In this document: positions 1-64,000 of the stretch, piece after piece
How the letters are laid out: every line of letters begins with the position of its first letter
Numbering within the stretch: position 1 is the first letter of the stretch
From: Vulcanimicrobiota bacterium
GTDB lineage: Bacteria > Vulcanimicrobiota > Vulcanimicrobiia > Vulcanimicrobiales > Vulcanimicrobiaceae
Length of the DNA: 64,000 nucleotides
Direction of reading: 5' to 3'
NCBI GenBank assembly: GCA_963714015.1
Contig: OY970223.1
Location: forward strand, 3,392,001-3,456,000
The notes under the pieces: generated by a model
Databases searched by the model: none
What the model saw: only the letters and a program-made list of their open reading frames with translations
Told to the model about the DNA's origin: nothing
Position numbers and translations under genes: made by a program

Positions 1-333
1 GGGATCGAGCACTTCGGTGACGACGGCCATGCCGTAACGGTCCGCAGCCTGGCGCAGCATCTTGAGCCCGTCCGCGCCCAGCCCCTGAAACGAATAGGGC
101 GACGTACGCGGCTTGAACGCTCCCCCGCGCAGCACGTTGGCGCCTTTCGAAGCGACCGCTTTGGCCGTTGCTTCGATTTGCCGGCGCGACTCCACGCTGC
201 AAGGGCCGGCGCAAATCGCCAAGACGTCGCCCCCGAACGCCGCACCGTTCGGTAAGCGGACCTCCGTGCGGGACGATCGCGCGTCGCGCCGGGCGAGTTT
301 ATAGGCGTGCGGCAGGGGCGTGAGGCGTTCCAT
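1..333 (-). CDS. aroF: 3-deoxy-7-phosphoheptulonate (DAHP) synthase, type I-beta; runs off the window
   Basis: Manual translation from ATG 333 gives ...ICAGPCSVES...LRGGAFKPRTSPYSFQGLG...VTEVLDP. Confidence 0.92.
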   Translation of the reverse strand, partial: MERLTPLPHAYKLARRDARSSRTEVRLPNGAAFGGDVLAICAGPCSVESRRQIEATAKAVASKGANVLRGGAFKPRTSPYSFQGLGADGLKMLRQAADRYGMAVVTEVLDP

Positions 334-341
334 AGACTGAG

Positions 342-1064
342 CTATAGTACCAAACTGCGCAACTGCGCCAGCTCCCGATCCGTAGCAGGGCGAGAGCGTC
401 CCGGCGGTAGATCGCCTAAACGGATCGGCCCGAACCGCAAGCGGGTCAGGGCAACGACCGGGTGCCCGACGGCCTCGAACATGCGCCGCACTTGGCGGTG
501 CTTGCCTTCGTGAACCGTGAGATCGACGATAGACTCTTCCCGGCGTGTCGCGACTACGCGCAGCTGCGCGCCGCGCGCGCGAAATTCCTCAATCTGTACG
601 CCTTGCTGAAGGCGGCGAACCTCGTCGGGCAAGAGTCGCCCTTTTACCACGGCGCGGTACGTTTTTTCGACGCCGAAGCGAGGATGCGTCAGCACGTTCG
701 CGAGCTCTCCGTCGTTGGTGAGCAGCAGCACGCCGGAAGTGTCGTAGTCGAGCCGGCCCACGGGCACGACGCGCGGTAAACCCTTCGGTATCAATTCGGC
801 AACTGTTCGCCGGCCTTGCGGATCGCGCATCGTCGTGACGACGTTCATCGGCTTGTGCATGACCAAATACGACGGCTCCTCGTTCAGAGAGACCGGCGTT
901 CCGCTGACGTCTACGCGATCGTTTTCACTTACCGTCGTGCCCAATTCGCGCACGACCTTGCCGTTGACGCGCACTTTTCCGCGCAGAATCAACTCTTCCG
1001 CCGCTCGCCGCGACGCGACACCCGCATGCGCGAGATATTTCTGGAGACGCATCTGCTCGCCCAT
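342..1064 (-). CDS. rluB: rRNA pseudouridine synthase, RluB/RsuA family
   Basis: S4 domain MRLQKYLAHAGVASRR and catalytic VGRLDYDTSG; start moved to ATG 1064. Confidence 0.9.
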   Translation of the reverse strand: MGEQMRLQKYLAHAGVASRRAAEELILRGKVRVNGKVVRELGTTVSENDRVDVSGTPVSLNEEPSYLVMHKPMNVVTTMRDPQGRRTVAELIPKGLPRVVPVGRLDYDTSGVLLLTNDGELANVLTHPRFGVEKTYRAVVKGRLLPDEVRRLQQGVQIEEFRARGAQLRVVATRREESIVDLTVHEGKHRQVRRMFEAVGHPVVALTRLRFGPIRLGDLPPGRSRPATDRELAQLRSLVL

Positions 1065-1093
1065 GTCCGGCCTGTTTCGCGCTCGTGCGCGGA

Positions 1094-1513
1094 TTACTGT
1101 GTCGTGAAGGAACCCAACGTTTGCGTTGCTGCGCACGGGCCGCCCGTGGGCGGGAACGTGAGGTTTACCGAGTACGCGGTCGAGTTTTGGAGCGCCGGCA
1201 CCACCGACGTGTACACGTTCGCCCCGGGCGTCGGCACTATTTGGTACGGTCCCGCCGTAACGGACTGCCCGCCGTTTGCCGGGACCAGCACGGGCTGCGA
1301 CCAAAGGTAGATATGGCCATACGGATCCTCCAGACGGAGCGAGAAGTTTCCGTCGGGGATCCCGGTCGCATTCGGCGCAGGATACTCGAGCGCAGGCGGC
1401 TGCGGAACGGGACTGAGCGGGCACGGATACGGCACGTGAGCCGGCGCCGAACCGCCGCCGCAGGCGACCACGGACGCCGCAAGGGCCACTGCTGCGAGCA
1501 GCGCGGCTTTCAT
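1094..1513 (-). CDS. Hypothetical lipoprotein, probably leaderless
   Basis: Lipobox VVAC after a hydrophobic stretch; TATACT lies 6 nt before the ATG. Confidence 0.7.
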   Translation of the reverse strand: MKAALLAAVALAASVVACGGGSAPAHVPYPCPLSPVPQPPALEYPAPNATGIPDGNFSLRLEDPYGHIYLWSQPVLVPANGGQSVTAGPYQIVPTPGANVYTSVVPALQNSTAYSVNLTFPPTGGPCAATQTLGSFTTQ

Positions 1514-1543
1514 GCATTCAGTATAGCCGTTTTTAGCCGCTGC

Positions 1544-1575
1544 AAAAACGGAAAAGCGCCGCAGGGCGCTTTTCG
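1544..1575 (-). terminator. Intrinsic terminator downstream of rho
   Basis: GAAAAGCGCC/GGCGCTTTTC stem followed by a T-run on the minus strand. Confidence 0.75.
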
Positions 1576-1632
1576 TGGTTCGGGATTCGGTGGCGCGCGT
1601 ATTGCTTCGGCAATGCCGGTGCGCACCGCGCT

Positions 1633-3102
1633 TTAGTACTTGCCGTTGCCCTCGTCGTAACCGCGGGAGAGCGAGAGAGCTTCCTTGGTGACGGTTTGCA
1701 GAAACTCTTCGTTCGTGCGCGTCTGCGCCATTTTGTCGAGAATGAGCTCGGTGATGTCGCCGCTGTTGAGCACGCTCGTCGCGCGGCGCAGCATCCAGAT
1801 CTTGCGCATCTCGATTTCGCTGAGCAGCAGCTCTTCGTGACGCGTGCCCGAACGCTTGATGTCGACGGCCGGGAATACGCGGGACTCCGCCAGTTTGCGC
1901 GTGAGATTGAGTTCCATGTTGCCCGTGCCTTTGAACTCTTCAAAGATCACGTCGTCCATCTTGGATCCCGTTTCGATAAGCGCCGTGGCGATGATCGTCA
2001 GCGAGCCGCCTTCTTCGATCTTGCGGGCGGCGCCGAAGAACCGTTTGGGTTTGTGGAGCGAGGCCGTGTCGAGACCACCGGAAAGTGTGCGGCCCGACGT
2101 GGGAATCACTTGGTTATACGCACGGGCGAGACGGGTGATCGAATCGAGCAGAATGACGACGTCTTTGCCCATTTCGACGAGACGCTTCGCGCGCTCCATC
2201 GCCAGCTCGGCGACGGCGGTGTGATTCTCGGGATGCTCGTCGAACGTCGAGGCGATGACCTCGCCGTCGATCGTACGCTGCATGTCGGTGACTTCTTCCG
2301 GACGCTCGTCGACCAGCAGGGCCAGGATGTGCGCCTGCGGGTGATTGATTGAAATCGCGTTCGCGATGTTCTTCAGAAGAGTCGTCTTACCGGCTTTCGG
2401 CGGCGAAACGATCAGCGCGCGCTGTCCCATGCCGATGGGGCAGAAGATATCGATGACGCGAGTGGAGAGTTGCGTCGCGCGCACTTCGAGCTTGAAGCGC
2501 TCGTTGGGGTAGATCGGCGTGCCTTTTTCGAAGATGCGGCGGCCGCGGATTTGTTCCGGCGAAAAGCCGTTGATGCGATCGACGCGGATGAGGCCGTAGT
2601 ATTTCTCGCTTTCCTTCGGACGGCGAACCTGGCCCTCGACCAAATCACCGCGGCGAAGTTCGAAGCGCCGAATCTGCGACTGGCTGACGTAGATGTCTTC
2701 GGGTCCGATGACGTAACCGTCGCGCCGCAAGAAGCCGTAGCCTTCGGGCAGGATGTCGAGCACGCCGTTGGCGATTTCGATCCCGGAACGCTGGGATTGA
2801 ATCTCGAGGATCCGCGGTATCAGCTCGTCCTTCTTCAGTTTGAGCGGAGACTCGATCTCGAACTCTTTGGCCAGCGCGTTGAGTTCGGCTTTCGTCTTTT
2901 CGGCGAGCTGTTCGGCCGTCAGCATCGGCGGGCCGGCGGCCTCGACCTGCGGGAACTGCTCGTTGTGAGGCTGTTGATTGAAATGACGATGGCGTCGCGG
3001 ACGGCGGCGCCGGGCTCCGCCTTGTTGTTGACGGCCGTTGTCGTTAGGACGATTATCGAATTGCAGTGGACTATCTCTCTCGTAGAGCGGCGCACGGTGC
3101 AT
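1633..3102 (-). CDS. rho: Transcription termination factor Rho (start uncertain)
   Basis: GVLDILPEGYGFLR, SPPKAGKT, LLDSITRLARAYN, FKGTGNMEL. Confidence 0.97.
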   Translation of the reverse strand: MHRAPLYERDSPLQFDNRPNDNGRQQQGGARRRRPRRHRHFNQQPHNEQFPQVEAAGPPMLTAEQLAEKTKAELNALAKEFEIESPLKLKKDELIPRILEIQSQRSGIEIANGVLDILPEGYGFLRRDGYVIGPEDIYVSQSQIRRFELRRGDLVEGQVRRPKESEKYYGLIRVDRINGFSPEQIRGRRIFEKGTPIYPNERFKLEVRATQLSTRVIDIFCPIGMGQRALIVSPPKAGKTTLLKNIANAISINHPQAHILALLVDERPEEVTDMQRTIDGEVIASTFDEHPENHTAVAELAMERAKRLVEMGKDVVILLDSITRLARAYNQVIPTSGRTLSGGLDTASLHKPKRFFGAARKIEEGGSLTIIATALIETGSKMDDVIFEEFKGTGNMELNLTRKLAESRVFPAVDIKRSGTRHEELLLSEIEMRKIWMLRRATSVLNSGDITELILDKMAQTRTNEEFLQTVTKEALSLSRGYDEGNGKY

Positions 3103-3208
3103 AAGCGAAAGGATCGGGCGAGGCTGCCGCGGCTTTCGAAGTGACGATGCGCTGGGGAACGTACTGCGCCGCGGAGGGTTCTTAGCGAACGCACCTCGCG
3201 ACGAGCAA

Positions 3209-3238
3209 ACTATAGCATAGGGTCGATCTCTTCGACAA
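3209..3238 (-). promoter_or_regulatory. Putative sigma70 promoter of rho
   Basis: TTGTCG-N18-TATAGT with an extended -10 TG. Confidence 0.5.
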
Positions 3239-3275
3239 CCCTCGGTCCGCGGAAGTTGCAATTCCCCTGTGCGGG

Positions 3276-3875
3276 CTAGGGCGAAAGCGCGCGCGGGCCG
3301 CTCACGAAGGGGTTCCCGCGCTCGTAAAACCGCAGGGGCCGCTCGGCCGCCTTAGTGATGCCGATCCGGGCACTGGAGCCGACGGGCGGAGCGTTCGCCT
3401 TTCCTGCGGCCAGCCACAGCGAGCGGCCGCCAAGGAGATCGGCGCCGTCCATGCTCAAGTCGATATTCAACGCCTGGCATAACCTTCCGGGACCTCGCGC
3501 GAGATCGAGCACGCGCGTCGTTCCGCGCCGCTGCTCCATGAGGGCGAGTCCCTCGAGCGGCTCTAAAGCTCGCACCAGTACGGCGGCTCCGTCTCCCGCT
3601 TTTTCGGTCGTAACGTTGACGCAAAACGACGTTCCATAGATTTTATAGACGTACGCATGAAACGGACCCAAAAACATGGATCGATTCCGAACGCTCTCGC
3701 CGCGAAAGGCGTGCGAAGCAGGATCGTCGAGGACGTACGCTTCCGTTTCGACGATCCTCCCCGCAGTGCGCCCGTCCGGGCAGTCGCGGACGAGCGCGCA
3801 TCCAATCAGCGATCGCGCAAGCTGCGCCGTCGCCGAAGGCAAATCACCGCGGCGTAACCGGCGAAAACGCGTCAC
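3276..3875 (-). CDS. mpg: DNA-3-methyladenine glycosylase (MPG/AAG family)
   Basis: GRIVETEAY, AYVYKIYG, AVLVRALEP, GPGRLCQAL, RIGI. Confidence 0.93.
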   Translation of the reverse strand: MTRFRRLRRGDLPSATAQLARSLIGCALVRDCPDGRTAGRIVETEAYVLDDPASHAFRGESVRNRSMFLGPFHAYVYKIYGTSFCVNVTTEKAGDGAAVLVRALEPLEGLALMEQRRGTTRVLDLARGPGRLCQALNIDLSMDGADLLGGRSLWLAAGKANAPPVGSSARIGITKAAERPLRFYERGNPFVSGPRALSP

Positions 3876-4285
3876 GCCGCTGCGTGCATCTCCACCTCAC
3901 CCCGGGCTCGCGCCGCCAGATCGCTATCGCTCGATGAAGCGGGCCGCATGCGATATTCTTTGAACTGATTCAGCACGCAGCGCAATCGGACATACGCCAG
4001 CGTGAGCGCGGGGGGCAGTTCGTGCCGTTCGCTGAGATCTTCGAAGAGACGCCCGTCGGAAACTGAAAGCTCGACGGACCCGATGCCGCGGCGCAGTAAA
4101 GCCGCAGCAACGGAAGTCAAGGCCGCGTAGCCGACTTCGCGTTCGAGCAACGCGGGATAACGCTTTATCTGAAACGCGACGCGCAGCGTTTGGGCCCGTG
4201 CGCCTTGGCCGATCCTCGCATACGCCACCCCGTTGCCGGCGCAGCCGGCGGCAAATCCGATGGCCGCCTTCACGAACGCTTTCAT
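3872..4285 (-). CDS. Hypothetical protein, degenerate RNase HI-like fold
   Basis: EVGYAAL...GIGSVELSVSD..L...LNQF...DLAARA resembles the RVT_3/RNase HI pattern; 4-nt overlaps with both neighbours. Confidence 0.65.
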   Translation of the reverse strand: MKAFVKAAIGFAAGCAGNGVAYARIGQGARAQTLRVAFQIKRYPALLEREVGYAALTSVAAALLRRGIGSVELSVSDGRLFEDLSERHELPPALTLAYVRLRCVLNQFKEYRMRPASSSDSDLAARARGEVEMHAAA

Positions 4286-5430
4286 GACTCTATCATAGAC
4301 CGAACATATGTTCGAGTCAACAGGTCCTCGTACACCGCGGCGACTTTGCGAGCCTGCTCTTCGATCCCGAAATGCGCGGCGCGAGCCCGTGCCCGTTCTG
4401 CCTCAACGGGGTCGGCTTGGAGCGGCATAGCTCGAATCGCGGCAGCGAACGCCTGCGGCGTCGGCCTGACCGTCCATCCGGCTCCGCCTAGAACTTCGCG
4501 CAGTTGCGGCGCGTCAGCCGAGATGACCAGCGTTCCGGCCGCCAGAGCTTCGGCCAGCACTAGGCCCTGCGTCTCCGACGTGCTCGGGAAAAGAAACGCG
4601 TCTGCGCTCGCATACAGCGCCGGCAGCTGTTCGCGTCCGACGGCGCCGAGAAACTTGACCTTGTCCGTCACTCCGGCGCGGCGGGCTCGCTCTTCCAGCG
4701 CTGTACGTTCGGGCCCGTCGCCGGCGATCGCGAGTTTTGCCCCCACGCCGGTCTGCGCCAGCGCGTCGATCAACACGTCGACGTTCTTTTCTTTGGCCAG
4801 GCGTGAGACGAACAGCAGCATACGCTCGTCCTGGGTCACTCCGATCGACGCGCGCAAGGCCTCGCTGCGCCTGCCCGACGAGAAATGCGCCAGATCGATT
4901 CCGCTCGGAATTACTTCGACGCGTGTAGTGACGCCCAGTTCGAAAAGCCGCGACTGCATCGCCGGCGTCGGCACCACCACTGCGTCGGCAAGATTGGCGA
5001 AGTTGCGCGTCAGCGTCGTCGCGGCACGCCGCGTGGCGTTCGGCTCGAAGGGGACGTAATGCGCGTACTCCTCCAAGCGCGTGTGGTACGTGTAAACGAG
5101 CGGAATGCGAAGCCGGCGCGCATACCGTACGCTCATCCAACCGGTGACGAACGGCGAATGTGCGTGCAGCACGTCCAACCGGTTGATGATCGCTTGGCGT
5201 TTGCGTCGGCTTACGAGCGGCACCGTCAGGCGATACGCGGTCTGCATCGGAAGCGGCAGCGAGGGCATCCGGTAAACCGGTCCGTCGCCTTCGTCGTATC
5301 CCGGAACGCGCGGCGCGAAGCAGTAGACATCATGCCCGAGTGCGCGCAAACCCGCAGCGAGTCCGTCGAGCGATGCGACAATGCCGTTCACGATCGGGTG
5401 GTAGACCTCGGTGAAGAACCCGATGCGCAT
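4282..5430 (-). CDS. Glycosyltransferase family 4 (MGDG-synthase-like)
   Basis: MRIGFFTEVY, YTYHT, SRLAKEKN, ETQGLVLAEALAAG. Confidence 0.9.
   Translation of the reverse strand: MRIGFFTEVYHPIVNGIVASLDGLAAGLRALGHDVYCFAPRVPGYDEGDGPVYRMPSLPLPMQTAYRLTVPLVSRRKRQAIINRLDVLHAHSPFVTGWMSVRYARRLRIPLVYTYHTRLEEYAHYVPFEPNATRRAATTLTRNFANLADAVVVPTPAMQSRLFELGVTTRVEVIPSGIDLAHFSSGRRSEALRASIGVTQDERMLLFVSRLAKEKNVDVLIDALAQTGVGAKLAIAGDGPERTALEERARRAGVTDKVKFLGAVGREQLPALYASADAFLFPSTSETQGLVLAEALAAGTLVISADAPQLREVLGGAGWTVRPTPQAFAAAIRAMPLQADPVEAERARARAAHFGIEEQARKVAAVYEDLLTRTYVRSMIES
4292..4320 (-). promoter_or_regulatory. Sigma70 promoter with a LexA (Cheo) box in the spacer
   Basis: TTGACT-[CGAACATATGTTCG]GTC-TATGAT-N6-ATG. 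Confidence 0.85.
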
Positions 5431-5770
5431 CGACGCATCATTAGCGACTGCGCCCCGTCGAACCCTCGGCACGGTTGCTTTGCAGGGTGGCCCTTCCGGC
5501 GCTATGACTTTTGGCGTAGCCCTTCGTTTGTAAAGCCATGGTAATATGCGCGAGTCACATCCTGTACCGGACGATGGAGTCGTCCGATTGTCGCGCTTCC
5601 GGTTTGCTTCGGCGCAGCGCCGCCGCCCTTTGGACGGGGACTACTCGATCGGATCGTCGACCGCAATTTACTGCTTTTGAAAGACAGCCCGCCGTTGCTG
5701 CGGCCTTCTCGGCTTTCGTGCCGTTTGCAGGCCCTTGCCCCGCCGTGATGTCCGAAAGAAAGGAGTTGGG

Positions 5771-6805
5771 TTGATAAGACGCAGTTTCAACCGCGTAGGT
5801 CACCTGGCAGCAATGGGCGCTTTCGCCCTCGGAATCCTTACCGCAGGCCATTCTTCGCCGGCCTCGGCGGCCGCCGTGCCGGCCCCGCAGCAGACCACTC
5901 ACCTGGTCTTCTTCGACTCGCAAGGCACGCAGACGCAGCACGTCACTTCGTCGGCAACCGTCGGCGCATTTCTCAAAGAACGCGGCATCGTTCCGCGAGC
6001 GCGCGACTACGTTCGTCCCGCTTTGGACACGCCGATCGGCGATAACATCGTCATCGACTACTCGCCGGCAGTTCCGGTGCATTTGATAACGCAAAGCGGA
6101 AGCAAAACGATCGTTACGACTGCCGAAGACGTCGGCGCGCTCCTCGAGGAGCAAGGCATCACGCTCGGACCTCACGACATCGTGCGGCCTTCACTCTCCG
6201 ATCCCATCGTGCCGTTTGCAACGATTCGTATCGCGCGCGTCGAGCGCTGGCTTTCGTCAGAGAAGCGGCGCGTTGCCGAACGCACCATTCACGTAATCGA
6301 TTTTTCTCTGCCGCCGGGAAAGACGAAAATCATCCGTCACGGCGCGCCCGGCATCGCCGAAACGATGGTCGATTACACGCGCACGAACGGGAAGATCGAC
6401 AAACACGTGCTCCAGACTCGGCTCCTGCGTAAACCACAGACGCGCGTAATCGCCGAAGGCGTCGGTACTTACGCGGCGATGGCGGATTTCGCGGAGCACG
6501 GCATTCAAAAAACCTCGTACATCGCCGAAGACGCGCTCGAAATGGTCGCAACTGCATACACCGCCGATTGCATCGGCTGCAGCGGCTACACGGCCTCGGG
6601 ATATCGTGCCGGGCACGGCATCGTCGCCGTCGATCCGAGCGTGATCCCGCTCGGCACTAAGTTGTATATTCCCGGTTACGGTTTCGCAATCGCGGGAGAC
6701 ACCGGCGGCGAGATCGTGGGGGACCGCATCGATCTGGGCTTCGACACGATCGGAGCGGCAATGGGGTTCGGGCGGCGCCCCGTCAAGGTGTACAAGCTCA
6801 AATAG
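5771..6805 (+). CDS. YabE-like cell-wall protein (DUF348 repeats, G5, 3D domain)
   Basis: SD AAGGAG before TTG; signal peptide; ATAY...AVDPSVIPLGTKLYIPGYG..AGDTGG..RIDL; upstream of rsmA. Confidence 0.88.
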   Translation: MIRRSFNRVGHLAAMGAFALGILTAGHSSPASAAAVPAPQQTTHLVFFDSQGTQTQHVTSSATVGAFLKERGIVPRARDYVRPALDTPIGDNIVIDYSPAVPVHLITQSGSKTIVTTAEDVGALLEEQGITLGPHDIVRPSLSDPIVPFATIRIARVERWLSSEKRRVAERTIHVIDFSLPPGKTKIIRHGAPGIAETMVDYTRTNGKIDKHVLQTRLLRKPQTRVIAEGVGTYAAMADFAEHGIQKTSYIAEDALEMVATAYTADCIGCSGYTASGYRAGHGIVAVDPSVIPLGTKLYIPGYGFAIAGDTGGEIVGDRIDLGFDTIGAAMGFGRRPVKVYKLK

Positions 6806-7617
6806 CGCATCCTAAACAACTGCTCGATCGATTCGGGTATCGGCCCAAGAAACGATTCGGGCAAAATTTCTTGATGGACTCGGGCGCTGCGGCACGCATC
6901 GCCCTTTTCGTTACCGGCAATGGACCCGTCATCGAAATCGGGCCCGGAACCGGCTCCCTCACGCTGGCTTTGCTGCAAGCCGGCGCGGACGTCACCGCGC
7001 TCGACGTCGATCCCGACATGATCCGAATCTTGCGCTTTCAGGACGAACTGCGCGCCGCGCACGTCGTCGAAGCGGATGCGCTGCAGTTCGATTACGAAGC
7101 GTTCGCAGGCGGAAGGTCTTGGCGAATGACCGGCAACCTTCCGTACAACATTGCGACGCCGCTCGTGATGCGCTTGGTCGAAATGCGCAACGGTCCCGAG
7201 ATTATCGCCGTAATGGTGCAGAAAGAAGTGGCCGAACGTTTCGCGGCTCAGCCCGGTACCAAAGCATACGGAAGCCTCAGCGTCGCGACCCAGTACGCCA
7301 TGCACGTCCATCGCGAGTTCACGCTGGGTCCGCGCGCGTTTTTTCCCGCTCCAAAAGTTGAGTCGACCGTGATCCGGCTGGTCCGGCGGGAGGAGCCGGC
7401 GGTTCGAGTTGCGGACGAGCACTGGTTTCTGCAGGTCGTCCGCGCGGCATTCGCGTACCGCCGCAAAACATTGACCAACAGCCTTTCGCTGGCACTGAGC
7501 CTCGAGCGCAAGCAGACGGCAAGCGCTCTGCAAGAGGCCGGATTCGATACGGAGATACGTGGAGAACAACTCGACCTCGCCGGCTTTGCAGCGATCTCGA
7601 ACAGACTTCGCGCCTAA
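6802..7617 (+). CDS. rsmA: 16S rRNA m6,2A dimethyltransferase; start probably non-canonical ATA
   Basis: PKKRFGQNFL (upstream of the first TTG), EIGPGTG, GNLPYNI, MVQKEVAER. Confidence 0.93.
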   Translation: MAHPKQLLDRFGYRPKKRFGQNFLMDSGAAARIALFVTGNGPVIEIGPGTGSLTLALLQAGADVTALDVDPDMIRILRFQDELRAAHVVEADALQFDYEAFAGGRSWRMTGNLPYNIATPLVMRLVEMRNGPEIIAVMVQKEVAERFAAQPGTKAYGSLSVATQYAMHVHREFTLGPRAFFPAPKVESTVIRLVRREEPAVRVADEHWFLQVVRAAFAYRRKTLTNSLSLALSLERKQTASALQEAGFDTEIRGEQLDLAGFAAISNRLRA

Positions 7618-8344
7618 CGCATTCCACTGGGCGGTAACGCTGCTCGTAATTCTGGCCGCGATCGTCGTCGTGGCCGTCGTGATCTTCGCTTCGATGATCT
7701 TTTGGATCGCGAGCCACGGCTTGGACATCGGCGGGCTCCAGCACCAGTTCGTCGGTATGTACGGCGTGGCCGTGCAGTCGGTCGGCGAAATTGCAGCCGT
7801 CATCTTCTTACTGATCGTTCTGCCGCCGCTCGCCAAAACGGATCTGCGCGGCCTAGGATTCCGCGCGATCGAAGGGCGCGACTGGATATACGTCGCCGGC
7901 GCAGTCGTGGCGATGTTCGTGCTGACGACCGGACTTGGTTCCCTTTTGGAAAGCGCGCTCCATGTAAAAGGGAACGAAGAAGCAATACAGTTGTTCCAAA
8001 ACCTGCACGGCATGCAGCGGGCGCTTTTCGCAATCTTCGCGGTCGTCGTCGGACCGCTGGCCGAGGAAATGTTCTACCGCGTTCTGATCTTCAACGCGAT
8101 GCGCAAGTGGTGGGGCCTTGCCACGGGCGCGATAGTAAGCGCGATTCTGTTCGGTCTCTCCCATGCTCAGCCGGGCTCCCTTGCCCTGAACGTCTCGCTC
8201 GTAATCCCGCTGGCCGTCGGCGGCCTTATCCTCTGCTCCGTCTACGCGCGCACGGGCAGCGCTTGGTCCAACATCATCACGCACGGCTGCTTCAACGGCC
8301 TGACGCTGCTCCTGCTCGTCGTGGCGCCGCAAATGGCAAAATAA
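7559..8344 (+). CDS. CPBP/CAAX family intramembrane metalloprotease
   Basis: EEMFYR, FGLSH and HGCFN motifs; several TM helices. Confidence 0.88.
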   Translation: MENNSTSPALQRSRTDFAPNAFHWAVTLLVILAAIVVVAVVIFASMIFWIASHGLDIGGLQHQFVGMYGVAVQSVGEIAAVIFLLIVLPPLAKTDLRGLGFRAIEGRDWIYVAGAVVAMFVLTTGLGSLLESALHVKGNEEAIQLFQNLHGMQRALFAIFAVVVGPLAEEMFYRVLIFNAMRKWWGLATGAIVSAILFGLSHAQPGSLALNVSLVIPLAVGGLILCSVYARTGSAWSNIITHGCFNGLTLLLLVVAPQMAK

Positions 8345-9363
8345 TGCGCATCGCCGTCGATGCGTTCAACCTCGCGGCGGATCGCCGCGGTATGGGACGC
8401 ATCGTGCGGACGAACATCAATGCGCTGCGGCGTTTGCCGAAAGTAGAACTCACGCTGGTGGGGCGCGACGCCCGCGCCGCATCGGAATTGCGCGAGCAGT
8501 TCGGTTTGCAAACGCTGACCCCGCGCGATTTGCGCAGCGCTGCCTTTGATGCCGTGTGGTATCCGTGGAACGGCATGCGCTTCGCGCCGCACGCCCGGTC
8601 AATCGTTACGGTCAACGATCCCTTCGCCTTTACCTATCCCGCTCGCGGTTTCGTCGCGCGCTTTCGCGAACAAGCGCCGATTCGGCGCGCACTGCGCGAG
8701 GCAGATCGCATCTTCACGCTCTCGCAGTGGGGCGCCGGGGAGGTCCAGCGGCTGTTCGCAATAGAGGACGAACGGGTCGTGGTAGCTCCGCCGCCGGTCG
8801 ATCCGTTTTGGCATCCCCTGGAGGCGCCGCGCCGCGCGCCGTACTTCGTTTTCGTCGCGGGGCCCGAACCGCGCAAGAATGCTGCGTTGCTGTTCGATGC
8901 CTTCGAGGCGGAGTTTGCGGACGCAAGCGCTCCACAGCTGGTCGTGGTCGGTAACCTGCGCAGCGAGGACGAGCGGCGTTTCGAAGCGATGCGCGCTGCG
9001 CGCGAGCGCACCCGCCCGAGCGATGAAGAACTGCGCGTGCTTTATTCAGCCGCGCTCGCGGTACTCGTGCCGTCGCTCGCCGAGGGTTACGGCATGCCCG
9101 CGATTGAGGCCATGGCCTGCGGGTCGCCGGTCCTCTCTTCGAACGCGACCGCACTGCCCGAAGCATGCGGCGGCGCGGCGCTGCTGCTCTCGCCGAACGA
9201 TGCGCAGCAATGGCGCTCGGCGATGCGGCGCGTGGCCGAACACGAAAATTTGCGATTAGCGATGCGTCAGGACGGACTGATGCGCGCGGCACGGATCGAT
9301 CCGCTCGGTTGCGCCATTACACTGCTCGCGTGCGTTCGACAATTGCGCGAAGCCGCTCGATGA
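8344..9363 (+). CDS. Glycosyltransferase family 4
   Basis: MRIAVDA, EPRKN, EGYGMPAIEAMACG. Confidence 0.88.
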   Translation: MRIAVDAFNLAADRRGMGRIVRTNINALRRLPKVELTLVGRDARAASELREQFGLQTLTPRDLRSAAFDAVWYPWNGMRFAPHARSIVTVNDPFAFTYPARGFVARFREQAPIRRALREADRIFTLSQWGAGEVQRLFAIEDERVVVAPPPVDPFWHPLEAPRRAPYFVFVAGPEPRKNAALLFDAFEAEFADASAPQLVVVGNLRSEDERRFEAMRAARERTRPSDEELRVLYSAALAVLVPSLAEGYGMPAIEAMACGSPVLSSNATALPEACGGAALLLSPNDAQQWRSAMRRVAEHENLRLAMRQDGLMRAARIDPLGCAITLLACVRQLREAAR

Positions 9364-10390
9364 AGCGTTCCGGCGCGAACGTTTCGGCATGCGCGCGCAG
9401 CTTCGCCGCTTCGTAGCGCGAAGGATCGAACCGCTTCAACGCCTCCGCAAGCGACTCGGCGAGAGGTTCATCGAAGAACTGCCCCGTTTCGCCTTCGACG
9501 ACGGTCTCGAGCGCGCCGCCGCCGCGAAATGCGATCGTCGGGCGCCCCGTTGCCGCAGCCTCGAGCGGAACCAAACCAAAATCTTCCTCGCCCGGAAGGA
9601 TTGCCGCCCGCGCCGTTCCCAGGAGTTCGTTGATCGCCGCATCGTCGATATAGCCGAGCATCGTCGTCGTGGAATCCTTGGCCAACGCGCGCAGCGCAGA
9701 TTCCTCGGGGCCGGTGCCCGCCACGTAAAGCCGCACCCCGGCGAGCTTTGCCGCGCGTATCGCCAGATCGATGCGCTTATACGAAAGCAGTCGCGAGGCA
9801 ATGAAAAAGTGGTCTCCGCCGCCTGGGCCTACGGTAAAGCGATCCACGTCGACCGGGCAATGCAGCACTTCGGCTTCTCGGCCGTAATATTTCTCGATTC
9901 GCCGCGCAACGTTGCATGAGTTCGCGACAAACCGCGTTGGGCGCAGCGCGGCGCGCTTGTCCCACTCGACGAGTCCGGCAACGAGCGGCTTGACGAGCGG
10001 CGTGCGCACGTATTCTTCGTATGCGAAGGCAAAGCGGCTTACCGTATTGATATAACAAACGTGCACGGCTCCCGGAGGAACGATGACGCCTTTGGCCCAT
10101 GCGGTCGTAGAGCTCACTATGGTGTCGTACGCGGACAGGTCGAAAGATTCGAATGCGCGCGGATAGAGCGGCGCCAAATAACGGAAGTACCGGTTCGCTC
10201 CGGGGATCGCCGCAAGATACGACGTTCGGACCCGCGCCGGATCGATCAAATCCGCGACCAGCTCGGCATCGAGCAGCGCGGTGTAGATCGGCGCGTTCGG
10301 ATACGCTTGCGCGATATGCGAAAACACCCGCTCCGCGCCCCCCCGCTGATTCAGATAATCATGGACGAGAGCGACTCGCGGCGCGTTTAT
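9317..10390 (-). CDS. Glycosyltransferase family 4 (mannosyltransferase-like); start probably ATA
   Basis: RVALVHDYLNQRGGAERV in frame upstream of the first GTG; EDFGLVPLEAAATG. Confidence 0.88.
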   Translation of the reverse strand: MNAPRVALVHDYLNQRGGAERVFSHIAQAYPNAPIYTALLDAELVADLIDPARVRTSYLAAIPGANRYFRYLAPLYPRAFESFDLSAYDTIVSSTTAWAKGVIVPPGAVHVCYINTVSRFAFAYEEYVRTPLVKPLVAGLVEWDKRAALRPTRFVANSCNVARRIEKYYGREAEVLHCPVDVDRFTVGPGGGDHFFIASRLLSYKRIDLAIRAAKLAGVRLYVAGTGPEESALRALAKDSTTTMLGYIDDAAINELLGTARAAILPGEEDFGLVPLEAAATGRPTIAFRGGGALETVVEGETGQFFDEPLAESLAEALKRFDPSRYEAAKLRAHAETFAPERFIERLRAIVERTRAV

Positions 10391-11670
10391 GGGGAGGATG
10401 TACCAGCCTGCTGCTCGCGCGGCAGCACGAGCGCGATCGTCGGCGCGTTCAAATAGCGCGCGGCTACGCGCTGAATATCGGCCGCAGTCGTCGCCTTGAT
10501 CGCTTTGACGACGCGATCGTGGTAATCGCCGCTCGGGCTAAACGAAGCAAAGACTCCGCCGAGCCACGCGCGATCGGCCAGCGAAGTCGTATCTTCCAAA
10601 AACCTGCCGGCGGCGAAGGCTTTCATTTGATTCAGATCGCCGCTGAGTTTTGCATGGCCCAGGACGTTGACGACGGTTAGTGCAGTCGCGAACGTCCGCG
10701 TCGGATCGCCCAGACCGCCGTCTACGTAAATCACGACGTTCGCCGGGCTCGTGTCGAAATTATAAAACGCGCCGACGCCGCGCTCCGCATCGGACTGCGT
10801 GGTTAGTCCCGGAACGCCCGAGACGTCCGCCAGCGTGCGCTGCATGAACTCCGTCAGCACCAGCATCGCGCCGAAATCGGCGCTGCTCAAGTTTGGCGCC
10901 GGATACTGAGCAACAAGCCACGGCACGGGAACGTCGCGCCGCGCGATGAGTTGATGCGTGGTCTCCGAGACGCGCGGCGGATTACCGGCGGGAACGGCGG
11001 GCGATGTTCCCGGCGCCAGTCCCGAAACGAGCGCCGAATAGCGATCTGCGCCAACCGCTTGTGAGTTTCCGACGGTGCTGATAATGGCGTCGTCCCGTTT
11101 GTAATGCGCCGCATAAAACGCGCGGGCATCCGCGGGCGCGAAACTAGCGACCGTTTGAGGCAATCCGTCGGGCGGCATGCCCGCGCTGGAGTTCTGATAG
11201 AAGGACGCATTGAGCATCTCGACGCCGACGTCGAGCGCCAAACGCTGGTTTTCGTTGATGCGCCCGATCAGCGCCGTGCGCGCGTTCATCAAGGTCTTGT
11301 CCGAAAAGTCCGGTTTTGCAAGCGCGGACGCGAACATGCCGAGCACGGTGCCGTACGACCCCGTCAGGCCCTCGACGTAGAACCGCACGTCGCCCGGATC
11401 CATCGTATAACTGATCGAACCGCCGTTCGCCGCAACCGCGTCTTTGAGCGGCATGCCGTTTTCCGGTGTCTGCAAAATCGTCTCGGCGACCAGCGACGCA
11501 AGTCCGTTTTGGGCTGCGGTCTGACGGTCGAGACCCGCCTGAAGCACGACCTCGGTGCCGATGACGTCGGACGAGGGATCGACTTGTTGAACCAGGTCCG
11601 TCGCGCCCGAGGGAAGCGCCACGGCGCTCAAGGCGAATGCCGCAAGAACCATCAATGCGCGTGCTCTCAC
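10387..11670 (-). CDS. Secreted M16 (insulinase) family protein lacking HxxEH
   Basis: Signal peptide; GLASLVAE, FYAAHY, TAADIQRVAARYL. Confidence 0.75.
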   Translation of the reverse strand: MRARALMVLAAFALSAVALPSGATDLVQQVDPSSDVIGTEVVLQAGLDRQTAAQNGLASLVAETILQTPENGMPLKDAVAANGGSISYTMDPGDVRFYVEGLTGSYGTVLGMFASALAKPDFSDKTLMNARTALIGRINENQRLALDVGVEMLNASFYQNSSAGMPPDGLPQTVASFAPADARAFYAAHYKRDDAIISTVGNSQAVGADRYSALVSGLAPGTSPAVPAGNPPRVSETTHQLIARRDVPVPWLVAQYPAPNLSSADFGAMLVLTEFMQRTLADVSGVPGLTTQSDAERGVGAFYNFDTSPANVVIYVDGGLGDPTRTFATALTVVNVLGHAKLSGDLNQMKAFAAGRFLEDTTSLADRAWLGGVFASFSPSGDYHDRVVKAIKATTAADIQRVAARYLNAPTIALVLPREQQAGTSSP

Positions 11671-13005
11671 GAGGCCGTTCCTTCTGAATGAGCGCTCGTC
11701 AGTTCCACGACGGCGGGATGCTGCAAGTATTCACGCACGATCTGCGCGACGTAGCCGGGATCGAGCGCCTGGGCCGCCTCGACGTATTGACCCGACGCAT
11801 CGCCGGGCGCATACGGCAGATTTCCCTCGGCCGCATACCAGCCGAAGTTGTCGGCGCGCGTCTCGGGCGTCTGCACTTGACTGATGATATGGTACAGAAA
11901 CGCATTCTTGGCCGCGTCGAACGTCTTGCGATCCATCGGCGTGGCCAGCGCTTCGACTGCCGAAGTAATCTTGGAACGCATTTCCTGCGCATGCGCACCG
12001 GAGACCGTAACGAGCAGCACGCCCGGATCGTGCAGCGTGATGAATTGTCCGTTCAGAAAAGCGTCGTTCGCAGTGCTGCGGGCTTCGCGCGCCACCGTGC
12101 CGCGATCGGCGTCGAAGAGATAGTCGGCGATAAAATCCATCGCCGTCGCCGCGCGCGCATCCGCAATCGGCGGACCGGTCCACGCGAATCCCAGACCGGT
12201 GACGGGCGCCGGCTGCGAGACGTCGCTCGGGTGACCCGACGGCGTCGAATCAAACGGCCGGTCCATACCGCCGGGCGCCCCGGAAGATTGAATCGCACTG
12301 CGGTGAACGCTCGATAGCCAGCCGTCGCCGACGGATCCCGTCAGCGCGAGTACCGCATTCGGTTCGCGAAAGGCGCGGGCCGCGAACTTACGCACTGCAT
12401 CGATCGTAATCTTGGAGTAATCCTGAGCGCTCTGGGGGACCGGCGGAAAATGCGCCGGCCCGGCGGTAAAAAGATGCTCGAACAGCACGTCCTGCAGCGT
12501 GCGATCGGGGTCGAACTGGAGACTCCGCGCCCGCGATTGCGCAGTCGCGCAGCGCAGTCCGGTAGCCGTCGTCGGTAACCGAAGCGGAGAAATACGCTGC
12601 CGTCATCGCGCGCAGCACGGGCTGCAAATCCCATGACGGAACACCCGCGCCGATCATCGCGATGTCCGGATAAACGTTGATTTCCAGGGTCCCGCCGTCT
12701 TCGGTCACGAGTTCGGCAAGAGACGACCCGCGCACCGGCTTCGTCGCCGCAATGGCGGCGATCGCCAAACGCGCAATGCCGGGAGTTGCCGAGTCGTATC
12801 CCGCGCCGGGTGCGCGAAACCATAGCTCGACCGCAGCGGTGGGCGCACCGGTATCGCGGCGCAGCACGTACATTCCGCCGCCGGGCAGCGTGCCGGTTTG
12901 CTCGCCCGAGGTCGACGGCGCGGCCGCCCTTGCATGCGCCGAAAACGTCAGCAGCGATATACTCACGCATACCGCTGCAGCTGTTCGGATGAGCCGGCTT
13001 ATCAC
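11667..13005 (-). CDS. Secreted M16 family protein lacking HxxEH; 1-nt frameshift near 12518, likely an assembly error
   Basis: ORFs 12388-13005 and 11667-12488 join on removing one base; [11 protein letters not shown]...PGIARL. Confidence 0.7.
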
Positions 13006-14912
13006 GCCGGTTCCGGCGAGATATTCGGCGGGAGGCGTTTGGGCTGTTCGATCCGCTTGCCTTCCTCGACCGCCGGCGGAAGGTCGACCACCGGCGAGGG
13101 CGTGCCGCCGCCGCGATTGTACGGACGGCGCTCGAGGATCGCTTTGACCTCTTCGGATTCGACCGTTTCGAATTCGAGCAGGGAAGCGACCATTCGTTCT
13201 ACCTTGTCCCAGTTGTCGCCCAGCAGTTTGCGGCCGCGATCGTAACAGCTTTCGATGATGCGCCGGACTTCGGCGTCGATCTTGGAGGCGATCTCCTCCG
13301 AGTAGTTACGATCCTCACCGAAGTCGCGTCCCAGAAAGACTTGATGGTTGCCGCGGCCGTATTGAATCGGGCCGAGCGTGTCGGACATCCCGTACTGCGT
13401 CACCATGCGGCGCGCAAGTTCGGTCGCTTTTTCGAAATCGTTGCTCGCGCCCGTCGTAACGTCTTTGAACTTGATCTCTTCCGCCAGGCGTCCGCCGAGG
13501 GCCCGCGTGATGGTAGCGAGCAGCTCTTCCTTGGTTTGGCTGTGGCGGTCGTCTTCGGGGAGCGACCAGGTGATGCCCAGTGCCATGCCGCGCGGAATAA
13601 TCGTCACCTTGTGAATGGGATCGCCTTTATCCGAGAGGCCTCCGATAATCGCGTGCCCGGACTCGTGGTACGCCGTGACTTCCTTTTCTTTCTGCGACAT
13701 CACGATCGATTTGCGCTCGGGGCCGACCATGACGCGATCGATCGCTTCATCGCAGTCGTTCATCTCGATCACCGTCTTGTTGCGGCGCGCGGCGAGCAAG
13801 GCCGCCTCGTTCAGCAAATTCTCGAGATCGGCTCCGGAGAATCCCGGTGTGCGCTTGGCGAGCGTTTCGAGCGCGACTTCCTTGCTCAGCGGCTTGTTGC
13901 GGGCGTGTACTTCCAGAATCTTCTGGCGGCCTTTCACGTCGGCGCGGTCGACGACGATCTGACGATCGAACCGGCCCGGACGAAGCAACGCCGGATCGAG
14001 CACGTCCGGGCGATTCGTGGCCGCGATCAAAATCACGCCGGTGTTCTGATCGAAACCGTCCATCTCGACGAGCAGCTGATTGAGCGTTTGTTCCCGCTCG
14101 TCGTGACCGCCGCCCAATCCCGCGCCGCGCTGCCGGCCGACCGCGTCGATCTCGTCGATGAACACGATGCATGGCGCAGACTTCTTGGCTTGATCGAATA
14201 GATCGCGAACGCGTGAAGCGCCCACGCCTACGAACATCTCGACGAAATCCGAACCCGAAATCGAGAAGAACGGAACGCCTGCTTCGCCCGCAATCGCGCG
14301 CGCCAGCAGCGTCTTGCCGGATCCCGGCGGCCCCAGCAGCAGAACGCCTTTGGGAATGCGCGCGCCGAGCGCTTGGAATTTCTTGGGATACTTCAGAAAC
14401 TCGACGATCTCGCCGAGTTCTTCTTTCGCCTCGTCGACGCCGGCCACGTCATTGAACGTTACCTTCGGGCGGTTTTCGGAGAGCATCTTTGCGCGGGAAC
14501 GGCCAAACGACAACGCCTGGCTCCCTCCATTCTGGGCTTGCCGGAGGATAAAGAACAGGATCAGCACGAGAACGATGAACGGCGCCATGCCCAGGATCGT
14601 ATTGAACATCGTCGTGTTCGTTGGGTTTTCCCAAGAAACGCTGCCGTGAACATGAGCGCCGACGCGATCCACGAAGATCTGATCGCGATCGGGAATCTCG
14701 AGCGTATAGTGCGTTCCGTTGGTGAGGTCGCCGGTGACGTCGTCTCCCACCGCATGGAAACTCGCCACCTGATTGTGCATCAGTTTTTGCGAGAACTGGC
14801 TGTAGTCGAGTTTGGTGACGTCCGCCGTCGGGAGCACCAGGTGCTGAACGATGAAGAACACCGCCGCACACGCGATGAGGATGAGTACGATGCCCCGAAG
14901 TTGCTTGCTCAC
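13002..14912 (-). CDS. ftsH: ATP-dependent zinc metalloprotease FtsH
   Basis: Two TM helices, [19 protein letters not shown]. Confidence 0.97.
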
Positions 14913-14930
14913 GTTTTGTTACTTCTTACC

Positions 14931-15500
14931 TTATTTAGAGAATACCGCCGGCCGGAGCTGTGCCAGGTACGGAAGATTACGATAGCTTTCCCCGTAATCC
15001 AAACCGTACCCTACGACGAACTCATTGGGGGCGACCAGACCTACATAGTCAATCGGTACGTCGACGCGCCGGTTGTACGGCTTATCGAAAAGCACACATG
15101 ACCGCAGGCTCGCAGGCTGCCGTCCAAGCAGTAACGACCGGAGATACTGCAGCGTGAGGCCGTTATCCACGATATCCTCAACTACTAGAACGTTCTTGCC
15201 CGCGATATTGGTCCCCGTGTCCTTCAAAACGCGGACCTCTCCGCTGGACCGGTACGAATTCCCATAACTCGAAACCACGAGGAAGTCGACTTCCACGCAG
15301 TTCGGTCCAGGCAAGCGAGAGATAGCTCGGGCAAGGTCGGCGGTTACGTACAGCGCACCTTTCAACACCCCAAGCACCAGCAAGGGTTTCCCCGCATAAT
15401 CGGCCGCAATTTCACGGGCTAGTCGCGCGATGGCCGCCGCGATCTCACTTTCCGAGAAAAGCACCCGCTCGATCGCGGGCGCATACCCCTCGCAGGTCAT
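14931..15500 (-). CDS. hpt: Hypoxanthine phosphoribosyltransferase
   Basis: GVLKG, VVEDIVDNGLT, FVVGYGLDY...YRNLP. Confidence 0.95.
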   Translation of the reverse strand: MTCEGYAPAIERVLFSESEIAAAIARLAREIAADYAGKPLLVLGVLKGALYVTADLARAISRLPGPNCVEVDFLVVSSYGNSYRSSGEVRVLKDTGTNIAGKNVLVVEDIVDNGLTLQYLRSLLLGRQPASLRSCVLFDKPYNRRVDVPIDYVGLVAPNEFVVGYGLDYGESYRNLPYLAQLRPAVFSK

Positions 15501-16388
15501 CCTTTATTCCTGTGTACCGTTAACCGGCCGCTCTCAATCGTCAGTTCGAGCCCTCGCCCCATGGAGAAATGCCCCGACCGCCCGCGCGCGAGCGCTCGCA
15601 CCGCAGCTTCAATATGCTCGAACTCCACGCCGCGGAGCGCCTCGTGCTGCTCCAGCGTCTCGCGCACCTGTCGGCGCAGTCCGGCCTCCGGCGCCCCTTG
15701 GAGCTCCGCGGCGACGAGCCTGGCGGCCCGCGCGACGGCGCCGTCCAGTCCCGGAAAGGCCGGACGCAAGGCACCCAGTGCCTCCCGCACGGCGTTACGG
15801 CGCAGTTCGACATCGGCGTTGGTGGGGTCCACCGCAAAGGGCAGGCCGGCTGACTGGGCATAGCGGCGGACCTCGCCGCGCTCGCAGCTCAGGAGCGGCC
15901 GGACGAGATCGATCCCGGGCATGAGTGCGCGACGCTGCGGGATGCCGCTCAGGCCGGAAGGACCGGTCCCCCGGAATAGCGCGAGCAGGATGGTTTCGGT
16001 CTGATCCTCGGCCGTGTGCCCCGTGGCAACCACTCCGGCTTTGGCGTCCGCCGCCATTTTTGCCAGAAGCTTCGTAGCGCGCGTCGCGCAGCGACGCCTC
16101 GTCGCGTTTGGAGGGCTCGAGCGCCGCAATCTTCAGGGGAACGTTCAGTGCCGCGGCGACGCGAAGAGCGACGGCTTCGTCCTGCCAAGCCGACTCCCGA
16201 AGCCCGTGATTGACGTGACCGAGCGTCAAACGCAGATCCAAGCGCTTCGCGAGTGATGCGAGCACCGCGGCGAGACCGACGCTATCCGAACCGCCGCTGC
16301 AGGCGACGAGGACGTGCTCGCCGGTGGGAACCGCGTTCGCGCGCTCTACCGCCTGTTCGAGCGCGCGCTCCGGCCGAGTTCCGCGCAC
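15497..16388 (-). CDS. tilS: tRNA(Ile)-lysidine synthetase; 1-nt frameshift near 16068, likely an assembly error
   Basis: SGGSDS, HVNHGLR, ARYEAL, TGHTAEDQTET, RPLL, DPTN. Confidence 0.9.
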
Positions 16389-16389
16389 T

Positions 16390-16884
16390 TTATCGAGCGT
16401 GCCTCGCCAGTTCGCGCTCGACGTCGCGCTTTGCGGTGGCCTCACGTTTGTCCCAGAGCTTCTTGCCTTTCGCCAAACCGAGTTCGATCTTGACGCGTCC
16501 GCGCGTGAAGTAGAGCCGGAGCGGAACGATCGTCAATCCCTTTTCCGCGGCGCGGCTGGAAAGACGCGCGATCTGTTCGCGATGGAGCAGCAATTTGCGC
16601 GGCCGGTTGGGCTCGACGTTGGAGAAACTGCCTTGCTTATACGGCGGCACGTGCATTCCGAGCAGCCACATTTCGCCGTCGCGCATGCGCGCGTACGCTT
16701 CGTTTAGACTTATCCCGCCCTGGCGGATCGATTTAATCTCCGTACCGGTGAGCGCTACCCCCGCCTCCAGCGACTCCAGAATGTAGAACTCGTGGCGCGC
16801 GCGCCGGTTGTCTACTGCGGGCGCATTGTTCCGCTTTTCTTGGATTTTTTGCGCTTCGCGAGCTTGCTTGGACTTGGGACTCAT
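16390..16884 (-). CDS. smpB: SsrA-binding protein
   Basis: NRRARHEF, LTGTEIKSIR, RKLLLHR, GKKLWDKR. Confidence 0.97.
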   Translation of the reverse strand: MSPKSKQAREAQKIQEKRNNAPAVDNRRARHEFYILESLEAGVALTGTEIKSIRQGGISLNEAYARMRDGEMWLLGMHVPPYKQGSFSNVEPNRPRKLLLHREQIARLSSRAAEKGLTIVPLRLYFTRGRVKIELGLAKGKKLWDKREATAKRDVERELARHAR

Positions 16885-17309
16885 TGGTTTCGGCTGTCGC
16901 GAACGTCTTCGATACGCCCTTGCGAAACGAAGCGTCCCTCGGCTTCCACCAGCACGATTCCCGCCGGATCGACGACTCGCGCTTCGAGCTCCAGCACGTT
17001 GCGGCGCGTCCAGCGCACACGCCCTTCAATCTCGAGCGGCACGCCGAGCGGTACCGGCTTACGAAAGCGGGCGTTCATGCTGGCGGTAACGCCGCGATAT
17101 CCGGCCGCACCCGCCGCGTGGGCCATTGCCTCGTCCAGCAGTGAGAGCGCTATCCCGCCGTGAGCGATGCCCTTCCAGCCCTGGAAATGGGGACGCAAGG
17201 TCGTGTTGGCACGAACGGCCTGTTCGCCCGCGCGTTCGAAATGCAAACGCAGGCCGATCTGATTTTCCGGCCCGCACGCAAAGCAAAATCCGTCGTCGAT
17301 CGGCATCAT
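16881..17309 (-). CDS. PaaI-like hotdog thioesterase
   Basis: CFACGPEN..GL, HGG...LLDEAM. Confidence 0.85.
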   Translation of the reverse strand: MMPIDDGFCFACGPENQIGLRLHFERAGEQAVRANTTLRPHFQGWKGIAHGGIALSLLDEAMAHAAGAAGYRGVTASMNARFRKPVPLGVPLEIEGRVRWTRRNVLELEARVVDPAGIVLVEAEGRFVSQGRIEDVRDSRNQ

Positions 17310-18032
17310 CGTCCAACGTCCAAGCGCGCCGCCAAAGCGTGCGGCAACTCGGCGTCGACGATCTTCTGCTGGACTTGTCCGATCGGGTAGTCGTAGCGGA
17401 TCCACTGCATCACATTCGTCCGATCGTCGTACAAAACGAACGAAGGCTTAGGGTTGAGGTCGCGCGGCTGCCCGATGCTTCCCACGTCGATGATGTACCG
17501 CTTTGCCGGATCGATCGTCAGCTCGCCGCCGCTCTGCATATGCTGGTGCGAAATGCTTCCGTCACGCTCGAGCGCGTAATATTCGGCGATGTGCGTATGC
17601 CCCACGAACACGATCGGCGCATCCGTCCTCTCGAACGCGGCTTTGGCATGCCGTTTCGTCAGGAGATACTCGAAGTAATGCACCGGCGCCCCGTGCACCA
17701 GCAGATACTGGTGATCCCGAATTTCATAGCCTGAGTCCGTTGAGCCACTCCACGACGTCCGGTTCGATGATGGTTTGCGTCCATTCAATGGCGCGGCGCG
17801 CCGCCGCATTGAAATATTCGACGCCGAAATTGTCCACGGCGGCGACGTCATGATTTCCCAACACCGTCTGGTACGCGCGCTCGCGAATCATGCGCACGCA
17901 TTCGTTCGGATTCGGACCGTAACCGACGATATCGCCCAAACATAGCACCCGGTCGTCGGCGTGCACGAACTCCATCGCTTTTTGCAGCGACTCGAGATTG
18001 CCGTGAATGTCCGAGAGGACGGCGTATCTCAA
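17306..18032 (-). CDS. Metallophosphoesterase; 1-nt frameshift near 17732
   Basis: SDIHGN, GDIVGYG, GNHD, VHG, GHTH, GSIGQPRD spread across two frames. Confidence 0.88.
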
Positions 18033-19120
18033 GCGTTCACCTCGGCAAGGACGGTTCGCAAGCGGGTCCCGAACTCTTTGCGCTCCTGGAGCGTTCCCAC
18101 GCTAATGCGCACGTAGCGATCGAGAGGCGGCGCGGCGGGTTTGCGGACGAACACGCCGTGTTCCAGCAGTTTGTTCATCACGTGCGTGGCGCGTTCGTTG
18201 CTCTGAAAGTCGATGCAGACGAAATTCGTCAGCGACCGCAAGTGTCCGAGCCCCAGGGACGCTGCGAGCGTATAGTAGTCTTCTCTTCCCTGCGCGACCT
18301 GGCGGACGACCGAGGCGTGAAACGCGCGATCTTCCAATGCTGCAAGAGCCCCGATTTGCGCGTTGCGGTTCACGCCGTAGTGCAGCCGAATCTTCTGAAA
18401 CGTCACCACGTTTCGCGGCATCGCGATCATGTAGCCGATCCGCGCTCCCGCCATTCCGTACGCTTTCGAAAACGTCCGTACGCGCAGCAGCCGCGCGTGC
18501 AGAAGCCGGTGAGAGCCTTGCGGTTTCTCAACGAAATCCGCGTAAGCTTCGTCGAGCAGCAGCAGCGACTGACGCGGCAGCGCTTCGAAGAGCCGCACGA
18601 TCTCCGAAGAGGGCAGCAGCGTACCGCTCGGGTTGTCGGGATTTGCAACGTAGACGATCGCCGGGCGGATCTCGTTCGCGCACGCAATCAGTGCGTCGAC
18701 GTCCACGATGCCCTCGTCGCGGTACGGCACAGTGACGAGCTTTCCGCCGAAGCCGGTCACGTGAAAGCCGAACGTCGGATAGGTCCCTCGAGTGGTGAGC
18801 GCAACGCCTCCTGCGGGCATGAACGCGCGCACGGCTAACCCCATCAAGTCGTCGATGCCGCTGCCGACGCACAGGTTTTCGATTCCGCATTGATGGTGCA
18901 GCGCCAGCGCCGAACGGAGATCGTAGGACTCGGGATCGCCGTACCACGACAGATGCGGAAGCTCGGCTGCCATCGCGGCGACCGCTTTCGGTGAAGGGCC
19001 GAACGCGCTCTCGTTGGCACCCAGCCGCAGGAGCGACGTATGCCCGCCCTCGCGCATCAACTGCTCGGGCCCGATGAACGGAGTGACCACCGGTATGGCC
19101 TCGATATGCGGCGCGGCCAA
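18029..19120 (-). CDS. HisC-like class I/II PLP aminotransferase
   Basis: LGANES, NPDNPSG, DEAY, RTFSKAYGMAGARIGY. Confidence 0.88.
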   Translation of the reverse strand: MAAPHIEAIPVVTPFIGPEQLMREGGHTSLLRLGANESAFGPSPKAVAAMAAELPHLSWYGDPESYDLRSALALHHQCGIENLCVGSGIDDLMGLAVRAFMPAGGVALTTRGTYPTFGFHVTGFGGKLVTVPYRDEGIVDVDALIACANEIRPAIVYVANPDNPSGTLLPSSEIVRLFEALPRQSLLLLDEAYADFVEKPQGSHRLLHARLLRVRTFSKAYGMAGARIGYMIAMPRNVVTFQKIRLHYGVNRNAQIGALAALEDRAFHASVVRQVAQGREDYYTLAASLGLGHLRSLTNFVCIDFQSNERATHVMNKLLEHGVFVRKPAAPPLDRYVRISVGTLQERKEFGTRLRTVLAEVNA

Positions 19121-19160
19121 GAACTCCGGCTCTGCGGCCGAAGCGACTCTTTCGTTCAGA

Positions 19161-20390
19161 TTAACTCCCTACGAACCGCATAACCCGAACGGGCGTTTCC
19201 GCGGTCAATTCTTCTATAGTTTCGGCCAATTCCATGAAACCGCTTGCGCGCGCGAGCAGACTCGTAGAACTCGACCGAAGTTCAAGCGGATACGCCTTCG
19301 GCGTGGGTGCCGCCTCGTCGAGGCGCACGGGCACGAACCACGTCCATCCCGCCCGCTTGCGCAAGGGCTCCGCCAGGCGCGCCTCGACTTCATGCCGCGT
19401 GAACCGCGTACCGGTCAAGGCACAGACGATCGGCGCTCCGATCGTTTCCAGGATGATAAGGGCGGAGGCCGGATTTCCGGGCAGTCCGATGACCGGCTTC
19501 CCTTCGATGCTCGCGAGCACCGTCGGCTTCCCCGGCTTCACTCGCAAACCGTGAACGATGACTCCGGGTTGGCCAAGACGCCGCACGATCTGCGGTGTGA
19601 GATCGCGCTCGCCGACGGACGAGCCTCCGGTCAAAAAAACCGCATCGCACGCTTCGAGCGCTTCGCGGAGCAGCGCTTCCAGAGCGTGCGGTTCATCGCG
19701 AGCGATTGCGAAATGGCGAACGGCGGCACCCATCACCTCGAGCGCGCCGGCGACGGCCCAGCGGTTGGAGTCGCGGACCTGACCGGGTCCGGGTTTGGAC
19801 GCAACGTCCACGAGCTCGTCACCGCTGGAGATGACGGCGACGAGCGGCCTGCGAAACACCGGCACGCGCGCCGATCCCAGTGTCGCCAGCACACCCAGCT
19901 CGGCCGGGCCGATCCGCCGCCCCGGCTGCAGCAATATTTCCCCCGAACTCATGTCGGATCCAATCGGTGTGATGCAGTCGCCGCGGGGAATCGACGCCGA
20001 GACGACCACGGAGCCGCCGCACAGCTCGACGTCCTCTATCGGGGCAACGGCGTCGGCACCCGAGGGCAGCACGCCGCCCGTCGGAATTCGCACAACCGTC
20101 TGCGGCGCAAGCGGCGCTTGCATGACGCCGCCCATCCGAATCTCCCCCGCAACCCGCAGCGTCCCCGGCGTATCGCACGAGCGCAGTGCGAACCCGTCCA
20201 TCGCCGAGCGCGGCGCGGCCGGATAATCGGCATCGGCTACCGCCGGGCGCGCGAGCGTTCTTCCGAGCGCGCAATCGATGGAAACGTCCTCGGTCTGCGG
20301 CGGCCGCAGGGCCGCATCGGCCATGTACTTCGTGAGCGCTTGCTGCGGCGCGAGGAGCGCATCCGCTTGGAATCCAATGCCGCGCTTCAT
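19161..20390 (-). CDS. moeA: Molybdopterin molybdotransferase
   Basis: SAMDGFA, SSGDEL, TGGSSVGERD, KPGKP, GLPGNP. Confidence 0.93.
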   Translation of the reverse strand: MKRGIGFQADALLAPQQALTKYMADAALRPPQTEDVSIDCALGRTLARPAVADADYPAAPRSAMDGFALRSCDTPGTLRVAGEIRMGGVMQAPLAPQTVVRIPTGGVLPSGADAVAPIEDVELCGGSVVVSASIPRGDCITPIGSDMSSGEILLQPGRRIGPAELGVLATLGSARVPVFRRPLVAVISSGDELVDVASKPGPGQVRDSNRWAVAGALEVMGAAVRHFAIARDEPHALEALLREALEACDAVFLTGGSSVGERDLTPQIVRRLGQPGVIVHGLRVKPGKPTVLASIEGKPVIGLPGNPASALIILETIGAPIVCALTGTRFTRHEVEARLAEPLRKRAGWTWFVPVRLDEAAPTPKAYPLELRSSSTSLLARASGFMELAETIEELTAETPVRVMRFVGS

Positions 20391-20415
20391 TTGAAAACCC
20401 GGATTACCACGTTGC

Positions 20416-21699
20416 ATGCTTGATCTTGCGCTCATTCGCCGCGATCCCGATCGCGTCCGCCGCTCCGCCGCGCACCGCGGCCTGGACTCCTCGTTCGTCG
20501 ACGACGTCCTTCGTCTCGACGCGCAGTACCGCGCGTCCCTTACGGAAGTCGAGCAGGCGAAAGCCGAGAAGAATCGCCTCTCCTCGCAGATCGGCAAGGC
20601 CGCGGACAAAGCGTCAGCCGCCAAAGAGCTGCGCCCGCAGCTCGACGCGCTCTCGACTCAAATCGAGCAAGCCGAAGCACGAGCGCGCGCATTGGCACTC
20701 GACAATCCCGAGTCCCGGCTGCGCGAGCTCCTGACGCAATCTCCCAACATCTTGGACGAGTCGGTTCCGGACGGGAAAAGCGAAGCCGACAACGCGATCG
20801 TCCGTTCGCACGGAACGCCGCGCGCATTCGAATTCGAACCGCTGCCGCATTGGGAATTGGGCGAGCGCTTAGGAATCTTGGACTTCGAGCGCGCGGCGAA
20901 GCTCTCGGGAAGCCGGTTCGCGCTGCTGAAAGGCGCCGGGGCGAGGCTCTCGCGCGCGATCGCGCAGTTCTTTCTCGATCGCGCAGCGGCAAATGGTTAC
21001 GAAGAGATCGCGCCGCCCGTGCTCGTGACGCGCGAGACGATGTGGTCCACCGGACAGCTGACCAAATTTTCGGACGCGATGTTCGCGGATCAAGACGCCG
21101 ATCTGTTCCTCATCCCCACGGCCGAAGTTCCGCTGACGGCGCTGCACGCGGGCGAAATTCTGAGCGCAGGAGAGCTGCCGCGCAAGTACGACGCGCACAC
21201 GCCCTGCTTTCGTAAAGAAGCGGGCGCGGCCGGCAAAGACACGCGCGGCCTGATCCGTCTGCACCAATTCGAGAAAGTCGAGCTCGTCTGGCTGACGGCA
21301 CCGCAGAGCTCGTTCGATGCGCTCGAACAACTGACGCGCGATGCGGAATCATTGCTGCAAGCTTTGGAGCTTCCGTACCGCGTCGTCGCGCTTTGCTCGG
21401 CGGACGTGGGCTTCAATGCCGCCAAGACGTACGATCTGGAAGTTTGGCTCCCAAGCGCCAACGCGTACCGCGAGATCAGTTCCTGCTCCAACTGTACGGA
21501 CTTCCAAGCGCGCCGTGCGCAGATCCGGTTCCGGCGCGACGCGTCCGCCAAGCCCGAGTTCGTGCACACGCTCAACGGTTCCGCGCTCGCCGTCGGCCGC
21601 ACACTGCTTGCCGTCATGGAAAATTATCAACAGCGCGACGGTTCGATTAAGGTACCCGCCGTTTTACGCGACTACCTTGGAACGGACTTTATCAAATAA
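20416..21699 (+). CDS. serS: Serine--tRNA ligase
   Basis: LIPTAEVPL, FRKEAG, RLHQFEKVE, EISSCSNC, HTLNGS. Confidence 0.97.
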   Translation: MLDLALIRRDPDRVRRSAAHRGLDSSFVDDVLRLDAQYRASLTEVEQAKAEKNRLSSQIGKAADKASAAKELRPQLDALSTQIEQAEARARALALDNPESRLRELLTQSPNILDESVPDGKSEADNAIVRSHGTPRAFEFEPLPHWELGERLGILDFERAAKLSGSRFALLKGAGARLSRAIAQFFLDRAAANGYEEIAPPVLVTRETMWSTGQLTKFSDAMFADQDADLFLIPTAEVPLTALHAGEILSAGELPRKYDAHTPCFRKEAGAAGKDTRGLIRLHQFEKVELVWLTAPQSSFDALEQLTRDAESLLQALELPYRVVALCSADVGFNAAKTYDLEVWLPSANAYREISSCSNCTDFQARRAQIRFRRDASAKPEFVHTLNGSALAVGRTLLAVMENYQQRDGSIKVPAVLRDYLGTDFIK

Positions 21700-21736
21700 T
21701 AGGAGTACGGTCTTTCCACGCCTAGTGACCTGTTAC

Positions 21737-21909
21737 CGCGCGTTGCAGAACCGGCGGTACGCGTTCGTGGAAGCATCTGATATTTTCGCGCCGACACGGA
21801 TGTCGTTTCACTGCTTGCGGGCGCGAAAATTCAGTGAGCAGAAAACCGCCATGGAGGGCGGTTTTCGAGCGTCTTCGACGAACGCGTACCGCCGGTTCTG
21901 TAACGCGCG
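21737..21909 (+). ncRNA. Candidate structured ncRNA (32-bp closing stem, inner hairpins with ANGGA loops)
   Basis: 21737-21768 pairs with 21878-21909 (one G-U); loops ACGGAU and AUGGAG. Confidence 0.5.
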
Positions 21910-21911
21910 CG

Positions 21912-22262
21912 TTAATGACAATCGCTGAGCAAATGATCGGCGAGGGCGGCAACATAAGAGGATGATGCGGGCGCGCTGCTCACGGCGCCGCGGCGCGATT
22001 CGATGATCACGGCCGTTCGCGCGTCGTCGAGCGGCCGGACGCGTACGGTAAGGCGTTCGGAGTTGATGAGCCCGAAGGAGGCTTCGATGACGCCGGTTGC
22101 GGCATCCGCGCGGCCGACGTGTCCGCCAAGGATTTGTTCGATGCCGCCGATGCAGCGCGCATAGACCTGCGCGGCGGGTGCGAGCACTTCGAGATTACGT
22201 CCGGCGTGAAGCGCGACGCCGGCGGGGCGCTCCGGATTGAGCCAATTGCGCAGAAACTTCAT
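21912..22262 (-). CDS. Hypothetical protein
   Basis: 116-aa ORF co-oriented with the CRP gene; no recognised motif. Confidence 0.6.
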   Translation of the reverse strand: MKFLRNWLNPERPAGVALHAGRNLEVLAPAAQVYARCIGGIEQILGGHVGRADAATGVIEASFGLINSERLTVRVRPLDDARTAVIIESRRGAVSSAPASSSYVAALADHLLSDCH

Positions 22263-22282
22263 CGCGCGCCCGCGGCGGCAGA

Positions 22283-23212
22283 CTAACCCAAACCGATCGT
22301 TTCGAGCAACTTCGAGCGATCGAGATAGCGCACGTGTCCGCGCTCGCGGCGCAATGCATTGGTTCGTTCCAGCTCGGCGATCGCTCGCGCTGCGACTTCT
22401 TTGACGGTGCCCGCGGCGGCGGCCAGTTGCGCTTGCGTCATATGCGGAAGCGGCGCGAGCGCGGGCCCCAAGCCGCGCGAGGGTGATGCGTAAGGCAGCA
22501 GCGCGGATGCGACGCGCGCCAGCGTCGGCTGCGAGACGTGTGCCGCGATCGTCGAGACGAGGTGCCGCCCGCGCTGGGCGTTATTTTCGCCGAGTGCAAA
22601 CAGCAGCGAGGGCTCTCGCATGGCGATATCGCGCAAAACGTCGTAGCCGATGCCGGCAAAGCGAGCGACCTTCGAAACGACCGTCGTACGTCCGATGGCG
22701 CGTCCGCCGTCGAAGAACTCTTGAGCGCCGAAAACCTCGCCCGGATAGACGTGGAACAGCACCTGTTCGCGCGTTCCGCCGCCCGTCGTGACGAGCAAGA
22801 CGCCTTCGAGCAAAAGGGAGACGTCGCTGCAGTCCGCGTTTTCAGCGCGAACGATCTCACCTTTGCGCGCGATGCGCTCGACGGCCGATTCGGTCACCAC
22901 GGCTTTGCCGTTTTCGCTCAGATTGCCGAATACCGGACTTCGTCGCAGCGTCGCTGAGAGAAGCGTGCTGCGGGTTTCGTAAGGAACGCGCGTCAGGGCT
23001 ACGCGCCACTCGCGCTCCCCGAGCCGCCAGTAGCGCGCCTCGAGTGCCGACGGAAGCGCCTCCTCTATTCGCAGCAGCAGCGGGCGCGGATCGAGTTCCA
23101 TGACGAAGTCGAACGTCGTGCCGATCGACATCTGACTGGCATGGTCCAATACTGCGGCGGCGCGCTCCCATACGGGAAGGCCGCGAAGGTCCTCGCTCTC
23201 CATTTGCTTCAT
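22283..23212 (-). CDS. CRP/FNR-family regulator with an N-terminal DUF2249-like domain
   Basis: DLRGLP..ER...DPRPLL...EWRV N-terminus; cNMP-binding domain; HTH MTQAQLAAAAGTVKEVAARAI. Confidence 0.8.
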   Translation of the reverse strand: MKQMESEDLRGLPVWERAAAVLDHASQMSIGTTFDFVMELDPRPLLLRIEEALPSALEARYWRLGEREWRVALTRVPYETRSTLLSATLRRSPVFGNLSENGKAVVTESAVERIARKGEIVRAENADCSDVSLLLEGVLLVTTGGGTREQVLFHVYPGEVFGAQEFFDGGRAIGRTTVVSKVARFAGIGYDVLRDIAMREPSLLFALGENNAQRGRHLVSTIAAHVSQPTLARVASALLPYASPSRGLGPALAPLPHMTQAQLAAAAGTVKEVAARAIAELERTNALRRERGHVRYLDRSKLLETIGLG

Positions 23213-23721
23213 GCCTTAACTTTTTCCCAGACGCTCTGCGCCGCCTTCGGAAGATGGTCCATCGTCTTGAGGAACAGCGTGATTTGCCAGAGCTGGGTCT
23301 GGTTCAGGCTGTGCCCAAAGGCCGGCATTCCGGTCCAGCGTATCCCGTGGTAGACCTTCCAGTAAGTCACGGCGTCGGGATCGTCCTCGACGCCGTCCTT
23401 GGCCAGCTGCGGAGGATGCTGATAAAGGCCCTTTGCCACGCTGGTTGGGGTGCCGCTTGCGCCGCCGTGACATACCGCGCAGTCGCGCGCGTAGAGTTTC
23501 AGGCCGGCTAACAGGTTGGCATCGCTGGCGGGCAGCGGATCGCTGAGGGACGGGGCGCGCGATAACGTCGCCCCGAGCGACATGCGGGCCGCCCACCGCT
23601 CGATTCGGGGCGGGCGAGCGTCGGCGTTCGCCGGTACCGCGCCGCTGCGCAACGCGGCATACCCGCCGATTGCCAGTACCAGCACGACGAACAGCACGCC
23701 GGCCAAAAATCCTCGAAGCAT
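23209..23721 (-). CDS. Membrane-anchored monoheme cytochrome c
   Basis: N-terminal TM helix, CAVCH, GIRWTGMPAF; SD GAGGAGG. Confidence 0.88.
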   Translation of the reverse strand: MLRGFLAGVLFVVLVLAIGGYAALRSGAVPANADARPPRIERWAARMSLGATLSRAPSLSDPLPASDANLLAGLKLYARDCAVCHGGASGTPTSVAKGLYQHPPQLAKDGVEDDPDAVTYWKVYHGIRWTGMPAFGHSLNQTQLWQITLFLKTMDHLPKAAQSVWEKVKA

Positions 23722-23843
23722 GTATCTCCTCCTCAAGGCGGGTTTGGCACAAGCCTACAAAGTTTTCCTTAAGGTATCCTGGCTTTACGCTAGCGAAACA
23801 GACGGCCGTCCGGCCCGTATATCGGGAAGAAAGAGGGATCCGA

Positions 23844-26492
23844 ATGAAATATCCAGGGTCTGCGGCTGCACTTGTTCTTGGGGCAGCCTTATTGACGACC
23901 GCGGCCGCGGGCGCGTCCTCGCCGTACGCCGCCATAGACGCGGCTCAGGGCGAATTGCCGAAGGACGTGGTGCCCACGTTTTACGCAATCGACGTTGCCC
24001 CCAATCCCAAAACCATGAAGATAGCCGGACACGAACGCATCACAATCGTCGTGCGTAAACCGGCTTCCAGCATCGTTTTGAACGCACTGCAGACGACGTT
24101 CGGCAGAGTGACGCTCGACGGCAAGCCGGCCGTCGTTTCCGTCAACGAGGCGCGCCAGCAAGCGAGGTTTGCATTTCCAAAACCGGTAAGCGCCGGCATT
24201 CACACGCTGGACATTGCATATACTGCGACGCTTCAATCCTCGGCGCAAGGCTTGTTCAAGCAAAACTATTCCGATATGCAGGGTACGCCGGCCTATATGT
24301 ACGGTACGCAGCTCGAGGCAACCGACGGACGCCGCCTGTTCCCGGGATGGGACGAACCGGCGTTCAAAGCGCGGTTTCGCGTGAGCTTCGTCGTTCCCAA
24401 GGAGTGGACGGCAATCTCGAACACGCCGATAGTTTCGCAAAGTCCCGTCGGCAGCGACGGCAAACGCGTCCAATTCGACACGACGCCGAAGATGTCGACC
24501 TACCTCGTGGTGTTGTGCGCCGGCGATTTTCAGCAGATCAGCACGACGGCCGACGGCATCAAGCTCTCGGTGTACGCGACCCGCGGCAAGATGGACGAAG
24601 CGAAGTACGCGTTGAGCGTCATGAAGGATCTGATGCCGTACTACGATTCCTACTACGGCGTGAAATTTCCGATTTCCAAGCTCGACACGATCGCCATTCC
24701 GGGCGGCTTTCTCGGAGCTATGGAAAACTGGGGAGGCATCACGTACAACGAGGGCACGATTCTCTTCGATCCGAAATTGCAGCCTCAGTCCGATGAAAAG
24801 AGCATCTTCGGCATCATCGCGCACGAGGAGTCGCACCAATGGAACGGCGACCTGACGACGTTCGCGTGGTGGGATGACGTTTGGATCGCGGAAGGCTTTG
24901 CCACCTGGATGGAGACGAAAGCTCCCGATCACTTTCATCCCGAATGGCACATGTACATCGGCGCCGACAACGACGTGCAAGGCGCTATGGCGCGCGACGC
25001 GCAGATCACCACGCACCCCGTGTACGTTCCGGTGCACAACGAAACCGAAGCAGCAGCGGTCTTCGACGAAATCTCATACACCAAGGCCGGTTCGGTGCTG
25101 CGCATGCTCGAGCAGTACATCGGCCCCGGCAAATTCCAAGCAGCGCTGCAGCAGTATTTCCGAACCCATGAGTACACTTCGTTCAGCGCGAAGGACCTGT
25201 GGGCCGATTTGGGCGCCCAAAGCGGACAAAACATCGCACAGGCCGTCCACAATTGGATTTACCAGCCGGGATTTCCGGTCGTAGCGGCGAGCGCTTCGTG
25301 CAGCAACGGGCATCGAACCATCGCCCTCTCGCAGCAGCGATATCTGAACGACGCCGCGCTGCCGGCGGGTTCGACGGTTTGGACGATTCCGCTGAACGTT
25401 AAGACCGACGCAACCTCTTCCGCGACGCAGCCGGTACTCTTCAACACGCGCACGGCGACTATCGACGGCGGTTCCTGCGATAAGCCGTTCGTTCTGAACG
25501 GCGACGCCGTCGGTTACTACAGGACCGAGTACGACCCGCAGACCCAAGCTGCGCAGCAAGCCGCCTTCCTGAAGCTCTCGACGGCGGATAAGCTCGCGCT
25601 TCTTCACGATGCGCGAGCATTCGCCTCATCGGGCCGTTCGAAGATCGACGAATATCTCGCATATGCCAAAGCGGACAGCGGCGACGCGGATCCGCTTGTC
25701 GCCGGCGACGTGCTCGGTCAGTACAACGCGATGCTGACCTTCGAAAAAGGCAAGCCGGGCGAAGCCAAACTCAAACAATACGTCGCCGCTCAAGTCAAAC
25801 CGATGCTGCCGCAATTCGGAGGTTGGGACGGCACCGGCATGAACGACGACCAGCTGGGCGTCCGGAACACCATTCTGTTCCTGCTCGCGCAATGCGGCGA
25901 CCAGCCGACTATTGCAGAAGCAAAGCGCCGCTTTGCGATCGTCTTGCAGAATCCGCAAGCCTATCCGCCGCTCACCAAACAGGCCGTCATGGGTATCGCC
26001 GGCTACGCAGCGGATCCGGCGATCTATCAGCAACTGCTGGGAATGGCACTGAAAGCGACGAATCCGACCGAGCAGCAGAACGACTTTTTCGCGCTGTTCG
26101 GCGCTAACGATCCGGCCCTGGCCATGCAGAGTTTGAACATGTCGCTGCATTTGCCGCCGCAGTTCGCGCCTTTTGCTCCCTACATCGTAGGAGCGGTAGC
26201 GCAGCAGCATCCGCAAGAGAGTTGGAAATTCCTAAGCGACAACTCGGACAAGCTCTTTAGTTCGATGTCCTCGTTCGAAAGAGTGGCTGCCGTCTCGCAA
26301 GTGGCCGGGCAGTTCGCGACGCTGATCCCGGCGGATCAGATCCAGGCCTACCTGAACTCGCACGTTCCGGCCGACGCAGCGAACGAAATCAAGAAGACGA
26401 TGGACGACGTCCATACGCGGCAGGCCGTCGAAGATCGGCTCCTTCCGCAAATAGACGCCTACGTCGGTTCGCAATTCCTGACGAAGAGTTAG
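23844..26492 (+). CDS. pepN: Secreted M1 aminopeptidase (PepN/ERAP1-like)
   Basis: Signal peptide, GAMENWG, HEESH...E, YTKAG. Confidence 0.92.
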   Translation: MKYPGSAAALVLGAALLTTAAAGASSPYAAIDAAQGELPKDVVPTFYAIDVAPNPKTMKIAGHERITIVVRKPASSIVLNALQTTFGRVTLDGKPAVVSVNEARQQARFAFPKPVSAGIHTLDIAYTATLQSSAQGLFKQNYSDMQGTPAYMYGTQLEATDGRRLFPGWDEPAFKARFRVSFVVPKEWTAISNTPIVSQSPVGSDGKRVQFDTTPKMSTYLVVLCAGDFQQISTTADGIKLSVYATRGKMDEAKYALSVMKDLMPYYDSYYGVKFPISKLDTIAIPGGFLGAMENWGGITYNEGTILFDPKLQPQSDEKSIFGIIAHEESHQWNGDLTTFAWWDDVWIAEGFATWMETKAPDHFHPEWHMYIGADNDVQGAMARDAQITTHPVYVPVHNETEAAAVFDEISYTKAGSVLRMLEQYIGPGKFQAALQQYFRTHEYTSFSAKDLWADLGAQSGQNIAQAVHNWIYQPGFPVVAASASCSNGHRTIALSQQRYLNDAALPAGSTVWTIPLNVKTDATSSATQPVLFNTRTATIDGGSCDKPFVLNGDAVGYYRTEYDPQTQAAQQAAFLKLSTADKLALLHDARAFASSGRSKIDEYLAYAKADSGDADPLVAGDVLGQYNAMLTFEKGKPGEAKLKQYVAAQVKPMLPQFGGWDGTGMNDDQLGVRNTILFLLAQCGDQPTIAEAKRRFAIVLQNPQAYPPLTKQAVMGIAGYAADPAIYQQLLGMALKATNPTEQQNDFFALFGANDPALAMQSLNMSLHLPPQFAPFAPYIVGAVAQQHPQESWKFLSDNSDKLFSSMSSFERVAAVSQVAGQFATLIPADQIQAYLNSHVPADAANEIKKTMDDVHTRQAVEDRLLPQIDAYVGSQFLTKS

Positions 26493-26500
26493 CACGGTGG

Positions 26501-26536
26501 AATAAAAACGGACGCCTCGCGGCGTCCGTTTTTATT
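26501..26536. terminator. Bidirectional intrinsic terminator
   Basis: AATAAAAACGGACGCC-TCGC-GGCGTCCGTTTTTATT between convergent genes. Confidence 0.85.
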
Positions 26537-28677
26537 ATTGGGCTTTGGCGGCGTGCAGGGCGACGACGCGCTGGCTCGGCGCCTGGCGCCCGTTGTGAAG
26601 GCGGACGAAGTCGAGCAGCGCCGGATACGTCACCGGCCGGCTGAAGAAATACCCCTGCGCCTGATCGCAATGCAGGCGCACGAAGTCGTTTTGCGCCTCG
26701 TATTCGATGCCTTCGGCGATGATGCGCAGGCCGAGCGTCTGTCCCAGGGTCGAAATCGTTTTGACGATTCCTTGATCGTACGAGTCGCGGACGATGTCGT
26801 CGATGAAGCCTTTGTCGATCTTCACCGCGCTCACCGGCAACCGCTTGATGTAGCCCAGCGAGCTGTAGCCGGTGCCGAAGTCGTCGACGACGATCCCGAT
26901 GCCGCGGCCGCTCAGCCGCCGCAGCGCGGCGATTGCGAGTTCGTTCACCATGACGCTCTCGGTGATCTCGATGTCCAGGGCGGTCGGCGGCAAGCCCGTC
27001 TCGCTGAGAATGCCGAACAGCGTCGGAATGAAGTTCGGATCGTAAAGGTCCTTCGTCGAGAGATTAACCGCGATTCGGAAGTCCGGTACTTCGGTCGCCC
27101 GGATTCGCGCCGCGGTACGGCATGCTTCGCGCAGCACCCAGCGGCTCAGATCGACGATGATGCCGGTCTCCTCCGCAATAGGGATGAACACTTGCGGCAA
27201 GAGTTCGCCGAGCATCGGGTGACGCCAGCGCAGGAGCGCCTCCGCTGCGACCACTGCTCGCGTCTGCAGATCGACGATCGGCTGGAAGAGCAGATGCAGC
27301 TCGTCGCGCGAAAGCGCTTGGCGCAGATCCTGCTCGAGACCGAGACGCTCGAGCACGTGCGCTCTCGTCGCGCCGTCGAAAAGCCGCGCGGTATTTCCGC
27401 CCGCCTCTTTCGAACGGTACATCGCCTGATCCGCGAACGCGATCAGGTCGTCGGCGCTTTGCGCGTCTTGCGGGAACATGCACCCGCCGACGCTGGCGCT
27501 GACGAACAGATCGCGTCCTGCGATACTGAAGGGCTCGCGGAAAGCATCGATCACCTCGGAAGCCAACGAGGTGGCGTTGCGTTTCTGCGCGAGCCCTCCC
27601 ATGACGACGACGAATTCGTCGCCGCCGGGCCGGAATATCACCGACCGATCGTCCAACAAACTGTTGAGACGGTGCGCGATAGCCTTTAACAGCTCGTCGC
27701 CGCTGCGGTGCCCGAGCGTGTCGTTGATTGTCTTGAAGCGATCGACGTCCACGAACAAAACCGCGAGCGATTCGCTCTTCATCCCCGCTTCCTCAATCAT
27801 GGCCGGAAGGCGCTCGCCCAGGGCCAAGCGATTGGGGAGCGAGGTTAGCGCGTCCTGGCGCGCAAGGCGCGAGAACCGCTCGGCGTTTTCGCGCATGTCG
27901 GTGACGTCGAGCATGACGCCGATCGCACCGATGACGGCGCCTTGCGGATCGCGCAACGGTTCCACGTCGTTTTGCATCCAGCTAAGCCCGTGCCGCGATT
28001 CGTACCGTACCGTCTCGCCGCCGAAAGCGCGAGCTACCGCTGCCGCGCACGCTTCTTTTTCGGCGTATTCGCCCAGCAGACACTCGAACGGCGCACCCAC
28101 GACTGCATCCTCGACAAGACCGCGGTCGCTCAAACCGGCGCCGGCCACTGACGTAATGCGCATATCCAGGTCGACGGTCCAAATGACCGCCGGAACCTGA
28201 GAAAGCAATACGCGAAACCGTCGTTCGTTCGAGCTCGAGGCGCAGTTCGCCGTGCTTGCTCTCGGTAACGTCGCGCAAGTAAACGAGTACCTCGTCTTGC
28301 GCGGGCTGCACGCGGATTTCCACCCACATATTAGTGGAAGCAAAGAATTGGAGGCGCTCGATCGGGGTGCCGCTGCTCTGCGCGCGCCGCATATCCGGTA
28401 CAAGCTCGCTTGCGAGCGGATCGAAGATGTCCACGATGCGCCGGCCGACCAGGTCGGCGGCGCTGCGCCGAAGCATCTCTTCGGCGCGTTCGTTGACGTG
28501 AGAGAAACGCATTTCGCCGTCGACGATGAAGAATGCGTCAGGAATGCTTTCGAGAAGGCTGTAGCGCTTCTGGACGAGCAGCCGTTTTTCAGCCGCGCTG
28601 CGCGTCCGGATCCATGTGAAGATCGCCGCCGCCAGGACGGCGATCGCGGTAGCGGTTATCGCAAGCGCCGGGTTCAT
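26535..28677 (-). CDS. TM-PAS-PAS-GGDEF-EAL c-di-GMP enzyme; 1-nt frameshift near 28233
   Basis: Two PAS domains; intact GGDEF, EALLRW and DDFGTGYSSL; ATGA overlap with the upstream regulator. Confidence 0.88.
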
Positions 28678-30215
28678 GCGGTCGCCTTGCGCTCCAGCTC
28701 TTTGCGCAGAGCCAGCTGTCCACGCACCCCGAGGGTTTCGTAGACCTCCTCGATTTGCTTCTTCAGCGTGAACTCGCTGCGGCTAAAACGCCGGCAGAGT
28801 TCTTCCATCCCGGCGCCTTCACAAAGGGCCGTTGCCAGTTGAAGCTGGATGTTGCTCAGTTTGCCCAGGGCCGGACTTTGCGCCGGCTCGGGCGGATGTT
28901 GTACCTGCTTGCACAGGGCGCTATTGGGAAACACGAGCGCGTGCGCTTGCGCCATCCGGTTCCACGCATCTTCCTGCGTAAGCTCGTAGAGCGCTTCGGC
29001 CGCAAGCGCAGCGCGAAACTCGTGCTGAATCTGGGAGAAGACTTGGTAGGCCGACTCCAGATTCTTTACCGCCAGGTTCTTGTTTCCGAGTACTGCTTGG
29101 ACGCGTCCTGAGGCAAACTTCTCCAAAGCTTGCGTTCTGCGCTGATGCGAGGCGCCGATCGTCGGATCGACGTTCTGCGTTCCGAGTTGAATATACGTCG
29201 AAACGTAGCGCTGAGCTTGACCCATGTCGAGGGGAGCAAACAGTACCGCGAGCGAGGTCAGCGCGATGCGTTCTTCGCCCATCGTCGCGCCCCATTGCAC
29301 AGTACGCGCCAGATTGTGCGCCTGATAAAGCTCCTCCGTTGCCCACGCTTCGTTGCCCGTCATCCGCGCGACGAAGGCCCGATCGACGTGCGCCATCACC
29401 TTCCAAGCGACGGTCGGGGCGAGGTCTTTGGAGTCCTTGAACAGCCACTGAGCCCGCGCCGATTCACCTTCCAAGAATGCTTGCCATGCGAGAGCGCGCA
29501 CGCACAGGAATTTGTAAGTCTGCAGGTCTGCAGTCCATTCGAGTGCATCGTACAAGCGCTCGCCTTGAGCGACGGCGTCGCGCTCGCCCAGTTCGAACGC
29601 AAGCTCGAGCATAGCATGCAGAGCGACGCTAACCATGGTGAGGTCGCAGCGGTAGCCGTGCTGCTCGAACATCCGCAAAGCAGCCAGCAGTTCGTGCAGC
29701 TGATTGCGGTAATCTTCGACCCCGGCGTACATCCATGCTTGCACGACCTTCGCCGAAAAGCGGACTGCCGGATCTTCAGCGCGCGCCGCGATGTTGAAGT
29801 ACTCGCTCTGCGGCTCGTAGTTCTTCGTCGACCACAGAAGGCGCGAGCGATGCAGCGCGAGGTGCGAGCCGAGCGGATCGTCCGATCCGTTCAGCAGACC
29901 TTCGCCGGCGTCCAGCATTTCCTGCGCGCCGTCGAAGTTTCTGGAGTTCGTATACGCCCTTGCGGAGGCGATGTAGTATCCGAATCTTCCGGCATTGGAA
30001 GTAAAGGCGTCGGAGTGCGCCGCCAGTTCTTGTAATCCCAGAATCGGATCGCGGTAGGTGAGCACTTGCGCCCGCAGCAGCAGGCCCTGTTCACTTTCCG
30101 CTTGCGGCCATTCCTCGCATCCGTTGAGCAGCTCGAGTGCCTCGTCGCGACGTGCGCGCCGGTGGGCTTCGAGTGCGTTCTGCAGATGCTCGGCGGCTTG
30201 TATGCCGGTCATCAT
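28674..30215 (-). CDS. TPR-like helical protein with C-terminal LuxR-type HTH (copy A)
   Basis: Ala/Leu-rich helical repeats; LSNIQLQLATALCEG...SEFTLKKQIEEVYETLGV. Confidence 0.75.
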   Translation of the reverse strand: MMTGIQAAEHLQNALEAHRRARRDEALELLNGCEEWPQAESEQGLLLRAQVLTYRDPILGLQELAAHSDAFTSNAGRFGYYIASARAYTNSRNFDGAQEMLDAGEGLLNGSDDPLGSHLALHRSRLLWSTKNYEPQSEYFNIAARAEDPAVRFSAKVVQAWMYAGVEDYRNQLHELLAALRMFEQHGYRCDLTMVSVALHAMLELAFELGERDAVAQGERLYDALEWTADLQTYKFLCVRALAWQAFLEGESARAQWLFKDSKDLAPTVAWKVMAHVDRAFVARMTGNEAWATEELYQAHNLARTVQWGATMGEERIALTSLAVLFAPLDMGQAQRYVSTYIQLGTQNVDPTIGASHQRRTQALEKFASGRVQAVLGNKNLAVKNLESAYQVFSQIQHEFRAALAAEALYELTQEDAWNRMAQAHALVFPNSALCKQVQHPPEPAQSPALGKLSNIQLQLATALCEGAGMEELCRRFSRSEFTLKKQIEEVYETLGVRGQLALRKELERKATA

Positions 30216-30243
30216 AAGCGTATCCCCTCGATAGACTCAGCGC

Positions 30244-31227
30244 TTAGTCCTGAAGAGTTCCGACGCTGGTGTCTTGTCCGCCGCTAACCACGGCTTGTGG
30301 TCCCTGGACGGATTTCTGCTGTGAGGGTGAAGTCGACGTGAAGCTCAATCCGGCAGCATTCACGTAAGTGTTGTAGACGACCAAACTATACGAACCGGCG
30401 TTCAGCGTATGAATCGAGAAGTTGCCGCCCGCATCGGTGCTTGAGGTGTTGCCGATGGAACCGTCGGCGGCGTAAGCCACGACAACCGCGTTCTGAACCG
30501 GATTCCCGTTCGCATCGTGGATCAGACCGCTGATGGAACCGCAGTCGTCAATCGGCGCGACGAAGAGGGCCGGCTGCGCTATCAGCGTGCCGCTCGAGTT
30601 CAGGTTGAGCGATTCGAACGCGTTGAAGTCTACGCGGACCGCATTGGTGCCGTTTTGCGGAATCGAGAAGGGCTGATTGAGCACGATGGCCACCGTGTTC
30701 GAGTCGATGCTGGCGGTGCTCGTGTTGGAGCCGGCACCGACGCTGCTCAGCGTCAAGTCGTTCGTCTGGAAGTCCAGCGGCATGGACGTGCCGTTGCTGA
30801 AAACTCCGGTGCTGCTCTTGAGGTCCACCACCAGGCGCAGCTGTTGATAGTCGGATCGCAGCGTCTGCCCGTTCGCGACGACTTGACCGCTATTGCCGGG
30901 CTCGTTGAGGACGTTGACGACGTAGGGCGTCGAGAATTGCGCAAGGACTGTGGTCTGCCCGTTGTCGATCGCGTCGACTTCTTTGACGCCGATGTTCAGC
31001 GCGGACATTTGATTGCCGCCCAAGTTCGGAGGCGCGTCGCCCAGAAGCACCCGGAGCAAATCGCTGACCGCCGGACCAATGCCGCCGTACACGCCCTTCG
31101 GAAGCACTGTGTGATGGTGCGGGTCCGAGGCGGGAAGGACCGACCCGACCGATCCGGTTTGATGCGCGCAACCCCCAAGGCCTAGCAGACAAATAGAAAC
31201 TACAGCCGTTGTAAAGAGCTTTTTCAA
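30244..31227 (-). CDS. Lipoprotein with DUF4382-like and carboxypeptidase-regulatory-like domains (copy A)
   Basis: Lipobox LGGC; VLLGDAP, YQQLRL, VDFNA..SL; GSISG...TDAGGNF...LNAGSY. Confidence 0.75.
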   Translation of the reverse strand: MKKLFTTAVVSICLLGLGGCAHQTGSVGSVLPASDPHHHTVLPKGVYGGIGPAVSDLLRVLLGDAPPNLGGNQMSALNIGVKEVDAIDNGQTTVLAQFSTPYVVNVLNEPGNSGQVVANGQTLRSDYQQLRLVVDLKSSTGVFSNGTSMPLDFQTNDLTLSSVGAGSNTSTASIDSNTVAIVLNQPFSIPQNGTNAVRVDFNAFESLNLNSSGTLIAQPALFVAPIDDCGSISGLIHDANGNPVQNAVVVAYAADGSIGNTSSTDAGGNFSIHTLNAGSYSLVVYNTYVNAAGLSFTSTSPSQQKSVQGPQAVVSGGQDTSVGTLQD

Positions 31228-31238
31228 GGTCGTTCCTC

Positions 31239-31344
31239 CCGCGTCACTCTCCCTGGACGCAGCAAAGATGTATTCAATTGTGGTTCGTACACCCGGATTG
31301 CCTAATTATACAGCCGGCAGAAATATGCGCTACAAATCGTTTAC
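31239..31344 (-). promoter_or_regulatory. Cassette A promoter and leader hairpin
   Basis: GTAAACGA-N26-TATAAT and hairpin CTGCGTC/GACGCGG next to the SD; same layout in cassette B. Confidence 0.6.
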
Positions 31345-31407
31345 GCTTCTAAGGCTGAAAACTAGCCAAACTTGGTAAATTTCGCGTTAAACTGCGCATT
31401 GAGTCGG

Positions 31408-32936
31408 CTATCGTACAAGCACTTTGCGCAGTGCCATAGTGCTGCTCACGCCGAACGTTTCGTAGATCGCATCGATCTGCTTCTTGAGCGTGAATTCGCT
31501 GCGGCTAAACCGCCGCGAAAGTTCGTCTATGCCGGCGCCTTCGCACAATGCCATCGCCAGCTGACGCTGCGAATTCGAAAGCTTCGTCATTGTCCCGACT
31601 GCCGCGCCGGCACGGGGCTCAGAGACACCCCGGCAAAGCGCGCTGTTCGGGAAGCTGCGAGCATGCGCAACGGCCATCTCATTCCAGGCGTCGTCTTCAG
31701 TGAGTTCGTACAGCGCCTGGGCTGCGAGCGCCGCGCGGAATTCGTGGTGAATTTGTGAGAAGATCTCGTAGGCCGACTCGAGATGCTTCACCGCGCTGAG
31801 TTTGTTCCCGAGCATTGCCTGAACGCGGCCGGAGGCGTATTTTTCGAGCGCCTGCGTTCGCCGTTGATGCGCGGCGCCCAGCGTCGGGTCGATGCCTTCG
31901 GTTCCCAAACGGATGTACGTGGAGACGTAACGCTGCGCTTGCGCCATTTCGGTGGGCGCGAACATCACTGCCAGCGAGATCAGCGCCATGCGCTCTTCAC
32001 CGATCGTGGCGCCCCACTGCACCGTGCGCGCCAGATTGTGCGCTTGATACACTCTTCGGTCGCCCACGCTTCATTGCCGTTCATTCGCGCCACGTACGCG
32101 CGATCGACGTGGGCCATCACCTTCCAGGCGACCGCCGGAGCGAGATCCTTGGAGTCTTTGAACAGCCACTGAGCGCGCGCAGCGTGGCCTTCCAGGAACG
32201 CTTGCCAGGCCAGGGCGCGTACGCACAAAAATTTGTAGATCTGAAGGTCGGCAGTCCATTCGAACGCGTCGTACAGGGCTTCGCCTTTGGAGACTGCCGC
32301 ACGATCGCCCAGTTCGAAAGCCAGCTCCAGCAGTGCATGCAGCGCGACGCCGACCATTGTGAGATCGCAGCGATAGCCGTCCTGCTCGAACATCCGCAGG
32401 GCGGCGAGCAGTTCGCGAAGCTGCGCGTGGTAATCTTCCAGGCCGGCATACATCCACGACTGGACGACCTTTGCGGAGAATCGAATCGATGGATCGGCAG
32501 CCCGTAAAGCGACGTCGAAAAGACGGTTTTGCGGATCGTAGTTCTTGGTCGACCACAGCAAACGCGCGCGGTTCAGGGCCAGCTGCGATTGCTTCGGATC
32601 GTTCGGGCCGTCCAGAAGCGCCTCGGCAGCTTCGAGCATGTCGCCGGCGCCCTCGAAGTTTCGCGAGTTCGTGTAGGCGCGAGCCGAAGCAATGAAGTAT
32701 CCGAAGCGGCCTTCCGGTGAGCTAAACGCTTCGGAGTGCGCCGCGAGTTCTTGCAAACCCAGAATCGGGTCGCGGTACGTCAGTACCTGCGCTCGCAAGA
32801 GCAATCCTTGCTCGGCGTGCGGATCGGGCCATTCCTCGCACCCGGAGAGGCGCTCTAGCGCTTCATCGCGGCGCGCGCGCCGGTGAGCTTCGAGCGCCGA
32901 CTCCAACAGCTCGGCAGCCTGTATGCCGGTAAACAT
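31408..32936 (-). CDS. TPR-like/LuxR-HTH protein (copy B); 1-nt deletion near 32051
   Basis: Close paralog of 28674-30215; frame break at WATEE(L)YQAH. Confidence 0.75.
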
Positions 32937-32966
32937 CAGCTTTGAATCCCTTAAGAGATCGCGCGC

Positions 32967-33941
32967 TTAGTCCTGAATGTTTCCGGCTTTTGCTTCTTGT
33001 CCGCCTGTAACGGTAACGGACGGTCCGGCGATCACGTTCTGACTCGACGACGAACTGGACTGGAACGTGCGTCCGGTGGCGTTGGTGTAGTTGTTATAGA
33101 CCTGGAGCGTGTACGTTCCCTCAGGAAGCGTCTGCAGTTCGAAGTTCCCGCGAGAATCGGTCGACCCGGTGTTGCCGATGGAACCATCCGCTGCGTAGGC
33201 GACGACGACTGCATTGCTGATGCCGGTTCTCGAATTGCTGCTGTCGACCACGCGCCCGTTGATGGATCCCGATTCGTCGACGGGAGCGACGAACATCGCG
33301 GGGACTGAGACAAGACCGCCTTGCGTCCAGAGATCGAGCGATTCAAAGGCGTTGAAATCGACCCGCACGGCGTTGTGTTCGTCTTGCGGTATCGAGAACG
33401 GCTGGCTGATGACGATGTCGACGGCGCCGTTTCCGTCAGGCGTCGTGGTCGTGGTCGAGCCGGCGCCCACGGTGCTGAACGTCGGCGTATTCGTCAGGAA
33501 GTTGAGCGGCATCGTCGTTCCTCCCTTGAAAACGCCGTCGCTGGCGGCCAGACTTACGACGAGGCGGAGCTGGTCGTACTGCGTTCGCGCGACGTGCGCG
33601 TTCGCGACGAGCTGGCCGTTGTCATCATTGAATTGCAGCACGTTGACGACTAACGGTTTGTCGAACTTGGAAAGGACCGTCGTTTGTCCGTTTTGGATGG
33701 CGTCGACTTCCTCTAGACCCAGATTCAACTTCTCGAGCGTGTGCCCGTACAGATTCGGCGACGCGTCGCCGAGCAAAACCTGCATCGAGGCCGCGCTCGG
33801 GCCTATTCCGCCGTAGACGCCCTGCGGCACGATGTACCGCGAGCCACGGGCTTCGGGAATCGATGATTGACCGGTGTGCGAACACGCGGGCAACACGATT
33901 GCAAAAAGCGAAACCAAAGCCGTTGTAAACAGTCTCTTCAA
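32967..33941 (-). CDS. DUF4382-like lipoprotein (copy B)
   Basis: TTG start after GGAGG; lipobox LPAC; paralog of 30244-31227. Confidence 0.75.
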   Translation of the reverse strand: MKRLFTTALVSLFAIVLPACSHTGQSSIPEARGSRYIVPQGVYGGIGPSAASMQVLLGDASPNLYGHTLEKLNLGLEEVDAIQNGQTTVLSKFDKPLVVNVLQFNDDNGQLVANAHVARTQYDQLRLVVSLAASDGVFKGGTTMPLNFLTNTPTFSTVGAGSTTTTTPDGNGAVDIVISQPFSIPQDEHNAVRVDFNAFESLDLWTQGGLVSVPAMFVAPVDESGSINGRVVDSSNSRTGISNAVVVAYAADGSIGNTGSTDSRGNFELQTLPEGTYTLQVYNNYTNATGRTFQSSSSSSQNVIAGPSVTVTGGQEAKAGNIQD

Positions 33942-33952
33942 CGCCGTTTCCT

Positions 33953-34061
33953 CCGCGCCGCTCTCCCTTGGGCGCAGCATGATACAAGTTTTCTCTAACC
34001 GCGAATTTCGCGATACAAGTAATTATACGGGAGGTTAAGCGTAAGGCCAGGATTCGTTTAC
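33953..34061 (-). promoter_or_regulatory. Cassette B promoter and leader hairpin
   Basis: GTAAACGA-N26-TATAAT; hairpin CTGCGCC/GGCGCGG. Confidence 0.6.
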
Positions 34062-34156
34062 GGTTAATGGACTGTAAACAAGCCGAAACGCGTTAAGTTC
34101 GTGTAAATCAGCGGCAGGCTTTACCGATTCAAAACATTCGAATGGTGCGCAGCCGC

Positions 34157-34180
34157 GACATCTGGACATCTGGACATCTG
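34157..34180. repeat. (GACATCTG)x3 tandem repeat at the tRNA 3' end
   Basis: Read directly from the sequence. Confidence 0.85.
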
Positions 34181-34269
34181 GAGGAGAGGGTGGGATTCGA
34201 ACCCACGGAAGGCTCATCACCTTCTGCGGTTTTCAAGACCGCTGCATTAAACCGCTCTGCCACCTCTCC
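34179..34269 (-). tRNA. tRNA-Ser(TGA)
   Basis: GGAGAGG acceptor stem, anticodon loop CTTGAAA, long variable arm, GGTTCGAATCC, encoded CCA. Confidence 0.97.
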
Positions 34270-34410
34270 ACGCTTCGCAAACCCTCATTTATCGATGTTT
34301 CCCGAATATCGTCCCGAGACCGGAAGGCTCGCTCGCGGCGATTTGGTCACATTTGGTGACGAACGGAGGGGCGCCCTCCATTTGAAACCGAGTCACGTCC
34401 CCTGCAGCGT

Positions 34411-36546
34411 TTACCACGACGACGACGCCGCTGCCCCATTAAGAAGACCTATGGTGTTGCCGGAAACGAACCACATGCGGCAATCGGGGCCTGTTGCAAG
34501 AGCGTCGATCGGCTTTTCCGTTCGGTATGTCACCGGTGTGTGACCGGCTCGAAAGCGAACGACTACGGGTACGCGTTCGCTGACGTAGACACTGCCGTCG
34601 CATGCTGCAGCGACGCCCTGCGCCGAGAGATCGGCATCCGGTAAAGCAAAGCGCTGCGTTACACGGCGGGGTGTTACACGCAACACTTGCATGCGATTCG
34701 AATACCATATGTCAGCGCCGGACGCGGGAAGGAGTATTGGAGCCCCGCCAACGTCGTTGGGCACCGGAGGGACGGAAAAGCGTTTGATGGCTCCCCCCGG
34801 TGTTACTCGGAGCAGCGTATGGTACGCAACTTCCCAAAGCGAGCCGTCACGCGCGCCGGTCAGCGCGAGCGGTTCACCCAGGCCTGCCGGCAATGCAATA
34901 ACGCGCGTGCCGTCGATGCGCGCAACTTGCGGTCTGCTGCCGCCGCGCGCGAACCAAACGTTTCCGCCGGCATCGACCGCGATCTGCAGCGTCTGCACTG
35001 CCACGCCTGACGGCAAAAACCGCTGCGCGCGCTTTACGCCATTGCGTGTCACCGATACGACGACGCCGTCGTTGTTCTCGAACCATAGCGTCCCGCGACG
35101 ATCCTCGAGCAGCTGCAATCCCGTCGTCGCTTTTGTAAGCACCCGGGTGTACGTTAGGCGCCCATTGGCGGATACACGGGTAACGCCCTCATTGCGGCCA
35201 TAGTAATCGCGACCACTCGAGATGATGGCTTCGCCGTTGGGTTCGGGCACGATGCAATCAACACACCATTGCTCCATGATCTCTGCGATGGTGCGCAGAT
35301 GAAGGTAATGCAAAGGTCTTGCAGGTGGTAGATGCAGCCGCACTTCGCGTATGCTCGGTTCGTGGAACAGCAACGCTTCTTCACCATCGCGGTTCTCGCA
35401 AAAAACCGAAATCCAGCCGGTCCAGACCGAAAGGCTCACGGGAGCCGCGCAGTCAATGGCACCAACGCGGCGAGCGCCTTCACGGTCAAACCTCACGAGA
35501 TCGTGGCCAGCCACCGCATAAACGATTCCATGGGAATCCGTGACCATAGCAGCTGGTGGATTTAGCGCAAATGGTCGATACAGAAGGCGATCGGGCAAGC
35601 TGGTGGCAAGGCCGAGCTTACCGGCGCGAGTCGCGAGCATCGCTCCGGAGGGCAGTGAAGCAAGGAAGTTTGTGCCGTCGATTCGCCAGTGCGGCGAGTC
35701 GTTGCGCGCGTCATAACGGTACCAGCGCCCGTTCACTAAAACGTAGGCATATCCGCCATTCACGAGGGCAGAACCGTGAACGCTGGTATTCGGCGAAATG
35801 TTCAGTTGGCGATCGGGAGCAAATTTCGAAGACCAGAGCGTTTTGCCATCCGAAAGGCGAATGGCGCTAATCATCATCGGATCATAGATGTCGGGAGTGT
35901 GTTCCAACCAAGTGCTGTCGACGACTACTCTGTCCCGATCGATTGCGAGGATGCCGTTCGATCCCGTATACCAACGCAGTCGTCCATTGCCTACATCGAA
36001 GGCAAATAGGAACTGCTCAATCGTCGCGCCGTCTTCGGTGACGTGTTGAAGAATCAAGCGGTCGTCATACACCGGAGTTCCCGTAGCGCTTCCGTCCATT
36101 GCAAATGATTGCCACAACTGCTTGCCGGTAGTGAGATCAAATGCCTCGAAGTCGCCCACGCCAGTGCTTCCCAAGAGGATGCCCGCTGCGACGCCTTCGG
36201 GGTTGAACGTTGATGAAACAGTGCGGCGCCACACGACGCGTCCATTGAGTAAATCGTACGCGCCGATATCGCCATGCAACCTGAACACAGCAAAGCCTGA
36301 ACCGCTTTTTACCGGGTCGACGCCCAGATTCGGCAAACGACGCCGGATCGCCGGCCGCAGCGATGTTCCAACAATTGTCAGCGGCGGACCCGTCACTACC
36401 GGCAGCACCCGTCCTTGAGACGTTGATAGGACGGAATGCAAAACATTGGGAGGCGCAACGGCGGTTGTTAGGGACGATGCAACGCGCTGTAGGCATCCCG
36501 TCGTGGCAATGAGGACCGCTGCGACCGCAAGAATCGCCTTTAACAT
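34411..36546 (-). CDS. Lipoprotein with PQQ-like beta-propeller and Vgb-like repeats
   Basis: Lipobox TTGC; AFDLTTGKQLW-type repeats; DAGGNVWF and GPDCRMWF repeats. Confidence 0.7.
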   Translation of the reverse strand: MLKAILAVAAVLIATTGCLQRVASSLTTAVAPPNVLHSVLSTSQGRVLPVVTGPPLTIVGTSLRPAIRRRLPNLGVDPVKSGSGFAVFRLHGDIGAYDLLNGRVVWRRTVSSTFNPEGVAAGILLGSTGVGDFEAFDLTTGKQLWQSFAMDGSATGTPVYDDRLILQHVTEDGATIEQFLFAFDVGNGRLRWYTGSNGILAIDRDRVVVDSTWLEHTPDIYDPMMISAIRLSDGKTLWSSKFAPDRQLNISPNTSVHGSALVNGGYAYVLVNGRWYRYDARNDSPHWRIDGTNFLASLPSGAMLATRAGKLGLATSLPDRLLYRPFALNPPAAMVTDSHGIVYAVAGHDLVRFDREGARRVGAIDCAAPVSLSVWTGWISVFCENRDGEEALLFHEPSIREVRLHLPPARPLHYLHLRTIAEIMEQWCVDCIVPEPNGEAIISSGRDYYGRNEGVTRVSANGRLTYTRVLTKATTGLQLLEDRRGTLWFENNDGVVVSVTRNGVKRAQRFLPSGVAVQTLQIAVDAGGNVWFARGGSRPQVARIDGTRVIALPAGLGEPLALTGARDGSLWEVAYHTLLRVTPGGAIKRFSVPPVPNDVGGAPILLPASGADIWYSNRMQVLRVTPRRVTQRFALPDADLSAQGVAAACDGSVYVSERVPVVVRFRAGHTPVTYRTEKPIDALATGPDCRMWFVSGNTIGLLNGAAASSSW

Positions 36547-36750
36547 TGTGGAAATTGCTCGCAAAAAGAGCGCATTTAACTGCGCGCCTGCCGTAGCGCA
36601 CGCACCGATTCGGCGCGCGTGGTACGCCATAGCATTTGTATCACGGTTTGGTAACGGAATGCGTCACGGCTGGTCCTCGCAAGTCCTAACGCTCCTACAA
36701 TCGAGCGTAAATCGCGGTTTGCGTAGATTCGTTAAGACGGCAGCAAGTGA

Positions 36751-36789
36751 TTTCAAGACCGCTGCATTAAACCACTCTGCCACCTCTCC
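36751..36789 (-). repeat. Duplicated 5' half of tRNA-Ser (att-like site)
   Basis: 38/39 identical to 34231-34269; ends in the anticodon loop. Confidence 0.9.
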
Positions 36790-36908
36790 GAGTACCCGCA
36801 AGTGCTTATTCTATGCGGGTGTCTACATCTAGCCCTTTCTCACAAGATCAAGGGCATGAGTGTTGACGCCGGGCGAAAATTGACCCACTTTCCTAGCGGA
36901 TCGCCGGT

Positions 36909-38719
<1,811 letters not shown>

Positions 38720-38799
38720 CGCGAACTAGTGTTCGCGCAGAGTCAGGTGGGTCAATTTTCATCCGGCGGGGTGGGTCAATTTTACTCCGGCGCTAACAG

Positions 38800-39475
38800 C
38801 ACTGCAAGATCTCGATTACTATCCAATAAGATAACCATCAATGCGGGTGACACGATCGCCTACTACGTCCTGAGCGGTGGGGGCAGCGATGCGCACACCG
38901 TTTCATTCGTCCCACCCGGACAAAAGATGCCTTCACCGCTCGATCCGAAAGATCTCGTGCCGACCGGAGGGACCACGATCGATGGAAACAAGTTCGTCAA
39001 TTCGGGCATACTTACGGGGGGCCAAACATTCACACTGCTTTTTCCAAAGGCAGGAACGTATCGTATTCTCTGCTTGTTCCATGAACCGGCAATGGAAACG
39101 ACGGCCGTCGTCCAGAGGGCGGGGGTAGCGTATCCGCACGACGCCCAGTACTATCGCGAGACCGGAAATGCGGAAAAGTGGCGAGATTTGGCCGCTGCGG
39201 AGTCTCTCGGTTTCGTCGTTCCCATTCAAAACCGGCGGCACGACGCTTGCGGCTGGAATCGATCCGCAGCTCGTGCAGTATCCTCCGCACGATTCGACGG
39301 TGCTGCGGTTTGTCAACACGAAGAATGCTCAAGAACTAGGGAGGTCGGGCAACTTAACGATCGAGGTGGGAACCGTTGTTTCGTTTGTCAACGAGACGTC
39401 GAACGAGCCGCACACGGTGACGTTGCCGAAAGCAGGGCAGAAGCATTTGCCGAACATTCCGCCCGATCCGCCCAC
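38800..39475 (+). pseudogene. Truncated two-domain cupredoxin-like protein
   Basis: TINAGDT, AHTVSF, AGTYRILCLFHEPAM, then EPHTVT in another frame; cut at both ends. Confidence 0.65.
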
Positions 39476-39479
39476 TGAG

Positions 39480-39800
39480 CGTACTGTTCGCGTGCTGTGT
39501 CCCAGGAGTAACTGCACCTCTTTAATCGGTCGTCCGTCCGCGAGCGTCAGGATGCAAACGCATGCCGTAGGTCATGGAATCGGAAGCTCTTCACGCCGAC
39601 GCTCTTGGCAAGTTCTGCGAACTGCACTGTGAACGTATCGGGAAGTCACGGTTTACCGTCAGGATTGCAGAACACGAGGTCATTGTCCGCGTAGAACGGT
39701 GCGCGCTCCTTCGCCTCGTCCTGCGCGTCTGGGTGAGTCCGTAGCATGTCCACTGCTTCGGGTGCGATTGGAACGAAACGACGTGACGTACCGGCGGCGT
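39480..39800 (-). pseudogene. Tyrosine integrase C-terminal remnant 1
   Basis: Manual translation SRRFVPI...DNDLVFCNPDGKP*..FRFHDLRHAFAS / EVQLLLGHS. Confidence 0.8.
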
Positions 39801-39815
39801 ACGTCAGACTTCCGT

Positions 39816-40193
39816 CTAATGCGATAAGTTGACTTGTAGGAAGTACTCGCCGTCTACAGGCTTACAGTTCACCATCTTTGGAATGAAGTGCAAAGACTTA
39901 GCCGCATTCAGCACGTCTTGCCCTTTCGAGATGTTCACGGATCCGTCTGAGCTGCCATCAACGCGGAGCCCGGTTTCCTTTCCGTCTGCCGAGACTTCTA
40001 TCACGAATTTGGCCCCCGTAGCGGTTCCGGATCCAAAATCTTGCATAATGGCAGCGTTAAAGTTCTCGAACGCGTCGTCGTCCGCAACCTTGGGATCGGC
40101 CACCGGAATTGTACAAGCCGTGGGAGCCGGAGCCGGCGAATCGGGAACGTCGCTAACGGCGAGAATTGCGGAAACGATAAACGGAATCAGCAT
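39816..40193 (-). CDS. Secreted TonB C-terminal-like protein
   Basis: Signal peptide, Pro-rich linker, IEVSADG...AAKSLHFIPKMVNCKPV. Confidence 0.55.
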   Translation of the reverse strand: MLIPFIVSAILAVSDVPDSPAPAPTACTIPVADPKVADDDAFENFNAAIMQDFGSGTATGAKFVIEVSADGKETGLRVDGSSDGSVNISKGQDVLNAAKSLHFIPKMVNCKPVDGEYFLQVNLSH

Positions 40194-40739
40194 TTGAATT
40201 CCTTCCGGTTATGCGCGATACTTCGTGGACCTAGGGCAGAGCCCGGCCTTCTTCAGGCGCAACGATGTACCTCTCTCGCGGCCATTTGGTGAAGAACGCT
40301 TCACCGTGCAGGGCCAGTCGACGAATCCTCGCGGCGGCAAATCATCAAATAACTCGTTGTCGATAGACTCCTTTGATCTTGCTGCAGGACGACGAATTCG
40401 ACAATGTCCATATTCCAATCAACGTAAGAAGATTTCAGATCGTGACTCCAGGCGATATTTTACCGCTGAAGCCCCGTGGCATGTCGACGACGACGAGACG
40501 CCGACATTAAATTCCGGACTTTTTCTCTACCAACGCGCAAGAGCACGAAACGTAAAACATAACGACCGGATTCGTATTGAACCAAGAACTTGCTCGGGAA
40601 GTTTCTTGACAGAGCATTTGGATGGGCGGTGGGGACGCTTGTCCCGGATTGTTGAGAGCAGACTACTCGCCTTCGATTTTCTCGGCGGTTGCGCGCCGTG
40701 TAACGATTGGTCCGACAGTGGGCCGCTGACATTTTTCAA

Positions 40740-40885
40740 TACCGTCCCGCGAATGCGCGACGCAGATCATGGAAGCGAAAGCCCGCCCCAAGGTTTTGGC
40801 GAGCTCTGCAGACTGCTTCGTGAGCATATCCGGCGGCCACGGGGATCCATTGCGATTGCAAAAAACCAGATCGTTGTCTGGTAAG
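40740..40885 (-). pseudogene. Tyrosine integrase remnant 2
   Basis: DNDLVFCNRNGSPWPPD..KQSAELAK / GFRFHDLRRAFA, homologous to remnant 1. Confidence 0.75.
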
Positions 40886-40898
40886 GCCGCCCCGCCGG

Positions 40899-41471
40899 AC
40901 GCTGATCGATCGTAGAGTTTCGGCTGAGTTGCTTTTCGTCGCGGCTAGCCGCTCTGAGTGAGAGCTGGACGTCATCGTACCGCGATGGGCGCTCGAGCAC
41001 GCGGACGACCTGGCTGCACACATCTCCGAACGAATCTCGCTGAAGACAACAACGCAAACGTTCGGTGAGATTTTGGAGCGAACGGGCGGCAAGGAGACGA
41101 TCCGCGTGCGCAATATCGAGGCGCAGCGTGAAGCCTTGCCGCTGGGTCGTCTGTACGAAGCCGACGTCGCAGAACCGTTCCGCACGCGCGCCCGCCGCAA
41201 GAGAGAGATTGTGGATTCTGCGTTGGCGTTCGAGGAACGCCTCGAAGCCGGCCGCGATGCGCTATGCGAAATCCGGAGACCGGTTACGGCCGCCTATCGG
41301 AAGCTCCGGTCCCAACCTTTCGGCGAGCTTCACGAGCGGGAGGAGCGGCAAGAGAGGGCGAGTCTACCGGCTGAGCGCTGGGAGCAGTCAGTCGAGCGAG
41401 AAACAGGCGAGGGGATCCGTCGTTCGTGCGGGCGAGGAACTGGTGCAGTCTGGCGTCCCGTTGGGCGGTAA
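40899..41471 (+). pseudogene. Relaxase-helicase (TraA/TrwC-like) C-terminal remnant
   Basis: TLIDRRVSAELLFVAASRSE*ELDV...ISLKTTT resembles SF1 helicase motif VI and the TraA tail. Confidence 0.5.
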
Positions 41472-41502
41472 GGCGGTGTTCCGAGTGGCTCTTGTGAGGG
41501 GT

Positions 41503-41588
41503 TGTTCACATATACATGTCCTTTTTCTATTGATTTGTTCATATATACATGTTATTTTAGAGCCCGTCAGGACACGTATACATGAACA
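41503..41588 (+). promoter_or_regulatory. Three operator repeats and promoter of the mobile mystery operon
   Basis: TGTTCAYRTATACRTGTY at 41503, 41536 and inverted at 41571; TTGATT-N17-TATTTT. Confidence 0.7.
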
Positions 41589-42061
41589 AAAAACATACTT
41601 CCCTTGCCCGTAAGCAATTGGAACGGCGCCTGGCCCCTCTCCGGGCTATGGTGCTCGATGCTCCTCCAAAAGGCTGGATCAAGGCCATTCGGGAGTCCCT
41701 AGGTATGACTGCCCGCCAACTTGCCTCTCGCATGGGCGTGGCGCCCTCGCGTATCCCAGCCATCGAGAAAGCGGAGGTTACCGGTGCAACCGAGTTGAGG
41801 ACACTGCGGCAGGCTGCCGCAGCGATGAACTGTGCCCTTGTTTATGCCTTTGTGCCGATCGAGCCACTCGACGACATCCTGCGCGATCGCGCGATGCAAA
41901 AGGCACGGAAGGGCGTCGCGCGCCTGGATCACACGATGCGCCTCGAAAATCAGGCACTCCTCAAATCAGATCTCGACGCCGCACGGCAACGCGCTATCGA
42001 CCTCATCCTGTCCGGCTCACTGCGTGGCCTGTGGGACGATGAAGCGGATCAGCATGCCTGA
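41582..42061 (+). CDS. Mobile mystery protein A (XRE HTH)
   Basis: PPKGWIKAIRESLGMT..QLA.RMGV, HTMRLENQ. Confidence 0.92.
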   Translation: MNKKHTSLARKQLERRLAPLRAMVLDAPPKGWIKAIRESLGMTARQLASRMGVAPSRIPAIEKAEVTGATELRTLRQAAAAMNCALVYAFVPIEPLDDILRDRAMQKARKGVARLDHTMRLENQALLKSDLDAARQRAIDLILSGSLRGLWDDEADQHA

Positions 42062-42644
42062 TCCCCTGTTCGTTCGTGACGACGACGCCAACACGCCTCT
42101 CACCGGCGAGGAGCGCGAAGCGCTCATCCTGTCCTATATCACGTTGCGACACGAGTTGAACGAAGCAGAGCAGGTCAATATCGATGCGGCTCAACGCTGG
42201 GCCGAATCCCGCAGACGCGATATTCTCGATCGAGCGTTTCTAAGCGAACTGCACCAACGGATGTTCGGCGAAGTATGGCATTGGGCAGGGCAATATCGTA
42301 AGACTCCCCGCAATATCGGCGTCGAGGCCCATAGAATAGTCACGGAAGTGCAACAAGCCGTCGACGATGCACGATACTGGGTCGAACACGCCACCTATCC
42401 GCCGGACGAGATCGCGGTGCGCTTCAGTCACCGACTCGTTTACATTCATCCTTTTCCGAATGGAAACGGGCGCTTTTCGCGTCTTGTCGGCGATCTTCTC
42501 GCGCGTCAGCTCGGGCGGCCGCCCTTCACGTGGGGACGAGCAAACCTGGTCGATGCTGGGCTGACCCGGGCGCGATACGTTGAGACTCTACAGGCTGCCG
42601 ACAATCACGACGTTGGGCCGCTACTGCTTTTTGCCCGCTCTTAG
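42054..42644 (+). CDS. Mobile mystery protein B (Fic domain)
   Basis: ELNEAEQ.NI, HPFPNGNGR, FARS C-terminus. Confidence 0.92.
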   Translation: MPDPLFVRDDDANTPLTGEEREALILSYITLRHELNEAEQVNIDAAQRWAESRRRDILDRAFLSELHQRMFGEVWHWAGQYRKTPRNIGVEAHRIVTEVQQAVDDARYWVEHATYPPDEIAVRFSHRLVYIHPFPNGNGRFSRLVGDLLARQLGRPPFTWGRANLVDAGLTRARYVETLQAADNHDVGPLLLFARS

Positions 42645-42819
42645 GCGCGTTCGTCACGTACACGTCGCTGCGAACCACGGCCGACCACAGCAACGAGAAC
42701 CAGGTTCGCAGATCTTTAATGACGGCCGCTTCGGCCGAGCAACATAAGCCGAAACATCGTCGGCAATCAAAACCTTTGTAGTACCCGTCGTTACCTGCGA
42801 CGTGCGCGGCGGGCGAAAC

Positions 42820-43551
42820 TTAGAATGCCCGCAACTCGGCCACCAGCCAGGCGGCGGCCGTGATCAGGTAATTGGTGGAGATCTCGTTCCAATTGGAGAG
42901 ATCGCGCGGCTGAGCGGTGATGTGCGGAATCCAAACGATCACGCCGAAGAGCGCCACCATCAACGCCATCAGCCGCAGAGCGAGCCGTGCTTGAACGCCG
43001 GTCAGGATTGCGATAGCCGCAAGCGCGAACGCGATGGTGGTAAGGACCGTCCAAAACATTTGGCTGGGCGGGATCCACGTTGGGACCAACGTTGCCGTGT
43101 ACTGCAGATAGGCAACTTGAGCCCAAGCGAAAGAGACCGTGCAGACTCCCAGGGCTAGGCGAGCCGTCCGCCCGAGCAGCATAGCGCGTGCAGCGTTCGC
43201 TTCGGTCGACGCAAAAGCGGCGAGTGCCCCGCACACCAATGAGAACTGCTCGCCGAAATTCACGAACGATCCCTTGTCGTTCCCGATCATTCCGGGAACG
43301 CAGACCAGTGAAAAGAGCAGATAGACCGCGCCCAGAACAATCGCCGAAATACGCATGGCAGGGGCGAAGAGTATGCCGATTCCGCCGGCCACTTCGGCAA
43401 TACCGACGCACCACGCGATGATGGCGGAAAGCGGCATGCCCATCGCGTGAGCCCGCTGCCACAAATCGGAGCCCGGCCACAGCAGTTGCACGACGCCGTC
43501 CGCGACGGCAAAAACGCCGAAAAGGATGCGCGCATAGGCGGCCGCTTTCAT
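42820..43551 (-). CDS. DoxX-like membrane protein
   Basis: Multi-TM protein with LVPTWIPP..FW. Confidence 0.65.
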   Translation of the reverse strand: MKAAAYARILFGVFAVADGVVQLLWPGSDLWQRAHAMGMPLSAIIAWCVGIAEVAGGIGILFAPAMRISAIVLGAVYLLFSLVCVPGMIGNDKGSFVNFGEQFSLVCGALAAFASTEANAARAMLLGRTARLALGVCTVSFAWAQVAYLQYTATLVPTWIPPSQMFWTVLTTIAFALAAIAILTGVQARLALRLMALMVALFGVIVWIPHITAQPRDLSNWNEISTNYLITAAAWLVAELRAF

Positions 43552-43681
43552 GCCAAAAGCAACGCCTTCGGTTCGAGGCTTGTGACGGTCGGCAGCGATC
43601 GCGTAAACGACCGGGAACGATACGTTGAGCGTGTAAAACGTTACCAGGCCGTGGGGTGCCGGCGCTTCCGGGAGGCTTTGA

Positions 43682-44527
43682 ATGAATTTTTGGTGGACTC
43701 GAATGACAGCGCTCATGCTGGCCCTGATTGTCACGGCAATGCCCGCATCGGCACAGGCGGGAGGAAAGCGATTGCGCTTCATTCTCAACGGACCGGCCTT
43801 GCAAACGTTCACGACGAACCCCACTGCAGTGTCGTTCTTCGCGGGAAGCCGGCCGTTCGTAGTGGTCTCGAAAAAATTCAGCGCCTCGCGGATTCCGAGT
43901 TCGTGGCAGGCAGTCCCCACGCAGATATTCACGAGCTACCGCTGGTTTCAGGCGGCGATCAAGCATGGCAAGATTCAGCCCGGCGTGAAGGCCGTAATCT
44001 ACGACAACGAAGGGTGGACACTTACGCCGCCGGCCGAGCAGCGCAATTACGCGCAGTTTGCGCAGCGGTTCTACGAGCTCGCGCACCAGCACGGATTTGT
44101 GGTGATACATACTCCGGCGCTCTCGCTCGCGAACGCGGTGCAGGCGGCGGGCGAACGGCGCTTCGATGCATTCATGCGCGCCGGATTTTGGGACGATGCC
44201 GTGCGGTACGCCGATGCCGTCGATTTGCAAATGCAGGGATCGCAAGTTCCGGCGAGCGCTTATGCGAATTTCGTCAAGTCGGCGGCGCAACGGGCGCGAC
44301 AAGCGAACCCCCACGTACTGATTTTGGCGGGCATCAGCACGAATCCGAGCGGACATCACGTCACGGCTCAACAGATCGTCGATGCCATAATGGCCACGCG
44401 CGGCATCGTGGACGGCTACTGGTTCAACGTACCGCAAGCCGGCCCATCGTGCCCGCATTGCACGGATTTCCGCCCGGACATTGCGCTTGACGTACTGCGC
44501 ATGCTGCAAGCGCGGCACGCGCAGTAG
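43682..44527 (+). CDS. Secreted glycoside-hydrolase-like (TIM-barrel) protein
   Basis: Signal peptide; VIYDNEGW, LAGISTN, DGYWFN. Confidence 0.55.
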   Translation: MNFWWTRMTALMLALIVTAMPASAQAGGKRLRFILNGPALQTFTTNPTAVSFFAGSRPFVVVSKKFSASRIPSSWQAVPTQIFTSYRWFQAAIKHGKIQPGVKAVIYDNEGWTLTPPAEQRNYAQFAQRFYELAHQHGFVVIHTPALSLANAVQAAGERRFDAFMRAGFWDDAVRYADAVDLQMQGSQVPASAYANFVKSAAQRARQANPHVLILAGISTNPSGHHVTAQQIVDAIMATRGIVDGYWFNVPQAGPSCPHCTDFRPDIALDVLRMLQARHAQ

Positions 44528-44542
44528 CCTCAATTCACGTCG

Positions 44543-45586
44543 TCAGTAAGCCATCGCTTTGAACTGCGGCATATTTGCCAACTTGCGCAGTTCGTCGATT
44601 CCGCCGCAATTGTCGATTCGCCAGTCGAAACGGGGATTCGAATGAGCGTTGTACCATGCCAGCAGATGGATGTTTCTGAATTGCGTGCTGGTCTGCGATT
44701 CGATGTCGCGCATGAATTGCGCTTGACCGTATGAGGAACATCCCGCCTCGCCGAACTCCGCGAGCCCGCAGGGTCTTGAGGTAAACGCGGGCGTGCAGTA
44801 CTCGTTGTAAAGAGCGCCTATCATCGCGGCGAAGCCTGCGCCGTTGCGATCGTAGGCGTCGGGCAAGATCCAATCGACCTGCGAGTCGCCGGGATAGAAA
44901 CCTTCCAAGTGGCGAGCGTTCGTCGGACGCCATCCCAAAGCAACGTTGGTCGCTCCCAAACGGGCGCGTTCGCCGGCGAGGAATGCCCACGCAGCCTTGT
45001 ATTGCGCCTGTTTCTGAGCCAGACTGGTTCCCTGCGTGAAGCAGTTGGGATTGTCGTTATTTCCGTGGCATGTTTTGGTGGCTCCGCGCACGCAGCTGTT
45101 GAACTCGTGGAACCACGTGAAGATGACCGGCCCTGGATATGCCTTCATCGCGGTGAGCGCGTTGTCGATGGAAGCCTGACCGGCTCCGCCGGCACGATAC
45201 TCGTCCAGATTGTAGCCGCATGATTGAGAAACGAGCGGGATGCGGTGAAATTTCAGGTCTCCGATGATCATCGGATCGGAAAGAAACTCACTCTCCGTGA
45301 AGTTACTGAAACTGAAATAAGACGTTTGTACCGCGAAGGGTCTTCCGATCTGATGCTCGAGATTTTCCGTGCATTGCTCCTTTTGATCCTTGGTTGCGCC
45401 TTTGCCCAGGGTGTTGCAGTACATTCCGAGGTAGACGCCGTTCGGGACTGGCGGCGGATGCGCCACAGTGCCGGCCGGGGTAATCGCGCCGAGCGTCTCT
45501 ACGCGCGCGATAGCCGGCGCCGCTAAAGCAATCGCCGCTAAAAGGAATGCAAGTAGCGGCGCGCGGCCGCTTTTGATTTGAGACAT
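44543..45586 (-). CDS. Secreted GH26-like glycoside hydrolase
   Basis: WFHEFN, FYPGDSQVDWILPDAY, GLAEFG. Confidence 0.75.
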   Translation of the reverse strand: MSQIKSGRAPLLAFLLAAIALAAPAIARVETLGAITPAGTVAHPPPVPNGVYLGMYCNTLGKGATKDQKEQCTENLEHQIGRPFAVQTSYFSFSNFTESEFLSDPMIIGDLKFHRIPLVSQSCGYNLDEYRAGGAGQASIDNALTAMKAYPGPVIFTWFHEFNSCVRGATKTCHGNNDNPNCFTQGTSLAQKQAQYKAAWAFLAGERARLGATNVALGWRPTNARHLEGFYPGDSQVDWILPDAYDRNGAGFAAMIGALYNEYCTPAFTSRPCGLAEFGEAGCSSYGQAQFMRDIESQTSTQFRNIHLLAWYNAHSNPRFDWRIDNCGGIDELRKLANMPQFKAMAY

Positions 45587-45663
45587 TCTTCCCCCTTACG
45601 TTTACGCTTAATCTTACCAGCGCAGGGGCGGCCGTTATCTTAAAATATGGAGAGAGATCGTCC

Positions 45664-46674
45664 CTAGGGCTGGAAGGCCGACATGTACGGCGAATTCGCC
45701 ATTGCTGCGAACGTCGACATCTCGTTGCCGCTGATGACCCAAGTGATCTGCTGAATAGTCTGGACTTTGTTCGCTGAGTCGAAGTAGTTGTACCCTTTTA
45801 TCAGCGGGTATTTCGTCTGAAGGCTTTTCGCAAGGAGCGGAAAGTACGTGCTCTGGTACGGGGGCTGTGCGCCGGTCTCTCCAACCATAATCGGCTTGCC
45901 GTAGGGAACCAAATACCCGTACGCCTGCGTATACGTCTGATCCGGCGGCAGATTGTCGTGATCGTAGAAATCGAATCCCGTCCAATCGACCTCGCCGTTC
46001 CCGGGATAATAAACTGCCGGATTGCGATCGCCGTCCGGGCACCAGAGCCAGATCACGTTGGAGACGCCTTCCTGCGCGAAGATCGCGCGGATGTGATCCC
46101 AAGCTGCGATGTAATACTGCGGAGAGAATACGCCGTTGGGCAAGTCCGTATTCGGATCCCAGCAAATCGACCGGTACGTTTTGGTCGCCGGAATGTTCAT
46201 CTCCCACATGTAACGGATGAACATCGGCTTGCCGAAAGCTTTTATCGCGTCGGCGCGAATGCGAATCGTCGAGTCGACTTTTCCGGAGGCGACTTCGGCA
46301 TTCGAATTCTGGCAATCCCACGAATCGAGCGGAATTCTCCCGTTGGCCTCGTCGTCGGCTTCGTACGCTCCGGGGAATTTATCGTAGAAACCATAGTAGT
46401 GCAGCGAGAGCGCCATGTGCCGTCCGATCTGCTGCTCGAACTGCTGCTGCAGTGTCACCGGCGGATCCACGATTGACAGTGGGTTCACATAGGTGCCCAG
46501 ATAAATCGATCCGGTAGGCGGTTCCAATGAGAGCGGCGGCGGTGTTGCACCGCCGGAAACACTCGCCGGCACCGAAGGCGAAGAGCCGCCCTCGCCGCAA
46601 CCGGCAAGGGCTCCGAGCGCGAACATGCACGTTATCAGCAACCGCGAAGCTTTGCAAAATCCAATGGTACTCAC
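45664..46674 (-). CDS. GH26-like lipoprotein
   Basis: Lipobox LAGC; RYMWEMN, YYPG..EVDWTGFDFY, MVGETG. Confidence 0.8.
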   Translation of the reverse strand: MSTIGFCKASRLLITCMFALGALAGCGEGGSSPSVPASVSGGATPPPLSLEPPTGSIYLGTYVNPLSIVDPPVTLQQQFEQQIGRHMALSLHYYGFYDKFPGAYEADDEANGRIPLDSWDCQNSNAEVASGKVDSTIRIRADAIKAFGKPMFIRYMWEMNIPATKTYRSICWDPNTDLPNGVFSPQYYIAAWDHIRAIFAQEGVSNVIWLWCPDGDRNPAVYYPGNGEVDWTGFDFYDHDNLPPDQTYTQAYGYLVPYGKPIMVGETGAQPPYQSTYFPLLAKSLQTKYPLIKGYNYFDSANKVQTIQQITWVISGNEMSTFAAMANSPYMSAFQP

Positions 46675-46687
46675 GTCAATCTCCTGC

Positions 46688-47665
46688 CTACGGCGATCCC
46701 ATAGCCGCCATGTACGGGTCCTGCGCTAAGCGCACGAATGCGGTTGAACCAGGGCCGGGATTGAGCGACCAGTTCGAACCATTGCTGACCCCGTCGTAAT
46801 ACATGAAACCTTTGACCGCCGGAAAATTCGATTGCAAAGCTGAGGCGACGCTTCCCAAGAACGTTGCCTGGCCGAAACTGAGGGTTCCGGTCTCGCCGAT
46901 GAGGATCGGTTTGTTGAAATGCGTCAGCGTGCCGTAGATCGGGCTGAAGAACGTCGGAAAATCCACCCCCTGCGTGTCGAACGCGTCCACCCCGACCCAA
47001 TCGACCTCCGAATCTCCCGGATAATAAGCCGAAGGATTGGAGCCTGCCGCCGAAACGTCCCAGACCCAGATGACGTTGGTCGCGCCGACCTGCGCGAAAA
47101 TCTGGCGAACGTGGGTCCACGCAGCTACGAATTCCTTCGCCGAGAAGGTGCCGTCGGAATTATCCGTGGCCGGATCGTAGCACGCGGTGCGGGGCTGCTT
47201 CGAATACGCGAAAATTGTCGACGACGGCAGATTCATATCCCAGAACCAGCGCATAAAGACCGCATGACCAAAAGCCTTGATTGCGGTCGCGCGCGTCGTT
47301 ATCAGGCCGTCGGCGGCGCCCGATGCAATCTGCGCGTCCGACATGCCGCAATCCCAAGAGTCTACGGAATAGCGCCCGTTCTCCAAATCACCCGTTTCGT
47401 TGAAGTGCGGGAAGAGCGTATTCCAGCTGTAATAGTGCATGTTCAGCGCAACGGGGCGTTCGATCAGCGTCTCGAGCGTCTTTATCGATCCGTTGCCGGG
47501 GTCCACGTACGCGCCGAAGTAAATGCTTCCGGTTCCGGGAGTCTGCGCACCTACCGGCGTCGGCGTCACGACGGGCGCCGGCGTACCCGGCTGACCTTCG
47601 CCGCATCCCGCAAGAACCAAAGCAAAAAGAGCCGCGACGGCAATCGTTGCGGCGCTACGGAACAT
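46688..47665 (-). CDS. GH26-like lipoprotein (acid/base E to D)
   Basis: Lipobox LAGC; RWFWDMN, YYPGDSEVDWVGVD, LIGETG. Confidence 0.8.
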   Translation of the reverse strand: MFRSAATIAVAALFALVLAGCGEGQPGTPAPVVTPTPVGAQTPGTGSIYFGAYVDPGNGSIKTLETLIERPVALNMHYYSWNTLFPHFNETGDLENGRYSVDSWDCGMSDAQIASGAADGLITTRATAIKAFGHAVFMRWFWDMNLPSSTIFAYSKQPRTACYDPATDNSDGTFSAKEFVAAWTHVRQIFAQVGATNVIWVWDVSAAGSNPSAYYPGDSEVDWVGVDAFDTQGVDFPTFFSPIYGTLTHFNKPILIGETGTLSFGQATFLGSVASALQSNFPAVKGFMYYDGVSNGSNWSLNPGPGSTAFVRLAQDPYMAAMGSP

Positions 47666-48704
47666 ACTGCGCTCCCATGTACGGATCGTTGGCGAAAGCG
47701 CTGAATGCCGGGAATGCGCTGGTCGAAACGCGCCAGTCCTGGTTCACGGCCTGTATGTAGTTGATCCCGTCGTAGTAGACGAAGGCCTTTACAGCGGGAA
47801 AGCTCGCCTTCAGCGCCGGCACTGCGCCGCTGAAGAACGCAGGCTGCTGCGCCGCAAGTGCGCCGGTTTCCGCAATCATTATCGGTTTGTTCAACGCGGC
47901 CAACGTCGCGTATGCCGAACTGAACGTTCCGGAGAACGAGCCGCCGTTCACATCGTAAGCGTCCATGCCGACCCAGTCCACCCACTGACTGCCCGGATAA
48001 TACGGCATCGGCGGTTGCGCAGCCGGATTATTGCTGAACGTCCACACCCAAATCACGTTCGTCGCTCCGGCGTTTTGAAAGACGGTGTGCACGTGCTGCC
48101 AGGCCGCGATGAATTCCGAAGGGGAAAAGATGCCCTTGGGAAGATCCCCTTCGCTCGGATCCCAGCAAGGAGTGCGATCGAGCGCGGCATATCCTCCGGA
48201 CATCGCCGTATCGGGCAAGTTCGGATCCCACATGTACCGCAGAAAGACGGGCGCGCCGAAATTCTTCGCTTGAGCCGCCGCGATTTCAAGCTGCGCATCC
48301 CATTGTCCCGAAGCTATTTGCGCGTTGGGGTACTGACAGTTCCACGAGATCACGGGGACGCGAAAATGTTCGTAGTCGTCCAGAAGCTTGTTCCCGGAAA
48401 GACTTCCGTAAAAGGTAAGGTACTGCATATGCAGCGTCAGCAGCCGCCCGAGCTGCGCTTCGACGTCCGCGGCATCCGCGGGCGTGTTGCCGCCGAGCAA
48501 GCCCGTCGTGTTCACGTAAGCACCAAAGTAAATGGAGCCGGGCCGCGGCGTGAAAAGGCCGGCCACGGCGGGCTGCGCCATCGGCGTGCGCAATGCGGAA
48601 GGCGAAGCGCTGGCGAATGAGCTCGGAGCGGAGCCTTCGCCGCAGCCGGCGACGGCAAAGCAGAAAAGAGCGAGCGCCGCCAGTTGCAAGCGTTGGGAGG
48701 ACAC
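47655..48704 (-). CDS. GH26-like lipoprotein (acid/base E to D)
   Basis: Lipobox VAGC; RYMWDPN, YYPGSQWVDWVGMD, MIAETG. Confidence 0.8.
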   Translation of the reverse strand: MSSQRLQLAALALFCFAVAGCGEGSAPSSFASASPSALRTPMAQPAVAGLFTPRPGSIYFGAYVNTTGLLGGNTPADAADVEAQLGRLLTLHMQYLTFYGSLSGNKLLDDYEHFRVPVISWNCQYPNAQIASGQWDAQLEIAAAQAKNFGAPVFLRYMWDPNLPDTAMSGGYAALDRTPCWDPSEGDLPKGIFSPSEFIAAWQHVHTVFQNAGATNVIWVWTFSNNPAAQPPMPYYPGSQWVDWVGMDAYDVNGGSFSGTFSSAYATLAALNKPIMIAETGALAAQQPAFFSGAVPALKASFPAVKAFVYYDGINYIQAVNQDWRVSTSAFPAFSAFANDPYMGAQYVP

Positions 48705-48760
48705 GCCCGACTCATTAGTCGAGGACCCCCCCTCACCCCGCTTGCCTTGCCCGGACCGCG

Positions 48761-48794
48761 AAAAGAAAAAGCCCGCATTGCTGCGGGCTTTTTC
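48761..48794 (-). terminator. Intrinsic terminator after the phasin-like gene
   Basis: GAAAAAGCCCGCA/TGCGGGCTTTTTC stem plus T-run. Confidence 0.8.
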
Positions 48795-48813
48795 GCGCTG
48801 CCCTTAGTGGGCG

Positions 48814-49113
48814 TTAGTTTTTGGCGACGGTCTTCGCGAGATTCTTCGTGCTCTCGGTGAAGAACTCGGCAACCTGAATCGCATACTCTTTGCGCAGTTC
48901 GAGGAACTTGTTGGCGTAGTCGAAGCTCAGCTCGACGAACTTGGTCGGCGAAGGAAGCGTCTCGAGGGTCGGGAGCTTCTCGAACGTTGCGACCTCGGCG
49001 AAGAGTTCGCGGGCCTGCTCGAAGGCGGCGACGTTCGCGTCCTGAGCCTGCTTGACTGCTTTGAGCGTCTCTTCTTGAAAATTGCTTACGTACTGGTTGA
49101 AATCGGTGGCCAC
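48814..49113 (-). CDS. Putative phasin (PHA granule-associated protein)
   Basis: 99-aa amphipathic helical protein, SD AGGAG, located in the phaC cluster. Confidence 0.6.
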   Translation of the reverse strand: MATDFNQYVSNFQEETLKAVKQAQDANVAAFEQARELFAEVATFEKLPTLETLPSPTKFVELSFDYANKFLELRKEYAIQVAEFFTESTKNLAKTVAKN

Positions 49114-49150
49114 GGTGATTGTTACTCCTGCGGTTCTTGCTGCTGCTGTA

Positions 49151-49185
49151 TGCTAAGTATACTTAGCACACGCTGCATTTGTCAA
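49151..49185 (-). promoter_or_regulatory. Phasin promoter with a palindromic operator over the -10
   Basis: TTGACA-N18-TATACT; perfect palindrome TGCTAAGTATACTTAGCA. Confidence 0.8.
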
Positions 49186-49535
49186 GTGCGACCCAAGAAC
49201 CCCCGGTAAATCCGGATCATCGTGTCCTTTTGGTCGGTCGTCAGGTTCCCGTCCAAGCGAATGGCCTGCTCGACGTCCCGGCCGGCGGGTTTGGCGTCTT
49301 CGTCTAAAAGGCCGGCTTGCGTGTACATCGTCTCCGCCGAAATCTGGAGCGCGCTGGCAATGTTTTTCAAAACGTCGGCCGAGGGTTTGTAGAGGCCCTT
49401 CTCCACCTGCCCGAGATACGGATTGGAGATCTTCGACATCTCCGCCAGCTGCCGCAGCGAGAGATTTGCGAGCTCCCGCTGGCTCCGGATGAACTCACCA
49501 AGCCTCTCCCACGCGCGATCGCGCTCAGAGCTCAT
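49182..49535 (-). CDS. XRE HTH regulator, Rv0474/MLDSR-like
   Basis: LGEFIRSQRE...SLRQLAE..ISNPYL.QVE.GL.KPSADVL..IA.AL.ISAE..Y..AG. Confidence 0.85.
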   Translation of the reverse strand: MSSERDRAWERLGEFIRSQRELANLSLRQLAEMSKISNPYLGQVEKGLYKPSADVLKNIASALQISAETMYTQAGLLDEDAKPAGRDVEQAIRLDGNLTTDQKDTMIRIYRGFLGRT

Positions 49536-51219
49536 TGCGGACGTACCGCCCGGGGGCGGCCTCCCCTTGGGGCAACTCCGCAGGCGCTGCCATCGGTCCT
49601 GCGTGCGCGTCCGCCCACACGGCCCAATCTTCCCACCAACTTCCCGCGAAGCGTTCGGCGCTCGCTCGCCACTGCTCCGGATTCTCTTCTCGCAGAGCGC
49701 GCGGCTTGGTCCAATGCTGCGATTTTGCGCTCCCCGGCGGATTCACGATGCCGGCGATATGGCCCGAATTCGTAAGCGTATAGGTGAGGTCTTCGCTCGA
49801 GACGAGGTTCACGGCGCGATACGTCGAGCGCCAGGGTGCAATGTGATCGGCCTCCGCGCCCAGGACGTAGAGCGGCGTGCGAATCAAACCGAGATCGATC
49901 GGCGTATCCGCGATGACGAAGGCGTTCGGTTTGGCGATGAGATTGTTCAGATAGCAGGCTCGCAGATACTGCGAATGCATCGCCGCGGGCATGCGCGTGG
50001 AGTCGCCGTTCCAGGTTAGGATGTCGAACGCGGGCGGCTGCTTGCCCATGAACCAGTTGCTGACGACGTAACTCCAGATCAAGTCGTTCGCTCGCATCCA
50101 GTCGAAGGTTCCGGCCATCTCGCTCGAGTCCAAGTATCCGCGCTCGTTCATGCGCTTTTCGAGCCGTTCGATCGTTGCTTCGTCCGTGAAGACGCCCAGA
50201 TCGCCGGGTTCCGAGAAGTCGATCAGCGAGTTCGTCAGCGTCGCGGAGTTTACGCGTTCTGCTTCTCCGTGCGCCGCAAGGTACGCCAGAAAGATCAGCG
50301 TCAGCGTTCCGCCCAGGCAAAGCGCCGCGATATTAGTTTTCGTGCTGCCGGTAATGCGTTCGACCGCGCCGAGCGCCTCGAGCAGTCCCAGCCGCAAATA
50401 GTCGTCCATCAACAAGCCCCGCATCGACGCGTCGGGATTGCGATAGCTGATCATGAAGGTCTGGTGCCCATGCCGTACCGCCCACTCCACGAACGAACGG
50501 CCTGGGGCCAAATCCATGATGTAAAACTTATTGATCCATGGCGGACTGCAGAGCAGCGGAATCTCGTGAACCTGCGAGGTCTGCGGCTCGTAAGCGATCA
50601 GCTCGATGAGTTCGTTGCGAAAGACGACGCGCCCGGGAGTTGCGGCGAGATTGACGCCAAGCTCGTGCTTCGAAGTGTCGGCTTGACGCGGCATGCCGCG
50701 GTTCTCGCGCGCGTCGTCCATGAAGTTCTGCATGCCCCGCATCAGGCTGGCGCCGCCAGTATTCATTGCCTCCTTTACGACCGCGGGATTCATCCAGGGA
50801 ACGTTGCTCGGCGCGAACGCGTCGTTGAGCATTTGCATGGCGAACTTGGCTTTGCGTTTGGTTGCTTCCGGAAGACGCGAACTGTCGACCAGCGCCATGG
50901 CGGCGCGCGAACGCGCGAGATACTCTTCCAGCGCGCCTGCCAGCAGCGGATTCTCTTTCCAGCCTGCGTCGGCGAAGCGCCGATCCGAACCGGGCGCAGC
51001 GGTTTCGATTTCTTGTCCGCTCAGGCGCCTCAGCATATTGAAGCCCGCGGCTTGCTGCGCGGCGGCGAGATTCGCAATCCAGAGTCCCATTCGCGCAGGG
51101 TCCGCCATGGCGTCCGCCATCACCGCGCGCAAGGCGTCGCCCAAAGACGCCGGATCCAAACCCGTAACGTCCAGGCCGTACTGCAGATCTTCGGGTGCAA
51201 ACGCTGCGTCGATCATCAC
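49525..51219 (-). CDS. phaC: Poly(3-hydroxyalkanoate) synthase, class I/II-like
   Basis: ATPGRVVFRNEL, PPWINKFYIMDL, ALCLGG lipase box, DHIAPW, SGHIAG. Confidence 0.93.
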   Translation of the reverse strand: MMIDAAFAPEDLQYGLDVTGLDPASLGDALRAVMADAMADPARMGLWIANLAAAQQAAGFNMLRRLSGQEIETAAPGSDRRFADAGWKENPLLAGALEEYLARSRAAMALVDSSRLPEATKRKAKFAMQMLNDAFAPSNVPWMNPAVVKEAMNTGGASLMRGMQNFMDDARENRGMPRQADTSKHELGVNLAATPGRVVFRNELIELIAYEPQTSQVHEIPLLCSPPWINKFYIMDLAPGRSFVEWAVRHGHQTFMISYRNPDASMRGLLMDDYLRLGLLEALGAVERITGSTKTNIAALCLGGTLTLIFLAYLAAHGEAERVNSATLTNSLIDFSEPGDLGVFTDEATIERLEKRMNERGYLDSSEMAGTFDWMRANDLIWSYVVSNWFMGKQPPAFDILTWNGDSTRMPAAMHSQYLRACYLNNLIAKPNAFVIADTPIDLGLIRTPLYVLGAEADHIAPWRSTYRAVNLVSSEDLTYTLTNSGHIAGIVNPPGSAKSQHWTKPRALREENPEQWRASAERFAGSWWEDWAVWADAHAGPMAAPAELPQGEAAPGRYVRNEL

Positions 51220-51983
51220 ATGTACATGCCGCCGTTGACGCTGAAGACGGAACCCGTGATGAACCCGCTCTCCTCGTCCAACAAGAACCGTACCGTGCGG
51301 GCAACTTCGGCCGGATCGCCCAAGCGTTTCACCGCGGTTCGCTCCGTGGCGCCTTCGATTGCTGCAGGCGGCATCGCGGCGACCATATCGGTATTGATGA
51401 ATCCCGGCGCGACCGCGTTCACGGTAATGCCTTTCTGCGCCACTTCGAGAGCGACGGTTTTCGTTAGACCGATCAGCCCTGCTTTGGCGGCGCTGTAATT
51501 GGCCTGTCCGATGTTGCCGCTCAGTCCCACCACCGAACTAATGTTGACGATGCGGCCGTAATTCTGCTCGATCATTTTGTCGATCACCGCCTTGATCATG
51601 AAAAACGGCCCCGACAGGTTGACCTGCAGAACCGCATTCCATTCTTCGATCGTCATTTTGCGAATCGTGTGATCCGCGGTGATCCCGGCGTTGTTGACCA
51701 GAAAATCGATTCGGCCGTGGCGTTCCAGAATCGCCTCCACCGCCATGCGGCAGCGCTCGTATTCGCCGACGTCTCCCTCGTAAAAAACGACGTTCTCGGC
51801 ACTGCCGTTCAGCGAACTGCGCAGACGCTCCGTCCGATCGCGATCGGCTTCCAAGCCGACGACCGCAACGATCGCGCCGTCACCGGCTAAACTGCGGGTG
51901 ATGGCGCCGCCGATGCCGCGCGCACCGCCGGTAACGATGCCGACGCGGCCGGCCAAAGACGTAAGGGTTGTGGAAGATCTCAT
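51216..51983 (-). CDS. phaB: Acetoacetyl-CoA reductase-like SDR
   Basis: TGGARGIG, NNAGITAD, NYSAAKAG, NGGMYM; ATGA overlap with phaC. Confidence 0.85.
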   Translation of the reverse strand: MRSSTTLTSLAGRVGIVTGGARGIGGAITRSLAGDGAIVAVVGLEADRDRTERLRSSLNGSAENVVFYEGDVGEYERCRMAVEAILERHGRIDFLVNNAGITADHTIRKMTIEEWNAVLQVNLSGPFFMIKAVIDKMIEQNYGRIVNISSVVGLSGNIGQANYSAAKAGLIGLTKTVALEVAQKGITVNAVAPGFINTDMVAAMPPAAIEGATERTAVKRLGDPAEVARTVRFLLDEESGFITGSVFSVNGGMYM

Positions 51984-52003
51984 GTGCTAGGCTTACCTAG
52001 CAC
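51984..52003 (-). promoter_or_regulatory. Palindromic operator directly before the phaB start
   Basis: GTGCTAGG-CTTA-CCTAGCAC, the same TGCTA-N8-TAGCA as at 49151. Confidence 0.75.
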
Positions 52004-52026
52004 CGCGCTTTGTCCCTCTTCGTGAC

Positions 52027-52768
52027 TTACATGTCTAAGCCGCCGTTTACGGTGTAAACGGCGCCCGTGATGTCAGCTCGATTCGTCGTCCAAAAGAAAC
52101 TTCACGACGCGCGCGACCTCCTCGGGCTGACCCAGCCGCCGCACCGGAATCTTTTCGATCACTTTCGCCAGCGCCGCTTCGGGCACAGCCGCCACCATCT
52201 CGGTGTTGATGAAACCCGGCGCCACGCAGTTGACGGTAATGCCCTTGGTGGCCATCTCAAGCGCCAGGCTTTTGCTCAATCCGAACAACCCGGCCTTGGA
52301 TGCCGCATAATTGGCCTGCCCGACGTTACCGGTTTCTCCGATGACCGAGCTGATGTTCACGATGCGTCCGGAGCCGCGTTCGATCATGTGCTCCAGTACG
52401 GCTTTCGTCATCGCGAACGCGCCGAACAAGTTGACGTTGAGAACCGCCTGCCAGTCTTCCGGCGTCATCTTGCGCACGGTTTTGTCGACAGTTATGCCGG
52501 CGTTGTTGACGAGCCAGTCGACTCGGCCGTAGCGGTCGAGAACTTCACGTACGACGCGCACGCAATCCTCGGGCTCGTCAACGCGGCCCTGATGAATCGA
52601 AACCGTCGCGCCTTCTTTTTCAAGATCGTGTTGATGTTTCTCGGCCGCCTCTCGGCCCCGGCTGTATCCCGCGGCCACGCGGTGTCCGGCGGCGGCCAGG
52701 AGCGTCGTAATGGCGCCTCCGATTCCGCGCGTCCCGCCGGTGACAATCGCAACCTTACCGTCGGACAT
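52027..52768 (-). CDS. phaB: Second acetoacetyl-CoA reductase-like SDR; 1-nt insertion near 52074
   Basis: TGGTRGIG, NYAASKAG; removing one G restores the tail SYITGAVYTVNGGLDM*. Confidence 0.85.
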
Positions 52769-52843
52769 ACTGTGCCTCCGCTAGGATCGTGTCGTGTGCC
52801 GCAAAGTTATCCGCTCGCGCACCAGCCCCTTTGAATTCAAACC

Positions 52844-52873
52844 GAAAGAAGGCCGCCGATGCGGCCTCCTTTC
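52844..52873 (-). terminator. Probable intrinsic terminator
   Basis: GAAAG.AGGCCGC/GCGGCCT.CTTTC hairpin. Confidence 0.6.
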
Positions 52874-52897
52874 ATTACATGCTTCTATAGGACGTTT

Positions 52898-53283
52898 TTA
52901 GTAAATCGACGTCGCGTAGAACGTTCCGCCGTCCCAATACCCGTACGCCACTACTTGACGTCCGACGGCGACTTTACCGCTCGCCTGATGATCGAGCGCC
53001 GGTTGATCGTTGATCACGACGCTGCGGCTGGACTGCTGCAGCGTTACGAGGTGACCTTTGACGTCCGTGATCGTACCGGCAACGCTGTCGTGCCGATAGC
53101 GCGTGGCATCAGCCGTACACTCCCGTTCGGCACCCAAACGTCGTTTTGCCACGTTCCGCAGTGCCAGTCATTGTAAGGCTGCGTATCAGGCGGCGGAGGC
53201 GGCGGCTGCTGCGCACGAGCAACACCGGCAGCTGCGCTAAAAGCCAAGACCGCGGTCGCAAGCAGGCTGTAGAAGTATTTCAA
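52898..53283 (-). CDS. Secreted protein with a DUF5666/OB-like domain; frameshift near 53120
   Basis: SD AAAGGAG, TTG start, signal peptide, poly-Pro; GTITDVKG...VGRQVVAYG..GTFYATSI in the second frame. Confidence 0.6.
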
Positions 53284-53371
53284 AGTGCGTCTCCTTTCGG
53301 CGTTGCTCCGAAACGGAGCAGGCTTCCGAAAGTTCATACCCAGCTTACGGCGCGCATCGCGGAAGCGTGCG

Positions 53372-55372
53372 CTACGTTGCGCGCGGCCGCATGCTTCCGA
53401 CCAATCGGTAGAGCAAGACGCCGAGCGCGACGAACGCTATTCCGCCGATGACGTCGGCTGCCGTCGCAAAGTTGTCTCCCACGAGGGCGAGCGGCGAGCT
53501 GTTGCCGGATAACACGATAATGCCCGCCAGCAAAACACCGAACAAGCTCTCACCGACGATGAGTCCCGACGCGAGCAAAACGCCCAAGCGTTTCGCTGCT
53601 TCCGCATGCGGCTTACGCTCGACCCAATCGTTGTAAAAGCGTCCGGCGAGCGCTCCGGCGACTACCGGAAAGATCGTTGAGGCGGGCAGATAGATGCCGA
53701 GCCCCACGGCCAGCGGCGGCAGTTTGACGCGATCGTTCGTAGATCGGCGCAGAACCTCGTCGATGATGATGATAACGATGCCCGCCAGCACGCCTATTCC
53801 GATTAAGTTCCACGGCGCTTGTCCCCCGATCACGCCTTTGGCAAGCGCCGAGATCAGCGTTGCTTGGGGAGCCGGAAGCGGCTGCGCGGCCGGCGACGTG
53901 TTGGGATGCGGCGCACCGGCAAAGCCATACGCAGCGTTGAGCAGGCCCAGAATCGGCGGTATGACGATCGCGCCGAAAATGACGCCGACGACCAGCGCGA
54001 TTTGCTGGCGCCACGGCGTTGCGCCGACGAGTTGACCGGTCTTCAGATCCTGAAGATTATCGTTGGAGATCGTAGCGACGCACAGCACGACGGCGGTGAC
54101 GAAGAGTGCGAAGGCGATCAGCGCCGGCTTGACTGCCGGATTTGCGGCGTGTGCCATTCCCAGCAAAATGAGCGACGCGCCGATGACGGTCAAAATCGCT
54201 AGGCCCGAAACCGGGCTGTTCGACGATCCGATGAGTCCCGCCATGTATCCGCATACCGCCGCGACCAAAAAACCCGCGATGACGGTGTAAACTATGGCAA
54301 CGATAATCAGCGGCACCATGATCGGCGCGAGCGCTCCTCCACGCAAGAAGTACGTAAAAAGCGCGGCGAGCGGAATCAAACACAGAATACTGACCAGCGC
54401 GACTTGATTGATCGGAATGTCGCGTTCGGTAATCGGTAATCCGGCCTGCCCGGCGATACGGCGCTGCTGCGTTGCCGCGAGCGCCGACTGCAGTCCGTTC
54501 CACACCGGTAAGGCGAGCTTTCCGAGCGTCCAAATTGCCGAGATGCCGATCGCGCCGGCCCCGATGAAGCGGACTTGATGCGACCAAATCGCCGTCGCAA
54601 CGGTGGCGGCATCGCCTGCGGCAGGGTGCAGCGCAGTCAAAATCGGCGTTGCGATTCCCCAAGCAATGACCAGCCCCGTGAACATCGCAAGGCCTACGGA
54701 GAGTCCGATCAGATGTCCGGCTCCAAGCAGCGCAAACGAGAGCCCGAAACCGATTCCCGTTGCGGACGATCCCGCGCGAAAGAACGCGTCGATTTCGCCC
54801 GTGAAGATCTTCGTTGCCGCAACCGCCGCGAACCCTGCTGATGCGACCGAGCCGAGGATGACCGCTAAAACGCCCGCGGTGCCCTCGGCGGCGCCTTCGC
54901 GCGTCCCGACGCCGACCCGCAGAACTTCGGCAGCGGCCACGCCTTCGGGATAAGGCAGATCGGACTCCGTAACCAGCGCCCGCCGCAGCGGAATCGAGTA
55001 CATCACGCCCAGAATTCCGCCGATTGCGCAAATTGAGAAGCTCTCCCAGAACGGAAATCCGGTCCACCAGCCGACCATAACCAAACCGGGCAAAACGAAA
55101 ATAATCGATGAAAGCGTCCCCGCCGCGGAAGCGACGGTTTGCACGATATTGTTCTCCCAGATCGTCGACGTGCGAAACGCGCGCAGACACGCCATGGAGA
55201 TAACGGCGGCGGGAATGGACGATGCGAAGGTCAGCCCGACCTTGAGTCCGAGATAAACGTTGGCCGCCGTGAAGACGAGCGTAATTGCGGCGCCCAGGAT
55301 GAGCCCGCGGACGGTAAGCTCGACGCGGGAATCTGAGACGGCAGCGGCATCGGTCGAGGTCGTTGCTTCCAT
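53372..55372 (-). CDS. OPT family oligopeptide transporter
   Basis: ELTVRG, YLGLKVG, ENNIVQT, LPYPEG, DNLQDLKTG. Confidence 0.93.
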   Translation of the reverse strand: MEATTSTDAAAVSDSRVELTVRGLILGAAITLVFTAANVYLGLKVGLTFASSIPAAVISMACLRAFRTSTIWENNIVQTVASAAGTLSSIIFVLPGLVMVGWWTGFPFWESFSICAIGGILGVMYSIPLRRALVTESDLPYPEGVAAAEVLRVGVGTREGAAEGTAGVLAVILGSVASAGFAAVAATKIFTGEIDAFFRAGSSATGIGFGLSFALLGAGHLIGLSVGLAMFTGLVIAWGIATPILTALHPAAGDAATVATAIWSHQVRFIGAGAIGISAIWTLGKLALPVWNGLQSALAATQQRRIAGQAGLPITERDIPINQVALVSILCLIPLAALFTYFLRGGALAPIMVPLIIVAIVYTVIAGFLVAAVCGYMAGLIGSSNSPVSGLAILTVIGASLILLGMAHAANPAVKPALIAFALFVTAVVLCVATISNDNLQDLKTGQLVGATPWRQQIALVVGVIFGAIVIPPILGLLNAAYGFAGAPHPNTSPAAQPLPAPQATLISALAKGVIGGQAPWNLIGIGVLAGIVIIIIDEVLRRSTNDRVKLPPLAVGLGIYLPASTIFPVVAGALAGRFYNDWVERKPHAEAAKRLGVLLASGLIVGESLFGVLLAGIIVLSGNSSPLALVGDNFATAADVIGGIAFVALGVLLYRLVGSMRPRAT

Positions 55373-55421
55373 GCGGCTGCATTGGCAGTAACCAAGCAGC
55401 CCGCCTGCAACGATCCGGCGG

Positions 55422-55577
55422 TTACGGCTGCGCGGGCGGGTCGCTCGCGGGGAACGAGTCCGCTACGGCCTTATCGTAGTCGTCGAGTTTCTTGTCGCCT
55501 TCCTTGGCGTCGCGCACTTCCTTTTTGATCTCCGCGTGCTCCGCTGGAGGGATCGTCCGGGACTGTTGCTTATCCAT
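55422..55577 (-). CDS. Small 51-aa protein ending in SFPASDPP
   Basis: MDKQQ...DKAVADSFPASDPPAQP. Confidence 0.7.
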   Translation of the reverse strand: MDKQQSRTIPPAEHAEIKKEVRDAKEGDKKLDDYDKAVADSFPASDPPAQP

Positions 55578-55584
55578 TGGCACG

Positions 55585-56058
55585 TTGTACCCAAAAGAAC
55601 GCGCGGCGGTTCCGACACCGCTGGGCGCGGTATTGCTCGTCGAAGCCGGCGCTGAAGCGATTACCGGCGCCCGCTTTGCGCGCAAGACTGCGCTTTCGGC
55701 CGCGCGCCCGAAGCACGATCTGCTCCGTGAAGCCGCCGCGCAAGTGCGCGCATACTTTCGCGGACGGCTGCGGCGGTTCGATCTGCCGCTGCACTTCGAT
55801 GGAACCGAGTTTCAGATCGACGTTTGGCGGATGGTGTCGAGCTTGGAGTTCGGCGAAATCGTGTCATACGGGGATGTGGCGCGCATCATCGGCCGGCGGG
55901 GTGCGCACCGCGGCGTCGCAGCGGCGATGGCAAAGACGCCGATCGACTTGTTCGTTCCTGCACATCGTGTGGTCGGCGCAGACGGCACCGTCCGAGGTGC
56001 CGGACCAAACTCGCTGCGGCGTCGATTGCTTCGATTAGAGGGAATACGGCTTCGCTGA
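55585..56058 (+). CDS. Methylated-DNA--protein-cysteine methyltransferase family protein (PAHRV rather than PCHRV, so ATL-like)
   Basis: GTEFQ..VW, SYGDVA, FVPAHRVVGADG; start uncertain. Confidence 0.8.
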   Translation: MYPKERAAVPTPLGAVLLVEAGAEAITGARFARKTALSAARPKHDLLREAAAQVRAYFRGRLRRFDLPLHFDGTEFQIDVWRMVSSLEFGEIVSYGDVARIIGRRGAHRGVAAAMAKTPIDLFVPAHRVVGADGTVRGAGPNSLRRRLLRLEGIRLR

Positions 56059-56073
56059 AACTCCGGTGCGCGG

Positions 56074-56220
56074 TCAGTCGCGGGCAATGACGATGAGCGC
56101 CAGCGCCCAGCCGGACGGCGTGCGCAGACGGGCGAGATAACCGTCGTCCGTCTTTCCGTAAATGTGATAGCCAGCCCTGAGTGCGTCCGCAACCGAACTG
56201 AACACGACTACACCGGTCAT
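56074..56220 (-). CDS. Small 48-aa hypothetical protein (below the ORF-track cutoff)
   Basis: MTGVVVFSSVADALRAGYHIYGKTDDGYLARLRTPSGWALALIVIARD; SD GGAG/GAGG. Confidence 0.65.
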   Translation of the reverse strand: MTGVVVFSSVADALRAGYHIYGKTDDGYLARLRTPSGWALALIVIARD

Positions 56221-56315
56221 AGAATGCCTCTACTCCGCGCGCGGGGAGCAGTCCCTGTCTAACGGGTTGGATAGATTCCAACAACTTGCGAACAACGTGT
56301 GGACGCAGCTGTGTA

Positions 56316-57065
56316 TTACCTGTCGACAAAGCGGCGCCATTCCAGGAGCGCGCCGCCGCCGTTGTTGCGATCTCCGGCAAGCCCGGTAGCCGTGTACTTC
56401 GCCGAAAAATCGATGGTGCGAATCCCGAACAGCCACTCGCTGTCGCGTTTGCGAAAGCCCCATGTTACGGCCGCATCCTCCTCGGCCGCAGCTTCGGCTT
56501 TCACGACCGGAGCAACGGGGATGCTGTACGCATAATAATCGCTTCCGCTCAAGTGCGGTGTCGCACCTACCACGACTTCCCAAAAGCGCCGCGCGGTGTA
56601 CGAACTGCGATACACGGCTTCCAAACGAAGTCCCGCCAGACGCGAAGATACGACTTGACTGATATTCGGAAGGGGCGTTCGCTGGTTGATCACCGTCTCG
56701 CCGGCGCCCAGCCAATATCGCGCGCGGCGATCGAGCGCCGCGCGAAGCGCACCATCGAGCAGGCTGAGCTGCGGGGTGGCCTGTCCGTAATACGAAGATG
56801 CACGCTGCGGCAGCGAGACCGGCGGAATACCTTCGAGGTGTAAGCCGAATCGTCTCAAGCGGACGCCGGCTTCGACGATCGCGCCGAGCGCGGTGCCGTG
56901 CTGCGTGCCGGCGATGTCCTTGTGAGCGCCGGTAAGCAGAATGCCTTGCAAGCCGACGTAGACTTTCGGATCCGCCGATGCCGTTGCCGGCGAGATCGAA
57001 AACAATCCCATCGCGAAAGCGAGGGCAAGGGCCGGTCCTCGGCAGTTAGCGCTTCGCGGCGTCAA
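56316..57065 (-). CDS. Secreted, possibly outer-membrane beta-barrel protein
   Basis: Signal peptide, alternating beta-strand pattern, C-terminal LEWRRF. Confidence 0.55.
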   Translation of the reverse strand: MTPRSANCRGPALALAFAMGLFSISPATASADPKVYVGLQGILLTGAHKDIAGTQHGTALGAIVEAGVRLRRFGLHLEGIPPVSLPQRASSYYGQATPQLSLLDGALRAALDRRARYWLGAGETVINQRTPLPNISQVVSSRLAGLRLEAVYRSSYTARRFWEVVVGATPHLSGSDYYAYSIPVAPVVKAEAAAEEDAAVTWGFRKRDSEWLFGIRTIDFSAKYTATGLAGDRNNGGGALLEWRRFVDR

Positions 57066-57726
57066 TAAGAACGATTCCGCGCGTGTCCTTGTGTTCGAAT
57101 TGATCGAGCGCCGAGAGTGCTGCTCCGATCGGGCTCTCGGGCTGAGTCGCTTGCGTGAGCGTCATGCCGATCCGTTGTTTTGCCATATTGTCCACCGGAG
57201 CGCGCATCACGTCCGGAAGCGATCGGTATCTCGAGATCAAATTCAGCACGAATCCGAAGTGCTCGTTCACCAGCGGCGGATCCATGACCATGACGAGCAG
57301 GCCTCGGGTCTTGCCGCCGGCTTTTTTCACGAACAGCGCGTAATCCAAACCATTGCGCTCCGCTTGCGCGCGTTGCTCTGGGTTGTTTCCCGTTTCCAAT
57401 GCGGCATATCCCGGCGGCGGAGATGCGTTGACGCGGTCCACCCACGCCGAGAGCTCCGGAAATGCTGCGTCGCTCGACGCGATCACTTCGCGGCCCGCAT
57501 ACGTTCCGTTCCCGTTATCGAAGATGGAACTCCCCACCGGCGCCTTCGCATCGATCGCCTGCACGAACGTGTGGGAGGCGACAAGAGCAGCTCCGGGATA
57601 AATCGGAAAATCTATCGGATTGTGCAGCGCGCTGGACGAGGACCCGCTTTGCTGCCCGTTTTGCCCCGACGAACACGCCGCCACCGCCGCGGCCGCCAGG
57701 ACCGCCCCAATGATCCTTCTGAGCAT
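57046..57726 (-). CDS. Hypothetical lipoprotein
   Basis: Lipobox VAAC, FPIYPGA. Confidence 0.7.
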   Translation of the reverse strand: MLRRIIGAVLAAAAVAACSSGQNGQQSGSSSSALHNPIDFPIYPGAALVASHTFVQAIDAKAPVGSSIFDNGNGTYAGREVIASSDAAFPELSAWVDRVNASPPPGYAALETGNNPEQRAQAERNGLDYALFVKKAGGKTRGLLVMVMDPPLVNEHFGFVLNLISRYRSLPDVMRAPVDNMAKQRIGMTLTQATQPESPIGAALSALDQFEHKDTRGIVLIDAAKR

Positions 57727-57791
57727 ACCGCGCTGTTGTTCGAGGAGAACCGCCTGCGGCCCCGTAAGGCTGCCGAGGGGGAGATCTTCGT

Positions 57792-58106
57792 ATGCCGTTC
57801 GACGAATTTTGGCCGCACTACCTCAACGCGCATCGCGATCCGCGCACGCGGATGTTCCACGTAACGGGGACTCTGGCCGCTGCCGGACTGATGGTCGCGG
57901 CGCTCGCAGCCCGCAAACCATGGCTTGCGGCTGCGGCGCTCGCCGCGGGATACGGCCCCGCGTGGTTTTCGCATGCATTCTTCGAACGAAACAGGCCCGA
58001 AACGTTTCGCGCGCCGTTCGCCTCGCTCGGCGCGGACTTTGTGATGGCTTGGCACGTTCTTCGAGGCACTATCGATCAACAGCTTGCCGGTCAACGGGAG
58101 GAGTAG
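57792..58106 (+). CDS. DUF962/Mpo1-like membrane protein
   Basis: FWPHYLNAH..P.TR..H..GT, GYGPAW.SH.FFERNRPETF. Confidence 0.85.
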   Translation: MPFDEFWPHYLNAHRDPRTRMFHVTGTLAAAGLMVAALAARKPWLAAAALAAGYGPAWFSHAFFERNRPETFRAPFASLGADFVMAWHVLRGTIDQQLAGQREE

Positions 58107-58109
58107 ACT

Positions 58110-58886
58110 CTGCAACGCGAACCGCTTTCCTACGGATCGTATCTGCACATCGACGACCTGCTCGCGCTGCAGCAGCCGCTCTCGTCGCCGGCGCATCACG
58201 ACGAGATGCTTTTCATCGTCATTCACCAAGTGTACGAACTGTGGTTCAAGCAGCTGCTCCATGAATTAGATGCGGTCGTGCGCGCATTGGAACGTTCCGA
58301 GCTGCTTCTCGTGGCGAAACATTTTCGGCGCATCCACACGATTCAGCGCTTGCTGGAGCAGCAGGTCGACGTCCTGGAAACGATGACGCCGCAAGAATTC
58401 AATGCTTTTCGCGAACATCTCAATCCGGCTAGCGGATTCCAATCAATCCAGTTCCGCGAGATGGAGTTCGCTGTAGGTGTCCGGCGCACCGAAACGCTCA
58501 AATATCTCCAATTGACTGGCGAGCAGCGCGCCCGGCTCGAGCAGCGCCTTGCCGATCCGTCGCTCTATGATTACGTCAAAGATCTGCTGCGCAAGCGTAA
58601 ATTCGCGGCGGACTCTTCCGAGCAACTCGTCCTGACGTTCAAGAGCATCTACGAGAATCCGTACGAAAACTACGATCTTTACCTGCTGCTCGAGGACTTG
58701 ATTGAGTTCGACGAACGGCTGCTGCTCTGGCGCGGCCGGCACGTTCGTATGGTCGAACGGATGATCGGCGCCAAACGCGGCACAGGCGGATCGCTCGGAG
58801 CCCAATACCTGGCAACCACTCTGGAAAACCGCATGTTCCCGGAACTGTGGGAGATGCGCACGCTTCTAGGCAAGGACTACGGCTGA
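58110..58886 (+). CDS. kynA: Tryptophan 2,3-dioxygenase; probable CTG start
   Basis: LSYGSYL...HDEMLFIVIHQVYELWFKQ, ASGFQS.QFR, GTGGS. Confidence 0.93.
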   Translation: MQREPLSYGSYLHIDDLLALQQPLSSPAHHDEMLFIVIHQVYELWFKQLLHELDAVVRALERSELLLVAKHFRRIHTIQRLLEQQVDVLETMTPQEFNAFREHLNPASGFQSIQFREMEFAVGVRRTETLKYLQLTGEQRARLEQRLADPSLYDYVKDLLRKRKFAADSSEQLVLTFKSIYENPYENYDLYLLLEDLIEFDERLLLWRGRHVRMVERMIGAKRGTGGSLGAQYLATTLENRMFPELWEMRTLLGKDYG

Positions 58887-60025
58887 TGCAAACGACGACG
58901 CAAGCGGTCCTGCGGGATCGATTTCCGATTCTAAGCAATTCCACGTTCTTGGTGAGCCATTCGATGGGCGCGGCTCCGATTGGGGCCAAAACGGCGCTGG
59001 AAAAGTACTTCGATCTATGGGCCGAGCAAGGCGCCGAAGCGTGGGAGGAATGGCTGCCCGGCATCGGCAGCATTGCGGACGGCATCGGAGAGCTGATCGG
59101 CGCGCCGTCCGGCTCGATCTTCCTGGGGCCGAACGTTTCCGTGCTGCAAGCGGCGCTTGCGAGTTCGCTGAAGTTTACCGCCGGCCGGAACGAAGTCGTG
59201 TACGAAGCGCTGCAATTTCCGTCGTTGACGTACGTCTGGAGCGAATGGCAGCGTTTCGGCGCGGTGCCGCGCATCGTGCCTTCGGACGATGGGCGCACGA
59301 TTCAAACCGAACGCCTCATCGAAGCGATCACCGAGCGTACGCTCATTGCGGTGCTCTCTCACGCGTACTACGTTTCCGGTGCGCTCTGCGACGTTCGCGC
59401 GGTTCAACAGCATTGCCGCAAGACCGGCACGCTGCTGTGCGTCGACGCTTATCAAACGACGGGCGTCTTTCCGTATGACGTGGTCGAGTGGGATCTCGAC
59501 ATGGTGACGGGCGGCAGCCACAAATGGCTCTGCGGCGGTCCGGGCTGCGCTTGGATTTACGTCAAGCCCGAGCTGCGGGCAAAGTTGGAACCTGCCGTCA
59601 CCGGCTGGATGGCGCATGCGCGTCCGTTCTCGTTCGAGCCGGCACCTATGACGTGGGCGCCGAGCATGTATCGTTTCGGCACGGGCACGCCGACCATTCC
59701 CGGGTATGTGGCGGCCAAGCCTGGACACGATTTGGTCAAGCAAGTCGGCGTGGCAAAGATCCGCGAACACAACGTTCGCTTGACGACCGTCATTGCGCAG
59801 AAGGCGCTCGAGAGCGGGTTCACCGTCAATACGCCGCTCGATCCGCAGAAACGCACCGGGTGGATCGGCATCGATTTTCCGGACTCGCGGCTTGCGTACG
59901 AAAAATTGATTGCGCGCCGCGTATTCGTCGACTATCGCCCGGGATGCGGCATCCGCGTGAGTCCGCATTTTTACACCACTGACGACGAAGTCTCGGCGTT
60001 CTTCGATGCGCTCGGAGCGGGATGA
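58886..60025 (+). CDS. kynU: Kynureninase-like class V PLP enzyme
   Basis: SHSMG, DAYQ, HKWLCGGPG, GWMAH, GTP; coupled to kynA. Confidence 0.8.
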   Translation: MQTTTQAVLRDRFPILSNSTFLVSHSMGAAPIGAKTALEKYFDLWAEQGAEAWEEWLPGIGSIADGIGELIGAPSGSIFLGPNVSVLQAALASSLKFTAGRNEVVYEALQFPSLTYVWSEWQRFGAVPRIVPSDDGRTIQTERLIEAITERTLIAVLSHAYYVSGALCDVRAVQQHCRKTGTLLCVDAYQTTGVFPYDVVEWDLDMVTGGSHKWLCGGPGCAWIYVKPELRAKLEPAVTGWMAHARPFSFEPAPMTWAPSMYRFGTGTPTIPGYVAAKPGHDLVKQVGVAKIREHNVRLTTVIAQKALESGFTVNTPLDPQKRTGWIGIDFPDSRLAYEKLIARRVFVDYRPGCGIRVSPHFYTTDDEVSAFFDALGAG

Positions 60026-61377
60026 TGGCGACGTCCGCAATGATCGTCGACCATCGAAACATAGGCGCCGCATTCCGGCGCCTTTCTCTTCCCAACGCCG
60101 TGGCGATGCTCGGCGATCAGCTGCTTGGAATCGTCGACACGATCGCGATAGGAACGCTCGGTACGGTCGCGCTCGCCGGCGTTACCGGCGCCACGACCGT
60201 ATTCGTCGCGGTCGCTTTCGGAGCGTTTGGGTTCAGCAACGGCCTGGGAATCGTCGCGGCTCAGCGCATCGGTGCAGGAGACGTCGAAGGGTTTGCGCGG
60301 ACGGTGCGCGCCGGGTTCGTGATCCCGTTTGCTGCGGCGGTGCTGACGGCTGCGGTGAGCATCTTTTTCGGCCGCCCGATCGTAGGCGCGATGGTCGGCC
60401 ACTTGGCTTCTTCGCACGCAAGCGGCACCTATTTGATCTTGCGTTGCTTCTCGCTGCTGCCGATCGTCGTTTCCGTGACTGTCATCAACGGCTTGAGTGC
60501 TGCCGGCAACCGCAAAATCGCCGTCATCATCTTGGCGATCGTCAACCTCGTGCATATTCCGCTGCTGCTGATTCTGGCGCTCGGATGGTTCACGCATCAT
60601 CCGCTCGGCATCGTCGGAGCGGGGATATCCTCGCTGCTCTCTGAGTGCACCGCCGCAATCTACGCGATCGTCTACGTGATACGGCGCCCGATCTACCGGG
60701 TACTCTCGAGTCTGAGCGTGGATTTGCGCTTGGCATTCGAGTGCGCGCGTTTGGGACTTCCGGAAGCCGTCTTTCTGTTCTGCGTCATCGCGCCGGACGC
60801 GTTCATCGTGGCAATGCTCGCGCCGTTCGGTCCCACCGCAATCTCCGCATTCCGCGCGCTCAACGTCGTCTCGGACCTCACCTTCGTCGTTCCCAGTCCG
60901 CTGCAAGCCGCGGTGCAGACGGTCATCGGCCAGCGTTTAGGCGCAGGCGACGTTGAAGGGGCGCAGTGGTTCTTTCGTCGCGCACGCGTATTGGCGTTCC
61001 GCATCACCGCTGCAACCGGCGTCGTCTGCGCTTCGCTCGCATGGCCCTTGGCATATCTGTTCACGCTCAATGGGCCGGTGGCTTCCGTAGCGGCGCTTCC
61101 GCTCGCGCTCCACATGGCCACGCTGCCGATCAAGGGATGGGCGATGGTTTCAATGGCGCCGATCCGCGCATCGGGCGACACGCGCTTCTCCATGACGGTG
61201 GGTATCGTGAGCAGCGCGCTGGTGATCCCGGCGGCGTACGTCTGCATCTACGTGCTGCGCATCGGGCTTTACGGCGTTCCGGTGGGCTGGATCTTCGCTT
61301 GGCTTGCGCGTTCGGTGCTTACGCTGTTCAAGTTGCGCGGCGAATCGTGGACGCGCCGCAGCTTGATTGCGGTTTAG
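60022..61377 (+). CDS. MATE family efflux transporter
   Basis: DTIAIGTLG..ALAG, GQRLGAGD, RASGDT; about 12 TM helices. Confidence 0.88.
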   Translation: MMATSAMIVDHRNIGAAFRRLSLPNAVAMLGDQLLGIVDTIAIGTLGTVALAGVTGATTVFVAVAFGAFGFSNGLGIVAAQRIGAGDVEGFARTVRAGFVIPFAAAVLTAAVSIFFGRPIVGAMVGHLASSHASGTYLILRCFSLLPIVVSVTVINGLSAAGNRKIAVIILAIVNLVHIPLLLILALGWFTHHPLGIVGAGISSLLSECTAAIYAIVYVIRRPIYRVLSSLSVDLRLAFECARLGLPEAVFLFCVIAPDAFIVAMLAPFGPTAISAFRALNVVSDLTFVVPSPLQAAVQTVIGQRLGAGDVEGAQWFFRRARVLAFRITAATGVVCASLAWPLAYLFTLNGPVASVAALPLALHMATLPIKGWAMVSMAPIRASGDTRFSMTVGIVSSALVIPAAYVCIYVLRIGLYGVPVGWIFAWLARSVLTLFKLRGESWTRRSLIAV

Positions 61378-61384
61378 CGCGCGA

Positions 61385-61423
61385 AAAAAAGGCCGGAGAG
61401 GCGTCATTAGCGCCGCTCCGGCC
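61385..61423 (-). terminator. Intrinsic terminator of the large secreted protein gene
   Basis: AGGCCGGAG/CTCCGGCCT stem followed by T7 on the minus strand. Confidence 0.65.
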
Positions 61424-61453
61424 TCGCGTGCAGCAGCACGTCTCGGCTAACCG

Positions 61454-64000
61454 CTAGTTTTCGATCCAGGTGTAGGTCACAATCGACGTCTCGGGTGTAA
61501 CCGGTTCCGCTCCGACGCTGATCTTGCAGCTCTGGACGATATCGAACGGATTGCGCGTCGGATTGACGGTAGTGGGCGCGTGCGATAGCAGGATGCCGTT
61601 TCCGCTCGTCGGGATCACGGTGAACGAAGTCGTATCCCAGCCCAGGCCCATGGCCTGCGAAGAGTTGGCGGAGTCCACTTCGGTCAGCATCTCGTTCGTC
61701 GGGCTTCCGGTGCTGTTCACCGGGTTGTTGTCCGTCGAAACGTACAGGCCCCATCCGGCGGGGTTGCCGACGTCCGTGTAGACGCTTACCGTTGCGATAT
61801 CGCTGCCGGTTACTGATTGATTGTTGGCGACGCCGCCCATATTGATACTCGAGGCGGCGAAGGCACAGCCCGGACAATTGGGCGAGGGATGCGACGGATT
61901 CGCACCGGGTCCCGTGCCGGGATCGACGACGATGACCAAACTCGCGTTCGGAACAACCTCGACGTCCGTATCGTTGGGCCAAGCCGAGGCGGCGCTCACG
62001 CCGTTCGTCGTGCCGCCCGCCGCCAGGACGCTGAACGTCGCCGGGAAGTTGAAGATGTCGTTCACTTTGTACGGTGCTTGCGCGTTGAACGTGATCGTCA
62101 TCGAATCGCCCGGAGCAATATAGCAGCCGGCGCCGCCCGTAACGGTAATGTTTCCGTTCGACGTGGGTGCGCCCAGCGGCACGGGATTGGTGACGGTTGC
62201 AGTGCACGCCTTGCCGCCGGCTTGGCTGCCGTTGATCGTAACGGTTGCCGTCGGTGCTGCCTTCGGCGTAATTTGCCAATCGATACCCGTCGTGTCCGTA
62301 CCGGTGACGCCGTTGATGTCCTGGTACGGAATCGTCACTTGGACCTTCGTGAGGCTGTTGCACGGGATGCCGCCCGCGCAGTTGCCCGCGCTTGCACCGG
62401 TGTTCGTAATCGTGTACTGAAACGTGTTGCCGTACGTCGTGTCACTGTCCGCGCCGACCGTCGGTATGTTCGGCGCCGTCACCGGGACTATCGAGCCGCT
62501 ATAGGGATAGACTGCAGAGAATCCCGCCGTTGCACCGGTGGCGCTGATGCTCAGGGTGATCGTCTTGCCGTTGCCGTTCCAGCCGTCGCCGTTCGCGCCG
62601 TGCGTCCAGATGGTGCCGGTAATCGGACCCGCAACTCCGTTCGGAACGTTCAGAGCGCCCGTTGCATTGAACGTCTCACTGGGCTGCAGCGCGTGCGCCT
62701 GCTCGGTCGCCGTTGCGCACGCCGTCATATTGTTGCCGGTCGGCGGGTTCCAGGTTCCCGTGTTGCCGGGTTTCTGCGCCGCGCACAATCCGAACCAGTA
62801 ACGCGTGGTTCCCGCAACCGGCGTCGTCGATCCGAGATAGCTCCATCCGGCGGACGGCGCGCTGACTGCCGGATTGCTCCATGCCTCGTTGCTGGGAATA
62901 TCGACCGCGATGGCGTCGATCTCGTCCGGGAACGTTCCGCTGGTTGACGCATTAGAAAGCGCCACGGTTACGTTGTTGTCGGACGGCGAGCCCACCGAAT
63001 TCGGTGCGAACGATCCGGTCATCAGCGAGTTGTCGAGCGAATAAGAACCGATCGCCGTGCTGTCGATCGATTGCGGATTCGTCTGTCCGACGAACACGGT
63101 ATTGGTTCCGTCCGGAGCAATCGTGAAGATGTTGTTCGCTCCGCCGGTCTGCACCGTCTCGAGCGTAAAGTCCACGTAGGCGAAGGCCGACTCCGCACCC
63201 GGATTGAGGTCGAAGTACAGGTCCTGCGATGCGCCGGGTGCGATTCCGGCGTTACCGTTCCCCACTTGGAAGCAGTTCACGTCCGCCGGCAGACCGTTGG
63301 GACAATTGACGATGTTCCACTTCGTCGGCGAATTACCGTCGATGTTGATGGTCACGTTGCCGCCCGACATCGGCGGCGGTTCGCCCAGCTCGAATTCGGT
63401 GATATTCGCCGAACCGGCGGTGGACGTGTTCTTGATGTGGATATCCCAAACGTCGCTTCCGGCTGATGCCGAACCCTGCGGCTCGTTCTGCGCGTACATG
63501 CCCTGCATCGTACCTGCTACGACGCTGCGCGGCGTAAAGCCGTGAATGTCCGGACCCAGCGTGAGTCCGCCGTTTTGGTTGCCGACGAAGTAGACGTGTC
63601 CGGTCCCGGACCACGTGGTCGCGTTGCCGAAGTTGACGCTGACGTAATTCGTCGCCTGTGTCTGATTGGCGGCCGACCAGTCGGCGCCGTCGACGGGTAG
63701 CACCGTCGTCGTTCCATTACAGCCCGTCTTACAGTTGGTGTCGGCGACCGGAACGCTCCATGTGATGTTGGGGATCGTGACGTACGTGTTGTTCGGCGCC
63801 AAGCTGTTGCCGGCAGTGGTCGGAAGGCCCAGCACGTTGCAGCCGGCCGCGTTGCCGGCTCCCGCGCACTTTACCGTAAACGTCCAAGAGACGCCGCTCG
63901 AATCGACGACCGTCTGCGTTTGGCAGTTTGCTCCGCACGAAGAGCTGCCCGCGCCAAGCGCCATCGTGACGCCGGACGTGCCGGTGTTGAAGTCGATCTC
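61454..64000 (-). CDS. Large secreted or surface beta-sandwich repeat protein (N-terminus outside the window)
   Basis: Frame open to the window edge; T/G/N/S-rich Ig-like repeats with paired Cys; C-terminal GWGLYVS...VTYTW. Confidence 0.8.
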   Translation of the reverse strand, partial: EIDFNTGTSGVTMALGAGSSSCGANCQTQTVVDSSGVSWTFTVKCAGAGNAAGCNVLGLPTTAGNSLAPNNTYVTIPNITWSVPVADTNCKTGCNGTTTVLPVDGADWSAANQTQATNYVSVNFGNATTWSGTGHVYFVGNQNGGLTLGPDIHGFTPRSVVAGTMQGMYAQNEPQGSASAGSDVWDIHIKNTSTAGSANITEFELGEPPPMSGGNVTINIDGNSPTKWNIVNCPNGLPADVNCFQVGNGNAGIAPGASQDLYFDLNPGAESAFAYVDFTLETVQTGGANNIFTIAPDGTNTVFVGQTNPQSIDSTAIGSYSLDNSLMTGSFAPNSVGSPSDNNVTVALSNASTSGTFPDEIDAIAVDIPSNEAWSNPAVSAPSAGWSYLGSTTPVAGTTRYWFGLCAAQKPGNTGTWNPPTGNNMTACATATEQAHALQPSETFNATGALNVPNGVAGPITGTIWTHGANGDGWNGNGKTITLSISATGATAGFSAVYPYSGSIVPVTAPNIPTVGADSDTTYGNTFQYTITNTGASAGNCAGGIPCNSLTKVQVTIPYQDINGVTGTDTTGIDWQITPKAAPTATVTINGSQAGGKACTATVTNPVPLGAPTSNGNITVTGGAGCYIAPGDSMTITFNAQAPYKVNDIFNFPATFSVLAAGGTTNGVSAASAWPNDTDVEVVPNASLVIVVDPGTGPGANPSHPSPNCPGCAFAASSINMGGVANNQSVTGSDIATVSVYTDVGNPAGWGLYVSTDNNPVNSTGSPTNEMLTEVDSANSSQAMGLGWDTTSFTVIPTSGNGILLSHAPTTVNPTRNPFDIVQSCKISVGAEPVTPETSIVTYTWIEN

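Follow-up and report, generated by a model that had tools for sequence, protein, structure and literature searches.

In a soil bacterium from Eremiobacterota, a phylum of which little is known, there is a unit of three genes, running from an exported lipoprotein through a helical-repeat DNA-binding regulator to a TM-PAS-PAS-GGDEF-EAL enzyme, which, judged from gene order in its relatives, is a conserved operon in a subset of this phylum. In the window (the whole stretch of 64,000 nucleotides that was analysed) all of its genes lie on the minus strand and the lipoprotein-regulator pair is tandemly duplicated, as cassettes A and B. The best explanation, to which we give about an even chance, is a self-regulated operon, where a one-component regulator would drive the production of a surface lipoprotein and a c-di-GMP enzyme, and a short motif in the lipoprotein tether would serve as specificity element. 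A first-pass annotation, made from the letters alone, had read the same genes as a peptide-signalling system; its observation is partly confirmed here and its interpretation partly supported.

Gene order and distribution

Among 79 regulator genes from 74 related loci (which are kin and not independent samples, so that the synteny and motif counts overstate their support), a lipoprotein gene stands directly upstream of 61 and a GGDEF-EAL gene directly downstream of 55, with both neighbours present for 50. Homologues are thus tied to an exported lipoprotein, as the peptide-signalling reading had it. Of the 55 with an enzyme gene downstream, 48 end in [AGT]TGA, so that their stop codon shares bases with the enzyme's start codon, and the ATGA overlap noticed earlier between regA and the next frame is indeed found at 28677-28674. 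The lipoprotein-regulator pair is a frequent duplicating unit (in the window and in loci L041, L043, L048, L050 and L065), and a lipoprotein-lipoprotein-regulator arrangement occurs in nine loci. Where cassettes stand in tandem, no enzyme gene goes with the first regulator, which ends in CTAA or TTAG without overlapping a start; the regulator subfamily also has members that lack both a lipoprotein and a GGDEF-EAL neighbour. At a membership threshold of E<=1e-80, the subfamily is present in 4 genomes from a phylum-wide sample of 81 (3 of the 23 other genomes of the same family, none of the 57 outside it), and this patchiness of the module counts against the best explanation.

The lipoproteins and their tether motif

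lipoA (30244..31227, minus strand) has a lipobox LGGC (Cys20) and, behind it, a disordered tether at residues 21-52, then a DUF4382 domain and, at the C-terminus, a transthyretin/CnaB-like domain. Its paralogue lipoB (32967..33941, minus strand; 54% identity) has the lipobox LPAC, and its longest frame extends to an ATG at 33980; the TTG at 33941 is the more likely start because a GGAGGA site precedes it, as in lipoA. The lipobox Cys is invariant in 46/46 aligned homologues. The domain make-up proposed earlier holds for both proteins, which exceed the Pfam cut-offs for DUF4382 (lipoA 32.6 and lipoB 39.6 bits, cut-off 25), a domain for which one full-text search of the literature gave a single paper, and for CarboxypepD_reg (41.1 and 36.2 bits, cut-off 32.3). 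In the AlphaFold2 model of lipoA (pLDDT 86.6) residues 21-42, 44-46 and 48-52 fall below 50, and the C-terminal domain, at 225-327, matches transthyretin-like and CnaB domains with Z about 10-12.

The peptide GVYGGIGP, which the annotation had singled out, does stand apart. It occupies residues 45-52 of lipoA (31072..31095, minus strand) and residues 41-48 of lipoB, counted from the TTG start (33798..33821, minus strand), and is identical in both although 4 of its 8 codons differ. The tether around it is predicted as disordered and is otherwise hypervariable. The general form of the peptide is xxx-GG-xxx, with the two glycines (G48 and G49 of lipoA) invariant in 46/46 lipoproteins; the stand-alone DUF4382 lipoproteins have neither the motif nor a regulator neighbour within 1.2-1.5 kb (6/6). 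The flanks of the motif change fast between genomes, yet match between old paralogues within one genome. Within-locus paralogue pairs (n=16, domains 25-69% identical) match at a mean of 4.81 of the 6 flanking positions, as opposed to 1.44 for between-locus pairs of the same identity range (n=1936), and at least five matches are reached by 13 of the former and 27 of the latter. Likewise, in the nine lipoprotein-lipoprotein-regulator loci copies from the same genome agree at 5.11 of 6 positions, and orthologous copies across genomes at 2.33 and 2.58. Different codons are used at 42 of 101 identical core residues and, judged from such codon usage, the within-genome matching is under amino-acid-level selection. 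As the flanks diverge between genomes but stay matched within one, the motif seems to be a specific element of recognition, read by a partner that would exist in one version per genome.

The regulators

regA (28674..30215, minus strand) encodes 513 residues, all helical in the AlphaFold2 model (pLDDT 90.9, pTM 0.85) as expected from the first reading of a helical protein of about 510 residues, with a TPR superhelix over ~1-445 and a divergent LuxR/NarL-type HTH at ~455-510. The suspected TPR likeness is upheld by the fold comparison: the best match is domain III of MalT (1hz4_A, Z 24.4, 327 residues aligned, rmsd 5.3), the next entry has Z 20.7, and the Foldseek matches are TPR proteins without exception. 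Neither a Walker A motif nor any Pfam family at E<=0.01 was found in regA, in agreement with the ATPase domain having been described as absent. The claim of a C-terminal LuxR-type HTH fared less evenly, with Pfam failing to detect one in the C-terminal pieces of regA and regB even at E<=10, whilst a 43-sequence regulator profile matches the C-terminal domain of NarL in the PDB (E=0.0012), LuxR/NarL-type HTH proteins making up, by their names, 17 of its 21 PDB matches at E<=1. The assignment is drawn from this profile match, from GerE matches in 8 of the 43 family members and from distant paralogues with full-length alignments and clear GerE domains; the nearest ESM Atlas clusters are also GerE proteins of ~500 residues. 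Taken from model and profile, the regulators are predicted to be TPR superhelices with a divergent LuxR-type HTH.

The question is then what the tether motif and this sensor have to do with each other. In the interpretation of the first-pass annotation, a tether fragment with xxx-GG-xxx would be cut outside the cell, taken up and bound in the TPR groove, as in an RRNPP-type signal-receptor pair, here with a C-terminal LuxR HTH. The motif properties described above (a conserved short linear element in a hypervariable, disordered tether, specific to regulator-linked lipoproteins, with fast-diverging flanks kept matched within a genome by what appears to be amino-acid-level selection) all speak for it, as does the frequent joint duplication of lipoprotein and regulator, and RRNPP receptors that bind peptides also match the fold of regA well (phage Rap Z 20.1, RapI 19.1, AimR 18.6, NprR 17.5). 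In addition, regulator divergence rises with motif mismatches when GGDEF-EAL divergence is allowed for (0.0059 per mismatch, p=0.001 in a permutation test that ignores phylogeny), whilst the reverse regression gives a coefficient of -0.0035 (p=0.97). For instance, between L036 and L040 the enzyme differs by 2.5%, the regulator by 11.2% and the motif at 4 of 6 positions; L036 and L058, with the same motif, differ by 1.6% and 2.8%. However, the same regression is to be expected if a recombination tract spans the lipoprotein gene and the 5′ portion of the adjacent regulator gene, and mutual information between motif and regulator columns (0.398) is no higher than with enzyme or lipoprotein-domain columns (0.395 and 0.396; 35 triples). 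Moreover, the regulator is cytoplasmic whereas the tether lies outside the cytoplasm, the conserved unit of the related loci includes neither a protease nor a peptide permease gene, subfamily regulators without lipoprotein occur (L057, L060, L061, L073), and the MalT sensor domain binds a sugar, not a peptide. Rap-Phr-type pairs are orthogonal, unlike the paralogous cassettes of one genome here, which carry a common motif. We hold this reading to be quite improbable.

It is about twice as easy to believe, though still rather doubtful, that the motif is unrelated to the regulator, being recognised in the envelope by a partner of which each genome has a single version (such as a surface receptor, a protease, or an enzyme for sorting or modification) or serving lipoprotein-lipoprotein association, with the regulator sensing an unrelated small molecule like MalT. 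Matching across old paralogues within a genome needs only a shared partner or homotypic contact, the motif is within reach of envelope proteins, and the best fold match is a small-molecule sensor. The most conserved core of the regulator (W227, W244, G250, D278, R279, W308, E315 and R316) is kept without change even by distant paralogues that sit among unrelated genes, which points to a function independent of the lipoprotein. Such separation would, on the other hand, leave unexplained why only the regulator-linked subfamily has the motif and why the two genes are adjacent and duplicate together, and the conserved unit encodes no candidate envelope partner.

The enzyme

The TM-PAS-PAS-GGDEF-EAL gene (26535..28677, minus strand) was rightly described as to its domains, and is a single frame in homologues; in this assembly, however, it is spread over two overlapping frames, 27982-28677 (TM and PAS) and 26535-28403 (PAS-GGDEF-EAL). 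Pfam finds PAS_4 (2.1e-14) in the N-terminal frame, and PAS_4, GGDEF (5.8e-43) and EAL (7.6e-67) in the C-terminal one; the strongest hydrophobic stretch is at residues 5-23. The GGDEF, EAL, DDFG, KID, EGxE and QG residues are invariant in 35/35 enzyme sequences and, by these residues, both catalytic domains are intact. The translation has RSVI at what we take to be the position of the RxxD inhibitory-site motif of the GGDEF domain, which is absent, so that the EAL site would be the only c-di-GMP site of the enzyme.

This enzyme could itself govern the regulator, which would either bind c-di-GMP or form a 'trigger enzyme' complex with the GGDEF-EAL protein, the lipoprotein being output only; E. 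coli PdeR acting on MlrA is an example of such a trigger enzyme. The overlap of regulator stop and enzyme start is of a kind common for proteins made in fixed proportion, c-di-GMP-linked LuxR-type regulators exist (VpsT, E 0.51, and PdeL, E 0.12, are weakly among the PDB matches of the profile), and both the intact catalytic domains and the missing RxxD site are in its favor. Against it, the first regulator of tandem cassettes lacks an overlapping enzyme gene, subfamily members with neither lipoprotein nor enzyme keep the conserved TPR core, a known c-di-GMP-binding motif was not identified in the regulator, and the enzyme, which changes more slowly than the regulator, does not follow the motif. 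All in all we consider this unlikely.

A direct repeat in the promoter regions

In both cassettes an element CGTAAACGA stands 26 nt before TATAATTA. The promoter region of cassette A (31228..31407, minus strand) has TATAAT at 31305-31310, CGTAAACGA at 31337-31345 and a repeat in degenerate version only (TTTAA-N7-TTTAC, ~31375-31392); that of cassette B (34022..34107, minus strand) has TATAAT at 34022-34027 and two exact TTTAC-N6-TTAAC direct repeats, at 34063-34078 and 34092-34107. The 3.56-Mb genome has 10 matches, against 5 expected from its base composition, and no other two of them are adjacent. With both strands searched, TTTAC-N6-TT[TGA]AC has 55 matches in 1.97 Mb of locus sequence, all 55 on the operon strand, at a density of 0.028 per kb as opposed to 0.0014 per kb for the whole genome. 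Forty-two of them stand 167-358 nt upstream of a lipoprotein Cys codon, and the other 13 include sites ahead of lipoproteins whose Cys was missed by the lipobox pattern, of regulators that have no lipoprotein gene (L016, L060, L061) and of GGDEF-EAL genes (L068, L080). Judged by this distribution, TTTAC-N6-TT(T/G/A)AC is an operon-specific direct repeat of promoter regions, as self-regulation would have it. Nevertheless, another factor or the promoter architecture alone could account for the repeats, and the merely degenerate form in cassette A also weighs against self-regulation.

Frame breaks in this assembly

The two paralogous cassettes of the first-pass annotation are there with all their genes on the minus strand, except that regB (31408..32936, minus strand) is not one frame: relative to regA it lacks one base near 32052 (the only gap in the DNA alignment, at position 885, is 1 nt long) and is thereby split into frames 31980-32936 (318 residues) and 31408-32067 (219 residues). 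The enzyme gene is in two frames because of one extra base near 28233 (within 28230-28236), the switch falling at ELRL|SSNERRFR by tblastn against the L011 and L014 homologues. These two frameshifts in the assembly count against the best explanation. If real, this copy of the module would be partly dead, and both genes, interrupted as they are by single-base indels outside long homopolymers, could be true pseudogenes of a decaying module. We find this possible but on the doubtful side, since both halves of regB have been under strong purifying selection over their history (dN/dS to regA 0.10 before and 0.13 after the break, dS 1.3-1.55; 80% identity over residues 1-295 and 73% over 296-509 by tblastn) and the shifted frames remain open. 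Furthermore, split genes occur in at least 6 of 25 loci of 'MFD'-titled records (many of them megabase contigs), presumably long-read assemblies, as opposed to 1 of 49 others, a concentration that fits long-read indel errors, and the genome of the window, in one contig of 3.56 Mb, has a completeness score of only 89.6%.

A proposed self-regulated operon and its likeness to known systems

In the self-regulated operon, then, the exported lipoprotein would carry its DUF4382 and transthyretin/CnaB-like beta-sandwich domains behind a disordered tether. The regulator would be a cytoplasmic one-component transcription factor with a MalT-domain-III-like TPR superhelix as sensor and a divergent LuxR/NarL-type HTH as output, and the enzyme would be membrane-anchored and translationally coupled to it. 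A ligand held in the TPR domain would let the regulator set the levels of lipoprotein and enzyme; it is operon membership that suggests such control of c-di-GMP. If true, this regulation would tie surface protein production to c-di-GMP turnover. The partner that reads the motif may be the regulator, once the motif has been processed and taken up; it may also be a protein of the envelope or the lipoprotein copies.

As to known systems, a 'reversed RRNPP' receptor is not the closest description of these regulators. The likeness is rather to MalT, which senses maltotriose, whose sensor domain also precedes a C-terminal LuxR HTH, and which binds asymmetric direct repeats, much as the present regulator may bind the direct repeats of its promoters.

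Results

The gene order read by the first-pass annotation stands: two cassettes, each a lipoprotein gene followed by the gene of an all-helical regulator, lie on the minus strand, and the second regulator gene is coupled to a c-di-GMP enzyme gene by an ATGA in which the regA stop overlaps the next start. In transcription order these are lipoB (33941, or 33980, to 32967), regB (32936 to 31408), lipoA (31227 to 30244), regA (30215 to 28674) and, last, the TM-PAS-PAS-GGDEF-EAL gene (28677 to 26535), with 28-30 nt between each lipoprotein gene and its regulator gene. Upstream of lipoB comes a tRNA-Ser(UGA) gene (34179-34269, minus strand), directly followed by three tandem copies of CCAGATGT (34150-34178), and beyond it the gene of a 739-aa beta-propeller protein (34411-36630, minus strand) with PQQ_2 and Vgb_lyase-like repeats and what looks like a lipobox, ATTGC; weak relatives of this protein are seen upstream of the module at the related loci L043 and L050. 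Convergent to the enzyme gene, a 940-aa ORF on the plus strand (23670-26492) encodes a secreted M1-family aminopeptidase (Peptidase_M1_N, Peptidase_M1, ERAP1_C), and the same downstream neighbour, 82% identical, is found at locus L011.

Two of the genes are interrupted in this assembly. Of the regulators announced as ~510-aa proteins regA is indeed one ORF, whilst regB, with one base fewer than regA, is broken near 32052; the enzyme gene has its domains, as claimed, and its catalytic motifs, but is frameshifted by one extra base near 28230-28236, upstream of PAS2, where its homologues read through ELRL-SA-NERRFR without a change of frame. Several observations suggest that both breaks are assembly errors, as opposed to the marks of true pseudogenes. 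The dN/dS of regB against regA is 0.10-0.13 in both halves of the gene, split genes are seen at no fewer than 6 of the 25 related loci with 'MFD' in their title against 1 of the 49 others, and the genome, a single 3.56-Mb contig, has a completeness score of only 89.6%. The sole public run with near-identical sequence is a soil metagenome, which holds 20% of the sampled words (no RNA run is listed); no indel is listed in its contigs, which are 154-305 nt long, overlap regA, regB and lipoB in part, and span neither 28230-28236 nor 32052.

The arrangement is conserved as an operon. A scan of species-representative genomes gave 74 loci, nearly all labelled Eremiobacterota/Vulcanimicrobiota, with 79 regulator genes, 61 of which have a lipoprotein gene directly upstream (the linkage of homologues to exported proteins that the first-pass annotation proposed to check), 55 a GGDEF-EAL gene directly downstream, and 50 both; some of the neighbours scored as absent are artefacts of over-extended ORFs, and those of L015, L037 and L062 are found by tblastn. 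In 48 of the 55 genes followed by GGDEF-EAL the regulator ends in [AGT]TGA, so that its stop overlaps a possible start. Nine loci carry two lipoprotein genes before one regulator (L012, L013, L019, L021-L025 and L071), the whole lipoprotein-regulator pair is duplicated at L041, L043, L048, L050 and L065 as well as in the window, and L068 has two enzyme genes. Three sister regulators, 42-44% identical (L057, L060 and L061), have neither a lipoprotein nor an enzyme neighbour and sit in a conserved context of their own (NrdR-dUTPase-PanE-chlorite dismutase ... regulator-ABC-F ATPase).

The distribution is patchy: among 81 genomes sampled across the phylum the regulator subfamily was found in four, all of the window's family. 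The linkage of a TPR-LuxR regulator to DUF4382 lipoprotein and GGDEF-EAL genes has been observed solely at the Eremiobacterota loci examined. Four loci (L039, L041, L055 and L044) are titled as Acidoferrum, Acidiferrales or Alphaproteobacteria MAGs; their sequences fall among those of Eremiobacterota, which hints at mis-binning or wrong labels and not at transfer. Judged by titles and the starts of abstracts, none of the papers found on TPR, LuxR and c-di-GMP in transcriptional regulation describes such a module, and DUF4382 is mentioned in a single paper among those searched, on archaeal glycoproteomics.

The regulator itself matches no Pfam or NCBIfam family, those of P-loop proteins included, and has no Walker A motif, in agreement with the earlier reading that it lacks an ATPase. 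A word-based search found 195 homologues of regA, the named ones being Eremiobacterota (Baltobacteraceae, Rubrimentiphilum, Vulcanimicrobiaceae), frequently labelled 'CsgD family' or 'TPR repeat protein' in one source. The AlphaFold2 model built from 43 homologues is all-helical and confident (pLDDT 90.9, pTM 0.85), TPR-like from the N-terminus (about residues 1-4 onward) and forms a superhelix of ~445 residues. Its TPR character, anticipated from the sequence, is evident from a Foldseek search, where all 132 matches at E<=0.001 are TPR proteins, and from an all-against-representatives structural search, which ranks MalT domain III first (1hz4_A, Z 24.4, 327 residues aligned, rmsd 5.3, model residues 73-449), followed by APPBP2 (Z 20.7), phage Rap (20.1), RapI (19.1), AimR (18.6) and NprR (17.5).

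The predicted C-terminal LuxR-type HTH is carried by the family profile and by paralogues, its signal in the window's own proteins being weak. The last 88-90 residues of regA and regB match no Pfam family even at E<=10. The 43-member profile, however, matches the NarL C-terminal domain at positions 442-514 (E=0.0012), and 17 of its 21 PDB matches at E<=1 are, judged by their names, LuxR-type HTHs; GerE (PF00196) matches weakly in 8 of the 43 members (best E 0.0043), and distant paralogues alignable over the full length, 22-28% identical and found in the same genome and in others, pass the GerE cut-off (30.4-44.1 bits against 23.5). With four helices modelled at regA 455-510, the last 60-70 residues are very likely a divergent HTH of the LuxR/NarL type. 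A MalT-like TPR fold joined to such an HTH, with no ATPase, would make the regulator a MalT-like protein that consists of the sensor and output parts only.

Two more paralogues were seen elsewhere in the window's genome. At L087 (G000:C1:2688000-2703000; 6902-8407 on the minus strand and 8736-10265 on the plus strand) a distant TPR-GerE paralogue with a weak TPR_MalT match adjoins a serine recombinase gene, and possibly lies on a mobile element. At L086 (G000:C1:1311000-1326000; about 6649-8372, minus strand) a further paralogue appears as several overlapping ORFs, with matches at C1:1318063-1318728 and 1317848-1318024, and may be another frameshifted gene.

The enzyme has a single N-terminal hydrophobic anchor, two PAS domains, and GGDEF and EAL domains scoring above their cut-offs (146.9 and 225.6 bits). 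The GGDEF, E..L, DDFG, KID, EGxE and QG motifs do not vary in any of 35 homologues, and conservation is also strong in PAS1, though not in the membrane anchor or the C-terminal tail.

As for the lipoproteins, the DUF4382 and CarboxypepD_reg domains recognised by eye in the first-pass annotation both pass their Pfam cut-offs, the former (PF14321) with 32.6 and 39.6 bits in lipoA/lipoB against 25. The products, of 324-327 aa, have a hydrophobic stretch at residues 4-22 and a lipobox, LGGC or LPAC, at residues 17-20, whose Cys is invariant in 46 of 46 sequences. In the AlphaFold2 model from these 46 (pLDDT 86.6) two beta-sandwich domains follow a tether that runs from Cys20 to near residue 52, includes GVYGGIGP and has a pLDDT below 50; the C-terminal domain is similar (Z about 10-12) to the transthyretin-like and CnaB domains found in surface proteins. 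The tether varies from 19 to 60 residues between Cys and GG across the 46 homologues, and the GG is invariant. Six stand-alone DUF4382 lipoproteins of the same phylum score higher with Pfam than lipoA/lipoB, and show no motif and, within the 1.2-1.5 kb of flank covered, no regulator neighbour.

Both cassette promoters of the window contain TATAATTA, with CGTAAACGA 26 nt upstream; in that of lipoB there are also two perfect TTTAC-N6-TTAAC direct repeats, spaced at 29 nt. The pattern TTTAC-N6-TT[TGA]AC, searched on both strands of the locus sequences (1.97 Mb), has 55 matches, every one on the operon strand. Of these 42 fall 167-358 nt, mostly 202-240 nt, upstream of the lipoprotein Cys codon; the other 13 include sites ahead of lipoproteins whose Cys escaped the lipobox pattern, of regulators with no lipoprotein (L016, L060 and L061, the last two with a TTTAC-N6-TTTAC repeat) and of enzyme genes (L068 and L080). 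Genome-wide, the window's genome has 10 matches against 5 expected, and only those ahead of lipoB form an adjacent pair. Most simply read, the repeat would be the operator of the regulator itself.

Most operon leaders (about 75-90 nt; L011-L080) also have a GC-rich hairpin directly 5' of the ribosome-binding site, with a stem sequence that varies between clades; in the window the leaders lie at 31228-31300 and 33942-34014 (minus strand), with stems GCGTC...GACGC for lipoA and GCGCC...GGCGC for lipoB. Folded singly, 40 leaders give a mean z of -1.3 against mononucleotide shuffles, 10 of them below -2. RNAalifold finds no consensus structure in 26 leaders because their alignment is too divergent, and scanning 26000-35000 against Rfam at E<=1 returned only the tRNA and two sub-threshold matches overlapping it, with no riboswitch.

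The most unusual part of the module is the tether motif (three residues, GG, three residues), which changes faster from genome to genome than the folded domains do and is kept identical between long-separated paralogues within a genome. In 16 within-locus paralogue pairs (25-69% domain identity) the six positions flanking GG match at 4.81 on average, with 13 of the 16 at five or more; these pairs are kin, but about a dozen distinct motif variants are represented among them. In the same identity range the 1936 pairs drawn from different loci agree at 1.44 positions (27 at five or more), and even pairs of that kind above 71% domain identity reach only 2.43 (n=96). At the nine loci with two lipoprotein genes the upstream copies are 55% alike across genomes against 42% to their own downstream copy, so the duplication is old; still, copies in the same genome share 5.11 of the six positions, as opposed to 2.33 and 2.58 when orthologous copies of different genomes are compared. 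Recent gene conversion is not the cause, since 42 of 101 identical core residues (14 pairs), and 4 of 8 in the window, are encoded by different codons. Selection holds the motif peptide the same within a genome and lets it change between genomes, and this pattern reads as the signature of a co-evolving recognition pair.

What reads the motif is approached by regression. With enzyme divergence allowed for, regulator divergence rises by 0.0059 per motif mismatch (permutation p=0.001, in a test that ignores phylogeny), and that of the enzyme does not rise. Where close regulators differ, they do so chiefly in alignment columns 120-240. The trend would fit co-evolution of regulator and motif and, equally well, a recombination tract that spans the lipoprotein gene and the neighbouring stretch of the regulator gene. 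Column-wise mutual information was uninformative, the motif positions scoring alike with regulator, enzyme and lipoprotein-domain columns. In regulator segment 120-224, five within-genome pairs, an anecdotal number, include two with matching motifs that exceed the between-genome expectation (0.76 against 0.66 in the window, 0.96 against 0.92 at L048) and one with differing motifs that falls below it (L041, 0.73 against 0.77). The membrane anchor of the enzyme was also considered as partner, and dropped: among the close relatives L036, L058 and L040, counted by eye, it has about three differences whether or not the motif differs.

Discussion

The best-supported account, to which we give about an even chance, is an autoregulated one-component system. 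A TPR/LuxR regulator with a MalT-sensor-like fold would drive a surface lipoprotein and a c-di-GMP enzyme, acting on its own operon through the TTTAC-N6-TT[TGA]AC repeats, whilst the lipoprotein would carry a genome-specific recognition motif read by some partner. There are two live alternatives, neither of which excludes this main account. A partner in the envelope might read the motif, which is possible, if somewhat doubtful; that the regulator is itself governed by the enzyme or by c-di-GMP seems unlikely.

The first-pass annotation had gone further, proposing that a lipoprotein-derived peptide is sensed by the TPR-LuxR regulator controlling c-di-GMP, and the motif comparison makes that model more credible than before, though we still regard it as rather improbable. 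In its fullest form, a pherotype-like pair, the peptide cut from the tether would be the cognate ligand of the adjacent regulator, which would switch on its own operon, c-di-GMP enzyme included; we hold this to be equally improbable. If true, it would mean peptide quorum- or self-sensing built in a new way, in a phylum that is almost without cultures: the signal would be part of a structural lipoprotein, and close relatives would diverge in its specificity.

Eremiobacterota are widespread in soil, and very few of them have been cultured. ATPase-less regulators that join TPR and LuxR domains are common in genome data, and none, to our knowledge, has been characterised; this subfamily offers a tractable case, with a fixed gene context, a candidate operator and a candidate specificity element. 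The reader of the motif, once found, would point to a novel way in which peptide signals enter c-di-GMP control, or else to a novel form of envelope recognition in this phylum.

Among known proteins, ~500-aa TPR-LuxR-HTH proteins of Actinomycetota share both overall architecture and size with ours, and we know of no characterised member of that kind. Outside the phylum, the ESM Atlas clusters closest to ours consist of GerE proteins 397-574 aa long, TPR_12 occurring in some of them, and a survey of Gram-positive LuxR homologues includes a TPR-like domain among those co-occurring with the HTH (PMC5539150).

Regulators of the CsgD/VpsT type, which act on biofilm matrix genes, likewise have an HTH of the LuxR type and are tied genetically to c-di-GMP enzymes and a surface protein. 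Their N-terminal domain is receiver-like, however, whereas ours is a 445-residue TPR superhelix, and no W[FLM][TS]R, the c-di-GMP motif of that type, was noticed in our regulator. The YfiBNR operon also unites the genes of a lipoprotein and a membrane-bound diguanylate cyclase, as ours pairs a lipoprotein with a membrane-bound c-di-GMP enzyme. Its middle component is periplasmic and its cyclase has a periplasmic sensor domain, whilst our middle component is predicted to be cytoplasmic and DNA-binding, and our enzyme has an N-terminal membrane anchor only.

The likeness to RRNPP receptors (Rap, NprR, PlcR, PrgX, AimR) drawn in the first-pass annotation holds for the cytoplasmic TPR sensor, with Z 17.5-20.1 to their folds, and for a gene adjoining that of an exported protein with a fast-evolving short motif. 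It fails in that the best fold match is MalT domain III and that the partner is a 320-340-aa lipoprotein with two folded domains instead of a small propeptide. In addition, RRNPP proteins begin with an XRE-type HTH or the three-helix bundle of Rap, whereas ours has TPRs at the N-terminus and only a C-terminal LuxR-type HTH, and paralogous pairs in one genome, orthogonal in RRNPP, have a common motif here. The TPR domain of RRNPP binds a secreted and re-imported oligopeptide; our regulator resembles it in predicted fold.

MalT and other LAL (large ATP-binding LuxR) regulators of the STAND class differ from ours in possessing a NOD ATPase and an arm domain. ATP-driven multimerisation is given as the defining STAND switch (PMC6468293, PMC4381067), and, there being no ATPase module in our regulator, it cannot apply here. 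What these regulators have in common with ours is a superhelical TPR-like sensor placed directly before a C-terminal LuxR-type HTH. MalT boxes, moreover, are asymmetric direct repeats, and so is the candidate operator of the present module.

Follow-up and report, generated by a model that had tools for sequence, protein, structure and literature searches.

A short, flexible peptide motif, GVYGGIGP in the genus studied here, is conserved in the tether wherever lipoproteins of one subfamily adjoin a TPR-LuxR regulator gene, which suggests, short of proof, a peptide signal read by that regulator. The motif occurs twice in the window (the whole 64,000-nucleotide stretch of DNA that was analysed), once in each of two tandem cassettes. 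The features concerned are as follows.

26535..28677, minus strand: third gene, TM-PAS-PAS-GGDEF-EAL (Pfam)
28674..30215, minus strand: regulator A, 513 aa, TPR-like superhelix (residues 1-440) and four-helix LuxR/GerE-like C-terminus (455-509) in a predicted model
30244..31227, minus strand: lipoprotein A, 327 aa, DUF4382 (58-215) and CarboxypepD_reg beta-sandwich (231-285) (Pfam, AlphaFold2 model)
31060..31167, minus strand: tether of lipoprotein A, residues 21-56, predicted disordered and variable apart from the motif (low pLDDT, 6/31 identity)
31072..31095, minus strand: motif copy A, GVYGGIGP, residues 45-52 of lipoprotein A (codons, AlphaFold2 pLDDT)
31168..31227, minus strand: signal peptide and lipobox of lipoprotein A, residues 1-20, LGGC, Cys20 (sequence)
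31408..32936, minus strand: regulator B, of the family of regulator A, two ORFs, 31980-32936 and 31408-32067 (ORF comparison)
32967..33980, minus strand: lipoprotein B, ORF of 337 aa, likely TTG start at 33941 giving 324 aa, architecture as A
33798..33821, minus strand: motif copy B, GVYGGIGP, at the matching place in lipoprotein B, with four synonymous differences from copy A

Both proteins are bacterial lipoproteins of the Sec/SPII type as judged from sequence, with predicted lipidation. The lipobox is LGLGGC in A and IVLPAC in B, the latter with an unusual Pro at -2. The TTG at 33941 of lipoprotein B aligns with the TTG start of A, which places the lipobox cysteine at residue 20 in both; this cysteine is invariant in the aligned homologues (63/63), and the signal peptidase II LspA (PF01252) is found in the genome. 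The two proteins are identical at 177/329 positions (54%). DUF4382 (PF14321) is matched with 32.6 bits in A (residues 58-215) and 39.6 bits in B (64-216), against a curated cut-off of 25 bits, and CarboxypepD_reg (PF13620) with 41.1 and 36.2 bits, respectively (cut-off 32.3 bits). In each case the DUF4382 match begins downstream of the motif, and the folded domains weakly resemble cell-surface beta-sandwich proteins. The Sec/SPII signal peptide and lipobox occupy residues 1-20, upstream of the motif, and the suggestion in an earlier note on this DNA that the motif might itself be a signal peptide is not supported. A double-glycine leader of the C39 peptidase/ABC exporter kind was rejected because a Sec/SPII signal peptide precedes the motif and there is no transporter among the conserved neighbours.

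Read on the minus strand, copy A (31095..31072) is GGC GTG TAC GGC GGC ATT GGT CCG and copy B (33821..33798) is GGC GTC TAC GGC GGA ATA GGC CCG. As the earlier note had it, both translate as GVYGGIGP and differ in four of eight codons, all synonymously (GTG/GTC, GGC/GGA, ATT/ATA, GGT/GGC), within a diverged linker: a BLASTP alignment finds 6/31 identical residues outside the motif (6/24 upstream and 0/7 downstream) versus 8/8 within it. At a tether identity rate of about 0.19, eight consecutive matches are unexpected by chance. The description of the octapeptide as invariant is correct among the nearest relatives but fails beyond them, where G[VIL][YFW]GG[IVL]GP occurs in 10/118 homologues. 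GVYGGIGP is this genus's version of a motif of about ten residues, approximately [KRH]-P-x-D-[VT]-h-G-G-[IPG]-[GP]. Its second glycine is present in 63/63 aligned homologues and its first in 61/63, while the flanking Asp at -3 and Pro at -5 are found in 48/63 and 43/63, respectively. A six-frame scan of the 3.56-Mb genome located exact and near-exact copies only in the two lipoprotein ORFs, for which reason a general lipoprotein sorting or export signal was rejected; a looser pattern gave seven further matches in the same genome, all unrelated, with no lipoprotein leader ahead of them.

Within genomes, the motif core is unchanged at the protein level in 10/10 paralogue pairs examined (the window pair and nine further pairs), with 1-7 of 12 codons differing synonymously, and across homologues it is retained down to about 30% identity. 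Together, these observations bear out the proposal of a short linear motif under protein-level selection. It is very improbable that the motif is functionless, whether left by gene conversion between the tandem copies or identical by chance in a tether with much Gly. In favour of such an origin are the 2.7-kb distance between the tandem copies and the abundance of Gly, Ser and Pro in the tether. Against it, the four differing codons show no recent conversion, the core is retained at low identity, and the A/B duplication is older than the species splits (A groups with the G206 copy and B with the G210 copy), the octapeptide being identical in all four.

The position of the motif is held relative to the folded domain and not to the lipid anchor: from the GG to strand 1 (the Asp of the first DUF4382 strand) there are 9-16 residues across homologues, and from the lipobox Cys to the GG 18-52. 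The AlphaFold2 model of lipoprotein A, made from a 63-sequence alignment, has a mean pLDDT of 87.4, with residues 44-50 below 50 and the rest of the protein above 90, and its fold begins at residue 57. The low pLDDT and the start of the fold together indicate that the motif, which is predicted to be disordered, is not the first DUF4382 strand, the possibility that the earlier note had set against its own reading. It could nevertheless serve as an N-terminal strand or cap, packing against the beta-sandwich of its own or a neighbouring molecule (strand exchange, oligomerisation) in a way invisible to monomer prediction. A Gly-Gly-x-Gly-Pro sequence is suited to a tight turn, the motif stands just 4-5 residues ahead of the first strand in the window protein and it is conserved along with the domain throughout the subfamily. 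A structural role of this kind is nonetheless unlikely, given the low pLDDT, a spacing to strand 1 that varies by 7 residues, a sister subfamily that has both domains without the motif, and the persistence of the motif in proteins without DUF4382 (G376) or without both domains (G213).

Among the DUF4382/CarboxypepD_reg lipoproteins of Eremiobacterota family f1, the two window proteins belong to a regulator-coupled subfamily. What defines it is genomic context: the gene for the lipoprotein comes first, one for a cytoplasmic TPR-sensor/LuxR-HTH regulator follows within tens of bases and then, usually, one for a membrane-anchored PAS-PAS-GGDEF-EAL protein. When 73 lipoprotein genes from 60 fetched loci and the window were grouped by regulator adjacency alone, the motif was present at the matching place in 52/52 regulator-adjacent genes (three of them with a changed GG, and seven deep-branching ones scored by eye only) and in 0/21 genes without an adjacent regulator, whose products have short Gly/Ser/Thr tethers leading directly into strand 1. 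The motif is therefore not a property of all homologues whatever their context, and its occurrence only beside TPR-LuxR genes, the check that the earlier note proposed, agrees with these counts. Scored with a motif HMM made from 63 metagenomic homologues, 45 of the 52 regulator-coupled proteins lay above the best of the other group (1.8 bits), and in seven deep-branching members the motif is reduced to a degenerate h-G-G-h-P or has its GG altered (SLGQIP in two, DYSGTAP). A single tree branch (SH-aLRT 100) divides the regulator-coupled from the regulator-free lipoproteins, so that the association counts as one origin. As read from this tree, the contrast of 52 with 21 shows co-inheritance, a single evolutionary event, and not interaction; since one branch separates the groups, co-variation with receptor residues, which the earlier note had also proposed to test, is inseparable from shared ancestry.

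On the regulator side, coordinates were compared by eye for the 113 regulator matches listed at E < 1e-150, of which 108 were assessable. A matched lipoprotein lies directly upstream in 102/108 (one broken, and one in the unpublished genome G245); three more have shortened lipoproteins and one has a lipobox followed by masked bases. The regulator can exist without the lipoprotein: a third regulator copy in G327 has none and follows an NRAMP-like gene, and no lipoprotein ORF was seen in the 700 nt upstream of the regulator in the unpublished genome G247, a sister species of G213. Of 401 sampled genomes of the phylum, the lipoprotein profile (covering both subfamilies) has matches in 112 and the regulator family in 245 (E up to 1e-10 in both cases).

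The shortened lipoproteins of G213 and G376 retain the signal peptide, the tether and the motif. That of G213 is a 74-aa ORF composed of a signal peptide, an LLAAC lipobox, the tether and RLKPMDTTGGGP, with about 20 residues beyond the motif and no beta-sandwich domain; it lies about 70 nt ahead of the regulator and has a GAGG ribosome-binding site. In the protein collection it is without a homologue of comparable length, the form being known in one genome, and as no lipoprotein ORF was seen in the sister species G247, it may be a decaying remnant. In G376 there are two short lipoproteins, of 159 and 153 aa, that have diverged from each other, lack DUF4382 and adjoin the regulator; they are identical at 41/60 positions over residues 1-60 and at 36/96 over the remainder.

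Regulator A begins 28 nt past lipoprotein A, and the start of the third gene overlaps its stop by 4 nt. A gap of 1 nt with respect to cassette A, at about 32051/32052, splits regulator B. The third gene is also in two frames here (split at about 28237-28262); its L035 orthologue is a single ORF of 713 aa. At the sequence level, regulator A matches no Pfam, NCBIfam or PDB entry, and GerE (PF00196) is not found in it at E up to 10. Its orthologues match TPR_8 in 15/34 cases and GerE in 9/34 (best GerE E-value 5.3e-5), and these family-level matches, together with the fold matches, support the earlier description of the regulator as TPR plus LuxR-like. The predicted model (pLDDT 91.5) has TPR-like helices from residue 4. 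Its best fold match is MalT domain III (1hz4_A; Z 22.1, 347/366 residues, model residues 69-435), and it also matches RapI (Z 20.6), a peptide-bound phage Rap (Z 20.1), AimR (Z 18.6) and NprR-NprX (Z 17.5); such matches are generic, eukaryotic APC and OGT TPR domains likewise giving Z 19-20. Most of the family's invariant Trp, Arg, Asp, Glu, His and Gln residues fall within residues 244-345. The TM-PAS-PAS-GGDEF-EAL gene follows the regulator in 33/40 loci (directly downstream in 32/39 fetched regulator-coupled loci), and its product is anchored by a single N-terminal membrane helix and lacks a periplasmic domain. Across the 40 loci, just three gene clusters are widespread, the others being antisense ORFs or limited to close relatives; no conserved protease, other envelope gene or transporter gene is among the neighbours.

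We tentatively favour, as a serious possibility, the explanation that the tether motif is a peptide cue read by the adjacent TPR sensor in an RRNPP-like manner. The lipoprotein would be exported via Sec/SPII, and a peptide containing the motif would be released from the tether and re-enter the cell; in a variant, the motif would be bound on the precursor prior to export. Binding in the TPR groove would then switch the LuxR-type DNA-binding domain, and the switched regulator would set expression of the operon, including the c-di-GMP enzyme. Here we infer the cleavage, import, binding and DNA targets. In favour of this reading are the context association, the shortened lipoproteins that retain the tether, the position of the motif outside the fold, the receptor-like fold of the regulator and the restriction of the motif to two ORFs of this genome. 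Peptide import is possible in principle given the SBP_bac_5 (Opp/Dpp-type) binding-protein genes of this genome (16 matched pieces). Several observations count against the cue. Tandem cassettes within one genome share an identical motif, although paralogous signal-receptor pairs are usually expected to diverge, and the folded domains are conserved subfamily-wide, so that the lipoprotein is more than a peptide precursor. The single origin of the association, the generic nature of the TPR fold matches, the regulators that stand without a lipoprotein and the degenerate or altered motifs of deep-branching members weigh in the same direction.

The identical motifs of same-genome paralogues fit one common envelope partner, and it is possible, if doubtful, that an envelope protease or partner recognises the motif outside the cytoplasm as a site for processing or docking, serving for example to shed or hold the beta-sandwich domains. 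The TPR-LuxR and GGDEF-EAL proteins would then merely set the amount of lipoprotein, perhaps by c-di-GMP (compare the release of LapA by LapG). A disordered, small-residue-rich motif whose distance is fixed to the fold and not to the anchor, domains weakly like those of cell-surface proteins and the linked GGDEF-EAL gene all suit such a site. However, the neighbourhood has no conserved protease or envelope gene across 40 loci, the GGDEF-EAL protein has no periplasmic domain, and the G213 form would leave only about 20 residues past the motif to shed or dock; moreover, the occurrence of the motif in no other protein of the genome would imply a housekeeping protease with a single client family.

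Reading of the motif before export, with the TPR domain binding the cytoplasmic precursor much as TPR chaperones bind linear motifs on secretion substrates and the regulator reporting export backlog or rate, would require neither cleavage nor re-import. The tight lipoprotein-then-regulator order, with its 28-nt gap in the window, is consistent with it, and the association data fit it as they do the cue. We consider it quite improbable: it is without testable precedent, Sec substrates normally leave quickly, and the sequence offers no distinction from the import model.

If the motif is indeed a cue, the three genes might form an undescribed module of Eremiobacterota family f1 in which a lipid-anchored surface protein is at once the precursor of a cue of about ten residues; this cue, cut from the tether, is read by a MalT-domain-III/Rap-like TPR-LuxR protein in an operon ending in a c-di-GMP synthase/phosphodiesterase; we regard this fuller proposal with some doubt. 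No published description of the module was found in the literature searched on DUF4382 and on Eremiobacterota LuxR. If true, it would extend TPR peptide-receptor logic to new parts and to a diderm, mostly uncultured phylum, as an RRNPP-like circuit assembled independently and coupling cell-cell or self-sensing to c-di-GMP. The proposal is directly testable with a candidate ligand of about ten residues and a candidate receptor that is a well-predicted domain of 445 residues. Even if the signalling reading is wrong, the module itself stands, with its three genes for a lipoprotein, a TPR-LuxR regulator and a PAS-GGDEF-EAL enzyme, as does a sequence rule that tells regulator-coupled lipoproteins from plain paralogues.

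Among known systems, a close one is the sister subfamily (Type II) of plain DUF4382 and CarboxypepD_reg lipoproteins, which has both Pfam domains, the same lipobox and a similar length. In contrast to the subfamily described here, it lacks the motif, has a short Gly/Ser/Thr tether and has no adjacent regulator or GGDEF-EAL gene. The two coexist in single genomes (for example G244, G330, G120, G339 and G121), and Type II is also found in phylum families f2, f3 and f11.

The regulator is like the MalT/LAL LuxR regulators in that a helical sensor matching domain III is followed by a putative C-terminal LuxR-type HTH. Unlike MalT, whose ligand is a sugar, the 513-aa regulator A leaves no room for an N-terminal NTPase (STAND) module and arm. 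Membership of the MalT/STAND (LAL) group was rejected, as the domain III match covers residues 69-435 of 513 aa and no P-loop family, which would mark an N-terminal NTPase (NOD) module, was matched in regulator A.

The cleavage site of LapG is a di-alanine, whereas the motif here is Gly-Gly. In the LapD-LapG-LapA system, c-di-GMP controls a surface adhesin (PMC3032545, PMC3032553). The likeness is that a surface-associated protein bears a short recognition motif close to the N-terminal anchor and is linked genetically to GGDEF/EAL signalling; the differences are that the conserved neighbourhood here has no LapG-type protease or LapD-type periplasmic domain, and that LapA is a type-1-secreted giant adhesin and not a Sec/SPII lipoprotein.

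The peptide-receptor cassettes of Firmicutes known as RRNPP(A) offer a parallel in organisation. In both, a cytoplasmic TPR-type sensor joined to a DNA-binding domain (each putative here) is encoded beside an exported protein in which a short linear peptide is conserved, and some enterococcal pheromones likewise come from lipoprotein precursors. By fold, the sensor matches Rap, AimR and NprR with Z 17.5-20.6, but unrelated TPR proteins score equally. The RRNPP(A) HTH is N-terminal and XRE-like (or a Rap three-helix bundle), whereas here the putative HTH is C-terminal and LuxR/GerE-like; an N-terminal XRE-type HTH was rejected because the model places TPR-like helices from residue 4 and a putative DNA-binding module only at 455-509. 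Cassettes of this type include Rap-Phr, NprR-NprX, PlcR-PapR, PrgX and AimR-AimP (PMC9765709; see also PMC4873490), and the first of these papers describes cytoplasmic TPR receptors of imported peptides for Firmicutes and their phages. The present host is a diderm member of the Eremiobacterota, with Omp85 found in its genome, and not a Firmicute. Here the precursor gene comes first, the precursor is a two-domain lipoprotein of 327 aa with the motif in its mature tether rather than a propeptide of 10-100 aa, and one motif is common to paralogous cassettes. An RRNPP(A) pheromone is a processed peptide of 5-10 aa that is re-imported by Opp, whereas the present module is known from its genes alone; it resembles the RRNPP systems and does not qualify as one of them.

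The octapeptide GVYGGIGP belongs to a private, disordered motif that is selected at the protein level and marks the regulator-coupled subfamily of these lipoproteins. In the window it occurs in the two tandem cassettes, A and B, which include the following features.

32967-33980, minus strand: lipoprotein B, ORF, paralogue of lipoprotein A
33821..33798, minus strand: motif copy B, GVYGGIGP, as codons are read
31408-32936, minus strand: regulator B, after lipoprotein B, as overlapping ORFs 31980-32936 and 31408-32067
30244-31227, minus strand: lipoprotein A, ORF of 327 aa with Cys20
31095..31072, minus strand: motif copy A, GVYGGIGP, as codons are read
28674-30215, minus strand: regulator A, gene of ~510 aa after lipoprotein A on the same strand
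26535-28677, minus strand: GGDEF-EAL gene (TM-PAS-PAS-GGDEF-EAL), after cassette A, its start overlapping the regulator stop

Alignment with lipoprotein A suggests that the TTG at 33941 is the true start of lipoprotein B, which would give it a Cys20 like that of A. Both proteins begin with a lipoprotein signal peptide and lipobox, whose cysteine is invariant in 63/63 aligned homologues (picked from 118 homologue matches, fragments and near-duplicates being dropped), and both contain Pfam DUF4382 and CarboxypepD_reg beta-sandwich domains above cut-off (residues 58-215 and 231-285 of A, respectively). Signal peptidase II and an Omp85 protein are both encoded in the genome, indicating a diderm with a lipoprotein pathway; LolA gave no Pfam match, which in an assembly 89.6% complete does not imply absence. 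The two proteins are identical at 177 of 329 positions (54%). Within the tether between the cysteine and the fold, identity is 8/8 in the motif but 6/24 upstream and 0/7 downstream of it, and four of the eight motif codons differ, always synonymously and at the third position. The earlier description of an octapeptide kept in two otherwise diverged linkers is therefore correct as written. Directly upstream of cassette B lies a tRNA-Ser(tga) gene (34179-34269, minus strand). The same strand carries a 739-aa protein (34411-36630) with a PQQ_2/BamB-like propeller, a Vgb_lyase-family region and an N-terminal hydrophobic segment, and, further on, two ORFs (36909-38355) which resemble an IS21-type pair, a putative IstB-like P-loop ATPase and a transposase piece.

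An AlphaFold2 model of the lipoprotein, built from the 63-sequence alignment, has a mean pLDDT of 87.4. In lipoprotein A, pLDDT falls below 50 at residues 44-50 and the fold opens with a strand at residues 57-63, so that the motif is predicted to be flexible, just ahead of the domain and outside it; the first strand, with which the earlier note had allowed that the motif might coincide, comes after it. A Foldseek search of the model against the PDB gave no functional clue: its matches, to pilins, adhesins and S-layer proteins, were weak (TM <= 0.25) and reflected a generic beta-sandwich. Judged by sequence spacing, the motif is positioned relative to the domain and not to the anchor, since it stands 9-16 residues ahead of the first-strand Asp and 18-52 residues past the lipid-anchored Cys.

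The strict pattern G[VIL][YFW]GG[IVL]GP is found in 10/118 homologues, namely the nearest ones, but the core persists in far more distant sequences.

Residues of the motif in the 63 aligned sequences, counted from the core Gly-Gly
-6: basic or His/Gln
-5: Pro in 43
-3: Asp in 48, Gly in 10, Glu in 4
-2: Val or Thr
-1: Leu, Tyr or Ile
first Gly: 61
second Gly: 63
+1: Ile, Pro or Gly
+2: Gly in 41

The same element is present in cluster representatives down to ~27-35% identity (for example, ...NSLGGIP... and ...QDIAGGIP...). Moreover, ten within-genome paralogue pairs show 1-7 synonymous codon differences in the 12-codon window around the Gly-Gly and 0-3 non-synonymous ones, mostly at its edges. 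Together with the persistence of the core, this upholds the proposal of a short linear motif under selection at the protein level; that it has no function at all is highly improbable. One deep-branching clade alone (loci L061, L063-L066 and L092, genus g2; protein P0117) has a further conserved element in the tether, K-H-V-R-H-L-K, 15-30 residues ahead of the Gly-Gly.

In the tree, lipoprotein A groups with a copy from genome G206 and lipoprotein B with one from G210, the octapeptide being identical in all four, so the A/B duplication predates these species. At the variable positions of the motif, paralogues from a single genome match each other and orthologues differ: residue -1 is Leu in G339, Val in G362, Ile in G272 and Thr in G330, and is the same in both copies of each. 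This agreement fits a shared, lineage-specific reader, not private signal-receptor pairs. Motif states track the species and paralogue tree, so ~50 related pairs cannot separate motif-receptor co-evolution from ancestry.

Several known types of signal were considered. Exact and near-exact motifs in the 3.56-Mb genome are confined to the two lipoprotein ORFs, and a general sorting signal was rejected. A double-glycine leader was likewise rejected, given the Sec/SPII signal and the lack of a C39-ABC transporter gene conserved nearby. A Bacteroidetes-style O-glycosylation sequon (D-S/T-hydrophobic) was set aside as well, as the pattern does not hold throughout: D-T-L is common among the members, but so is D-V-I, and the window copies have G-V-Y.

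The neighbourhood was surveyed in 60 loci taken from 57 further genomes within the phylum, which together with the two genes of the window gave 73 lipoprotein genes, classed by regulator adjacency alone. Type I comprises 52 genes with a regulator homologue directly downstream, four of them in the order lipoprotein, lipoprotein, regulator; the 21 Type II genes have no regulator. The motif occupies one and the same position in all 52 Type I tethers, three of which have an altered Gly-Gly (two identical copies with SLGQIP, one with DYSGTAP), whereas all 21 Type II tethers are short Gly/Ser/Thr stretches running directly into strand 1. Within this set the motif is thus confined to lipoproteins coupled to TPR-LuxR genes, a point that the earlier note had put up for checking (52/52 against 0/21, seven of the Type I cases by eye only). 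With a motif HMM built from 63 metagenomic sequences, 45/52 Type I proteins score above the best Type II protein (1.8 bits); the seven below that line are deep-branching, and their motif, seen by eye, is reduced to h-G-G-h-P. In a folded-domain tree keeping all 73 rows (quick maximum-likelihood search, the careful search being unfinished), one branch parts Type I from Type II with SH-aLRT 100, and the association therefore represents one origin and not 52 independent observations. Every fetched Type I locus comes from family f1, Type II is also found in f2, f3 and f11, and several genomes carry both. A GGDEF-EAL gene follows the last regulator in 32/39 fetched Type I loci, as well as in the window; among the other gene families at the loci none recurs as widely, the rest being antisense ORFs or limited to close relatives. 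Locus L071 (G130:C1:1571800-1590000) carries the whole lipoprotein, regulator and GGDEF-EAL module twice, 5.1 kb apart, with identical lipoprotein copies and regulator copies of identical match statistics.

Shortened lipoproteins bear on what the motif serves. The smallest is encoded in genome G213.

L095:3889-4113, minus strand: mini-lipoprotein, 74-aa ORF directly before a regulator orthologue

A GAGG ribosome-binding site precedes this ORF, which starts with TTG and encodes a signal peptide, an LLAAC lipobox, the tether, RLKPMDTTGGGP and ~20 further residues ending in a Thr/Pro run and C-x-x-C-K, with no beta-sandwich. Only ~70 nt separate it from the regulator, and no GGDEF-EAL gene was found at locus L095. 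No homologue of similar length was found, the sole match being its own public record. It may be a remnant, since the lipoprotein appears to be entirely lost from the sister species of G213 (unpublished G247). The lipoprotein of genome G376 exists in two diverged versions, 159 and 153 aa long, in which DUF4382 is missing and the C-terminal sandwich is partly retained. Over the signal peptide, the tether and GTQSGWGG, which make up residues 1-60, the two are identical at 41/60 positions, against 36/96 in the remainder. These sequences show that tether and motif can stay beside the regulator without the domain that normally follows, which argues against a purely structural role, an unlikely one. 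It also argues against a role in domain shedding only. The motif could be a processing or docking site in the envelope, the regulator and c-di-GMP enzyme controlling only expression; this is the main rival to the reading preferred below, and we consider it somewhat less likely.

Searches with the regulator A sequence (Pfam, NCBIfam, PDB) gave nothing significant. The AlphaFold2 model from 34 orthologues (pLDDT 91.5) consists of helical repeats (1-440), a short linker and four helices (455-509), and was compared with known structures in an all-against-representatives search.

Structures matched by the regulator model
MalT domain III: Z 22.1, 347 residues aligned, top match
RapI: Z 20.6
Phage Rap with bound peptide: Z 20.1
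Eukaryotic APC and OGT TPR domains: Z 19-20
AimR: Z 18.6 and 18.5
NprR-NprX: Z 17.5

As APC and OGT score as high as the peptide receptors, the similarity is to TPR sensors in general. Orthologues match TPR_8 (15/34) and GerE (9/34), so that, with the model, the earlier naming of the neighbour as TPR-LuxR holds for its fold and its family, the window protein itself having no significant Pfam match. The model looks like the sensor and DNA-binding half of MalT. Across the orthologues, most of the invariant Trp, Arg, Asp, Glu, His and Gln fall within residues 244-345, a distribution that a conserved binding site would be expected to give.

Compared with cassette A, regulator B has a 1-nt gap near 32051/32052 that divides it in two; it may be a pseudogene or carry an assembly indel. 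Similarly, the GGDEF-EAL gene of the window switches frame at about 28237-28262, which may be an assembly error or a true pseudogene; its L035 orthologue is a single 713-aa ORF. One soil-metagenome run holds 0.24 of sampled words as short contigs and covers neither site, and no RNA sequencing runs containing the genome are listed. Several SBP_bac_5 genes of the same genome also lie in adjacent pieces (on G000:C1, e.g. 776730-777744, 1573607-1574621 and 2332563-2333595). These pieces, the two split genes and the 89.6% completeness of a single-contig assembly all suggest that it contains numerous indel errors or, alternatively, numerous pseudogenes.

The regulator profile matches 245/401 sampled genomes at E <= 1e-10; the lipoprotein and regulator tallies include unpublished genomes (for the regulator, G245, G247, G237, G359, G275, G178 and G212). 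The strong tier comprises the 113 listed matches with E < 1e-150, their coordinates set by eye against the lipoprotein listing and the fetched loci.

Upstream context of the 113 strong-tier regulators
Matched lipoprotein directly upstream: 102 (including one broken copy and one in unpublished G245)
Shortened lipoprotein upstream: 3
Lipobox, then masked bases: 1
No lipoprotein: 2 (third copy of G327; unpublished G247)
Not assessable, contig ends or unknown: 5

The third G327 copy has an NRAMP-like gene upstream, and no lipoprotein was seen within 700 nt upstream of the G247 regulator. The weak tier (E 1e-30 to 1e-98) consists of TPR-LuxR paralogues widespread across the phylum, with no recognisable lipoprotein upstream in the eight loci inspected; in genus g4, such a paralogue occurs in 79/80 genomes and a lipoprotein match in 0/80. 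In G244, an extra 439-aa regulator-like ORF without the C-terminal HTH (L052:7193-8512, minus strand) lies just upstream of a lipoprotein gene, with one TAG inside its profile match.

We tentatively prefer the reading that the adjacent TPR sensor reads the motif, either on a peptide that would be freed from the tether and then imported, or on the precursor before export. It is favoured because the motif is otherwise co-inherited only with proteins that lie in the cytoplasm or are anchored in the membrane and have cytoplasmic domains, because TPR sensors bind extended peptides, and because the motif persists after loss of the folded domains. Opp-type binding-protein genes are present in the genome. 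Sensing before export, taken by itself, is unlikely, about as much so as a structural role. Against reading by the TPR sensor stand the single evolutionary event behind the association, the same motif in tandem cassettes, the conservation of the lipoprotein folded domains, and the existence of some regulators without a lipoprotein.

No literature was found on a lipoprotein, TPR-LuxR and GGDEF-EAL module. The module is reminiscent of Lap-type systems, in which c-di-GMP controls surface proteins, but has no LapG or LapD parts, and its regulator resembles MalT, but without the NTPase. Although its HTH is C-terminal and of LuxR type, and thus does not match the RRNPP architecture, the module would work like an RRNPP cassette.
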